DNA of 64,000 nt, from assembly GCA_964016885.1 (NCBI GenBank), contig OZ024743.1, positions 105,896,001 to 105,960,000 of the forward strand. The letters run 5' to 3'. The DNA is from Eledone cirrhosa (lineage: Eukaryota). The notes under the pieces were generated by a model. That model ran no database searches. It was not told where the DNA came from and worked only from the letters and a program-made list of their open reading frames with translations. A program made the translations under genes and the position numbers. Shown piece by piece: positions 1 to 64,000 of this stretch (the stretch's first letter is position 1; each line of letters opens with the position of its first letter).

Positions 1-139
1 TCGTGAGCTGCAAATATTTTGGTGGATATGAAATGAAATTAGAACCGTAAATATAAGTAACATCATTAATAAAAATCATATTTAATGAAAGAAAAACATG
101 AAAACTGTTGAGTGTTTGTCTTTCTGTGTGTAGCTATGT

Positions 140-390
140 CTAAAGTCTAAAGTCTGTCTAGAGACCAGGAGCTCATCCGGACGGTGCTTATCCCTGTTTC
201 TGTGGCGTGAATTGACTGAGAGTACAAGACTCGCACCTGGACAGAGTGCCAGTCCGTCCCAGAGTTAAAAACCCCCTACTATTGTTGTTACTTACTTTTA
301 GCTGCAGCAACCTCAAACATATAACCCAGTCTGGGAATCGAAACCATGGCATTATGATCGAAATTCCAACTCACTTACCACCTGAGCGGG
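140..390 (-). mobile_element. decayed tRNA-derived SINE
   Basis: Minus strand begins gctcaggtggtaag...ggtttcgattcccagactggg (A/B-box-like) and ends in short tandem repeats (gtctaaa on + strand). Confidence 0.55.
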
Positions 391-513
391 AATATGCAAC
401 AGTTGATTGTCGCTGCTCATATTTCATGCTGTGTACTCAGGGGATGGATGTGTAATGCGAAGCACAGAATATATTTGGCTCGGTTGAAATTCCAACTACA
501 TTGTAAGGACACC

Positions 514-515
<2 letters not shown>

Positions 516-604
<89 letters not shown>

Positions 605-624
605 ATATATATATATATATATAT
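516..624. repeat. (CA)n then (TA)n microsatellite, representative of dozens of (TA)n/(CA)n/(GA)n tracts in the window
   Basis: Directly visible. Confidence 0.95.
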
Positions 625-797
625 TTGTTTTTCCTTTTCCGTACAATTCCACTCGAACCGAGGTGAAACATTTGTTCTTGGTATGGTGAACTAACTGTTG
701 TGGAACTACCTATATATATGCATAACAGCGAATATGAGTAAACGAAGTTAATTTTAACCTATTGATACACACTTCTTCATTATATATATATATATAT

Positions 798-903
798 CCC
801 GCCGAGGTTAACTTTGCCTTTCATCCTTACGCGGTCGATAAAATAAAGTACCAGTAATGCATTGGAATAATTGGTGGCCTTGTGCCAAACGTAGAAACAA
901 TTA
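798..903 (+). mobile_element. 5'-truncated SINE (same family as 12957-13120)
   Basis: cccgccgaggttaactttgcctttcatcctt...gtcgataaaataaagtaccag core shared with several copies in the window. Confidence 0.8.
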
Positions 904-1107
904 TATATATATAAATATATATATAAATATATATATAAATATATATATATATAATCGTTTCTACGTTTGGCACAAGGCCACCAATTATTCCAATGCATTA
1001 CTGGTACTTTATATAACAAAGGAATTGTGGTAAGGAACCAGATGGACCATAACGCACCAGAGTACTCAATACTTAGTGTAGTAGAGTGGGGAATAGGAAA
1101 AAGTATG

Positions 1108-1205
1108 ACCCAGATGGCAGAGCTCAAGCCGTTTCGACGGCTATTTCTGGACTAAATTCTAATTTTTAGCCTGGTGAATAAATACCCGAATATGTCAAGG
1201 GGGTA
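1108..1205 (-). ncRNA. degenerate type I hammerhead-like motif
   Basis: ACCCCC UUGACAU..long stem II..GAAAC GGC UUGAGCUCU GCC AUC UGGGU. Confidence 0.45.
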
Positions 1206-1983
1206 TTTCCTTATATGGGAAGATTGTAGTTGTCAAGAGGATTGGTTAACATTTGTTGTAAACGCAAATAAGTCTATCATGGCATTTTGTGGGAGGTATG
1301 GGTGGCTGAACTTGCCTGTAGAACAATAGGGGAGTGAGTGGAGCGGTCAAGCATTGGAAGTGATATGTATACAGCAGATTCTAAGGATAGTGTATGAAGT
1401 GGAGGAGGGAGGTTATAGAATAGGTAAATCGAATGAGAGCAGGAGACAATGAAAAATAATAGAAAGAAAGAAAAAATTATGTAAAATTAGATAGTGAGAA
1501 ATGAATAAAAAAATCACAATGCTATCTTACAATGACAGGTTAATAAGTTGAGCATAGAAAAAAACTTGTAGAAATTGAGTAGTACCAGAACTGATACAAA
1601 ATTAAAGGGGTTTAACACGTCTGCTATAAGTAGTTAATAAAACGTGTTCGGCCAATTCTATCTTAAAATTACAGGGGTGGGGGAACTGATGCTACAGAGG
1701 CCTGATGGGATACATCGGGTAGGCGAAAGGGGAAAAGGATACGATGAAGAAAATAGGGGGTGGAAGGAAGAGATAGGATGAGACAGGGGGAAGAAAAAGA
1801 CAAAGAGACAAAGAAAAGAAAAGAGATACATCTACCCATGTAAGCTGGGGTTTCCCCTAACTTATTCGGCAAGTGTGTGTGAGGGGTATCAGCCCTTGTC
1901 TACCCACCCGGGTCATTATGGGGTTTGAGGGCGAGGTAAGTCCTACACAATCTGTGTTTGCATACGGTTACCAGCTCGTCTTT

Positions 1984-2727
1984 CTAGTTTAGGAGTTGGT
2001 CCTTCGAAAACAGCATTTGTAATGTTTCCTCCGAGCATACGTTACACGTACGGCGTCCTCCCATGTAAGAGTTAGCTCTGGACAGTAAGCTCCAAGTGAG
2101 ATTGTAGGTTATATTATTATCTTGGAGGTCCAATATGTGGCCCGAAAGTGTAGTGGCATGTTGCCGGACCGGGTTTCGGAAAGTATGTCGGTGTTGGTAG
2201 AGCCGGGTCTTGAAGTCACACGCGGTTAGTCTCATATAAACTTTGTTGGAGGTGTCCGTCCTCAGGTTGTACTGGTAGATCACGTTCCGTTCTCGGCATT
2301 TGTTGTTGAGGCGGAATGTAGATCTATCAGGGCAGTTACACCTCCTGGTCGGCTCTCCACTGATGTCTAGATTATTTCTTCCATAGGAGTTGAGTGTTTT
2401 GTTGTTTGAGGAGACTATGTTTTGTGCGAAGTTAGGTGTGGTTCTGCAGGAGAGTATGATGGTGTTTTTGTTGATTATCTTGTGGTAGCGGTGTCGTAGT
2501 GGGATGTGTTTTTCGAGGATTGTAAAGAAGATTTTCCAGATAGGTGTTGCCACCTCGGCATTATGGGGAGGATTTAACCACGTTACTTTGCGACAGCGGC
2601 GGTTTCGCCTGCTGGTTCCGCTAGGGGAAGCTGGATAAAAGGATATTTCCTCCCGGAAGCCACTCCGCTTGAGGGCCTGGTTGTAATGAGGCGCGTGTTC
2701 GTCGAATATATGCTCATTAGCGGACAA
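1984..2727 (-). pseudogene. PLE RT-thumb/GIY-YIG endonuclease fragment (Naiad-like)
   Basis: CNC...C..NVIY...VY...T..FKTR..QH..TF...TTLS....L......LTW......Y...CNVC.EE motif string. Confidence 0.8.
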
Positions 2728-2848
2728 ATGAGATATGCGGAGGGAGATATTTTTAACCTCCCACCAAATGCCATGACATACTTATTTGTGTTTACAACAA
2801 ATTTTAACCAATCCTCTTGACAACTACAATCTTCCCATATAAGGAAGT

Positions 2849-2945
2849 ACCCCCTTGACAAGTTCGATTATTTATTCACCAGGCTAAAAATTATAATTTA
2901 GTCCAGAAATAGCCGTCGAAACGGCTTGAGCTCTGCCGCCGGGGT
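2849..2945 (+). ncRNA. degenerate type I hammerhead-like motif (U3-A8 core)
   Basis: ACCCCC UUGACAA [56 nt] GAAAC GGC UUGAGCUCU GCC GCC GGGGU; the consensus with the left copy restores GUC. Confidence 0.5.
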
Positions 2946-2952
2946 CATACTT

Positions 2953-2996
<44 letters not shown>

Positions 2997-3419
2997 CTGA
3001 AAGTCTGTGAAAAGTCTGTGTATGCTTGCTTGCTTTTCTTTAATGTAATACAGTCAAAAAGGCACATAATGGGAAAATACTTTGAAAGGAAGTTACCCCT
3101 GAAATGGGCATACAAATGGAATAAAACAAATTTCGCGTAAATCGGACCACGGGTTCCCGAGATATGGGGTTTTCTGGATACCTTCATAAATAGAGAGAGA
3201 TAGAGAGAAGGATAGAGAGAAAGAGATAGTGGCTGTGAGAGAGTATATTAATTCATAGAGAGGGAGAGAGAACGAGACAGACAAGGAGAATGGAAGAGAG
3301 AGAGAGAGTTGCTGGAGTTGTGTATATATATGTGAGTATGTGAGTATTGTGTATATATATGTGAGTATGTGTATATCTGTGTGTCTATATAGATCACAGA
3401 CACCCACATACACCCACAT

Positions 3420-3451
<32 letters not shown>

Positions 3452-4989
3452 GTATACAAATACATACATAAACACACGTATATATATGTCTCTTCCAGTT
3501 TCACTTCATATTATATACATGACTGTGTCTATTTTAATTATTTAACAATTACTCATAAGTGAGCATGATTTAAAAAAAATTGAAGTGAAGGTGATGGTTT
3601 AGTACACACACACACACACACATATATATATCTATATGTATATATATCTATATGTATAATGAGGAAACCGTCACCGGATACAAACCCTCCGAAATCGGCG
3701 ATAAACTTGAAAACCTTTGCGATACTATCCAAACTATGTTCACTACTACCAACCCAGGAAAAACCAACGATGAACCATGTGAGATTGATTCATACAAAAT
3801 GAAAATTGGAACAATCCCAAAATGGAACAAATCCCTCAGAGACAGAAAGTTCTCTTTCTGGCAGATGATACAAAATCACAACAAAGCGGAGATATATGAA
3901 AAATGGCTTAACTCAACCCCTCTAACTCTCCCCCGTAAAATACAAATAAAGTCCATTCCAAATGAACCCGATCGTCAAAGACAACTTAGGGAAAGAATGG
4001 CATTGGAAAAAATGAAGACAGAAATTGAACTTCTTAAATTGAGGGCCCAGACAAATGAGGAAAAAATCAAAACCATCGATGAAGAGATCCTCCTGGAAAT
4101 CAACAATAAGACTGAAGGCCCCAAGGTAGAGAAGGTAAATTATGCAAAGGGGACTGCAACAGAGAAGAACTGAAATCCCTTCAACGCTGGGGAAAATATG
4201 CCGTTTGGTTCCTAAACTATGAATCGACTTTTCAAATGGATTACACCTCCAATAACCCGTTCATAAATATAGGAAAATCCATAACCGAACCGCACAACAA
4301 CTTCGCAAACCCCCCAGCTACTAACAAAAGAAGAAGGAAGAACCACACCGAAGATGAACTTCCCAACCTCGTTTCCATAAGAAGGAACAAAAACCCTAGA
4401 AGTCATCACCCCCAGAATGACCTTTACAACTTTCCCCGTTTAAGGAGATACCATACCAAATCACTCAACTACTACGCGGATGCCTCATCGTCAAACATAA
4501 GGAAAAGATACCACTACCATGATAGATGTAACAACTTCCCTGCTACAAGGGGACAGCAAGGTAATTTCCATTTTCTGAACTCTCGCTTCCACAATACACA
4601 ACAAACCCACACCACACGATACAACCAACAATGTAGGCCACCTATAACACCACAATCCAATATGGCACATAGAAACACAAATCCATACTCGCAATACAGG
4701 AACACCCCATCCAATCCACAACCACGAACTCGAACCACATTTTACAACAACAAGGGATATAACAAACACAGGAAACCACTTAACATCAGCAGACAACTCC
4801 TCTACCCCAACCATTTTTAGACACAGCACACAGATACAGGCAAACAAAATAACACAAGACAGGGAGGAGAAACCGAGAGTAATACAAATTATCAATCTAA
4901 CCAGTGCAGAACCAACACCCAACCTTATCAACTTACTCTCCAATGCTCTTAAATTCACACCGACTCCACTACGTCCTAACTACTATGAA

Positions 4990-7121
4990 ATGAAGGAAGA
5001 CATCACAGACTTCTATAGAAAGTTACCACTCAGTGAAGAACTATTCGACCAGTACAATGAGGATGAATCATTAGCCAGAAATAGAAGCAATTACACCTCA
5101 TCAAAAGGTAGAAATAAAATCCTGGACGAATTCTGTGAACACATCACGGACTTCCCTTACCAACACTGGCACAGACAAAAACACAAGCCAAACCTCAACA
5201 AGAAAGAATGGGAAGAATTAAATAGATTAAAAACCGACAGAACTATTACAATTAAAGAGGCTGATAAAGGGAGTACAGTAGTCCTAATGGAGACAGAATT
5301 CTGTATCAACTTAGCGCTCTCCACTTTGGAAAACGAAACAAACTACGAAAAGGATGAACACTACAATCAACAGAAAATTATGAGAAACTTAAAACCTCTG
5401 AACAACCAATACAAAGAAGGACTCACTAACAAGGAATTCAACTTCATCACAGACTTCACAAGTAAATCCAGCCTACTCTACGGTATCCCTAAAGTACATA
5501 AAATCGAATTAATAAGTAAGGCATGCAAAGAGCCACACACATAGTCATCAATGTCCCCTTACCCAATGATCTCAAATTAAGACCTATAATAGCAGGTCCC
5601 GCTTGCGAAACCCACTGCCTTAGCAACGCCATTGATACCCTTCTCAAGCCTTTTCTCAAACACATCAAAAGCTATATAAGGGAAGAATAGTTATGCTCAA
5701 TCATCTCCCTAATATGCCCCTTTCTGAACAAACCCTACTAGTGACGTTCGATGTAGTTAACCTATACTCCAACATCCCCCACAACCTAGGAATAGAAGCT
5801 ATCCAATTCTGGCTGGATAATTACCACAATGAACTCCCACAACGCATGAAAAAAGAATTCGTGATAGAGGGACTCAAATTTATCTTGGAGAACATTTACT
5901 TCGTTTTCAATAACAAATCCTACAGGCAGAAATCTGGGACCGCTATGGGAACGAAAACATCCCCCACTTATGCCAACCTAGTCATGGGATACCTGGAAAT
6001 CACCCTCTACACTAAAGTACTAAACAAATTTGGAAACACTCTCCACTTACACATAGAAAATAACTGGAGGCGATATCTAGATGACTGCTTCATCCTTTGG
6101 CACGAAAACATCGAGAAACTTAAAGAATTTCACACCTTTATAAATGGGCTCAACACGAATATTAACTTTACGATCGTATACAGCCATCAACAACCCCCCT
6201 TCCTCGACATCCTCATTAAGATTCATAACAAAAAAATAGAAACAGACATATACTACAAGCCCACAGACTCCAAGCAACATCTTCCTTTCAACTCTTGGCA
6301 CCCTAGACACGTTAAAATTAGTATTCCCTACAACTTAGCCAAGAGAATCTGTACTATAGTCTCCAACAAAAACACCTGTTACTTACGGCTACAAGTACTG
6401 AAGAACACACTCATAGGCAGGGCTACCCTGCATCACTGATTGACAATGGAATCCAACGTGCCCTAAAACTCAGTACCCAGGACCTTAGACACCCTAAAGT
6501 AAAATCAACCGAAACTAAAAGCTCTTCCATACATCTCCACACACAACCCCCTCAAAAATGAGGCCTTTGACACCATCCTCCAGAACATCCCTGTCTTAAA
6601 AAAAGACCATAGAATGAAACAAATCCTTCGAACAAACGATATCATAAAGAGCAAAAGACAATCTAAGTCAATGAAAAACATCCTAACACATGCCAAAGTA
6701 CTGCCAACCACAACAACGAAACCCACAGTAAAAAAAATGCGATAGACCCAACTGTGGCATATGCATCAACCTAATAATAGGTTCGGAATTCTATTTCAAA
6801 GAAGGACAACACAATTTCACATGAGCATCAGAAAATCTAATATATGTATTAACTTGCTCAGGTTGTCGAGAACAATACATAGACCAGACCAAAAACAGCC
6901 TCCGCCAACGCATGACTGTCCATAGATCCCAAATTAAAATACGGGAATACAGAAAAATACCACTGAGTGAACACATTGATACCTGGGCCGCCCAAAATCA
7001 TCCCATCTTTAGAATCTTTCCCCTCTACAGATTTAAAGATAATGCCACCCACACCCAGCGCATCAGCAAGGAATCTCACTTTATTAACAAATACGGACCC
7101 CGTCTAAACACTTCTCCCTAA
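4990..7121 (+). pseudogene. PLE reverse transcriptase plus GIY-YIG endonuclease, disrupted
   Basis: IKEADKG, LYGIPKVHK, FDVVNLYSNIP, GTAMGTK..PTYANL, WRRYLDD, FLDI, YYKPTD, CxxxxCxxC linker, NLIYVLTC..C.EQYI.QT...LRQRM..H. Confidence 0.92.
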
Positions 7122-7666
7122 GACGAAGCCACAACATACACACGTCAACATACATACCTACATCAGCATACATCCTACATACATTTCTATCCACATATAA
7201 ACACAATGACATACGTAAACACACATATTCTTTGATGCAACACAAATATACACAAATTTGCATACATTTTGGTGTCTATAGATATAAACGTGCCGACACA
7301 CACACACAAACATATACGCACACATGCATTGCACACTGATGGGCACATACATATTTGTACACAAGTATTCCCATACGGCAGGGCCTAATGGATTCCCCTT
7401 GCAGTACGTACAATCTGGACTCTCAACCACACCTTGGTGTTATGACAATACTATACATCATTTCACCACTTCTATTATTAATGTTTTTGATGTTCTTTTG
7501 AGAGAATCGTTTTTGCAAATTACTGAAAATATCGTATAATGTACACCATTTTTACTAGTATCACCAAAATACTGGTCCATCCACACACACACACATACAC
7601 ACACACATACACACATATACACACACACACACTTATACACACACAAACATACACACGTGTACACTA

Positions 7667-7728
<62 letters not shown>

Positions 7729-8277
7729 CTCCGTATAAGACAAGAGCTGAAAAATATCTTTCAACATGTTAAAATTTCCCCCACACACGTACAGACACAT
7801 TCATACTGTTCGAATCCCTCTACCACGAACCACTCTGCTACACACACACACACATGTTTGTCTTAATAGACACCTGAACTGTTGACCTTTCAACATGACT
7901 GCAATTCACACACACATCCCTACTGACCATTATCACAACAATGAACCTCTTTACTACACACACATATTTGTCTTAAAAGACTTATTTTTCAGTGACTTCT
8001 CAGTCAGACGAAAAAGGACACTCTTCCCCAAATCTACATTTGGCGCAAAATCAATTTTTAGCATTCACGTGATCTCTAACGACCAATCAAAATTGTTTTG
8101 ACTATAAGAATTTTTGCAACACGAATTGGCGCGAAACTTATAGTACTCATTCACGTGACATTCAACAACCAACCAAATCTTAATACCTCTGGAACCACCT
8201 TTTTCAAATAAAACAGGTAGAATTTCCAAAACTGATCAGATTAGAGCAAACATCACGGGCGCTCTATTTCAAAATCA

Positions 8278-8313
8278 TTTTTGAAAAGCATTAGAAATGC
8301 GCAACCGGTAAAA
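8278..8313 (+). ncRNA. minimal hammerhead-like motif (U3-A8 core; GAAA mutated to GCAA)
   Basis: UUU UUGAAAA GCAU UAGAA AUGC GCAAC CG GUA AAA; homologous to 61047-61082. Confidence 0.6.
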
Positions 8314-8468
8314 ACTTAAAACTTAAAACTAAAACAGAATACTAACCAATACTTATTACTAATTTGTAAAATTAGTAATTAAACTATATTTCACTGAGAA
8401 AAATTTGTCAGCATTTTCTTTTCCTTTTACTAATATATCAGAACTCGTGTGTTACACCTCTATTCCTT

Positions 8469-8500
<32 letters not shown>

Positions 8501-8628
8501 CGAATATGTATGTATATATATGCATATATATAGATACATATTTATATATATATATATATACATATATATATGAATGTGTGCGTCTGTATACTAAACCATC
8601 CGTATGTATATGCATATATATACATACA

Positions 8629-8660
<32 letters not shown>

Positions 8661-8950
8661 GATGTGTGAGTGTGTGTGTGTGCGTGTGTGTGTGTATTCA
8701 TATATATATATATATATTCATGTATATATATATACATATGTGTATGTATATGCATATACATACACATATGTATATATATACATGAATATATTTATATATA
8801 TGAATACACACACATGCACACACACACATGTGTATATATATATATATATAAATATGTATGTATATATATGCATATACATACGGATGGTTTATACACATAT
8901 GTATATATATATATATATACATGGACATATATATACTTATATATATGAAT

Positions 8951-8982
<32 letters not shown>

Positions 8983-9047
8983 GTATATATATAGAGAGAG
9001 AGAGGGAGAGAGACTGAGAGAGAGAGAGAGAGATAGAGAGAGAGACT

Positions 9048-9098
<51 letters not shown>

Positions 9099-9119
9099 AG
9101 AGAGAGAGAGAGAGAGATA

Positions 9120-9159
<40 letters not shown>

Positions 9160-9161
9160 CT

Positions 9162-9269
<108 letters not shown>

Positions 9270-9733
9270 AAGAGAGATGCAGTTGGAGCTGGGGAGACGT
9301 AGATATAAACAGAAAAAGATCTGTAATAGTCTCCACCCTTTGCTCTGATCTTCTGCTCACTCCATACATCTAACGATTATAGTCATTCATCTGAAAAGAA
9401 ACATATAAATCAATAAACAAATAAATACATAAATAAATAAATAAATAAACAAATAAATAAAAAAGCAAAAATATTGATCTTGCTCGAACATGTTTCATAT
9501 AAAACAATATTAAATGCAATGACTGGAAATTATAATTTTCAATTGTGAAATAACTGAACGACGAGCTACAGTTCTTTATTTGTTGATATGAATGGCGGCC
9601 ATAAAAAAGACCCATGTCTTAATCGCTTCAATGATTCTCAAGACAATTGAGATAAATTTCCTGTCATGCTCGTTAATCTATATCAACTTTCTCTTATTTC
9701 GCGACGATGATATGTTGAAACACGCAACCAAGC

Positions 9734-10053
9734 TCTTCTTCTTCTTCTTCTTCTTCTTCTTCTTCTTCTTCTTCTTCTTCTTCTTCTTCTTCGTCTTCTT
9801 CTTCTTCTTCTTCGTCTTCTTCTTCTTCTTCTTCTTCTTCTTCTTCTTCTTCTTCTTCTTCTTCTTCTCTCTCCTCCTCCTCCTCCTCCTCCTCCTCCTT
9901 CTTCTTCTTCTTCTTCTTCTTCTTCTTCTTCTTCTTCTTCTTCTTCTTCTTCTCCTCCTTCTCCTCCTCCTCCTCCTCCTCCTCCTCCTCCTCCTCCTTC
10001 TTCTTCTTCTTCTTCTTCTTCTTCTTCTTCTTCTTCTTCTTCTTCTTCTTCTT
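9734..10053. repeat. compound (TTC)n/(CTC)n microsatellite
   Basis: Directly visible; it abuts the truncated end of the Dong-like LINE. Confidence 0.95.
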
Positions 10054-12945
10054 GATGCTAATTGACCTTGCCCTTTTGCTTTTGCCAGTGATTTTATGTG
10101 CCTAGCAGCATCAGTTGCAAAAGTTTCTTTAGTCTGTCCAGCCTGGGTATCAAGCATGAGATCAGTAACATATTTCTTGCTCTCCTTCAAGATAGAATGA
10201 AGCTTCTTACTTCTTTCATGCTTTTCAACAAGTTTCAGCATACAGTCGTTAGATGTTTCAAGGTATTTGGCCAGTCCAATGATGGTGGTTTTGAAAACAA
10301 GTTCAAATTGGATCAGGCCACGTCCTCCTTGAGTTCTAGGAAGGTAAAGACGATCCACATCTGCTTTTGGGAGGTGGATAATATTACAGGTCAGTAACTT
10401 ACGGACCTTGGTGTCAATTCTTTTGATTTCACACATATTCCAGTTCAACACACCGAAGCTATAAGTGACAACTGGAACTGCCAAGGAATTTATGGATAGC
10501 ACCTTGTTACGAGCGTTTAGTTCTGATCTCCGAACTGCTTGTACTCTCCTGTAACATTCTTTCCTTATCCTCTCTTTCATTCTTGCATACTGTATACAAG
10601 AGCCCTCATTAATCCCTAAGTATTTATAGGTTTGTTCCTGCTCAAGTTCCTTTATGATTGTTTCAGCATCCAATTCAACTGAGTCTGAGTTGACAAGCTT
10701 CCCCTTCTTGAAAGTGGCATTTGCACACTTGTCAAGTCCAAACTCCATCCTGATGTCATCGCTAAACGTTTTTACTGTCCGCAAAAGGCCTTCCAGTTCG
10801 TCATTATCTTTGCAATATAGCTTCAAATCATCCATGTAAAATAGATGGCTTATTTTGTTGTTGTCAATTCTATAACCGTACCATGTTCTAATAAGTTCGG
10901 ATGTAAGGGGTATTAAAGCTATGCAGAAAGGCAAGGGTGAAAGTGAGTCACCCTGTAATATACCATAGTTGATGTTTATATACCTAGAGCACAGTACCCC
11001 AGTGGAATGAGACAATTGGAGATTCGTGTTCCATAATGAGATATTGTGTTTCAGGAAATGTGAGATCACAGGTGAGATTTTGAAGATGTGCAGTGATTTC
11101 AGAATTCATGAGTGTGGTATGCTGTCAAATGCTTTTTTATAATCGATCCATCCAGAACTGAGATTTCTGTGTTATTTGCAATTATATGAACCTCGTCGGC
11201 ACCCTTTTTGTTCAATGGGGAAAAGATTGTTCTCTCCAAAAACACGTATGCTTTTTCCATGAGAATAGAGGTTAATAGTTTATAAGTGGTGGGCAAGCAG
11301 GTTATGGGCCGATAGTATTTTGGATCTTTGGTTTCGTTGTTCTTTGGTAAAGGTTGGTAATGCCACTTGCTTTCCAATCAGGTGTATTTTTTGGATCTTT
11401 TATAATTCCATTAAACAGCTTGACCAATATATTATGAGTGCACGGGAGTGAGGAAAGCTAGAAATTTGGCACCCTATCTCTACCAGGAGATTTCCATTCA
11501 TGAGATTTATTGAGTGCAGTCCTAAGTCAACTATAGAGCTGTCTTCCCACGCCTGTTCTTCTAAATTTGTGTATGATTTTTCCAGGCGACTAATCCAATC
11601 TACATTAGCATTATATGTCTTCTGATCACTCCAAATCTTATTCCAGAAGTTTTCAACTATTTCTATGGACGGGGGTCTTCAATAATCATTTTTTTCGTCC
11701 CTACTTCTCTATAAAATGACTTGGCATTGGATGAGAACAACTTATTTTGCGTGTAGAAGTGGTTTCGCTTCTCGAATCTACGAATGTGTTGGGCTTTTAC
11801 ATGGACATTTTGTTTCAGAGATTCTTTTGTTGAAACTATTGCTTCTCTAGAAGACAGTGCATATTTTCTCTTTAGCTTTCTTACCTTCTTGGATCTTATA
11901 TAATTTCCAGCGGTTAACTCACTCAATAAAGATATTTCTCCTCTCATTACGTCAATCTCATTTTCGATTCTACTCCTCCAAATTGGTTTACCTCGAAGGT
12001 TCGACTGTTTTGTTTTTTTTTGTTTCAATTACTCTAGCAGGTTCTAGTTCTTCTATGGTTTCTTTTGTCACAGAATTAGCAATCATTATTTGTTTTCTAT
12101 TTTGGATTGTATTTGGGTGTTCTTGAAGTGGTTCTCGATCATTTATACCTGAATGTCTTACTACTGCAAGCTCATTCAGTATTGTTTGCTTTGATTCCTT
12201 CATAGTCACCCTGTGTTCTTCAGCAGATGTTTGGTTTTCAATTATTGTTTCTAAGTCCCTCTCCTGGTTATTTTCAGCGGGTTCAATAGGGCTTCTCATT
12301 TTTACAAACCTATTTGTAATTTGGTCAGATGGAGGCCTTTCAGTAAAGACTTGTGACTGGTTACTATCTCCAGGAGATTCTTCAGTTCTTTCATCATCTA
12401 TATTTATGTCATTCTCCACAGCCTGCTTGATCGCAATTAGTTCAGTGTCTGTGAGTCTATTATTTCTGAAGATATACCTCCTTACATTTGCAAACTTATT
12501 TCCATCCATATCACATCTGCTAGCTTGATTTCGATTTTTCCAGATTTTGTAGGATTTTAAAGTGTGTCTGTCTTGTGATGGCTTACCTATTGCATAGTAA
12601 TATGCATATATTACATTTTTATATTCTTCTCGGGTCCATTTCATCCGTTTAGGTTTTTCCTTTTGAGGTGGTTTTGGTGGTGGATCTGGAGGGCTCGAAT
12701 TGGGACAATCCTCGATCAAGTGACCATCGAGGTTCATAATTTGAGAACAGTTTGTGCAAGAGGAGGACTTTTCGATCTCAGGCAAGCACCTTCCTGGGGT
12801 ACGCGCTTCCTGATTAACCATAGGAAAAGCGATTGTATTAATTGTTATTTGTTCATCTCGCAGTACATGCCTGCGTTACGCATGGAATTGGACGTACATG
12901 GAAAGTTGCCCGGCTCTTTGGGTAGTGCATTTGCTGGCTGGTACT
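10054..12945 (-). mobile_element. R4/Dong-clade non-LTR retrotransposon, decayed, lacking the 3' endonuclease region
   Basis: RMKWTREE...YY N-terminus, YRPITCL.T.YKLLT, GILQGDSLSPL.F, SHLFYMDDLKLY, FGLDKC, YKYLG, DVDRLYL.R..GGRGL. Confidence 0.88.
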
Positions 12946-12956
12946 GAGATTATTGG

Positions 12957-13120
12957 ATTGGCAGTATCGGTAGAGGGTCGGACGCCCTGCTTTCAAGCAT
13001 AGAGTTACCTCCCTTTATGATCTGAGTTCAAATCCCGCCGAGGTTAACTTTGCCTTTCATCCTTACCGGGTCGATAAAATAAAGTACCAGTAATGCACTG
13101 GGTATTTGCTGGCCTTGTAG
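12957..13120 (+). mobile_element. tRNA-derived SINE
   Basis: A-box-like tggcagtatcgg, B-box-like gagttcaaatcc, shared core; several copies in the window. Confidence 0.85.
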
Positions 13121-13457
13121 TGGTGCGGCTGATATTCAGTTTCTATATTTACACATGTGGTCCGTTATTTTAATGAAGAAAATTATGTTATAAGGACGAT
13201 CCGTGTACAAAAGTTATTATTATTATTATTATTATTATTATTGAATGCCATGGTTGACGGAGGCTCGGCTCTGTAAGGTATAGTAATTTTTAACCGTTAA
13301 AACAATTGTAAATTGTTTAAAACTTGAACCAAATTGTTGATAAAGACACCCTCCTCCTCGTGAGAGGGGTCTTTCTGTCCGTTATTTGGCCCTTCGGGGT
13401 TAAATAACCAGTTATTGGGGTTTTGTACCCAAAATTTCATTTTAAACAAAAAACAAC

Positions 13458-15554
13458 ATGGCTACGAAAAAGAAATTTCATACGTCACTCCCACTCATTC
13501 CGTCTTCTTCTTCCTCAATCATCACTACAGCAGAGAGAAGATTGTCTCTCTCCCTCCCTTCTTTAAATGTGTCTCTCTCCCTCCCTTCTCTTTCGCAAGT
13601 GACGAAAGAAAAGAAAAGTCTCGTGCAAAGCGTGCAAGGTTTCTCCACGACGACGACGACAGCGACGAAACAGGTGTGCGGGAAATACGAAAACCCAGTT
13701 CATTCGTCTGACGTCAGGAATAATAGCAGTAGCAGCCGTAATAACAACAGCAACAGTGACAATGAAAACAACAGTAGCAGCCGCAACAGCATCACCAGCA
13801 GCATAAACAACAACAGCATTAGCAGCAGCAACACCAACAACAACCACAGCAACAGCGGCGGAGGCAGTAGTCGTAGTACCTGCAGCAACAACAAAAGTAC
13901 CAGCAGCTCTGACGACAACAACAACAGCAGAGAAAAACCAATCTCATTTGCAGGTATTGCGAAAAACTTGGAAACAATCCTCATAACAAATGAGGAATTA
14001 GAGGAAGCGAAGAAGATGGTGACAAAGAACGGACACCGAGCAATCTGCAAGGCAGCGAAAAATTTTTTCGAAACCCAAGAGCACTGTACGGTCACGTACC
14101 GTACAGTAAGTACAAAATCCCGTAGGGTGGAAAGAGCCACAGAGGCCCAAATACAAAAAGCCTTGGGGTCTGTGTGGCAGAGGAAAACGCACATCACCCG
14201 AGGCAAAAAATACGCCACCGTAGACGTACTTTTTGCCACACCCCAGGAGGCAAAGGCCCAATCAGTAGTGACTCTAAGGAGCGAGGAAATGGTGTTGGTG
14301 CCCTCCTACTGCGGGCAAAAAATTGTGAGGGTCAAACTGACCCACGTCCCCCCCGGAATGACCCCTTCTTGGCTGGCCGCGTCTGTCCTCGTCGGAATCG
14401 AGGACAAAACAACTGTACTGCAAGTACAGAAAAAAGTAAGAGAAGATTGGGTCGGCTCCTCCATTGAGATGCTAATCCAAACCAACCAGGAGTGCATCGA
14501 AGCTATCCCGGATGTGATAGACTTCGATAACGGCACTCAACTGCCCATAAGTGTTGAGGGCAAACGCCCGAAATGCTTTCGCTGTGGATCGAAGACTCAC
14601 CTCAGGGCCTTCTGCAACGAGAAGACCCTGAGAAAGGAGAAAACCCCCCTCCTTCCGAATCCGGCTCCACGGCTACCAGCAACAGGACAAGCGGCAACCA
14701 GGAACGATAGGTCCGTGGTACCCATACCCACTCCACGGAAATCAAAGACAGCAGCAGCAGTGGAAATATTAACAACAACAACAGCAATACCAAATGCAGC
14801 TGCAACAGAGACTCCAGTGCAAACATCACCAACAACAACAAGTGAAAGAGTGGAGCTGGTACCCCTCCCCGACCTTACAGAATCAGACATGGAGTGTGAG
14901 GTGGGAGAGGGATGGCAAAAGGTCGCAAGAAGGCACAAACGCAGAAGCAGCGCATCGTCGCCTTTGAAAAGGGAGGAAAGAAATGAGAAAAGGGTAAAGT
15001 CTACTGCAAAGAGACCCACAGCAGCAACAACACCAACACCATCACCACCCACACTAGCGCCACCATCACCACCGGCGACAACCCCACCGCCAACAACACC
15101 TTCAACACCACCACCACAAGCACCAACATCGCAAACACAACAACAAAACACACACACCCAGCAACAACGACAAGAAAATAGCAGAACCACACCCCACCCC
15201 CAGAAAAACAAATGCACGGCAATAAATACACACAACAAGAAACTAATGACTTACATAATTGAACACACAGACATTTCACAACAGGACTACATAATACCAG
15301 CACCAATCAAAACGCCAACTAACATAAGACTGCTAAAAATAGCACAGAAACAATACACAAACATTAAAACGAAATTCCCCAACGCAGTTGGTGATTTCAG
15401 GGACCTAGGAGGAACCATCAATCGAAGAGTATACTCAGACATTCTCTTAGAAGAGCCGACGACCAGCCGAAGGGACGATTCAACGGTCCCTTCACCAGAC
15501 GATCAAGTGAAAAGGGATGTAAAAACCATCCCTCCTCTACCAAAAGTACGGTAA
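13458..15554 (+). CDS. LINE ORF1 nucleic-acid-binding protein with CCHC zinc knuckle
   Basis: 698 aa open; CFRCGSKTHLRAFC; N/S-rich and P/T-rich low-complexity parts; ends 35 bp before ORF2. Confidence 0.88.
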   Translation: MATKKKFHTSLPLIPSSSSSIITTAERRLSLSLPSLNVSLSLPSLSQVTKEKKSLVQSVQGFSTTTTTATKQVCGKYENPVHSSDVRNNSSSSRNNNSNSDNENNSSSRNSITSSINNNSISSSNTNNNHSNSGGGSSRSTCSNNKSTSSSDDNNNSREKPISFAGIAKNLETILITNEELEEAKKMVTKNGHRAICKAAKNFFETQEHCTVTYRTVSTKSRRVERATEAQIQKALGSVWQRKTHITRGKKYATVDVLFATPQEAKAQSVVTLRSEEMVLVPSYCGQKIVRVKLTHVPPGMTPSWLAASVLVGIEDKTTVLQVQKKVREDWVGSSIEMLIQTNQECIEAIPDVIDFDNGTQLPISVEGKRPKCFRCGSKTHLRAFCNEKTLRKEKTPLLPNPAPRLPATGQAATRNDRSVVPIPTPRKSKTAAAVEILTTTTAIPNAAATETPVQTSPTTTSERVELVPLPDLTESDMECEVGEGWQKVARRHKRRSSASSPLKREERNEKRVKSTAKRPTAATTPTPSPPTLAPPSPPATTPPPTTPSTPPPQAPTSQTQQQNTHTQQQRQENSRTTPHPQKNKCTAINTHNKKLMTYIIEHTDISQQDYIIPAPIKTPTNIRLLKIAQKQYTNIKTKFPNAVGDFRDLGGTINRRVYSDILLEEPTTSRRDDSTVPSPDDQVKRDVKTIPPLPKVR

Positions 15555-15589
15555 GTGGTCTTTCCCATCTTTTCCACTCTATTTTAAAC

Positions 15590-18500
15590 ATGACCTCACT
15601 CAGAATAGGCAGCATAAATGCGCGTGGCTTGGGGTCGTCATGGAAGCAGGGTCACCTGCTCAACGACCTCAGGTCACTAAACATAGATGTAGTGGCCATC
15701 AGCGAGACCAGAATCTCCGAAGCACGGGCCTTCGCACCGATCTTCGGCGGCTACGATGTGTACGCATCTCCCAGCCGTCCTGGATCGGGTGGAGGAGTTG
15801 CTGTGCTTTTTCGGAGAGGTTTGGATCTCGCCATACGGGCCATCTTCCTGGACCCAGAGGGTAAGCTGGTGGTGCTGGACGTGACCAGCGGAGACGGGCA
15901 AGCTTTCAGGCTAGTGGCCGTCTATGCCCCGACAGGAGCAGGGCGGCCTGATTTCTTCCGGCGTCTGGAGACCTTTCTTGGAACGTCCCGCTCTTTAGTG
16001 TTAGTGGGCGACTGGAACGGGATCTTAGATGCACGCTGGGACTGTGTGGGATTAGCGGATAGGGGTGGAGGGTGCAAGAGCCTCACCAACCTGCTCAGGC
16101 GTTTTGAACTGTCTGACAGGTACCGATTGGATTTCCCGAATGTGCCAATGTGGACTTGGACAAACCGCATAGGGTCATCCAGATCATATCTAGATAGAGT
16201 ATTTTGTAGGGAAATAGATAGGTCTAGCATAGGCTGTCCACAATTCAAGATAGTCAGCTACACGGACCACAAATTCGTGATCTGTGTGCTTGACTTAGAT
16301 AGGCTTCATAGACGAGGACCCGGCTACTGGAAGCTAAACGCGTCCTTACCAGCGCGCAAGGCCTACAGAGACCGGATTAGCGAACTAGTTAAGCGGGCGT
16401 TGACGGGGGCCATCGTCAACAACAAGTGGTGGTTTGCTCTGAAAAGAGCGATTAGAATAGAATCGATTAGGTTTAGTAAGGCTTTAGCAATAGAGAAAAA
16501 TAGAGCAGAGGGAGAACTAGTTAGAAAATTAGACGAGGCGCTTAGCAAAGGCATTGCGACCGACGTGCTTGCGGCGAAATTGGCCCTTGACCAATTCTTC
16601 AATGCAAAGCACGAAGGCTGCGTTGTCAGAGCTAGGGTGCGTGCTCTCAGACACGAGGGGACGAAAGCCGTTCAATGGGCCCGAGTGGCGGAGGCGCGTC
16701 GTGGCAACAAAGCCACGATCCGGTCTTTGGTGGACCACGACGGGCGCATGCTACTCGAACCCGGGCAAATGTGTGAAGCTTTTCAGCGACACTTCGCTCA
16801 GCTGTTCGGGGGCAGCGGGGGGCCGGGTAGAGGGATGGACTTTAGTGTCTACCTCGACGGACTGCCGCGGCTCTCGGCCACTGAGGTGAAGTGTTGCGAA
16901 AAGCCGATAACAGCCGCTGAAGTAAGGGAGGCAATGACTGGCTGCACAAGGGGTAAATCGCCTGGTTTGGATGGTCTGCCCTATGAACTTTACGTACAGA
17001 TGCCAGACATGTTCGGAGGCCTCTTGGCGGACGTCTACTGCAACTGGCAACAGAACGGGAGAATTCCCAGTTCTGTGAGCCGAGGAGCGGTGGCACTGCT
17101 GAGAAAGGATCCGAACAAGGGGGATAACATAGACAATTTCCGGCCCATAACTCTGCTAAACACAGAGTTTAAGATTTTGGCCAAGGTGCTAGCAAAGAGG
17201 TTGGCGCTTGTCGATGGTGGTCTGGTGGGAGAGGCGCAGACATGCGCCATTCCCGACAGATCCATCCACGACAACCTCCACCTCATGCGATACATCGTAG
17301 AGAGGGTAGCTAGGGAACCTGGCACGGGTGGGTCCTTGATCAATTTAGATCAGTCGAAAGCTTTCGATAGGGTCGACCATCGTTACCTAGCGGCAGTCCT
17401 GAGGGCGGCTGGCTTTGGGCCCGTCTTCAGAGGCTGGATCGCTGCCATGCACAGCGACATCTGCTCTGTGGTGAGAGTGAACGGTCACCTGTCGGAACCG
17501 TTCAACATCATGCGCTCGGTCCGCCAAGGATGTCCCCTCTCGTCCCTCTTGTACGTATTGACTCTCGAGCCATTACTGCACAAACTGGAGACGTTGAGGG
17601 GAGTCCCGCGCGAACTAGGATGCGGAAGATCCGTGTCAGCATATGCGGACGATGTCACCGTAGTGGTGTCGAACGCCAAACACATCGAGGCGATCGGCAC
17701 TACACTAAGAGAATACGAAGCGGTGACAGGAGCAATGATCAACCAGGAAAAGTCAGTGGGCCTGCAGCTCGGCACCTGGAGAGGCAGGTCCATGCCGTCC
17801 AACAGCGTCGTCGGGCGCTGGACGGACGGACCGGTTAAATTGCTAGGGGTCTGGTTCGGTCCGGACCTCCAGACGGACAAAAACTGGGACGAGGTGACGA
17901 GCAGGGTGGCTTCTCTCACCCAGAAATGGGCGGAGAGGAAGCTATCCCTGAAAGGTCGAGCGGAGGTGGCTAACGCGTACATCGCGTCTGTCATCTGCTA
18001 CCGCCTAACCGTCGTACCTTGTCCTAAGCCTCGCCTGACTGCGCTGGAGCGTTTGCTCTTTCGCTTTTTGTGGAAGGGACGTGCTCCGATGGTCAGGCGG
18101 TCCATCTGTTGTCAACACCCGCTACGTGGAGGGCTGGGCATGCCGTGGCTGATGATGCGCAGGCACGCGCTCAGGCTACGACATCTCCACCTCTTCCTCG
18201 ACGGTGATCAGGTGTGGTCGCCGTTTGCTAGACGCGTTTTTCCCCAGCTCGTTTCCTTGACGGAGCTGCAGTCCTGGGTCAAGCGAAGACCGAGAGGGAG
18301 CGCCTGGAGACTGGAATGTCTTCAGGCGCTCACAGCCCTCGACCAATCGGGCAATGTGATCGGTGGAAACTCCACCTCGGCGTTCTATAGAGGATTAGTG
18401 GAGGGGAAGAGCGACGACGTACTTGGGGAAACTCTAGGCGTCGACGAAAATCAACTAGCCAATCTCTTCGGAAGAACTTTCGGGCCAGGGCCTATGGACA

Positions 18501-19009
18501 ACTTCCAGAAATCTCTGGCCTGGCAGTGCTACCGAGGAGCCTTGCCAGTTCGGGATAAACTCTACAGGCATGGAGGTGCCGTCAGCCGGGCATGTCCGAG
18601 ATGCGCGCAGGGCGACGAAACCGTCCTGCACGCACTCGTCCAGTGTCCGAAAATTGCTGACTTGTGGGTTTATGTCGAACACATGCTGTCGCGTTTAGGA
18701 CGGATCCAGCTATCATCTGAGTCTATCGTGAGGATTGCCCCGCCCTCCTCCTTTAGCCGGGAAGGGCAGGCAGTTTTTATCTGTCTGGTGGCCATGGCGA
18801 AAGAGATAGTATGGTGGACACGTTTGAAAGGGCTGAAGACGAGCACTTACCTCTTCGGTGATGCTCTGATTGACTTTTTCAAATTTCATTTGAAAAGGAA
18901 AATCAGAGTAGAGAGGGAAGTGCTCTCTTCCCAGCATTTTGTTGAAAGATCGGTGAGAGAAGCAAGAATGGCCCGAGTGAATGGGCCGACTCTGAGTATA
19001 TATCTGTAA
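15590..19009 (+). CDS. LINE ORF2: APE endonuclease, reverse transcriptase and C-terminal zinc finger
   Basis: 1139 aa open; SINARGL, ISET, VYAP, GDWN, YLDR, TDH; KSPGLDG, FRPITLLN, LDQSKAFDRV, VRQGCPLS, AYADD; CPRC..ETVLH...C. Confidence 0.96.
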   Translation: MTSLRIGSINARGLGSSWKQGHLLNDLRSLNIDVVAISETRISEARAFAPIFGGYDVYASPSRPGSGGGVAVLFRRGLDLAIRAIFLDPEGKLVVLDVTSGDGQAFRLVAVYAPTGAGRPDFFRRLETFLGTSRSLVLVGDWNGILDARWDCVGLADRGGGCKSLTNLLRRFELSDRYRLDFPNVPMWTWTNRIGSSRSYLDRVFCREIDRSSIGCPQFKIVSYTDHKFVICVLDLDRLHRRGPGYWKLNASLPARKAYRDRISELVKRALTGAIVNNKWWFALKRAIRIESIRFSKALAIEKNRAEGELVRKLDEALSKGIATDVLAAKLALDQFFNAKHEGCVVRARVRALRHEGTKAVQWARVAEARRGNKATIRSLVDHDGRMLLEPGQMCEAFQRHFAQLFGGSGGPGRGMDFSVYLDGLPRLSATEVKCCEKPITAAEVREAMTGCTRGKSPGLDGLPYELYVQMPDMFGGLLADVYCNWQQNGRIPSSVSRGAVALLRKDPNKGDNIDNFRPITLLNTEFKILAKVLAKRLALVDGGLVGEAQTCAIPDRSIHDNLHLMRYIVERVAREPGTGGSLINLDQSKAFDRVDHRYLAAVLRAAGFGPVFRGWIAAMHSDICSVVRVNGHLSEPFNIMRSVRQGCPLSSLLYVLTLEPLLHKLETLRGVPRELGCGRSVSAYADDVTVVVSNAKHIEAIGTTLREYEAVTGAMINQEKSVGLQLGTWRGRSMPSNSVVGRWTDGPVKLLGVWFGPDLQTDKNWDEVTSRVASLTQKWAERKLSLKGRAEVANAYIASVICYRLTVVPCPKPRLTALERLLFRFLWKGRAPMVRRSICCQHPLRGGLGMPWLMMRRHALRLRHLHLFLDGDQVWSPFARRVFPQLVSLTELQSWVKRRPRGSAWRLECLQALTALDQSGNVIGGNSTSAFYRGLVEGKSDDVLGETLGVDENQLANLFGRTFGPGPMDNFQKSLAWQCYRGALPVRDKLYRHGGAVSRACPRCAQGDETVLHALVQCPKIADLWVYVEHMLSRLGRIQLSSESIVRIAPPSSFSREGQAVFICLVAMAKEIVWWTRLKGLKTSTYLFGDALIDFFKFHLKRKIRVEREVLSSQHFVERSVREARMARVNGPTLSIYL

Positions 19010-19270
19010 ACTAAAGGTGGAAAACTGGGAGAGGGCACTTGCCTTGGTGGTCAGGGTCATTGTGGCTTTTTACTGGGCTTTCTCCACAAATGTCCCTCCG
19101 AAGTCTCCCCCCTATTGGGGAATTTTTCATTGTTATTTTCATTGTTATTTTTGTTACATCCTCTGTTTTTGTTTTTTTTACACGCAGAAATGCCCATTTG
19201 TACCGTCCTGCATTGTCCTGCACTGTCCTTAATGTCTACTTTATGTAAACCCTTGTGGTTAATAAAGAAA

Positions 19271-19311
<41 letters not shown>

Positions 19312-20425
19312 GTTCTTTCAGTCTCAGTCATTGATGTTAGTTAAATGGAAAGTTTGTTGAAGTGAATATCATGCCACTACCTGCAACCTCGGATATTCAG
19401 GACGTAGCGGAGAGTTCTTGCTGTTCCCAGCAAGCATGCCTTTTGAAGTGCTCCAAAAGCGGGGCGGGGCCAATTTTCTTTAACCATCCCTGGAAACTTT
19501 TTGAGATAGTACCTGCACTAGGTACTATGCCTATGACAATCGGGACCACTTTGACTTCATGGCAGTTCCAAATCCTTTTTACCTCACACTTTAAGTCCTG
19601 GTATCGGTTAATTTTCTCCCTCTCCTTCTCATGCACTCTCGTGTCGAATGGGCAGGCCACATCCACAATCAGGCACGATATTTTTTCTTTGTCCAAAACC
19701 ACCAGGTCAGGTCTATTGTGTTCCAGTTTCTTGTCCGTCTGTATCCTAAAATCCCATAGCGCTGTCACCTGATCGTTTCCTATCACCGACTCTGGCTTAT
19801 GTACATACCACTTCTCAGAATGTGGTAAATTGTTTACTTTGCATAGGTGCCAGTGGATCCCCCTGCCCATCACATCATGTCTCCAGCCCTTATAGTGAGT
19901 CTGGGCTAGGTGTTTACACTCGGATACAATGTGAGCCACAGTCTCCTCTCTCTCTCCACACATCCTGCACAGTGGGCTAGCCTCTTCCTTGAAAATATGG
20001 TGGTTCAACCACTTCGTTTTGAGGGCCTGCTCTTGCGCAGCCATTAGCATTCCTTCTGTAGCCCTTTTAAGGTCTCCTCTTTTCAACCAGTTCCATGTCT
20101 GTGGATCTCTGTATTCAGTTTTCTCAAAGAAGGAACTATGAAGGGGTTTTTCATGAAGGCTGCTCTTTCTCCTTGTTGTTATTTCCTCCTTGGACATCCC
20201 CTGGTCTATTGTCCTCTCCTTCAGTACAATTCTGAGCATTGGCTCCTTACTATCAGTAAAGTATTTGTGTAGGTTGTTTTTCTCCATCTGAACACAGTCC
20301 TCTATGCTGATAAGACCTCTTTCACCTTCAGATCTCCTTAAGTAGAGTCTATCGACATCACTCCTCTTGTGGAACATGTTGTAGATAGTCAATAGTTTCC
20401 TTGTCTTCCTATCCATTTCTTTTTC

Positions 20426-20430
<5 letters not shown>
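19312..20430 (-). mobile_element. 5'-truncated R4/Dong LINE (zinc finger plus restriction-like endonuclease) within (TAA)n
   Basis: AAQEQAL, CRMC..ETVAHIVSEC, RHD, RPDL...IVDVACPFD...EK...Y.DL; (TAA)n on both sides on the minus strand. Confidence 0.9.
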
Positions 20431-20485
<55 letters not shown>

Positions 20486-23400
20486 TGTCATCATCAATAA
20501 AATCTTATTTATTATTAGAAAATACTAAACACGTGCCAAAATTTAATCGAAATTTGAATTTCACTTAACATTTAATGTTAGGTAATCGAATGTTATTTTT
20601 TCCTTGTTTTCCATTAACTGAGTTTAATATCTAAGCTATATTGAAACATAAAAACAAATAGAAAATAAACAAAACAAAACTATATAACATAAATTGATAC
20701 AAGTATAGATCATGAAATTGTATTGAAATTCTAGTAAGAAGAAAACCTGATGCTTGGAACCGATTCCAAATCTAATGGTAATTTAATTTTTTCAAAAAAT
20801 TCTTTCCAGTTTAATACACACGTATTACGCGAAATATGATTTGAAAATGTATAAAGTTGTTATTATGACATTCGTGAAAATATAGCTATTGTACACAAGG
20901 CGAAATATAATCAATTCATTTCTGAAATATCCAGAATGTTCTCTACAATTCTTTAGAAATCACAGAAACCTATCTATGTTTGTGTTGGTTTTGGTAATTA
21001 AAAGGGAAAATGGTTTGTTTCTTAGGTGCTTTTAAATTTAACTCCTAGATGCCTGTGATTCATATTGTTACAGTAAAACCTCATTCACAATTTCATTTTC
21101 TGGAAATGTATGTATATAACACATAACACCTGATGGAATCGCATGGGTACCGTACTGAGTTAAATGTGTGTATGTTTGGACATGTAACTTTACCTGAAAT
21201 CAAACGGATACCGGAGTGGTATACAGTGTTTCCTGAGCAATTTCAACGCTGTCTAGCACACCCTGTCTTCAAATCTGAACGCAGCTGATTTCTTACAAAG
21301 AATGAGAAAAAAATAAACATAAAGAGTGAGATATAAAAGAAGAACCGACACCAAATGTTAGACAGATGATTTTGTACCGAGTTCAAAAGAATGAAAGACA
21401 ATATTTACCCCAATAGCATTTGAGCTCAGAGTGGAGATAGCCTATTACTAGAAAAATATTGTAGAAGCAAATGTTTTAAATATGTAAATAGTGTACTGGA
21501 ATGAATAGTAACTAAATAGATGATTCGAAACATCAACCCTCACCAGGGATATTATGGGTTTAAGCAGGGATACTAAGCTTACATATCTGTTTCAAATCTC
21601 ACGTGCACCTGCATTCAAGCAGTTACTAAAGAAGTTAGAAAGCATTACTGACAGAGACAGGAGCATAAATGGTACCGTTTCTCATACAATACAGAAACAC
21701 ACATTCGCACACGACTAAATAATACAGTCATAAGCAAACGAGTATGAATGGATATTTTGTGACATGCTCTTGTGTTTTCTAGAGAAAATACAAAATCATA
21801 TAAGCACAAATTGCGAGCATCCTACAGCTTATTCTGACACTAGAATTGGGTTCGTGAAGAGCTATAACTTCCAGAACAACTCCACATGTAATTTTCAACT
21901 ACGGCTTCACTACGTTGCTGTCTTTTCCTTTTTTGTATTTTGTCGCCCTGTTTTGTATTCAAATAATTGTACAAAGGTGATGTTTGAAATATCATATGAT
22001 TGGTGAAAATACAAAACATCAATTGTCCGCTAGAAATACTATACAAGGATTGGCAATATCAGGAAACACCCCGATTTCATTTTTGTACCAGTAAAAGAGA
22101 TATGCCAAATATCTAATCACCATAAATCTATATTAGACAATATATACTGGAGAGTACAGTAGGGGAATCATGCTAGTATTGTTTTATTTATGTTGTCAGC
22201 AGTAGTAGTATGTCGATGTTATTGTTTACTTTCTCAAATCGAAGATCTCTAAAAGGTTACAATAACGTGTGCACCACGAAAAAGCACCCCAAAAGCAATC
22301 TGATGTTGGTAAACCCGGCGACTGATTAAGAGCTACGTTACATACCAATCGGTCGATTTTACCTATAAATAAAGATTTCAATAATAATTGAAATTACTTC
22401 AAGTCAAGAGAAATATATTTTTTTATGTATTGCTTTTCTTTCAAAATAATTTGTGAATATCATTAATCTATCTTACAGTTGTACAGAGAATGACAACAAT
22501 GTTACAATTTCTTCCGTAACACTACAAATGCGAACATTTTTATGAACGAGAAATATCGTAAAAGTGATAAAAAGGAATAAGTGGAATTAAAACATGGATT
22601 GGGCATTATTTTCTCTTTACATAGCAATTTACACAACGCAAGGTAACAGAATAAATTGTGTGCAACAGAAACGAGAGCTCATTCTATTAAAGGTATTGTT
22701 TTGTAATAGTATTGAAAGCGTGCAGCATCTATATTACACGAAACGCTATTTATTCTGATTAGCCTTTAAGCCTTTCTGTTTACGAAAGACAATTGGTTTG
22801 TTGGCTGGAATCGGTAAAAGAAGGAGAAACTTAAATAAAAACGTAATTCATTCCATAGACGCTAATTCATCCAAGGAATGTAAAGGCTTAATGGTTTGTT
22901 TCTATTTCCCTTTTTATTCCTTCCTGATTTGAAGTTCGAAGGAAGCTACTTATAAATAAACGATTACTTTAACATCACCATCGGAATATCAGAGAGTTCA
23001 ATGATACATTGCTTTAGAAATAGTGGGTTCAGTCGTAGATTTTATCCCGTCAAACGTCGTAAAAATCCTTGGGTATATTCATGAAATAATGTCAAAATTA
23101 CTTTCGTAATGGAATCGCCTTACAGCAAATGCTGACTCACATCATTTGGCATAAAAACGAATATGGCCTAACAGACTACCATTTAGACAAGAGTTTGAAT
23201 ATTAACAGTTTTATCGTTTTAACTTTATATGCTTCATAATAGGTGTAGTGTGAAGACACTTACACGTAGAGATGCCTAACAGGCACGTACTATTACCGTT
23301 ATTAATATCATTTTTGCAGGTAAATAATAGAGCAGTTAGTATTTTGGTATTTGTAGTTATGAATGTTTAAATCTCATGAATTAAGGTCAGTCTTTATTGT

Positions 23401-23489
23401 TTGACAAAGGAGAACAACATTGAACAATATTAAAAGTGATTTACTCTGCCTGAATTCCTTTACGTCACAAATAAGCCAACAGAGTGCTG

Positions 23490-23690
23490 TATTGGTAGAG
23501 TCTGTAGAGCGTCAGACAACAGGCAATGCGGTATATATTGTCTTTTACGTTCTGAGTTCAAATCTCACAGAGGTTAATTTGCCTTTCACTTTTGTAGGGT
23601 CGATGAATTAAAGTACCAGTAACGTATTGGATGGGTAAATCTTCCTTTGCTCTCGACTTGTGGGACTTGTGTCAAAAGTAGAAAGAACAT
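23490..23690 (+). mobile_element. diverged SINE copy
   Basis: gagttcaaatctcacagaggttaatttgcctttca...gtcgatgaattaaagtaccag. Confidence 0.7.
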
Positions 23691-23889
23691 TTTTAGGGAT
23701 TATTTGCAAGACAACTAAGCTTAAACCGGTTTTTACTATCGAAACCGTATAAGCTAAGCCAGCCAGAAAATAATATCTATAATAATATCTACACTATACG
23801 TTACTTACATATAGAAAACTAAGTTAAATTGGATACTGATCTTAAGGGACTTAAATAATAACAACTCGACTCTCTCAGTATATATATGT

Positions 23890-23968
<79 letters not shown>

Positions 23969-24121
23969 CAAGATGTATGGTAGGTCGTATGTGAATTGCG
24001 ATGATCACGTCTGACCTACTAAATATGCGACGGTAGCTAGTTAAGCTCTATGCGTATAAGCAGAGCAGACATATTAATGAAAAAGAACAAAGGAACTATA
24101 ATGACATTATAACAAGTTTAT

Positions 24122-24168
24122 TGCCGACAGCCGTTTCGTCCGACCATATGGTGGGACTTTTCAAGGCA
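24122..24168 (-). ncRNA. type I hammerhead ribozyme motif (U3-A8 variant)
   Basis: UGCC UUGAAAA GUCC CACCAUAUGGUC GGAC GAAAC GGCU GUC GGCA. Confidence 0.82.
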
Positions 24169-24607
24169 TATAACATGTGATTGTAAGTTCATTATTTGGG
24201 AAACTTTATATTTTTTTAGGGAAACTTTATATATTTATTTTTTTATTTTATTTTATTAGTCTCTTAATCTCTTCTAGTTTAAGTTTATTGGGGCTTGTAA
24301 GCTTTATGCACTTATTGAGGGATCTTTTAAGGTGCTTCTACGAGATCCCAAGTCTTTTACTTTTAATGCGTAAATTATAAATTATCTAATTTTTAACCTT
24401 CAATCCCTGACTCTTAGGCCATTTTCAAATTCTCTTAACTCCCCATAACCCATCCCTTTTACAATTCCGACAACTAATATAAAAGAGCCCCCTTAGAATA
24501 TAGACCCCAAATATACAAGCGGAGCTGCTGATGTATACCACAATTTCAAACTGCTAGTCTTAAGTGATACGTTGATGTAAATAATGAACTTACAATCACA
24601 TGTTATA

Positions 24608-24654
24608 TGCCTTGAAAAGTCCCACCATATGGTCGGACGAAACGGCTGTCGGCA
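24608..24654 (+). ncRNA. type I hammerhead ribozyme motif (U3-A8 variant)
   Basis: Identical to the motif at 24122-24168, on the opposite strand. Confidence 0.82.
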
Positions 24655-24921
24655 ATAAACTTGTTATAATGTCATAATAGTTCCTTTGTTCTTTTTCATT
24701 AATATATATATATATATATATATATATCTTAAGGTTTGTTGGTTCACCACTGGATAGAACTGGTCATTCCGTATGGTCAATCCTGGTGTAATATTGTGAA
24801 GAGTACTCAACACAGTGCAGTTCACCCATCTTCGTTTGTGTAGTTGGTGGTGCGAATACGGAGTTAATTTTAAATGAAGTAACAGGAGGCTGGACTGGTG
24901 TAAATCCTTGAAAGGTTTATT

Positions 24922-24979
24922 ATACTATGATCATTTCAATGACCGGGTTCCATATGAATCCGGTGATATCATCAGGTAT
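24922..24979 (-). ncRNA. type I hammerhead ribozyme motif
   Basis: AUAC CUGAUGA UAUC ACCGG..CCGGU CAUU GAAAU GAUC AUA GUAU. Confidence 0.75.
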
Positions 24980-26775
24980 TGGAATATAACAAAGGAATAT
25001 GTAAAAAGCCATGGGTCCGAAAAACCATGGTCCGAGAAACCAGAGACAGAGAAGGCGGCTGACCAACTAGCTTCACAGCTAGCCGCCCTCAAATTGCTGG
25101 CAACCGAAAAACTACCAGTGAACATCTGGTAAGGGGGTGCAGTCGTATCATGTACTACCACCACCCGTCAAAGAAGAAAGAAAGAAAGGGGGAAAGAAGT
25201 GTAGTGTAAGGGTCAAAATACATTCATGTTAGAAAATGCCGCGAAAAGAATGCTACCCAAAGAATCTATAGTGGGTGTCTGTATGGTCTAATGTGTGAAC
25301 CGAAGATTGGAACGCTAAACTTATGTTGCGAGTTATAGGATGAAATAAATTAAATTAAGAATATTATATTGCAAAATGGTAAATTGAAAAATAGAAGTAG
25401 CGAGATTTATTTATTTAACGAACTTACGGAGAGAGACTTATATGAAAACAATTTTTTTAACTCGATAAGCCCTTAGGATGGGATATAGAGTAAAGATTTC
25501 GAATGGGTGTCCCAGCCAGCACACCCACCACCATGAGTCAGCCAGTCTCGAGTGGTATCGTCCAGCGATAGAAATGGAAATTAATTTTTCCGAGTACTCT
25601 AGGAACGTAACTAACTTTGGCCCCGGGATCGCTAGCGGGAACCCCACAATTTCGATAGGCCATCGTCTATACCACGAATACAATTAAATCACACATTAGG
25701 GGTTTATTTACGTGTCAATAGAGGCAAGATACAGCTAATAGTTGTGCCCAAACCTGGAGTTTGTAGGTACAGGTATACATAGGCGGCCAAAACAAGCGGC
25801 GCGGTGGGACTGGGGCAGAGCAAGCGACTCCGAGTAATTTCATTTACCGAAAGAGGAGAAATTTATTTTTCCGAGCACTCAAGGAAGGCTGAACTTTCCG
25901 AGTGCCCAGCGCGCAGCCGGGAAAAATCCACCACGCAAGTCAAACAAGGAAAAGTGCAAATAGATCAAAATTATTCTAAATTATTTTAAAGTCCCAGTTA
26001 GTCCGGGTTATAGGTAGTATGGTTCTTAGGTGGGTAGGGGGCTATGAAGGTGCATATAATGACCTGAGTAAGGAAAAGTTACAAAAAAATACCAATACAT
26101 TGATAAAAATACATTAATAAAATAATAGAAAATAATAAAATAATAAAATAAACATTAATGAGATAGTAAAAAATTAATAAAGGTAAATGAGAATCAATAT
26201 AGATCAAGTTGTAGTAAGATAATATAAGTTGTACATATAGATATAGATATAGAGGATAGAGGAGATGGATTGGTAACAGATTGTACCTAGTGTAAAGTTC
26301 GGGTTCCGAATTCAGTGCGAGTCACAAAAGGTCCTGAGGTATAGAGTAGAGAATACAGTCAATACAATACAAGTTTTAGTATAATACGTAGAGTTTTGTC
26401 GGAATCGGAATCCTCCTGACAAGGAAGTAGTATCAGGTGGCGGTAGATAAGGCGCAGAGCAGCCAAAACCCGAATGGCAAGTAGATCAGTTAATCCCATG
26501 CTGGTAATAGCTGTACACTGAAGTCAGTGCCGCTGTTCAATATCACATTTTGAAGTGCTCAACATTATAGGAGCATTATATCTTAAGGTTTGTTGGTTCA
26601 CCACTGGATAGAACTGGTCAATCCGAATGGTCAATCCTGGTGTAATATTGTGAAGAGTACTCAACGCAGTGCAGTTCACCCATCTTCGTTTGTGTAGTTG
26701 GTGGTGCGAATACGGAGTTAATTATAAATGAAGTAACAGGAGGCTGGACTGGTGTAAATCCTTGAAAGGTTTATT

Positions 26776-26833
26776 ATGCTATGATCATTTCAATGACCGA
26801 GTTCCATATGAATCCGGTGATATCGTCGGGTAT
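26776..26833 (-). ncRNA. hammerhead motif with core mutated to CCGACGA
   Basis: Paralog of 24922-24979. Confidence 0.6.
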
Positions 26834-27785
26834 TGGAATATAACAAAGGAATATGTAAAAAGGCATGGGTCCGTGATACCATGGGTCCGAGAAACCAGAG
26901 ACAGAGAAGGCGGCTGACCAACTAGCTTCACAGCCAGCCACCCTCAAAGTGATGGCAACCGAAAAACTACCAGTGAACATCTTGTAAGGGGGCCCAGGCC
27001 TATCATGTACTACCACCACCCGTCAAAGAAGAAGGGGAAGAAAGACAGAAAGGGAGAAGAAGTGTAGTGTAAGGGTCAAAATACATTCATGTTAGAAAAT
27101 GCCGCGAAAAGAATGCTACCCAAAGAATCTATAGTGGGTGTCTGTATGGTCTAATGTGTGAACCGAAGATTGAAACGCTAAACTTATGTTGCGAGTTATA
27201 GGATGAAATAAATTAAATTAAGAATATTATATTGCAACATGGTAAATTGAAAAATAGAAGTAGCGAGATTTATTTATTTAACGAACTTACGGAGAGAGAC
27301 TTATATTAACAATTTTTTTTTTAACTCGATAAGCTATTTGGATGCGATCTATTTTTTAACTCGATAAGCTATTAGGATGGGATATATTTTGCAATATAAT
27401 ATTTTTAATTTAATTTATTTCATCCTATAACTCGCAACATAAGTTTAGCGTTCCAATCTTCGGTTCACACATTTGACCATACAGGCACCCACTATAGATT
27501 CTTTGGGTAGCATTCTTTTCGCGACATTTTCTAACATGAATGTATTTTGACCCTTACACTACACTTCTTTCCCCCTTTCTTTCTTTCTTCTTTGACGGGG
27601 TGGTGGTAGTACATGATAGGCCTGCGCCTCCTTACCAGATGTTCACTGGTAGTTTTTCGGTTGCCAGCAATTTGAGGGCGGCTGGCTGTGGAGCTAGTTG
27701 GTCAGCCGCCTTCTCTGTCTCTGGTTTCTCGGACCCAGGGTTTTTCGGACACATGGTTTTTTCCATATTCCTTTGTTATATTCCA

Positions 27786-27843
27786 ATACCTGATGATATC
27801 ACCGGATTCATATGGAACCCGGTCATTGAAATGATCATAATAT
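27786..27843 (+). ncRNA. hammerhead motif (core intact, stem I mismatch)
   Basis: AUAC CUGAUGA...GAAAU GAUC AUA AUAU. Confidence 0.68.
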
Positions 27844-27889
27844 AATTAACCTTTTAAGGATTTACACCAGTCCAGCCTCCTGTTACTTC

Positions 27890-27929
<40 letters not shown>

Positions 27930-28105
27930 AGAAGCAAACGATTGCTTATTGTGATTGTTTTTGATTAAGAAAGCCAGTTTCATGGATGGTTTCAACGTAC
28001 GGTTAGGGGTAACTCCGCAAGTGTGTAAGAATTCCGTTCAATCTTGGAGTATAAAGTATAAAAGAGAAAACACGGGTAAGCATTAAGAGAAGGATTTTAT
28101 CCAGG

Positions 28106-28207
28106 TATTTACGGCCGTTTCATTGGTAAGTGCAACCTTATATTGCTATACTGCAAATAGCAGCCACTCAATTATAATTGTTGTTCACAGTCCAAATTTT
28201 CAAAATA
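28106..28207 (-). ncRNA. hammerhead motif (U3-A8 core, 75-nt stem II)
   Basis: UAUU UUGAAAA UUUGG...CCAAU GAAAC GGCC GUA AAUA. Confidence 0.65.
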
Positions 28208-28548
28208 GTAAGTTACTCTTGAAATAATTCTTAATATATAGAGAAAAATATTTATTTGGAATTGTATTTACTAGTATAGAGAGAGAGGAATCAGGAGGTG
28301 AGGGGACATACGGCATAGTATAGAGAGAGAGAGGAGGAAGGGGGAAGAGGTAGGAAGTTGAATGACAAACTCAGATGGAGGGAGGGGTAGAGGTGGAAGG
28401 ATTCATTGGTCAGTTTTGATAGCAGACTTCATGTCGTGGAGTGTCGTGAGTTAAAGAGAATAAAATTGATCATAGTGGGAGGGATGGATAGAGAGGGAGA
28501 GATTGACTATCTTACTCCACGGCACCAAATATAGAGGCACACATTAAG

Positions 28549-29162
28549 ATGCTTAACGCTAAAAAGATACATAACAACACCAAAACACAAATTTACAACA
28601 ATAACAATACAAGTACCACCGAACACAACAGAATATCTAATACACAACTACCCGCTAATAGGCAAACAAAACGTAACACACTTGTTCAGGCATCGCAGCC
28701 CACAAATAAGGCCAAAGTTGCCCATGACAAGAACTGTAACTGCCACCTACTTGAAACCTGTCCATTACAAAATGAATGTATGCAGTCTAACCTAGTTTAC
28801 CAATGCACAGTGGAATCAGACAACCAGAAATGGTATTACATCGGAGCAACTGGGAATACATTTAAAGCCCGTTGGTATACACACCGTTACGCAATGAAAC
28901 ATTCCCAGCACCGTTATGTAACCACCCTTGCAAACAAGACCTGGCAACTGAGGGAAAGTAACCATCAATACACCCTGAAGTGGAAACATTATCGAACGCG
29001 CCCCCATATCGGAGTGGTATGAGAAGCTGTCGATTATGCGACCTTCAGCTGTTCCACATCTTAAGTTCGAAGAATAGGTTACTCAACAATAAAATCGAGA
29101 GATCAATTTATTTTAACCATAGACTCAAAGAGAAGTTTTCGCACTACAAATCGAACCATTAA
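28549..29162 (+). pseudogene. PLE GIY-YIG endonuclease fragment (one frameshift)
   Basis: CNC....CPL.NEC..SNLVY.C...YYIGAT..FKARW..H...TTLA...W; PY..G...CRLC. Confidence 0.85.
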
Positions 29163-29731
29163 CCTCTTACTACCAACTTACAAACTGCATATACTTAGAC
29201 TTTATACCCTCTTATATCTAAACCCTTTAATTACCCACAAAACCAATACATATATCCCCCTCTTCTCCCTCATTCCTCTTCTATTTCTTCGTTTTCTTCC
29301 TTCCTTCCCTCCCCTTCTTGGCTATCTTTTCCTTTCTTCTTTCTCACACCCTTCTTTGCTTTTATTTTTGACGTTATTATCTTTATCTTTAATTTATATA
29401 TATATATATATATATCTTTATATCTCCCCTCCCCTCTCTCTCTCCCTCTCTATCCATCCCTCCCACTATGATCAATTTTATTCTCTTTAACTCACTACAT
29501 TCCACGACATGATGTCTGCTATCAAAACTGACCAAAAAATCCTTCCACCTCTACTCCTCCCTCCATCTCAGTTTGTCATTCTACTTCCTACCTCTTCCCC
29601 CTTCCTCCTCTCTCTCTATACTATGCCGTCTGTCCCCTCACTTTCTGATTCCTCTCTCTCTATACTAGTAAATACAATTCCAAATAAATGTTTTTCTCTA
29701 TATATTAAGAATTATTTCAAGTGTAACTTAC

Positions 29732-29833
29732 TATTTTGAAAATGTGGACTGTGAACAACAATTATAATTGAGTGGCAGCTATTTGCAGTATAGCAATATA
29801 AGGTTGCACTTACCAATGAAACGGTCCTAAATA
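29732..29833 (+). ncRNA. hammerhead motif (U3-A8 core, 75-nt stem II), partly decayed
   Basis: UAUU UUGAAAA UGUGG...CCAAU GAAAC GGUC CUA AAUA. Confidence 0.55.
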
Positions 29834-30110
29834 CTTGGATAAAATCCTTCTCTTAATTCTTACCTGTGTTTTCTCTTTTATACTATATATATATATATTT
29901 CGTTTCTGAATTTGTTTAGCAAGATTCTTTATCTGAAATCGTGTGTTGAAACCGATATTGTTATACTTTGGGAGGGTCATGTTGCCAATAAGAAATACAC
30001 ACACCAGTCGTTTCACTTCAATTTATTATAATACATTTACAATAAATTTATAAATTTATAAATTTCTGGTTGGTTGGTTGGTTCCACAACCAGATAGTTG
30101 TTTATATATT

Positions 30111-30153
30111 GTCAGAGTTCTTTAGTCACACACTCTGTGACCTCTTCAGTGAC
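30111..30153 (-). ncRNA. hammerhead motif (GAAA mutated to UAAA)
   Basis: GUCA CUGAAGA GGUCACA GAGUG UGUGAC UAAAG AA CUC UGAC. Confidence 0.6.
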
Positions 30154-30289
30154 TGGGATTCCTCTCATAAACACACACAGACACCCGGATGTGGCGCATG
30201 CACAGACTGAGCACACAACATACACACAGAAACAAAATGGCGTAGGACAGAACAAAGGAGAGGCACAGAAACAAAGAAAGGAATCCCCA

Positions 30290-30332
30290 GTCACTGAAGA
30301 GGTCACAGAGTGTGTGACGAAAGAACTATGAC
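30290..30332 (+). ncRNA. minimal type I hammerhead motif
   Basis: GUCA CUGAAGA GGUCACA GAGUG UGUGAC GAAAG AA CUA UGAC. Confidence 0.75.
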
Positions 30333-30495
30333 AATATATAAACAACTATCTGGTTGTGGAACCAACCAACCAACCAACCAGAAATTTATAAATTTATAAA
30401 TTTATTATAATAAATTGAAGTGAAAGCAACTGATGCGTGTGTTTCTTATTGGCAACATGACCCTCCCAAAGTATAACAATATATATATATATATA

Positions 30496-31716
30496 CAGAG
30501 TGGGGACGGTATTTGAGGACAAATGCCCTTTTAGTTATTATTTTATTTGAATAATTTTTATTGAACTTCTATTTCCAAAAATAGCAATGAAAATAACCGT
30601 GAAATGAAAAGACATGCTGTGATTGTGGCTTTCAAGGCTAAGCAAGGTGATTTAGATATTTCTCATTTTCTAAAGGTTGCAAGATCTTTTGTCCACAAAA
30701 TTCGGTGTGAGAAAGATGGAAGCGTATTACCTGTATCAAAACGTAAAAAATATTCCAAACGCTCTGATTCTATCAGGACACCTGAATTTATTCAGGAAGT
30801 TAAACAAAACATTGATGACAATCCAGGAAAATCATTGAGGTCTATTGCAAAAAATGCTGGTGTGTCAGAAAAAAACAATCAGAAATCTTGTGCATGAAGA
30901 CATCAGATACAAATCTTACGTGATGAGCAGAGGTCAATTCATGTCAGAAAAAACAAGAGAAAACCGTTTAATCAGATGCCAAAGACTTTTGAACAAACTT
31001 AAATATCCATCAGAAGATGGTTTGATTTGGTTTTTCTCGGATGAGCAGGACCAGAAAGCTAACAGAAGAAATGACATGTGGCTATGTGCAGAGTCTTCTG
31101 AGGTTCCAAGAGTAATGCACACAACATTTCCTGCAAGTGTCATGGTTTCGGATGTTGTTAGAATAAAGAACATGTGATGCCTCCTCAAATTTTCCCACAA
31201 GGCCTTAGGGTGAATGATGCTGCGTATATTGAGGTTCTGGATAAAGTTGTTAAGCCTTGGCTCAACAGTATATGCAATGGAAGGCCTTATGTCTTTCAAA
31301 AATATTCTGCACACTCACAAAAGGCTCAAATGACAAAAGAATGGATGGCTGGCAATTTGCATGATCACATCATCCCCAATTCGCCTAATTCTCCAGATCT
31401 CAATCCACTGGACTACTATGTATGGAGCATCATTGATGAAAATGTCAATGAATACTCCATAGTACTAAAGATTCTTTGAAAGCCACAAGGGTTCGAGCCT
31501 GTCCGATATGTACAAGGACAACTTAATCCGCGCTTGTAAATGATTTCGACCCCGCATAGGGGCAGTTATTGATGCTTGTGGTGGTTTTATTGAATAACAT
31601 TTTTAAATTGATAATTTAGCTTTATGTTTATGATATTTTTATAAGAATACAGTTTTTTCTGTTATTAAATAAGCGATTTTTTTAAAACATAAATTTGTCC
31701 TCAAATAAAGTCCACA

Positions 31717-31721
<5 letters not shown>
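30496..31721 (+). mobile_element. decayed Tc1/mariner-superfamily DNA transposon
   Basis: About 29-bp imperfect TIRs (cagagtggggac..atttgaggacaaat / atttgtcctcaaat..gtccacactctg) at TA; transposase remnants WFFSDE, YVFQ..SA.S, NSPDLNPLDYYVW. Confidence 0.92.
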
Positions 31722-31774
<53 letters not shown>

Positions 31775-31779
<5 letters not shown>

Positions 31780-32047
31780 TAAGAGGAATTCCAACTTTGT
31801 CTGATTTACTCGTTTTATTTACAATCCTTTAACATTTATAATGGTATTATAATGAAATAGTATGATAGAATATTAAATTCTAAGTGTTAATTGAACAAGT
31901 ACTTTCATGCTTTCGAAATCTTCAGGTTCATGATATGTGGTGGCAGTCAAGTTTGCAATTTTCAACTGTTGAAAATTGTTCAAATATATTGAAAATTGTT
32001 CAAATAAAACGAGTAAATCAGACAAAGTTGGAATTCCTCTTATTAAT
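31775..32047. mobile_element. miniature inverted-repeat element (about 45-bp arms) with an HHR-like motif in the spacer
   Basis: attaataagaggaattccaactttgtctgatttactcgttttattt and its exact reverse complement. Confidence 0.75.
31892..31930 (-). ncRNA. minimal hammerhead-like motif with weak stem II
   Basis: UGAAC CUGAAGA UUUCGAAAGCAU GAAAG UA CUU GUUCA. Confidence 0.6.
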
Positions 32048-32083
32048 ATAATCTTCTATACACAATCATACACACCCGTGTAT

Positions 32084-32198
<115 letters not shown>

Positions 32199-32238
32199 CA
32201 ACAACAAAGAACGCTTAGAGCATAGGTATATCTTTACT

Positions 32239-32284
32239 TGCTGACAGTGTTTCGTCCACACTATAAGTGGGACTCATCAGAGCA
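32239..32284 (-). ncRNA. type I hammerhead ribozyme motif, canonical core
   Basis: UGCU CUGAUGA GUCC CAC UUAUA GUG U GGAC GAAAC ACU GUC AGCA. Confidence 0.88.
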
Positions 32285-33680
32285 TAAAGAGTGATTACAT
32301 ATTACACAAGCAATAACAAAGCCAAGACAGAAGAATATATATGGGGATGCAATAAGTTGGGAGGGGTTTAAAGAGTAGAGTAAATAGAGTGTAGAAAATA
32401 AAATTGGAGGATAAAGAATAGTGAAAAGTAAAAAAATAAATAATAAACATTGAAGAAATAAAAAATAAACATTGAAAAATAAGCATTGAAAAATAAGAGG
32501 TGCTATCAGTCACAGTTGGGCAGGGTGCTGTTAACAAACAGTTACATACAAGCATACGCATAAGCATGAGCACCCGCATGCAACCACACAATAGGCAGCC
32601 ATATGCAACACATATAGTATAGACTAATACAAATAACATATCATGGACGAGTATGCAAAAGCTAAGAGATAAATGGTGGATATACAATGGGTACAAATAC
32701 AATGGGTAAAAGTAAGATAAACAAAGGATAAAAATAGATTAACGATAGATAAAAAATAGATTAACCATGGATAAGAGATAGAGAATAGATAAGGAATAGA
32801 CAAAAATAGATAAGATAGATAAGAGCAGATAAAAATAGATAAAAAATAGATAAAAATAGATAAAAAATAGACAAATAATATATATAAAAAATATAAAATA
32901 TAAAAAATATATATATAAAATATACAGATAATAAAGATAAAGGGTAAAGAATAAATAAAATAAAATTATATAAAATAAAATAAAATACAATGAAATAAAA
33001 TAAAATAAAGTAAAGTGAGATAAGATATATATTTTTTGAATATATTTCTTGAATATATCAGGGGCACACGAACGCCTTAAGTGTTACAGTTAGCCATATC
33101 ACAACAATCAAATGTTCAAATGAGATTTATAATCAACAGGTGCTATGTCCACACTCGATTGAGTTGACCATTGCAATGCAATGGAAACATCCCAGGTTTG
33201 GCAGTCACAGAAGTTCACACTCGAAAGTCACGGGTGTGCATTCACACAGTTGAGCGGTGGGGCAATCACAAAAGGTTCACACTCGGGCAGGAATCTATTG
33301 GTCAACAGAAGTATATCCACATCACTAGCAAGGACGTATGCAAGGAAGGTAGGTAAATTCACATGCAGCAGCAGGAACATCCATGGGCAGATAACTGAGT
33401 GTCACAACGTCACAAGGTAGCAAGCAAATTCGTTTACATCAACATGAACATCAAGAGGCAGATAAGTGGGCCGAAAGCAAGCAAGTGCAGGTGGGCTAGC
33501 CGAAAGCAAGCAAATACAGTTGGGTTAGGCGGGTTAATATGCATACTCAACAGCGCATATAAAAATAGCTTCAAAAGCCAATATCCATGAAATCACAACA
33601 TTGAGGCATCCCAAGAATATACACAACAATATGGTTAGTACGTATATGCATATACACACACCTCATGCATATATAGAGAC

Positions 33681-33786
<106 letters not shown>

Positions 33787-34876
33787 GACATATACAACCA
33801 CCTACACTCATACACATATAAATGTATATACAGACACACACGCACACACACACAGCGTAGGACACCCGGGTCAAAGCGGATATAATACATAGAAATATCT
33901 TATTAGGCTAACAAAAGGCAGAACCCACAACAGTCGCTCACACTGGTCACAGATAATATATTTTTTTCCCAGCAAAATTAATCAAAATAAATTCTTACGA
34001 GGAGATGCAGCCAAAATTAATCAAAGTAAATTCTTACGAAGAGATGCATGTCCACACGTGTAGTCGCCCGATTCAAGTGTAAACAGACCGTTAATAACTA
34101 CGGAGGGCTATCGGGGCCAAAACGTTATTTTTGGGATAATAACAACGACCGTCAATATATGGAAGGCCGATTGTTTGGCACAGTGGATGTGACCCATCCA
34201 CGCTCGCCTAGCCACCCTTAGTGCATTGGTGGGTCTATCCCAACGTGTATTTTACGGATCTGTACCTCTGTATGCGCATGAGTTATGATGTAATATATCT
34301 ATGTAGAGCGTGTACTGCGCTATAAGTTGCACAAATGGAAATCTAGCCTGTAACTGTGAGCGGACCTGTGCCATCTCGCCGTGAGCAGTAGATACGTAGC
34401 ACATGCACGTGTTACCCTCCTATTCTGTGGTTTAAGATCTACAGGCTGACTGCGGGGAGCTCTTGCCCGGTGTTGTAGTCTTTCTAGCACAATCGGCCTT
34501 CCATATATTGACGGTCGTTGTTATTATCCCAAAAATAACGTTTTGGCCCCGATAGCCCTCCGTAGTTATTAACGGTCTGTTTACACTTGAATCGGGCGAC
34601 TACACGTGTGGACATGCATCTCTTCGTAAGAATTTACTTTGATTAATTTTGGCTGCATCTCCTCGTAAGAATTTATTTTGATTAATTTTGCTGGGAAAAA
34701 AATATATTATCTGTGACCAGTGTGAGCGACTGTTGTGGGTTCTGCCTTTTGTTAGCCTAATAAGATATTTCTATGTATTATATCCGCTTTGACCCGGGTG
34801 TCCTACGCTGTGTGTGTGTGCGTGTGTGTCTGTATATACATTTATATGTGTATGAGTGTAGGTGGTTGTATATGTC

Positions 34877-34932
<56 letters not shown>

Positions 34933-36329
34933 GTCTCTATATATGCATGTGGTGTGTGTATATGCATATACGTACTAACCATATTGTTGTGTATATTCTT
35001 GGGATGCCTCAATGTTGTGATTTCATGGATATTGGCTTTTGAAGCTATTTTTATATGCGCTGTTGAGTATGCATATTAACCCGCCTAACCCAACTGTATT
35101 TGCTTGCTTTCGGCTAGCCCACCTGCACTTGCTTGCTTTCGGCCCACTTATCTGCCTCTTGATGTTCATGTTGATGTAAACGAATTTGCTTGCTACCTTG
35201 TGACGTTGTGACACTCAGTTATCTGCCCATGGATGTTCCTGCTGCTGCATGTGAATTTACCTACCTTCCTTGCATACGTCCTTGCTAGTGATGTGGATAT
35301 ACTTCTGTTGACCAATAGATTCCTGCTCGAGTGTGAACCTTTTGTGATTGCCCCACCGCTCAACTGTGTGAATGCACACCCGTGACTTTCGAGTGTGAAC
35401 TTCTGTGACTGCCAAACCTGGGATGTTTCCATTGCATTGCAATGGTCAACTCAATCGAGTGTGGACATAGCACCTGTTGATTATAAATCTCATTTGAACA
35501 TTTGATTGTTGTGATATGGCTAACTGTAACACTTAAGGCGTTCGTGTGCCCCTGATATATTCAAGAAATATATTCAAAAAATATATATCTTATCTCACTT
35601 TACTTTATTTTATTTTATTTCATTGTATTTTATTTTATTTTATATAATTTTATTTTATTTATTCTTTACCCTTTATCTTTATTATCTGTATATTTTATAT
35701 ATATATTTTTTATATTTTATATTTTTTATATATATTATTTGTCTATTTTTTATCTATTTTTTATCTATTTTTTATCTATTTTTATCTGCTCTTATCTATC
35801 TTATCTATTTTTGTCTATTCCTTATCTATTCTCTATCTCTTATCCATGGTTAATCTATTTTTTATCTATGGTTAATCAATTTTTATCCTTTGTTTATCTT
35901 ACTTTTACCCATTGTATTTGTACCCATTGTATATCCACCATTTATCTCTTAGCTTTTGCATACTCGTCCATGATATGTTATTTGTATTAGTCTATACTAT
36001 ATGTGTTGCATATGGCTGCCTATTGTGTGGTTGCATGCGGGTGCTCATGCTTATGCGTATGCTAGTATGTAGCTGTTTGTTAACAGCACCCTGCCCAACT
36101 GTGACTGATAGCACCTCTTATTTTTCAATGCTTATTTTTCAATGTTTATTTTTTATTTCTTCAATGTTTATTATTTATTTTTTTACTTTTCACTATTCTT
36201 TATCCTCCAATTTTATTTTCTACACTCTATTTACTCTACTCTTTAAACCCCTCCCAACTTATGGCATCCCCATATATATTCTTCTGTCTTGGCTTTGTTA
36301 TTGCTTGTGTAATATGTAATCACTCTTTA

Positions 36330-36375
36330 TGCTCTGATGAGTGCCACTTATAGTGTGGACGAAACACTGTCAGCA
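36330..36375 (+). ncRNA. type I hammerhead ribozyme motif (one stem II substitution)
   Basis: UGCU CUGAUGA GUGC CAC UUAUA GUG U GGAC GAAAC ACU GUC AGCA. Confidence 0.82.
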
Positions 36376-36509
36376 AGTAAAGATATACCTATGCTCTAGG
36401 CGTTCTTTGTTGTTGATTATATTACGGCTCTGTCCTCAGACATCGAGCTAACCTTATACTGCCTATTGGATAAGTGGAGTATTACACACTCCTAATCCCC
36501 TCCCTTATA

Positions 36510-36601
<92 letters not shown>

Positions 36602-36866
36602 GTATATATATATATACATATGTGCGTGTGGGTGAATATATATATATATATATATATTCATATATATGTACACGGGATAACAGATTATTGTTATAGGGAG
36701 TTCACTTAGATGTGTGTAATCCAGTTAGGGTACTCCGAGTATTGGAATCATATGATTCCAGTTCCTCAGTGAAATAACAACCCAACCAGGAACTGGGCAT
36801 ATCAGAGTATTGACAACATTATACACCTCAACAACATATGTAGTTGTCTATACCACACTAATTCGG

Positions 36867-36921
36867 ACTGCCTGAAGAGGTCACAGCGAAAGATGGCTGT
36901 CACCGAAATATATATAGCAGT
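36867..36921 (+). ncRNA. type I hammerhead motif in a roughly 400-bp solo unit (36670-37065) between TA tracts
   Basis: ACUGC CUGAAGA GGU C ACAGC GAAAGAUG GCUGU C ACC GAAAU AUAU AUA GCAGU. Confidence 0.82.
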
Positions 36922-37064
36922 AATAAACGAAGTAAATTTTAAATATTTGACTTATTTATTTTACTTTATTATATATTACTCCGGAGTAACCAAACCAACC
37001 TGAGCATTTCCTCGAGTGCTCCAACTGCATACTGTGGTGTTGGTATACGACCAACATATACTCA

Positions 37065-37139
<75 letters not shown>

Positions 37140-37268
37140 CACACATTTATGAACATATACGTAAGTGCGTATGTGTTGCATCGAACACTAATGGTAATGT
37201 TCTATTTCTTTGTAAACAAACTGCCCGATGTGAAGCTGTGCCGTACTGGTGACCAGTATATATATAAT

Positions 37269-37385
<117 letters not shown>

Positions 37386-37682
37386 ATATAATTAGGATTT
37401 AGCTTCAGGCATAGCCGTATCCAGATACGCATATACATTTCGTAATTCTAAAGAAACACGGTATGTTTACAGGTAAACATTTAGGAAGCCATAGCTATAC
37501 AAACAACACTGGGGTTAACACATTATTGTGGTGTCCAGCAGAAAGAAAGGGGGACAATCCTCGATGCATTTCGGACTTAACTGAACTTGTAAATGAGGTG
37601 ATTAATTCCATACCTGTAAACATACCGTGTTTCTTCAGAACTACTCAATTTCTACACACACACACACACGCCGCACGCATTG

Positions 37683-37803
<121 letters not shown>

Positions 37804-37829
37804 TATGTGTGTGTGTGGGTGTGCATACT

Positions 37830-37878
<49 letters not shown>

Positions 37879-38834
37879 GCTGAGCTACCCGGTGATACCC
37901 AGTTATTTTATGAAAGTTACAATATATTTGGCACACGTTACAAGTTATCTGACCATTCAAATATGATTGCTGAATTTCAACCAAAGTAGGATTTATAGCC
38001 AAATATTTATAGTCGTTTGGTCAAAGTAAATCATCTAGACAAAAATATTATTTTTTTCCAGTGGTGATTTTTTGAATACTGCTCCCTATTACAGTCAGCA
38101 TATATAATGCTTTACTTATAGATGAATCACTAGGTATGTTGTCAGTGAAAAGGGCATGACCCAAAAAATACATTTAGATTCTTTTTAGTTATCCTTTTCT
38201 TTCTTTTTTTTTTTTGCTCAATCTGAACCTCTGAAATTCAAACAACATGTAAAGTTATTTTAAACACCATAAATAAAATAAAAAAATAAATTTAGCATTG
38301 GTTTATGATTGAATGAAGCATTTACTTACTCATTTCTGTAATTCGGGGAAAGTGTATTTAAATTTGTACACTGTAGCTTTCACCAATCTTTGCCTCTATG
38401 GCAGTAGGATCTTGATTGAGGGAAATTTGATTTCTATTTCTATTAGCTATACCAACAGGTATAGTGGCTCACATGACTTTCATAGACATATACACACACA
38501 CATCTATGTGTGTGTAAGACAGTTGTTTATGATTTGAAATGGATTTTGCTAATATTTCTAGTAGATCGAGTTATCACATAGAACCATTCCTTTTTGCTTC
38601 ATACATATATACATACCTGAGAAAGTAAGGTGTGATTTGAAGGAAATTTGGCTGCTATTTCTACCCAACAAAGTCCTCACTTATACTACTTTATATAGCA
38701 GAGGTACCCGGGAATACCTGCCTATTCTTCCAAAGTAACACCATGCAGTAAATTTCCGGCTTCAAAATTCCCTGCAAACTACATGACTAAGGAATCTGTG
38801 TGTATTGTCATTGAATGAGGAATTACGACATTGC

Positions 38835-41800
38835 TCATTCCAAAGCCTCTGGATAAACAACATTCTTGGTTTTGCCCTGTGGTGCCGCAATAAAGAGACA
38901 ATTAGCGTTCCCAACCCTTGTTGTGCCAACATAAAATTGACCATGCGAAAAGACAGGATCTGCCAGATTCAACCCAACGACTTTCAATGATTGCTCTTGA
39001 GATTTATTAATGGTCATGTCAAAACTGAGCCTGATCGGAATTTGAAGTCTTTGAAATTCAAATGGCAAATCAGTTGGGTTCAGAGGTAATCTGGGAATGA
39101 AATAATTGTCACCAGCAATTTTTCCTGACATGATTGCAACTTCTAGAACATTGGACATCATATATTTGATGATGAGTCCTGTGCCATTACTAAGTTTTGG
39201 GGGATCCAGATTGCGAAGTAGCATAACCGATGCTCCAAGCTTCAGTATCAGGTTGTGTGGAGGAATTCCCGCCTGTTCAAGACTGTTCAAAAATTCAGTT
39301 GGATAGTTCACAGCTTGGTCTTGAGAAGTGATTGTGTCAACTGATTTGTAGCATATTTTCTCTCCCGGTAACATCTCCAGCAGCCTTCAGTTGATTTCTT
39401 TCACAGCAACATTTTTAGGTGCTAAGATTGCTCGTTCACAGAGCCATTTCGGATCACATTGCCTGGTCTGAATGTTTCGAAACACACTGGCAATCAGCTC
39501 TTGTTTTGTGTCAAGGATATGGCCAAATGACAACTGAATATGGTCATTGGAGTCCTTTTCAAGAAGTCCATTTCCCAATTTAAATAGTTGGATGGCAAAC
39601 TCACTGACACCTTCGTCACCAGTTAAGTGCACTCGCATGTTGGTTGTAAGGCTCAACAGCTGAAAGCGGGGCCAGAGATAGGATGTTTTCAGACAGAGTT
39701 GACCTGATCAGCCCGAGTCCCTCGAAGAATTACAGGCAGAGTTTGTCTGAAATCACCAGCAAGAACCATTGTCACTCCTCCCATTATGCAACTATTTTCT
39801 CTCAGATCCCTTATCGTCCGGTCCAAAGCTTCAATTTCTCGTTTATGGCTTATAGTATCTTCATTCCAAATTATCATCTTGCATGTTTGCAGAAGCTTAC
39901 CCTTGGGTGAGTTCTTCTTGATGTTGCAAAAAGATTGTTCATGCCGTGTGAGATCTATGGGCAGCTTAAACATGGATTGTGCAGTTCTTCCTCCATCCAG
40001 AAGTGTTGCTGCAATGCCACTTGAGGCCACAACAAGGGCAATATGTAGCTTTTGGCGAACCTTTGCAAGCAGGAACTTTATGAGGAATGTCTTGCATGTG
40101 CCAGCAAGAGCATCGACGAAGAAAAGTCGTCCCCTCTAATTTTAAAAGTTTTCGATGATGTTGTGGTAGGCGTATTTCTGGTCATCCATCAATCGAGGTT
40201 CATTTTTATCCACAAACTTACGCAATGCTTGAATATCGTAGTTTTATCTCCTGAAAAATGTATTGCGCTACCTCCATTTCTTCATCTCACTCTGGCACTC
40301 CGCACTTAGCTAATGTGCTATTCATTGCCTGAACTCGATGGGACTGGTCACAGAGAGCTTGATTGTAAATCCTGGGGGTATATTCCATATACATATTTCC
40401 ATGATGTCTTCGGGCTAGGTGTAGATAGTCGTCCGACATATTGTTTTCGTACTCCTGCCAGAGTAGACGAGCTTCATCAATTCCACATGCTGTGAGCATA
40501 ATAGCAAATAATTGTCTTATTTGACTGGCTACTTGAGTGATGGCTGCTTCTTCTAGGCACTTCTTCCAGTGTCCATTGTCATGCAGGAGTCCATGCTGTT
40601 TACACGCTTCTTGGCATGTTGCGCATTCCCTTCCTCTGAAGCACCTAAGATCCTCAAATGACGTTGGTCCTCGAAAAGTATGCAGAGGTAGCCGTAAATA
40701 AAAACATTCTCTGTTGTTGGGATGGACATTGTAAACACCCCCATAGCATTACTTGACTTGACTTCATGACCTTCCACTAAATGACCCTGCTTTCTTCGAT
40801 TCCAGGTCTTTCAATTGGTCCAGGTGTAGTATGTTGGGATTCCAGGATATAGGAGGGATCGAGCAAATTCATCATTCTGGCAGAGTTTAAAGAAAGCAGT
40901 TAGTGTAGTGTCATGTGATGCTTGTTCCAACTGATGAGCAGTGATCTCCGTGAAGTACACTCTCAGTCAATTTTCCAGATGGACTGCTAGTTTGACCACT
41001 GTTGGGTGGCGTTGGTGGATATCAAATCCAAAGATTCGCCAGATAGCTTCATTGCTGGAGATGTATCGACCTGTTTGATACCGTTTGACCTCATCCAGCC
41101 CACCATCATTGAATTATTTTTCAGTAATAAAGGAAACCATGTCACTGCCCTTGTTGATATATTTTGTGATATATAGGATTGCCTTGACGGAGCTGCAATA
41201 CTCAACATATGATATGAGCTTTTAAAAGGTTTACACAACAATTTGTTGTTTGGGAGGACCTACTGATTGTTTATGGTCAGCTCCGCTCCTCGAACTGTTA
41301 GGCTTGCAGTATTGCCTCCATGTTCTGGTCTACGCCTACGATGAGGGGGTATCCATTATTGTCAGTCCGACTTTCCCGAATAAAAGCTCTAGGATAATGT
41401 TTGCTGCATTTTTTATCTTTCATGCAGGGAGAGGCTGGATTGATGACTCCACAAGGACCATGAATGAGTTTGGACTTGGGGTTTCAAAGAGCTCTGGAAC
41501 ACCACCTTTATCAGGCAACTTTGCTGAAATGATCTTATCAACATCATCTGGTCTTATCTTCTCCTTGCACCAGATTAGTGTGTGAGAGTGAGGAAGACCT
41601 CTCGTCTGCCACTCAATAGTGATCATCCAAGCACTAAACTCACCAAAGATTCTTCCTTCATTTAGGAGCCAGGTAAGTTTTTTTTGCTTTTAATGGGAAT
41701 CCCGAGCAATGACGTCATGTCTATTCTTTGGTTTTTGATTTTGAAATAATTTATTTGATATTTCTGACCAGTTTTAATTGCATGTAAATGTAATGAAGTG

Positions 41801-43125
41801 ATCTGGCAGGCCAAATTTTCTGACATAGGCCATTGCATGTAACGTGGTCCTCCCTTGAAGCTTGATGGTAGTATGACTGGCTGGCCAATATTTCTTGGGT
41901 CAACATCAGAATTGATGGCATCTCTAAGGTGGATGTAGTTATCTGCGCTCCACTTAGTTTGATTCCTTCGCAGAAAACCCAATCTTTCTGTTTCAATTTT
42001 GGCATACATATCCACCATAAACTGGCTGGTTACTTCTTTGAATCGCAAAATTTAGTTGGCCATACTGCCCTCAACGAGGTCATTAAGCATGGCTTGGACG
42101 CTGCAGGCTTCCCTTCCCAGCTCGAGCCGGTGGGGCTGGAGCGAGGGGACGGCAAAAGGCCAGATGGCATGACCATCTTTCCGTTCCGCGGTGGGAATGT
42201 CACTTGCACCGACACTTTCTGCAGCCGCAACCTGGTGCAGTCTGTAACTGACCCAGGTTCTGTTGCACGTCGGGCTGAGGGGGCCAAACTTCTCAAATAC
42301 CGGTCGCTCTCCGACAGGTTTGCGGTCGTTCCCCTGGCAGTGGAAACTTCTGGTGTTCTCGGTCTCAGGGCTACCTCCTTACTCACCACCATAGGCGCTG
42401 AGCTGGCCAGCCGCAGGTGTGAGCCCCGCGAGTTGGAGTGGTTTTTCCAGCGCGTCTCCCTTGCCGTCCTACGGGAAAACGCCTTCTCCATTCTGTCCGC
42501 CGGGACTGTGGGTGGGCCCCATCGCGTACCAATACATTAGTTAAATACCATTCTTTCATCTGATACAACACAATGAAGACAGTGTCATAATCTAATGTTT
42601 GCTTCCAGACATGAAATGTTAAGCATAGAATTCTTTGCAGCTGATTGATCGGCCAGTTTCTTGTCCCGTTCCTGGGCTGATCTGCCGTAGCTGAAAATGA
42701 TATCCATCTTGACCATTCCAAAGATTAGCGGATATTGGAGTGAATCATAGCCTCTATGAGTTTCACAAATTCGCTCCAATGTCCACTTCGTTTTTGCTAA
42801 ACAATCTCACGTCGTTCATGCTGTTCATCAAATATTATGATTGCAACTTCATCAGTGACAGGTGCATTGAATGTGCATCCATGTTCTGAAGCTGCGTGTT
42901 TGTCTGCCCTAATGATGATTTTACAATCTCCGGTGTTGCTCATATGCTCCAGTGCATATTTAAATACACTGATGTAGATGTGATGTTGGTTAAGCATTTC
43001 TTGTAACTTTATGACTATGTAGAACTGCAATCCACCATGGACGTTGGTACATCTTTGTTGTGCCTGTGTTTCATTTCCACCCATGAAGTAAACCTGCACA
43101 AATTTGTGAGGCTCCTGTGAAAGTG
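38835..43125 (-). pseudogene. Helitron Rep/PIF1-type helicase, heavily frameshifted
   Basis: YDSLQYPLIF, VDMYAKIETERL, ILPSSF.GGPRYM, IEWQTRGLPHSH (HUH motif), ASSGIAATLL.GGRTA, GDFRQTLPV, MTINKSQ.QSL, FSHGQFYV. Confidence 0.93.
42058..42536 (+). mobile_element. 3' fragment of a CRE-like non-LTR retrotransposon (restriction-like endonuclease) inserted in the Helitron
   Basis: GC-rich; H..LN..I...L..AG.PS.LEP.GL...DGKRPDG.T..P, AE..K..KY, P.AVET.G..G, FQRVSLAV.R.NA; TTAGTT duplicated at 42052-42057 and 42537-42542. Confidence 0.82.
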
Positions 43126-44319
43126 GCAGAAAATATTAGGATTTCAGATTGTATCAAAAATAAAACGACAAACACTACAAAAAAAATATTTTCTGTGTTA
43201 ATTCAAATAGCAGAGGAAAATAATATATTCAAATAATATCTTTTAAAAAATACCGTTTTTTTTTTGTCTGTTAAATACATACATATATACAACTTCTCTA
43301 AAAGCACTTGTGATTTCTTTTGACATATGTAGAAAATAAGCTTTGATGGTAACATATATCCTCTGCTAAAGAAGCTCTCCCCCCCATAACACACACATAC
43401 GTGTGTGTAAATATATATATAAACGCGGACACACGTTAGTTAAATAATCCCTCCAATCACCATCCCTCTCTCCTGCCTCTTTACTTTTTTTCTTTCTCCC
43501 CACTTTTCTCTTTTCTTAATGTCTTTCTCTCCCCATCCGCCTCACTCCCTTTCTCTTTCTCATCTCCTCTCTTTCTTTCTCTCATTCAACCTCTACAGAA
43601 TAGAAAACAAAAAATAAATAAATGATAAATAACATTGGGAGAGTTAAGAAGTGTGTAAAAATAATAAATAAATAAAAGTTAATGAACGCTGGCTACTTTC
43701 CCTCTCTCTCTCTCATCCCATTACTCTTTCTCTTTTTATTTCTCCCCCCCCCCTCTCTTTACAGAATAGAGAACAAAAAATAAAGAAAAGATAAATAACG
43801 TAAAGAAAGCGGGAGAGTTAAAAATGTGTTAAAATAATAAATAAATAAAAGTTAAGAACGCTGGTTACTTTCCCTCTCCCTCTTTCATCGTCTTTCTCTC
43901 TCATCCCCTTACTCTCTTTCTCTCACACATCTTCTTACTCTCAATCGCCCTTCTCTCACTCTCTCCCTCATCCCTTGCTCTCTTTATTTCTCTCTCACAT
44001 CCCCTTATTCTCTCTCTCCCACTCACTCTCTCTCTTTCTCTCTCATCCCTTACGCTCTCTCTTTCTCTCTCACATCCCTCTCTCTCTTATCTTCAGAATA
44101 GAGAAAAGAAAATGGATGATCTCTTTTGATATTCATTAGAAAATAAGATAAATTGAATTTAAATGAATTCCTTGCTTTGCAAAGTAAAACTTTGTCGACC
44201 GTTACCTGTCCGAGTGTATAGTGAATATGTACATGTAATTTTGAGGATTTTGGTCCGTTAGTTTGCTAGGTTTAGGCGGACACACAGAATCGTAAACTTG
44301 TATATATTTATATAGATAT

Positions 44320-44930
44320 ATGGAATAGAATGAAACGAAATTTTATTTCTCACTCATAGTACGGCACTTACTTAAATGGAAGTATGTATGTATGTTTACG
44401 TACATACATATATGTATACAGACGTTCAGTAGTATGTATATATATACATACATGCACACATATATATATGCACGTATCGGTTTACCGAACATTTATTATA
44501 ATGCTCGGTTTCTTTGTAAACAAACAAATTAATTCGTTTCATTCTATTCCATTTATCGTTTTCGGTGTGCCCGGCCGACTGAACTCACTCGATATGCAAA
44601 TTAGGCTGCTCATCTCCTAATGTGCATAAGGAAAGTATATACTTTCAGACGTTCAACCATCTGGCAGGAAGGTATACGATGCTGACGATAGCTAATAGGC
44701 TTGAAACTAGTACATCGTTCCTGTGTCAGTGTTGAACAAAAAGGTGACGTGGTTGCCTAAACACTGTACGGCGTAAATCGGGCTATTTGTTTGTTTACAA
44801 ATAAACAAACCGAGCATTATAATAAATGTTGACTAAACCGATACGTGCATATATATATATATATATGTGTGCATGTATGTATATATATACATGCTACTGT
44901 ACGTCTGTATACATATATCTATGTATGTAT
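44320..44930. mobile_element. non-coding inverted-repeat element (arms about 44400-44529 / 44785-44930) with an HHR in the spacer
   Basis: Arms are reverse complements; an extra 20-bp inverted pair lies at 44320-44339 / 44533-44552. Confidence 0.75.
44676..44718 (+). ncRNA. minimal type I hammerhead motif
   Basis: ACGAUG CUGACGA U AGC UAAUAG GCU U GAAAC UA GUA CAUCGU. Confidence 0.82.
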
Positions 44931-45579
44931 ACGGATATCTATATATAGATATAGATATCCGTATATCCCCATATGGACATCAACATAAGATATATATATA
45001 AGTTAAAGTTTAAATTAAAATTCTCTTAGAAATTTCTACTCTATAATTTCAATATTATTTATATTTTCTGTAGATTCCATTATCAAGAGAAAATGATCGC
45101 ATGGACTTGCATTTTCCATAATAACAATCGTAATGTGAAAAATTGTATTTATAAAGCAGGTGTAACATTTATATTTCAAACTGGAGGTAATTTAAACCAG
45201 CTACATTTTAAATGTATACACAAGAAAAGTATTCAATAAATAATTACGAATTATACAAGCATAGATTTTAATGTAATATGTGTTACGGAGAAATTTGAAA
45301 CAAAATATACAATCTTCGTTTAAAATTGTGGAATGTGGTTATTTTATTTAACTAAATACATAAATGAAGAGACAAATATCAACAACAAATATATAATAAA
45401 TCAACCAAGAAAATATAATATTGGAAAATATTATATTTTACTTTGAAAACATTTATATGAAGAGGTATAACAAAAAATACAAATATACATGCATATATAC
45501 TTTCATACTCACACTTACACACATTCGAACAAGCACGCACAAATATACATACATATATATACTCTATGTGTATATTCAT

Positions 45580-45686
<107 letters not shown>

Positions 45687-45737
45687 TATATATATATGTA
45701 TATATATATATAGTTATGTAATAAACAACATAGGATA

Positions 45738-45806
45738 ATTATTTCATTTACTAGAGGTTTCTTGAAAGCAAACGAAATTTGCTTTCAGTCATCAGAAGGA
45801 AAAAAA
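45738..45806 (-). ncRNA. hammerhead motif (core intact, stem I eroded)
   Basis: CUGAUGA C UGAAAGCAAA UUUCG UUUGCUUUCA A GAAAC CUCUA GUA AAUGAAAUAAU. Confidence 0.68.
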
Positions 45807-46064
45807 TCCTGGTGTATTTATTGACAGTGGATTTTAAAAACAAAAATATAATCTATATGAAAGTGAGGCTGGAAAAGAACGACGGAAAGGAAACAGAATA
45901 AATATAAAAGTAGATAAACACACATGTACACACACACACGCACAGACACACATATACATACACACATATATACACATATATATTTATATGCACACATATA
46001 TATATATATACATATACATACACACATATATACACATACACACACATATATATACATATACATG

Positions 46065-46113
<49 letters not shown>

Positions 46114-46156
46114 CCAGACATACACATACACACAAATACACAAGCACACACACATG

Positions 46157-46263
<107 letters not shown>

Positions 46264-46369
46264 ATTTCAGGTTATCAGTAATGTAGTGATAATATATCGT
46301 TACGTTAGAGATGAACAGCGTACGTGTAGGTTTGCTAAACGAGTATAAATTATATTCCGGAGAAAATGT

Positions 46370-47458
46370 AGAAAAGATGAATATAAAATGAAAGTGCTTT
46401 TTTTAAAAAGGAATTTATTAGTTATTGACATATGTTTCTGTAACAGACGGAATACCTATGTATCGCTGCTTGCGTAATCATATAATGTTAGTAAGTATTC
46501 GATAGCAAATGTATAATCAGTTGTCACTTCTTCAGAGATTTTTGGATAAATTGGATAAAATCAGAAAAATTGAAGTATTTATATTAGTAATAGAGGAAGA
46601 AGAGAGGGGATAGTATATGACAGATGGTAATTCAATTTACTGCTAAACAAGTATATAAAGGGTTTCTAGTGAGAATACCATGAGTAAATGGTTTATTTTA
46701 TCTAAATAAGAATTTTTGGGAGTGCCAATTTTAATCTATACTTGGCCAAATGGACAGTGGACAGGGCTGGTCATTTGGTGTAGTAGTATTAATTATAAAG
46801 TGTCAATTGGGGAAGGGGGAGATTTCGATTGCTACTGAATAACATCAATGCTAGTAGCCAGCTGGTATATGCATTAGGGAATTGAATTAAGAAATCAGAA
46901 ATCTCATTTTATCTATAGCAGTTTATATTAAATGGTAAATAATAGAAGAGTTGATAGAATTAAGACTAATAGAGAATGTTAATATCTATTTTGACAATCA
47001 AACGGAGATAGAGACAGGCGTTCAATCCTGGTAGTATTTATAATATGAAAATGTAGATTTTAAGCGATGGTTACAGTATAACGATCGCTCTATTCTGTTA
47101 TTTAATAAAATGTTTTGGGATTTCATAATACAAAATAATTCCATATTACATAATTTACAAAAGAAACCCTTTATATACTTGTTTAGCAGTAAATTGAATT
47201 ACCATCTGCCATATACTATCCCCTCTCTTCTTCCTCTATTACTAATATAAATACTTCAATTTTCCCGATTTTATCCAATTTATCCAAAATCTCTGAAGAA
47301 GTGACAACTGATTATACATTTGCTATCGAATACTTGCTAACATTATATGATTACGCAAGCAGCGTTACATAGGTATTCCGTCTGTTACAGAAATATATGT
47401 CAATACCTAATAAATTCCTTTTTAAAAAAAGCACTTTCATTTTATATTCATCTTTTCT
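46370..47458. mobile_element. non-coding inverted-repeat element, arms 46370-46667 / 47162-47458, with HHR-like cores
   Basis: About 297-bp arms; CUGAAGA A GUGACA..[90-nt region II in total]..UGUUAC A GAAAC/U AUAU GUC; stem I is poor. Confidence 0.8.
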
Positions 47459-47475
47459 CTCCCTCTCTCTCTCTC

Positions 47476-47527
<52 letters not shown>

Positions 47528-47725
47528 TACAATCTATATATATGCACACGTACATACACACACATACATACACACATATATACACGCATACATGCGCACA
47601 CACATATATAGATATATGTACACACGCCTACATACGCACACACACACGTGGTAAGCAATACACACATTTACACATACAGATACATACATATAAATATATA
47701 CATACATACACACATACATACACGT

Positions 47726-48413
<688 letters not shown>

Positions 48414-48462
48414 TCACTCTGTATGTAATTATGCATACAGATATATATAATTATATACACAC

Positions 48463-48563
<101 letters not shown>

Positions 48564-48793
48564 CACATATACACAACACACACATACACACAGAAATAAA
48601 TATCTATAAATAAAAAAGGTGGGTATGTAAAGGGTAAGGTAGAAAGTAGGGAAGAATAAGGAAAATAAATAACAGGAAAAAGTTTAAATATAAGGGGAGA
48701 TAAGGGAGAAAAAGAATATAAGAGTACAGAAAGTGAGTTCAGAGAGTAATAAAAATCGTAGTGGATGTAAAGCGTAGGGAACAGAGAAGAAGT

Positions 48794-49250
48794 TCAAGGT
48801 GGTTGAGTCATTGTAAGAATGCCAATCCAGTTACAGATCAGATATGATTTCAGGTGAGGACAACATCTGAAGATCTCTATCTTGGAGTTCAGGCAAGTGG
48901 AAGTGACTTTCAGTTTTGTAGAATCTCCAAATTTTTCAGTGGTACACAAAGAACAATTCTTTGTGCCCCTTTGGTATTCCCTCGAATGGTCTAAAATAGA
49001 CCAATCGATAGAGTACGGGATGTTTTTATCTTTGAATTCCCACACCTTATTTGCGAGAGCCGTTGCTGTTCTTTTATCAGAGTGTTTAAAAGAAGCGACA
49101 TGTGCATAACACCTGGTTTTGAACCTGTCCTGAGTCATGCCAACATATCGTTCACTCCTGGCTGGCTGGATGTTAATTAAAGATATCATTTTGGCCTAAT
49201 ATACAACGGATTTGGTATTACATTTGCCCTGTAATGGGCCTTCATCCGGC
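48794..49250 (-). pseudogene. PLE GIY-YIG endonuclease fragment
   Basis: PLQGKC..KSVVY, YVGMT..RFKTR..AH..SFKH...TALA..VW..K...YSIDW.I....Y..G...CSLC..EK...LN...E....CPH. Confidence 0.88.
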
Positions 49251-49303
49251 TTCCAGCCTCACTTTCATATAGATATTTTTGTTTTTAAAATCGACTATCA
49301 AGG

Positions 49304-49372
49304 ATTATTTCATTCCGATAACTGAAAGCAAATTTTGTTTGCTGTCAAGAAACCACTGGTAAATGAAATAAT
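49304..49372 (+). ncRNA. hammerhead motif (11-bp stem I, core decayed to CCGAUAA)
   Basis: AUUAUUUCAUU CCGAUAA ... GAAAC CACUG GUA AAUGAAAUAAU. Confidence 0.62.
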
Positions 49373-49463
49373 TATCTTATGTTGTTTATTACATAACTAT
49401 TAAGCTCTGTAACCTACCTAGTGCACTCTTTTTTTCTGGACCTTTCCGACGGAATTACTTATC

Positions 49464-49511
<48 letters not shown>

Positions 49512-49680
49512 CAAATGAATATATGAGGGATGAACACCGATACACGTATACATGTGTTCGAATTGCAAATGACCAAGTTAGCTAGGTTGAAAAATACTAA
49601 TTTAACATAATATAGTTTGACTGTCTCGATTTAAAATAATAAATCAATAAAAATAACAAACCTATATTGGCAATGGCCGT

Positions 49681-49760
49681 GATACCTGGACAAATTCTAA
49701 ATTTGTTTCGCAACAATTATTAAATGAAAGTTACTATTCCTGTGCACTTCTGCGGGTATC
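49681..49760 (-). ncRNA. hammerhead-like motif with core CAGAAGU
   Basis: GAUACCCG CAGAAGU GCA..UGC GAAAC AAAUU UAG AAUUU GUC CAGGUAUC. Confidence 0.6.
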
Positions 49761-50457
49761 CAGGAAAATTCGTATCTTTCACTTCAAAATACTTAAGAAG
49801 ACTGAGAAATATGTGTTGTTGAACGCACATGTGTCACAGCGCCTGACTCGTCTCATACTCGTGTCGCTAAAAATAGCAGCCGGGTTTATGAGACTAAAAT
49901 TAGCTCTACGTATGGAGCTCAGAATATCATATATTGAGTTATAAACTCGAAATAGTCTTTTACAATGAAATAGCTCAAAGTAGGGAATATTTCCGAGCCG
50001 TGTAATACAAATGAATATATGAGGGATGAAAACCGATACACGTATACATGTGTTCGAATTGCAAATGACCAAGTTAGCTAGGTTGAAAAATACTAATTTA
50101 ACATAATATGGTTTGCCTGTCTCGATTTAAAATAATAAATCAATAAAAATAACAAACCTATATTGGCAATGGCCGTGATACCTGGACAAATTCTAAATTT
50201 GTTTCGCAACAATATATTCATTTGTATTACACAGCTCGGAAATATTCCCTTCTTTGAGCTATTTAATTGTAAATGACTATTTCGAGTTTATAACTCAATA
50301 TATGATATTCTCGGCTAATTTTAATCCCATAAAACCGGCTGCTATTTTTAGCGGCACGAGTATGAGACAAGTTAGGCGCTGTGACACATGTGCGTTCAAC
50401 AACATATATTTCTCAGTCTTCTTAAGTATTTTGAAGTGAACGATACGAATTTTCCTG

Positions 50458-50537
50458 GATACCTGCAGAAGAGCACAGAAATAGTACATTTCACTTAATA
50501 ATTGTTGCGAAACAAATTTAGAATTTGTCCGGGTATC
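50458..50537 (+). ncRNA. hammerhead-like motif with core CAGAAGA and full stem III
   Basis: GAUACCUG CAGAAGA GCA..UGC GAAAC AAAUU UAG AAUUU GUC CGGGUAUC. Confidence 0.72.
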
Positions 50538-50782
50538 ACGGCCATTGCCAATATAGGTTTGTTATTTTTATTGGTTTATTATTTTAAATCGAGAGTCAAA
50601 CCATATTATGTTAAATTAGTATTTTTCAACCTAGCTAACTTGGTCATTTGCAATTCGAACACATGTGTACGTGTATCGGTGTTCATCCCTCATATATTCA
50701 CTTGTATTACACGGCTCGGAAATATACCGTTCCTTGAGCTATTTAATTGTAAAAGACTATTTCGAGTTTATAACTCAATATA

Positions 50783-50819
<37 letters not shown>

Positions 50820-50969
50820 TCCACACACGCACATTTATATATATGTGTGTGTATATATATATATATACACACATACACATATATATGTGTGTGTATATAT
50901 GTGTGTATATATATATACACATATATACACACACATATATATAAATGTGTATGTGTGTGTGTTTATATA

Positions 50970-51014
<45 letters not shown>

Positions 51015-51589
51015 AACCTGGTTTGGACTAAATAATTAACAATGTATTTTCTAACGAGAGAATTAAATCACTATCCTCTAAAACAAGTCCCTAGCTACTT
51101 CAGATTTTTTTAAAGCTTAATTGTAAATTAGCTCAGCTGACATCAATTACACGAAAATATTAAAAAAAATATTCATTAAAATCTAATTAAAAAATAAACA
51201 AACCTGGCTGCAAAAAGCACAATCTCTGTTTACAAATGCTTCGCTCTCAAAAATAATTAAGAAAATAAGAAAAGAGAGAGAAAAAAGAAACGAAATAAAA
51301 ATAGAAGAATATTATTGAAAGCGTAATGTAGTTTAATTGACTCTCTTCATTATATGTGTTCACATATAGATCCAAAATAGATTGAAGGTAAATAATGAGG
51401 AGTAATGGTGTTTATGAACATAATGTATGAGATGTTTATAGAGATGAAGATGAACATAATGATGTAGATGGTATTGTTGAAGGTAATGTTGCTAAACGAA
51501 GATGATGATGGTGAATAACATGTAGATGAAGATGTAGATGGTGAGAATGAGGATTTAGAAGAGGATGGTGGTGGAGGTCATCTTGATAA

Positions 51590-51957
51590 TAATGGTTTCT
51601 TATATAGGCATAAGGCCAGCAATTTTGTCGATTAATTCGACCCCAGTGCGTGAATGTTACTTTATTTTATCGACCCGTAAGGATGAAAGGTAAAATTAAC
51701 CTCGGTGGCTTTTTAACAATGCTGCAGAGCATGGCGTCCGACACTCTACCGATACTGCTAATCCATGTCGATAATAATTGTTTCTACTTTTGGCACATGG
51801 CGAGCAATTACACAGTGTATTACTGGTACTTTATTTTATCGACCTCGTAAGGATGAAAGGCAAAGTTAACCTCGGCGGGATTTGAACTCAGACAGTAAAG
51901 GGCCGTAACTCTTTGCTGTTAAGCATGGCGTCCCACCCACTACCGATACTGCCAATG
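51590..51957 (-). mobile_element. two tandem SINE copies
   Basis: Reverse complement of the 12957 family (ggatgaaaggcaaagttaacctcggcgggatttgaactc). Confidence 0.8.
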
Positions 51958-52749
51958 CAAAATAATGAAATATGGTTATTACATCCCTCGAGTACAATGT
52001 GTAAGAATAAAGTACTTGTATATGGTTCTGTGGTGACGCGGTTCACTCTGCAACTACCTCAGTTTTGATTCAATGCCATTGTGTAAAATATTAACGAATG
52101 ACTTATATCATCATCACCGGTTAAATGAAGCGGGAGATTTGGCGATGACAACCGGAAACCATACATTTTTTTCGGATTGTAAACTTAAACCTTCATCCGA
52201 CTTTTATAACGAACTATTCTTGTTGACTTTAGTCTTTAGCACATAATTAATTTCTTCATAATGTCTATATTTCTCCCAATACTACGAGAAAGCCAGTGAT
52301 ATCAACACATATAGATTGTATAATAAGCACTAATCTGCAGCAACAAGTATAACGGTTGCAAGAGAAAGCAACAACAGTATAGTTAGGATAGATTGAAAAG
52401 AGGGGAGTGAGGCTTAAGGAGGAAATACATTTTATGTATATATAATAAGCCTATTCATTCTGCTTTTTATACATGGTTGACTGATTAAATGTCTATCTGA
52501 TTATATCCCTCACTGGCCAAGAGCACCAGTTTTTCTCCTCTTTTCAACTAATTTTAGAAACAAGGATCACCACGTCACTTATCTTGTCTCAGCTTTCTCT
52601 CAACCTAAACTACGTATTTAACAATTTCACCCACCACTTGCATTATACCGTCTATAGATCTCAATTTTTATAGCATCTATTTTATAAATTCTACCAAACT
52701 TCATCTTGTTACGGCGTGACGCTATATTCATCTGCCGTTCTACCGATCA

Positions 52750-52830
<81 letters not shown>

Positions 52831-52866
52831 GCCCTCTATCTATCTATCTATCTATATATCTATCTA

Positions 52867-52919
<53 letters not shown>

Positions 52920-52920
52920 C

Positions 52921-54485
<1,565 letters not shown>

Positions 54486-54594
54486 AGACAAATGGAAGTT
54501 TAGTAAAATCGAAGTTTTGGCTGCGCCCAAGCTAACGATATACAATTAGGAATGTGCAGCAAAGCACACGATAACGTTGTGTCACCTTAGAGTA

Positions 54595-54790
54595 ATAACT
54601 GTTTCTACATTTGGCACAAGGCCAGCAATTACCCCAGTGCAATACTGGTACTTTATTTTATCGACCCCGATGAAAGGCAAAGTTGACCTTGGCGCGATTT
54701 GAAATCAGACTGCAAAGGTCCGTAACTCTATGCTGCAAAGGATGACGTCCGACCTTCTACCAATGCTGCCAACCCAGCGACCTTAATAAT
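54595..54790 (-). mobile_element. SINE inserted in the first direct repeat, taataa-like target duplication
   Basis: 12957-family sequence; the empty site is visible in the second repeat copy. Confidence 0.85.
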
Positions 54791-55575
54791 GTACGTTAGA
54801 CAGCTTTACAAATTGAAAATTGCGGCAGGCAAGCCTAGCCACATAATAGCAAAGCAACGAAAAAACCCATTCTGGTTAGAAAACAGACCTGGACCATATC
54901 GGACGATATTATGCAATACGTCCGTTAGGTTTCTATGAAACCGAAATCAACAATCCTACTTGCGCAATATGCAAGTTTGTGGTACTTGATGATCGAACTG
55001 TGGACATACGTTATCAACAGGTTTACGTTCTGTGCCTCAAACTGGTGTTACGTGTAGCAGTAAACTGCTACCGATGGCAGCAGTCAATGTTTCACTATCA
55101 CGTATTTTTTCCAACAAGGGAAGTAACCCCCTGTTTTTAGCGGACAAATTCACAGTGGGAACAAATGAGTTAATTCCGTTCCACAATCCGAGAAAGTAGC
55201 TCTCGACTAGACGCTATTATACAAACATAAACAATGAACCAATCAATAGAATTGACTACTGAAATTAATTAATTAATTATTAGGTCTAGGAGATAATAAT
55301 ACAAATGGAAGTTTAGTAAAACGGAAGTTTTGGCTGTGGCCAAGTTAACGATATACAATTAGAAATGTGCAGCAAAGCACTCGATAATGTTATGTCACGT
55401 TAGAGTAATAACATACGTTAGACAGCTTGACAAATTGAAAATTGTGACAGGTAAGTCTAGCCACATAATACCAGAAAAAACTAAGATAGATTTACAAGAG
55501 TTGAAGTCAGTGTTACAGCACATGTACAAAATTGATTTGCATATTACAATTGTTTTGATATCGTTCAGTTCAAGC

Positions 55576-55668
55576 TTGCATATCTGACGAGATGTCGAAA
55601 ATGAGTCGGGTCCCTTCAGCTTGATGGTACAATGAGCTGATCGATTTCGAAACAATTGTAATAGGCAA
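55576..55668 (+). ncRNA. type I hammerhead motif with 58-nt stem II
   Basis: UUGCAUAU CUGACGA GAUGUCGA..UCAGCUU..GAGCUGA UCGAUUUC GAAAC AAUU GUA AUAGGCAA. Confidence 0.78.
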
Positions 55669-55815
55669 ATAGAAATTATATATATGTTGCCACACTGACT
55701 TCGATTCTGTTAAATATATATACACTCTGCATACTGCAGCCGTAACACAACTCACACAAAACGAATTTCGTAACAGCATTGAGTGCTTCGAATAGCGTGC
55801 CACCTGTAACTGTTG

Positions 55816-55894
<79 letters not shown>

Positions 55895-56520
55895 ATATAT
55901 CGTTTCTCTCTCTCTCCCTTCAGATACAATTGTACTTTTTCATTATTGCTAAGGAAACATCCTCTTCAATTAAGTTTTACATCCTACCGTTTCCGATTTC
56001 TCCGGTCTTCAAAATCCTTCTGTATTTGCATATCAAATTACTATCCTCTTTCTTATCACCCCCTTTTTCTCTAACACACTTTCAAACGCAATCACCAGAC
56101 CATCTATGCATCTCTCTATTTCCCTTCCACTTTTCTTTTGTTTGCCTATATTGCCTATCTCAGTTGCGATGATTCACTTCCTCTCCATTTGTACACATCT
56201 CTCTCTGATTATCTGTATCCACAAATACAATGCAATTCCCCCCCCCCTCCCGTTATCGTTCTTTCTATGCCCATTAATACGTCTGATATGGCCTATAAAC
56301 TCGCATTCATAAATACATTTTCCCTGCTTGTAAAATAAGGGTAAAATGCATTTCACTTGTAAATACATACATATATACTTGCACATGCATACACACACAC
56401 TGACACAAACACACACACATATATATATATAGATGTGTTATGTATATATCATATATATATATATGTATATATATATATATGTACAGAGTGAGAGATAATA
56501 GTTGAATATACATGTCTAAT

Positions 56521-56601
<81 letters not shown>

Positions 56602-56607
56602 GTATAT

Positions 56608-56675
<68 letters not shown>

Positions 56676-57116
56676 TAATATTGGCGAAACAGATTATTCT
56701 AATTCAACGTCTTTCAAAGGCCCTAAGGTCAGTTCCGTGATGTATATCTGAATGAACAAATTAAGTAGGGATAATATTAATGAAGCAATCATCAAAGCTA
56801 ATTGGAGGAAGGAGTAGAAGAGAAATTGTAGAAAAATAAGAACAAAAACAGATCCACAAAATATTAATAAATTTAATCTATGATAAAAAGTGTTCATCAT
56901 TAAGAATTTTAATTCGGTATCGTTCGGATATCCGGTGTGTCTTAATGGCCGAAGTATCCTGTCTTTAATTAATCAATAGAAAACTGTGTCCTGCTGTTTC
57001 TGCTCTATTATATCTCTAGCTCGCTGATCCAGAGTTTATACAAGTGGTAAATTGGAAGGATATATGTGGTTGTACAATATAATCATTTATAGTCAAATAA
57101 AAAAAACACACACACA

Positions 57117-57174
<58 letters not shown>

Positions 57175-57176
57175 AA

Positions 57177-57519
57177 TAGCATATCTTAGTCGTTAGAGCG
57201 TCGGGCTTACAATCGTGAGAGTATGAGTGCGATTCTTGATCTGGGAATTACGTTGTGTTCTTGAACAAGACACTTTATTTCAGTTTCCCCAATTCACTCA
57301 GCTGTAGAAAAGAGTTGCGATATGACTGGTGCCAAGCTGTATCCGTCTTTGCGTCACCCTTGGATAATGTCAGTGGCATGAAGAGGGAAGACTGGCATGC
57401 ATTGGCGACCGCTGATCTTTCATAAAATACCTTACCCGTACTTGTAAATTGGAGATGAATTTTCTAGGTGCAAATTCCATAGTAATCCGTGTCTGACGGG
57501 CGTCTTTTCCCTTTACCCT

Positions 57520-57520
<1 letters not shown>
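57177..57520 (+). mobile_element. tRNA-derived SINE with CORE-like segment
   Basis: tRNA-like head, ttgtgttcttgaacaagacacttt CORE-like motif, tttaccc-type tail. Confidence 0.7.
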
Positions 57521-57589
<69 letters not shown>

Positions 57590-57720
57590 GTGAGGTTTTT
57601 TTTTACAAAATGAAAAATAACCGAGGTGTCCTACACGAGTGAAAGTATAAGGAAAAAAGATGAAATCGAAAATGCAACTGGAGTCTTATTTTTAAAAAGA
57701 TATATATATTTATTTGGTTC

Positions 57721-57756
57721 CTTTAGCGGTTTCGCAGTTCTTCTGCTTTTCAAAAG
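57721..57756 (-). ncRNA. minimal hammerhead motif (U3-A8 core; triplet CUA)
   Basis: CUU UUGAAAA GCAG AAGAA CUGC GAAAC CG CUA AAG. Confidence 0.65.
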
Positions 57757-60700
57757 TAGAGTTGAGATGGAGGGTGTGTGGTTTTTCTCACATCTGGTTG
57801 GTCTTTGAATATTACTTGTTTTATATTGAAAAAAGTGGCTCGAAACGCCAGGTTTTTAGAGAAGTAATTTGATTGGTTGGTGAATAAGTATAATAAATTT
57901 CGCGCCATTTCGCGGTACAAAGTTCTTCAAATAAAGGAGGGGGGGGGGGGCTCAGATTGTTTTTTCCTATATGAGTGAAGTTTGGTTGGTTGATGCAGTC
58001 ACCTGAATAAGCACATCAGCTTTCGCGCCAGTTTGTTTGAATTTCTTTTAACTTAAAAAAGGTGGCTTACGAAGGCTTCTTTTTTTTTATAAATGTAATT
58101 TGATTGGTTATAAATGAAATTATGACTGTCACGTGAAAAAGTTCATTAAATTCCGCGCCCGTATTTGGGAATTTATTTTGTAGCCCTTTAGAGAATTTTA
58201 TGACACAAAAGAAAATGGACAAGAGAAATGGGATGGGGAGAATTGTTCTGGTTCAGTGAATATGGCTGGTTCGTTGGGGTATTGAAATAAAGAAAGTAGA
58301 GATATGTATGTTTATTTGTGTGCTCGTGTGTGTGTGTGTGTGTGTGTGAGTGTGTGTGTGTAGGAACATGATTCTATTAGTAGAAATGGGAGTGGGAGTT
58401 GTGTTGTGTGTATTGGTGTTATGTGTGTATGTGGGGGAGTATGTTAAGATGGAGAGATTATATATAATTTGTGTGTGTATGTGTGTAGGAAAGTGATTCT
58501 ATTAGTAGAAATGGGGGAGGGAGTAGTGTACGTGTGTGTGTGGGGGGGGGAACTATGTGTGTGAGTGTATGGTGTTTTTTTTGCGTGAGTATGGTTAGCA
58601 TGTTAAGATGAAGAGAATATATTTATTTTGTGTGTGTGTGTTTAGGAAAATGATTCCGTTAGTAGAAATGGAGTTATGTGTGTGTGGGGGAGGGGGAGGG
58701 GGGGGGGTTAGCATGTTAAGGTATTAGAGTATTAACGTATGCTAAGGTTTATTTAGTTATGATTTCTATTTTCTAAAGTAGAAGGTGTTATGTGTGTATG
58801 TATGTGTCTGTTTGGAATGTTAGCATGTTATGGTGTTGACATAATGTATATTAAACTATATTTAATGCTGGTCTATATTTTTGAATAAACATATTTTCCT
58901 TATTTATTCGTATATGTTCTGTTGCATTGTCAGCGCAAAGGTAAAATGGGAAGACTTGGAATTTGGGTGTCTTATTACTTGCACTTAGTGGTATTATGTG
59001 CACTTAGTGGTATCTGTCTCGTGGTTAGATCTCGTAATTGTTGGCGATGAACTGTCATTATGTTTATGAGTGTGTTCTATACAATCTTCATTGCTTCCCT
59101 TACATTTAATGGCATAAAGTAGATTTTTTGATCAGCAAGTGAAGTGATTTTTTACAGCATAATTTTGTCCTGACTGAAATGTATACGTGTTGCCTTCAAT
59201 GGGGTGAGTGCAGGTTCCACAATTAGAGCGACCACATTTTTTGACAGTTGGTTGTGGGTTTGTGGTAGGTAATTTGGCATTGGTGAATAATGTTTTTAGT
59301 GATTTCGGTTGTCTTTTGATTTTGATTATTTTGTGTGTTTCAAGGGCTTTTTTCATTCTACTGGAGTCTTATTTTTAATAGTGGGATGTTCTTGTGAATA
59401 GTGTTGTAAGCTTCCGCATTTCTTGGGTTGTGTGTTGTGATATATGATAGAATATTGGACATACCTTGAATTTGTTTATGTTTTCGTAATTCATCTATGA
59501 CTATTGCTTTAGCCCTTTCTATTCGATTATTTATTAGTAATGGTGGGTACTGTCTTTCGAGTAGAATTTCCTTTAATTCTTGAAGTCTTTTATTTCGCGT
59601 TTCATAATTGGAGACAATTTTGCAAATTCTTCTTGCTTGGTTAAAAGGAATGTTCGTCTTCGTGTGCTTTGGATGGTTGGAGGTGAATAGCAGGTATTGT
59701 TTGGCATCTGTTGGTTTGTAGTGTATGTCAGTTTCAATATTTGTGTCTTTTTTTAAGATTAAAATGTCCAGAAATGGGAGTTGATCTTGGCTGTATTCCA
59801 TTGTGAATTGGATGTGGTTATTGATACCGTTAGTTCAATTTTTGAAATCAGTCAGTTGGTCGAGTGTGTTGGACCAAAGAATGAGACAATCATCCAAGTA
59901 GCGTTTCCAATTCTCTGATAAATATTTGTGGATGTTCAATCCATATTTTGATTGGGACTGTTCATATATCTGTACTTCTAAGTATGCCATGACTAAGTTG
60001 GCATAAGTTGGAGCGGCTTTTGTACTGGTCGCAGTCGACGATATTTGCTTGTAAGTACTGCCATAGAAATCCAAAAGTTTTTCTGTAAGATAAATTTTAA
60101 TCCCTCGGTGATGAATCTTTTTTCTATTCTGTCTGGGATATTTCTACTTTAGAAAATAAAAACCAGAACTAAATAAACCTTAACATACGTTAATACTCTA
60201 ACACCTTAACATGCTAAAACACACACACATAACTCCCTCCTCCATTTCTACTAACGGAATCATTTTCCTACACACACAAAATATATATATTCTCTTCATC
60301 TTAACATGCTAACCATACTCCAACACACGCATAACCCCCCCCCCCCCCCCCCACACACACACACAACTCTCTCCCCCATTTCTACTAATAAGATCACTTT
60401 CCTACACACATACACACACACAAAATATATATATTCTCTCCATCTTAACATACTCCCACGCACACAAACACAACACCCATGCACACACACTCAACTCCCT
60501 CCCCCATTTCTACTAATAGAATCATCTTCCTACCCCCCCCCCCCCACCACACACAAGCACACAAATAAACATACATATCTCTACTTTCTTTATTTCAATA
60601 GAAAGTCTGAATTCTGACACCCCAGCGAACCAGCCATGTTCACTGAACCAGAACAATTCTCCCCATCCCATTTCTCTTGACCATTATCTCTTGTTTGTCA

Positions 60701-61046
60701 TAACATTCTCTAAAAGGCTACAAAATAAATTCCCAAATACGGGAGCGAATTTAATGAACTTTTTCACGTGACAGCATAATTTCATTTATAACCAATCAAA
60801 TTACATTTATAAAAAACAACCTTTGTGAGCCACCTTTTTTTATAAGTAAAAAGAAATTCAAACCCCTTTGTTTGAAGAACTTTGTAACGCGAACTGGTGC
60901 AACATTTATCATACTTATTCATCAACCAATCAAATTACTTCTCTAAAAACCTGGCGTTTCGAGCCTCTTTTCTTCCATATAAAACAAGTAACATTCAAAG
61001 ACCAACCAGATGTGAGAAAAACCACAGACCCTCCGTCTCAACTCTA

Positions 61047-61082
61047 CTTTTGAAAAGCAGAAGAACTGCGAAACCGGTAAAG
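61047..61082 (+). ncRNA. minimal hammerhead motif (U3-A8 core)
   Basis: CUU UUGAAAA GCAG AAGAA CUGC GAAAC CG GUA AAG. Confidence 0.75.
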
Positions 61083-61164
61083 GAACCAAATCAATATATA
61101 TATATTTTTTTAAATAAGACTGTAGTTGCATTTTTGATTTCATCTTTTTTCCTTATATATACAT

Positions 61165-62045
61165 ATGAAATAGTAGAACACTGGAGGGTTATGTCCAGTA
61201 GTTATAGCATTCAGACCATGGGACGAGTTTGGTAGAAGTAGTATCACAACAGTTAGTTCACCATACTGAGAACATATGTTTCACCTTGCGGATCTCCATC
61301 TCGGTCTGAGTGTGGTTGTATGGAAAAGGAAAAAGAACCGTATGAATACGCATGCGCAGAAACGGTCACTTCTCCCAAGCGATACAATCCCACGGTCGAA
61401 AGGTGTAAGGGAGATAACTACAAATGTCCGGAATAAATTATTCGAGTTGATTAGAATATTAGAATATTGATTTTACACAATCCGGTGCTTTGTAATTATT
61501 CAAGAGGTGTTTCCAGATATTTGGACAACCTGAAAAAAGCTCATTCATTCAATGTAGGCAATCGTTATTGCATAAACTCTTCAGAATATTAATTCATTCT
61601 TCAATGCACAGTCCACAAGCCGGATTACCCCTTCGTATGGCTTGGACTTAGTGATAGCTTCCATTGGATGGAGTAGTCCATGCCTGAGTCTTTGAGGGAC
61701 CATACGTGGTTCGCGAGTTTCGTGGACGATCGTTTGTCCGAGTATCTAAATGTCGATTGATAGTTCATTAAACCGGCCCTCCACCATACCTACATAGGAT
61801 TTAACCTCACGTTGCTGATTTGGTCGGTTGGAAGTGACCTCAGTTTCATGAATAACATCGGGTGTGTTGCATTATTTTTGAAGGGGACAAGCTTCAGGCT
61901 TTCGGCAATAGCATCTTGGTGGGGGTGCTGCTCTTAGGGCTGTTGATGATGTGGGCCTTAATATTCTTAGCGCAGAAGTATTCTAGTTTCCCCCTGTGTA
62001 TGTTAAAGATGGAGCGGTAGTTGTGACCTATGGGAAAGAGTCTAT
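61165..62045 (-). mobile_element. decayed Naiad-like PLE fragment
   Basis: Hand translation gives KSYVGM, TFRYSDKRSSTKLANHVWSLKD..MDYSIQW, CGLCIEE; its 3' region is homologous to 626-710. Confidence 0.72.
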
Positions 62046-62879
62046 CTATGTGTGTATATATATATATATATATATGTATATATAATTTCTTGACACTTCT
62101 GAGAACCTATACATTTATTCTGATGAAAGTCCACTTGTCATGAAATGATGTTAAATTTATTTATCAATATATTTTGATAAGCAACCAACATATAATATGA
62201 AAATTAACATGCATTTCAGGACAAATCTATGAATGATAGGGTATATAAGCACCACGATAACATATTCCACTGCGGCTGTTTCGATAATCTACAGGTCCCA
62301 TGACGAATTCTCAATTACGCTTGGAAAACTGGAAATGTAAATATCTCTTCAGTTTTAATGAAAATATTTGGTTGGCATCTCTTTACGTCTATTTACTAAA
62401 CTATATATACGGATCTGGGTGGGCGGGGGTCGAAAAGAGAGACAGGGGGTGCGTATTTCATACATATATTATTATTCTGATTGTACAATGTATTATTGGG
62501 ATCTGAGACATTTAGGCATATTTCTTAGCTACAGAACCATAGCTCTCTCAACATATGTCACCTTATACTTGAAAATAGAAAAATAATTAGGAACAAAAAT
62601 ACCACATCAACCCTGTCAGTGCCACAAAAGTTAGAAATGTTCCAATAAATTCAATTACCACCGTATCCGGAAAACAATCCGTTTGTTCAAATAGCAATAA
62701 CTTGGAGTCAATATCCTAGATCCAGGTTTAATATGGTTTGTATTGAATGAGAAAATTAAAAGGATCAGTTATAATAAGGTTTCCCAGAAATTTCCTTTCA
62801 CATCAGGCGAGATGTAACTTCATTTGACATGCTTTGAGAGTAAAGGACACATCAACTACTGCCAACACGTACTGAGCCA

Positions 62880-63885
62880 TAAACTAAGCCCACCTTGGCT
62901 GTTGATGCACATATGTACACTATAATGATTGGAGACGTTGAGGTTCATCCGGTGAAAACTAGGATGTGGAAGATGTGGGTCAGCATATGCCGACAATGTC
63001 ATTGTAATAATGTCGAACACCAAACTGATTGAGTTGATCCGCACCACCCTCAGGGAGTACGAATCAGTAACAGGAGCAGGAATTTACCAGTCGTTGGTCT
63101 TGTATCTTGGCACATGAAAAGGCATTCCTTGCTTCCAACAGCGTCTGCCAATGCCTGGACGGACTGACAGCTTGAATTGCTAGGTGCCTGGTTTATACCT
63201 GGCCTCCAGAATGACAAAAACTGGGACAGGTGTAAACGTGCCGTGAGCGGGACCTTTCTGAGATACGCATAGGGAGACGAACCCGTCTTGCACGCACTTA
63301 TCGAGTATACGAGGATTGCTGAATTGTGGGTTTATGTATAACACTAGGAGTCCAGGGACGGACCGATATGACTATCAGCTGAGTCCATAGTGAAGACTGC
63401 CTCACCGTTTTCCCTCAACCTGGAAGGGCAGTCATGTTTTATCTGCCTGCTGGCCATGACGAAAAATGTTGTGTTGTGGACACGTCTGAAAGGGTTGACG
63501 ACAAGATGTTTCCTCTTTGTTGATGCCCCACTTTAAGAGGAAATTCAGGATGGGGAAGGAAGTCCTGCTTTTCAACAATTTTTTGAATGGTGGGTAAATA
63601 AGTTGAGTATGGCCCGAGTGAATGTATCTGTTCTGAGTATGCGCCTGTTCATTAGAGGAGAATAACTGACAGGAGGCATTCATCGTAGCCCTTATGCTGA
63701 CCATGGGCTTTTCCATGTGTAACACTCGAAAGTATCCCCTATTGGGGAATTTATTCTATTTTCATTATTACGTTTCCCTTGCTTTTTGATAAAAAATGTT
63801 TACATGCGGAAACTCACACTGTACCCTCCTGTGCTGTCCTTAATATTTTCTTAATATGAGCTCTGCGTAGTTAATAAAGAAATCG
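62880..63885 (+). mobile_element. heavily deleted Tx1-clade LINE relic
   Basis: Patches match 17570-19270 (SAYADNV, WTRLKGL, shared 3' UTR); ends AATAAAGAAATC followed by degenerate (ATT)n. Confidence 0.8.
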
Positions 63886-63924
63886 TTCTCATAATGATTA
63901 TTATTATTATCATTATCATTATAG

Positions 63925-64000
63925 GGCGATGTATTGGCAGTATCGGTAGAGAGTCGGGCGCCATGCTTTGCAGCATATAGTTACGTCCCTTTTCGTTCTG
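63925..64000 (+). mobile_element. SINE 5' part (continues beyond the window)
   Basis: ttggcagtatcggtagagagtcgggcgccatgc matches 12957. Confidence 0.8.

Follow-up and report, generated by a model that had tools for sequence, protein, structure and literature searches.

In the parts of PMC8557442 cited here, PLE insertions are described as a partial tandem with an inverted, 5'-truncated copy at its 5' end, a one-sided tail of 30-40 bp and a bias towards (TA)n. The cited part of PMC3846280 gives the same layout, with head-to-head as the usual form. According to the sections of PMC11167929 on which we draw, the PAc protein cleaves and extends both strands, and its reverse transcription begins at two internal sites, which define the tail. 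In the same sections the main substrate of PAc is the unprocessed RNA and hammerhead mutants insert normally; furthermore, cleavage was dispensable, and the cut coincided with neither the start nor the end of any RNA-seq read.

Regarding animal retrozymes, the cited sections of PMC7229834 report that circles are real for the retrozymes of coral, mussel and axolotl, with unit sizes similar to that of the insertion described below, and the copying of such circles by PLEs is a hypothesis published there. Homology of pLTRs adds to the link between retrozymes and PLEs in the cited part of a preprint (bioRxiv 10.64898/2026.07.22.740005), in which, of nine dimers of Xenopus retrozymes, one showed cleavage in vitro. 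For Schistosoma, the cited part of PMC4209133 describes hammerheads paired on opposite strands at distances of 100-700 bp. So far, co-occurrence and pLTR homology are the grounds on which PLEs have been proposed to mobilise retrozymes; mechanistic support for this link comes from a non-coding hammerhead unit bearing the marks of PLE insertions, i.e. an inverted arm, a tail-like extension, a common 3' terminus and (TA)n.

Such a unit was found in the window, which is the whole stretch of 64,000 nucleotides that was analysed. It forms an insertion of two arms in opposite orientations with the following features:

49465..49508: (TA)n target, left side
49509..50213, minus strand: left arm, a partial tandem with period 496 (705 nt, 1.42 units), whose 5' end is at the centre of the insertion and whose 3' end is against (TA)n
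50212..50213: head-to-head junction of both 5' ends, an AT overlap of 2 nt
50212..50788, plus strand: right arm, a partial tandem with period 480 (577 nt, 1.20 units)
50708..50788, plus strand: one-sided extension of 81 nt, the analogue of the PLE tail, equal to the spacing of the arms' 3' ends on the unit
50785..50816: (TA)n target, right side, followed by a degenerate AT/AC microsatellite until about 51010

The 3' ends of both arms run into (TA)n. In the left arm the tandem overlap is 209 nt long (49509-49717 corresponds to 50005-50213) and contains 3 substitutions, and that of the right arm is 97 nt long (50212-50308 corresponds to 50692-50788) and contains 6. The inverted arms are 92-95% identical to each other, and the right arm has two deletions, of 14 nt and 2 nt, relative to the left arm and to the family majority. 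The 14-nt deletion (about 50314; 49903-49916 in the left arm) takes out a small hairpin with a palindromic loop, is flanked by short direct repeats and lies a few bases beyond the preferred 3' terminus; slippage in reverse transcription or in DNA replication is suggested.

The unit has a GC content of 0.34-0.35 and no ORF, the longest Met-started frame of the repeated unit being 64 codons long. Period (480/496), GC and frame length are those of the short, head-to-tail, low-GC and non-coding unit of a retrozyme. The RT and GIY-YIG ORF of an autonomous PLE was not found, since tblastn of 14 PLE proteins against the insertion gave no match, and no extra copies of the unit were found elsewhere within the 64-kb window. 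These measurements agree with what an earlier note on this DNA had read from the letters, namely a left arm of about 1.4 head-to-tail units on the minus strand with period 496, a right arm of about 1.2 units on the plus strand with period 480, AT-rich outer ends merging into (TA)n and the lack of an ORF. It was also right that the arms start and end at different points of the unit, yet their 3' ends are only 81 nt apart. The insertion represents a new family of non-LTR retrozyme or non-autonomous PLE, and that it is a retrozyme insertion of the PLE type can be held with high confidence.

L1 twin priming, in which two primings from both sides of the target lead to an inverted 5' part and a microhomology join, is alike in these respects. 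However, the insertion lacks poly(A), a target-site duplication cannot be defined, and the two arms repeat one unit sequence instead of representing complementary parts of a transcript. With the PLE insertions in the cited parts of PMC8557442, PMC3846280 and PMC11167929 it has in common the partial tandem, the inverted 5'-truncated head-to-head copy, a one-sided extension in the place of the tail and the (TA)n target, and likewise the hammerhead in the repeat and the 3' ends downstream of the hammerhead. In contrast to the endonuclease-bearing PLEs of those sections, there is no ORF here and both arms are longer than one unit; moreover, this extension is 81 nt long, whereas the tail is 30-40 bp in the published PLEs cited and 57-143 nt in the window neighbours. 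The Chlamys MRC1 elements are likewise non-coding PLE dependants, with pLTRs and head-to-tail multicopy insertions (PMC8557442, cited part), although they are green algal and belong to a clade reported in that part without canonical hammerheads.

By self-BLAST of the window we measured ten inverted structures, leaving out microsatellite self-palindromes, dispersed SINE copies and distant cross-hits. Eight neighbours of the insertion under study are among them:

1093-2960: inverted insertion
24071-24705: inverted insertion
24723-27894: inverted insertion, a partial tandem with period 1854 plus an inverted copy, the three copies differing by 3.4-5.9%
28050-29889: inverted insertion
29955-30482: inverted insertion
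32192-36422: inverted insertion, 2-kb inverted arms, 97% alike, with a long AT-rich low-complexity interior
46370-47458: inverted insertion
57646-61157: inverted insertion coding for PLE RT and GIY-YIG, both pointing outward

In these eight of the nine other inverted insertions, (TA)n is reached within 0-17 nt of one end but only after 57-143 nt at the opposite end; in the insertion under study the distances are 4 and 77 nt (81 by alignment), and such gaps are identified as element sequence in only two cases, the insertion under study and 24723-27894. The ninth structure (45596/49524) is unreadable, because its match runs through a microsatellite. The outward coding PLE at 57646-61157 fixes the polarity of the inverted layout. 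GIY-YIG-like fragments occur in two more of the inverted insertions, and outward canonical CTGATGA motifs in two. Since the layout is found in a coding PLE and in a tandem with a 1854-nt period, writing in two directions is the local norm and no mark of a small circle. The earlier note had taken this layout for the footprint of a circular template, a claim that is not supported, as the same layout is found in PLEs generally (PMC8557442 and PMC3846280, cited parts) and in the window. The layout is no specific footprint of a circle, and this sequence cannot reveal that its RNA was circular.

Some neighbours deserve mention in their own right. The insertion at 24723-27894 is a second, larger non-coding PLE dependant, with a canonical CTGATGA hammerhead-like motif and a longest stop-free frame of 84 codons. 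Each arm of 32192-36422 has a canonical hammerhead-like motif near its outer end (32280 minus, 36334 plus). Several neighbouring inverted insertions adjoin via common (TA)n tracts. Directly to the left of the studied insertion lies an older PLE (45700-49465) with a GIY-YIG-like fragment (48794-49195, minus), nested inverted insertions and minimal hammerhead-like motifs at about 45795 (minus) and about 49310 (plus), and the studied insertion sits in its right-end (TA)n. Broken coding remnants of PLE RT and GIY-YIG are present at 4861-7112 (plus) and 58860-60104 (minus); the longer pieces of the PLE remnants have 44-60% identity to a 752-aa homologue. Pfam gave RVT_1 only, in one of six neighbouring ORF fragments, the GIY-YIG assignments coming from other comparisons, and proteins of oyster and mussel are among the named homologues of an RT nearby, so that the host looks molluscan. 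No homology was found between the unit and the PLE ends in the window.

The unit contains a hammerhead-like fold made of stem I, a long-loop stem II, GAAA, stem III and a predicted cut after GUC. Two copies and a part of a third are present:

50458..50537, plus strand: type I hammerhead-like fold of the right arm, stem I 8 bp, stem III 7 bp, predicted cut after 50529
49681..49760, minus strand: left-arm copy of the fold, core CAGAAGT, with a mismatch in stem I and, at 49746, a change of A9 that is private to it
50177..50213, minus strand: 3' portion of one more hammerhead, at the truncated 5' end of the left arm

The core of the right-arm copy is CAGAAGA (50466-50472), i.e. U4A, with A at position 4. 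Judging from its changes, the left-arm copy is likely dead. The left arm extends 29 nt beyond the second predicted cut site. A relaxed hammerhead descriptor that allowed one core mismatch, and was defined only after the motif had been seen, matched none of 3000 dinucleotide shuffles of the unit; a relaxed script matched 2 of 20 arms in the window and missed clear motifs, and was not used for counting. CTGANGA was found on neither strand of the insertion, which means that the canonical CUGANGA core is absent. In the whole window Rfam gave no match at gathering score, and at E<=10 over 49400-50900 it gave 51 matches, none of them to a hammerhead and nearly all to miRNA-type models on microsatellites. 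A hammerhead in rearranged order was rejected, because it requires a CUGANGA box, absent from both strands. The earlier note had proposed one hammerhead-like motif per unit; the type I fold can be retained, but the core reads CAGAAGA or CAGAAGT and Rfam does not recognise it. The insertion would be a core-variant member of the retrozymes, with a putative hammerhead function.

Like the animal non-LTR retrozymes in the cited parts of PMC7229834 and bioRxiv 10.64898/2026.07.22.740005, it has a non-coding head-to-tail unit with one type I hammerhead-like fold, a GC of about 34%, multiple copies and a PLE-rich genome, and the unit size falls inside the range of 51-972 bp given in that part of the preprint. 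Unlike them, it has a CAGAAGA core and not CUGANGA, a stem III of 7 bp and a long loop II. Furthermore, 1.2-1.4 units per arm fall short of the rule for 'active' elements in the cited part of the preprint, which asks for a complete motif in each of two consecutive units. Retrozymes with a tail and head-to-head arms are not described in the cited parts of these two sources, and no published description of such retrozyme insertions was found in the literature searched, mostly open-access main texts.

Other copies of the family were found in public sequencing runs. A word search listed nine runs, none recorded as RNA, with a best share of words of 0.29, and organism A may be a relative of the window's species and not that species itself. 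The records matching the unit numbered 1436, 1427, 1713, 1429 and 1703 in five runs of organism A and 17 in a run of organism B, these records not being loci. DNA pattern scans in metagenome and viral contigs gave no match. The insertion is a multi-copy, non-coding hammerhead-type retroelement and no local duplication. The earlier note had named two findings that would speak against its reading, a single-copy local duplication and fixed termini; the former does not apply to a family that is multi-copy in the runs, and the latter holds in part, for the 3' end, whose terminus recurs in other copies.

Actually, 118 reads of run X8 enter (TA)n at 49924, which corresponds to 50788 of the right arm. 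Of the X8 reads at this terminus, most carry alleles absent from this locus (at 49949, 133 of 138 reads of the plus strand; at 49942, 124 of 140). The switch to (TA)n comes about 13 nt earlier in 11 contigs of X1 and 7 of X3, two runs of one sample. The AT-rich stretch around the outer 3' end thus holds a preferred terminus. Of the two putative start sites that bound the 81-nt extension, the outer one recurs, and no recurrence of the inner one (+180) was found among the matches listed for other family copies.

Inverted repeats beside microsatellites are error-prone in assembly, and one may think of an assembly artefact, of a DNA-level rearrangement (a local tandem plus a fold-back duplication) or of a MITE-like element. 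However, overlapping contigs and joints of other copies close the unit into a ring, no single piece spanning the ring; joints that go back by 480 or 496 do not prove a tandem alone, because the query cut points lie inside a high-depth region. Moreover, where the two arms disagree, the base of the family majority is found in one arm at some sites and in the other at others, and the outer ends are unequal by 81 nt, whereas a fold-back would be symmetric. This explanation is largely refuted, and we give it hardly any credit.

Relatives cover the 260 nt that follow the predicted cut more deeply than the sequence preceding it, the median ratio being 5.3 in X2 and 2.0 in X8; depth of this kind is not copy number. 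In most RAD reads of the relatives (105 of 179 molecules in one set and 145 of 185 in another), the match ends at 50522 / 49696, 7 nt upstream of that cut, and the continuations of the reads beyond this point are heterogeneous. The stops could be due to truncation at cut RNA, or to subfamilies with the downstream part only. The template might also have been a hammerhead-cut linear monomer on which the RT, having reached the 5' end, continued at the 3' end of that molecule or of another one. Such a jump would fit the higher downstream depth and the many reads that stop near the cut; a jump between molecules would in addition explain the discordant site discussed below. However, the reads stop 7 nt from the cut and not at it, and indels are present at none of the three cut-site crossings here, nor at 50529/50530 among the indels listed. 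We consider such a jump improbable.

The change at 49746 is private to this locus, A9 being read instead in 5952 of 5960 depth units (X2) and in 55 of 55 reads (X8). At position 4, five bases from 49746, there is no variant among the best 40 of 50 sites listed at at least 30%, and CAGAAGA is also read in a loose end from 7 contigs. A4, i.e. the U4A core, is the family state. Among the matches listed, which are unphased, the changes of the family are in loops II/III or compatible with pairing in stems I/III. The fold appears to be conserved in the family, which suggests that the hammerhead is or was cut. Single changes in CUGA give low activity in a type III hammerhead (PMC9901934, cited part), and U4C is a natural variant of position 4, weak in vitro yet sufficient in vivo (PMC3088659, cited part). 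Self-cleavage of the U4A core is predicted to be weak, and a core of this kind throughout the family would mean fewer circles. If it cleaves, it would extend the known natural hammerhead variants; no natural U4A hammerhead was found in the literature searched, mostly open-access main texts, and supplementary tables could hold one (PMC3088659 Figs S6-S7, PMC4209133, bioRxiv 10.64898/2026.07.22.740005).

Regarding the divergence within the arms, it is unequal (3/209 in the left against 6/97 in the right, p=0.03) when different regions are compared, whereas tests on the same region are not significant (p=0.34 and 0.50). A star-like origin from one monomer is not rejected (region A, p=0.20 by chi-square and p=0.09 by binomial; region B, p=0.61). 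Polarised against the family majority, for which only the matches listed at at least 85% were used, the private changes are 10 in 496 nt in the left unit and 9 plus 2 deletions in 480 nt in the right one. Three states are common to both arms against family majorities of 86-99.8%; at 50041/50671 the shared rare state accounts for at most 3% of the depth of the family, and at 50102/50610 for about 3-9%. Given the similar private loads of about 2% and the shared rare alleles, both arms likely come from one event and one source, each having decayed by about 2% since. The unequal divergence was also tried as proof of two templates and rejected, as it failed the same-region tests, the star tests and the polarisation against the family.

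These figures also bear on other routes to the inverted arm, either self-priming on an antisense template, argued in the cited part of PMC3846280 from head-to-head repeats with junction palindromes, or two separate insertions of one subfamily. The p=0.03 would favour such a route, but it comes from different regions, and the private loads are similar. Furthermore, the starting points of the two arms on the unit bear no relation to each other, and the junction has neither mirror symmetry nor (TA)n. We regard these routes as quite improbable.

The reading that we tentatively prefer, with slightly less than an even chance, is that of a decayed two-armed retrozyme copy, written by a PLE into (TA)n from both cut ends on an uncut linear multimer. 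It starts from what is observed directly, namely the layout, the family membership, the common 3' terminus and the core sequence, and it is compatible with the orientation of the arms, which run outward from a single junction as expected of two primings. A GIY-YIG/RT protein of a PLE, acting in trans, would nick both strands of the (TA)n target, and from each 3' end cDNA synthesis would be primed at either of two favoured positions within the RNA, about 180 or about 259 nt downstream of the cut. Each reverse transcription would then read upstream through the uncut hammerhead, twice in the left arm and once in the right, and stop arbitrarily; the two cDNA ends would join by the 2-nt microhomology, and the decay of about 2% per arm would come afterwards.

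The linear multimer as template is itself put forward with reserve, its chances being a shade below even. In its favour are the family-wide U4A core, together with the low activity of single changes in CUGA (PMC9901934, cited part), the 1854-nt-period tandem at 24723-27894 with the same layout, and the discordant site 50116/49620/50596. At this site, a single one that was noticed post hoc, T stands at 49620 (left arm, outer copy) and at 50596 (right arm), whereas 50116, in the inner copy of the left arm, reads G like most of the family. This is expected if neighbouring units of the template already differed, whereas a single circle needs gene conversion or a back-change to the family-majority base in one copy. 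Against the linear multimer are the star tree, which is not rejected, and the three of three crossings of the predicted cut without a scar, which fit a circle equally well. In addition, the circular unit folds better than shuffles (z -2.7 and -3.5, 60 shuffles each), the fold appears conserved, and the relatives' stops 7 nt upstream of the cut could mean cleaved linear templates.

With the same two-ended PLE priming, the template could instead have been a ligated circular monomer, rolled for more than one turn from fixed start sites, which we consider possible but somewhat unlikely. It would account for both arms being longer than one unit and for the cut site crossed without a scar, and the star tree, the rare states common to the arms and the similar private loads agree with it. 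Circles have been shown for other animal retrozymes (PMC7229834, cited part), and a circle would regenerate multimers, which linear copying with 5' truncation could not do alone. On the other hand, the U4A core predicts weak cleavage, the discordant site needs its back-change, and coding and multi-kb PLEs show the same layout; cleavage is dispensable for PAc (PMC11167929) and one of nine Xenopus dimers cleaved (bioRxiv 10.64898/2026.07.22.740005), both according to the parts cited. The earlier note had proposed rolling reverse transcription of a small circle from two primed ends; the arms agree with two primings, and the circle is the less probable template. Being an old locus with short arms, the insertion is a poor test of circle against linear template, and younger and longer arrays would be a better one.

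Spelled out in full, the circular account would have an RNA of about 490 nt, whose natural U4A hammerhead is active only when helped by a protein, being cut, circularised and copied in rolling fashion by a Penelope-type RT that is primed at both ends of the (TA)n break and starts at two fixed sites, and in this form we find it unlikely. If the circle reading is true, the locus would be direct genomic evidence for the proposed route of animal retrozyme circles back into the genome, and its core would be a new functional hammerhead variant.

Finally, other repeats were observed in the window. An uninterrupted frame of 1204 aa at 15395-19009 (plus), which resembles an endonuclease-RT LINE ORF2, is preceded by a frame of 702 aa, and broken copies related to it are present at 52923-54118 and 62930-63922. 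The fragments at 38835-42051 (minus) resemble a Helitron Rep/PIF1 helicase. A dispersed SINE-like repeat, which we assume to resemble an octopus SINE, occurs at 796-904, 12953-13118, 51642-51960, 54593-54791 and 63917-64000.
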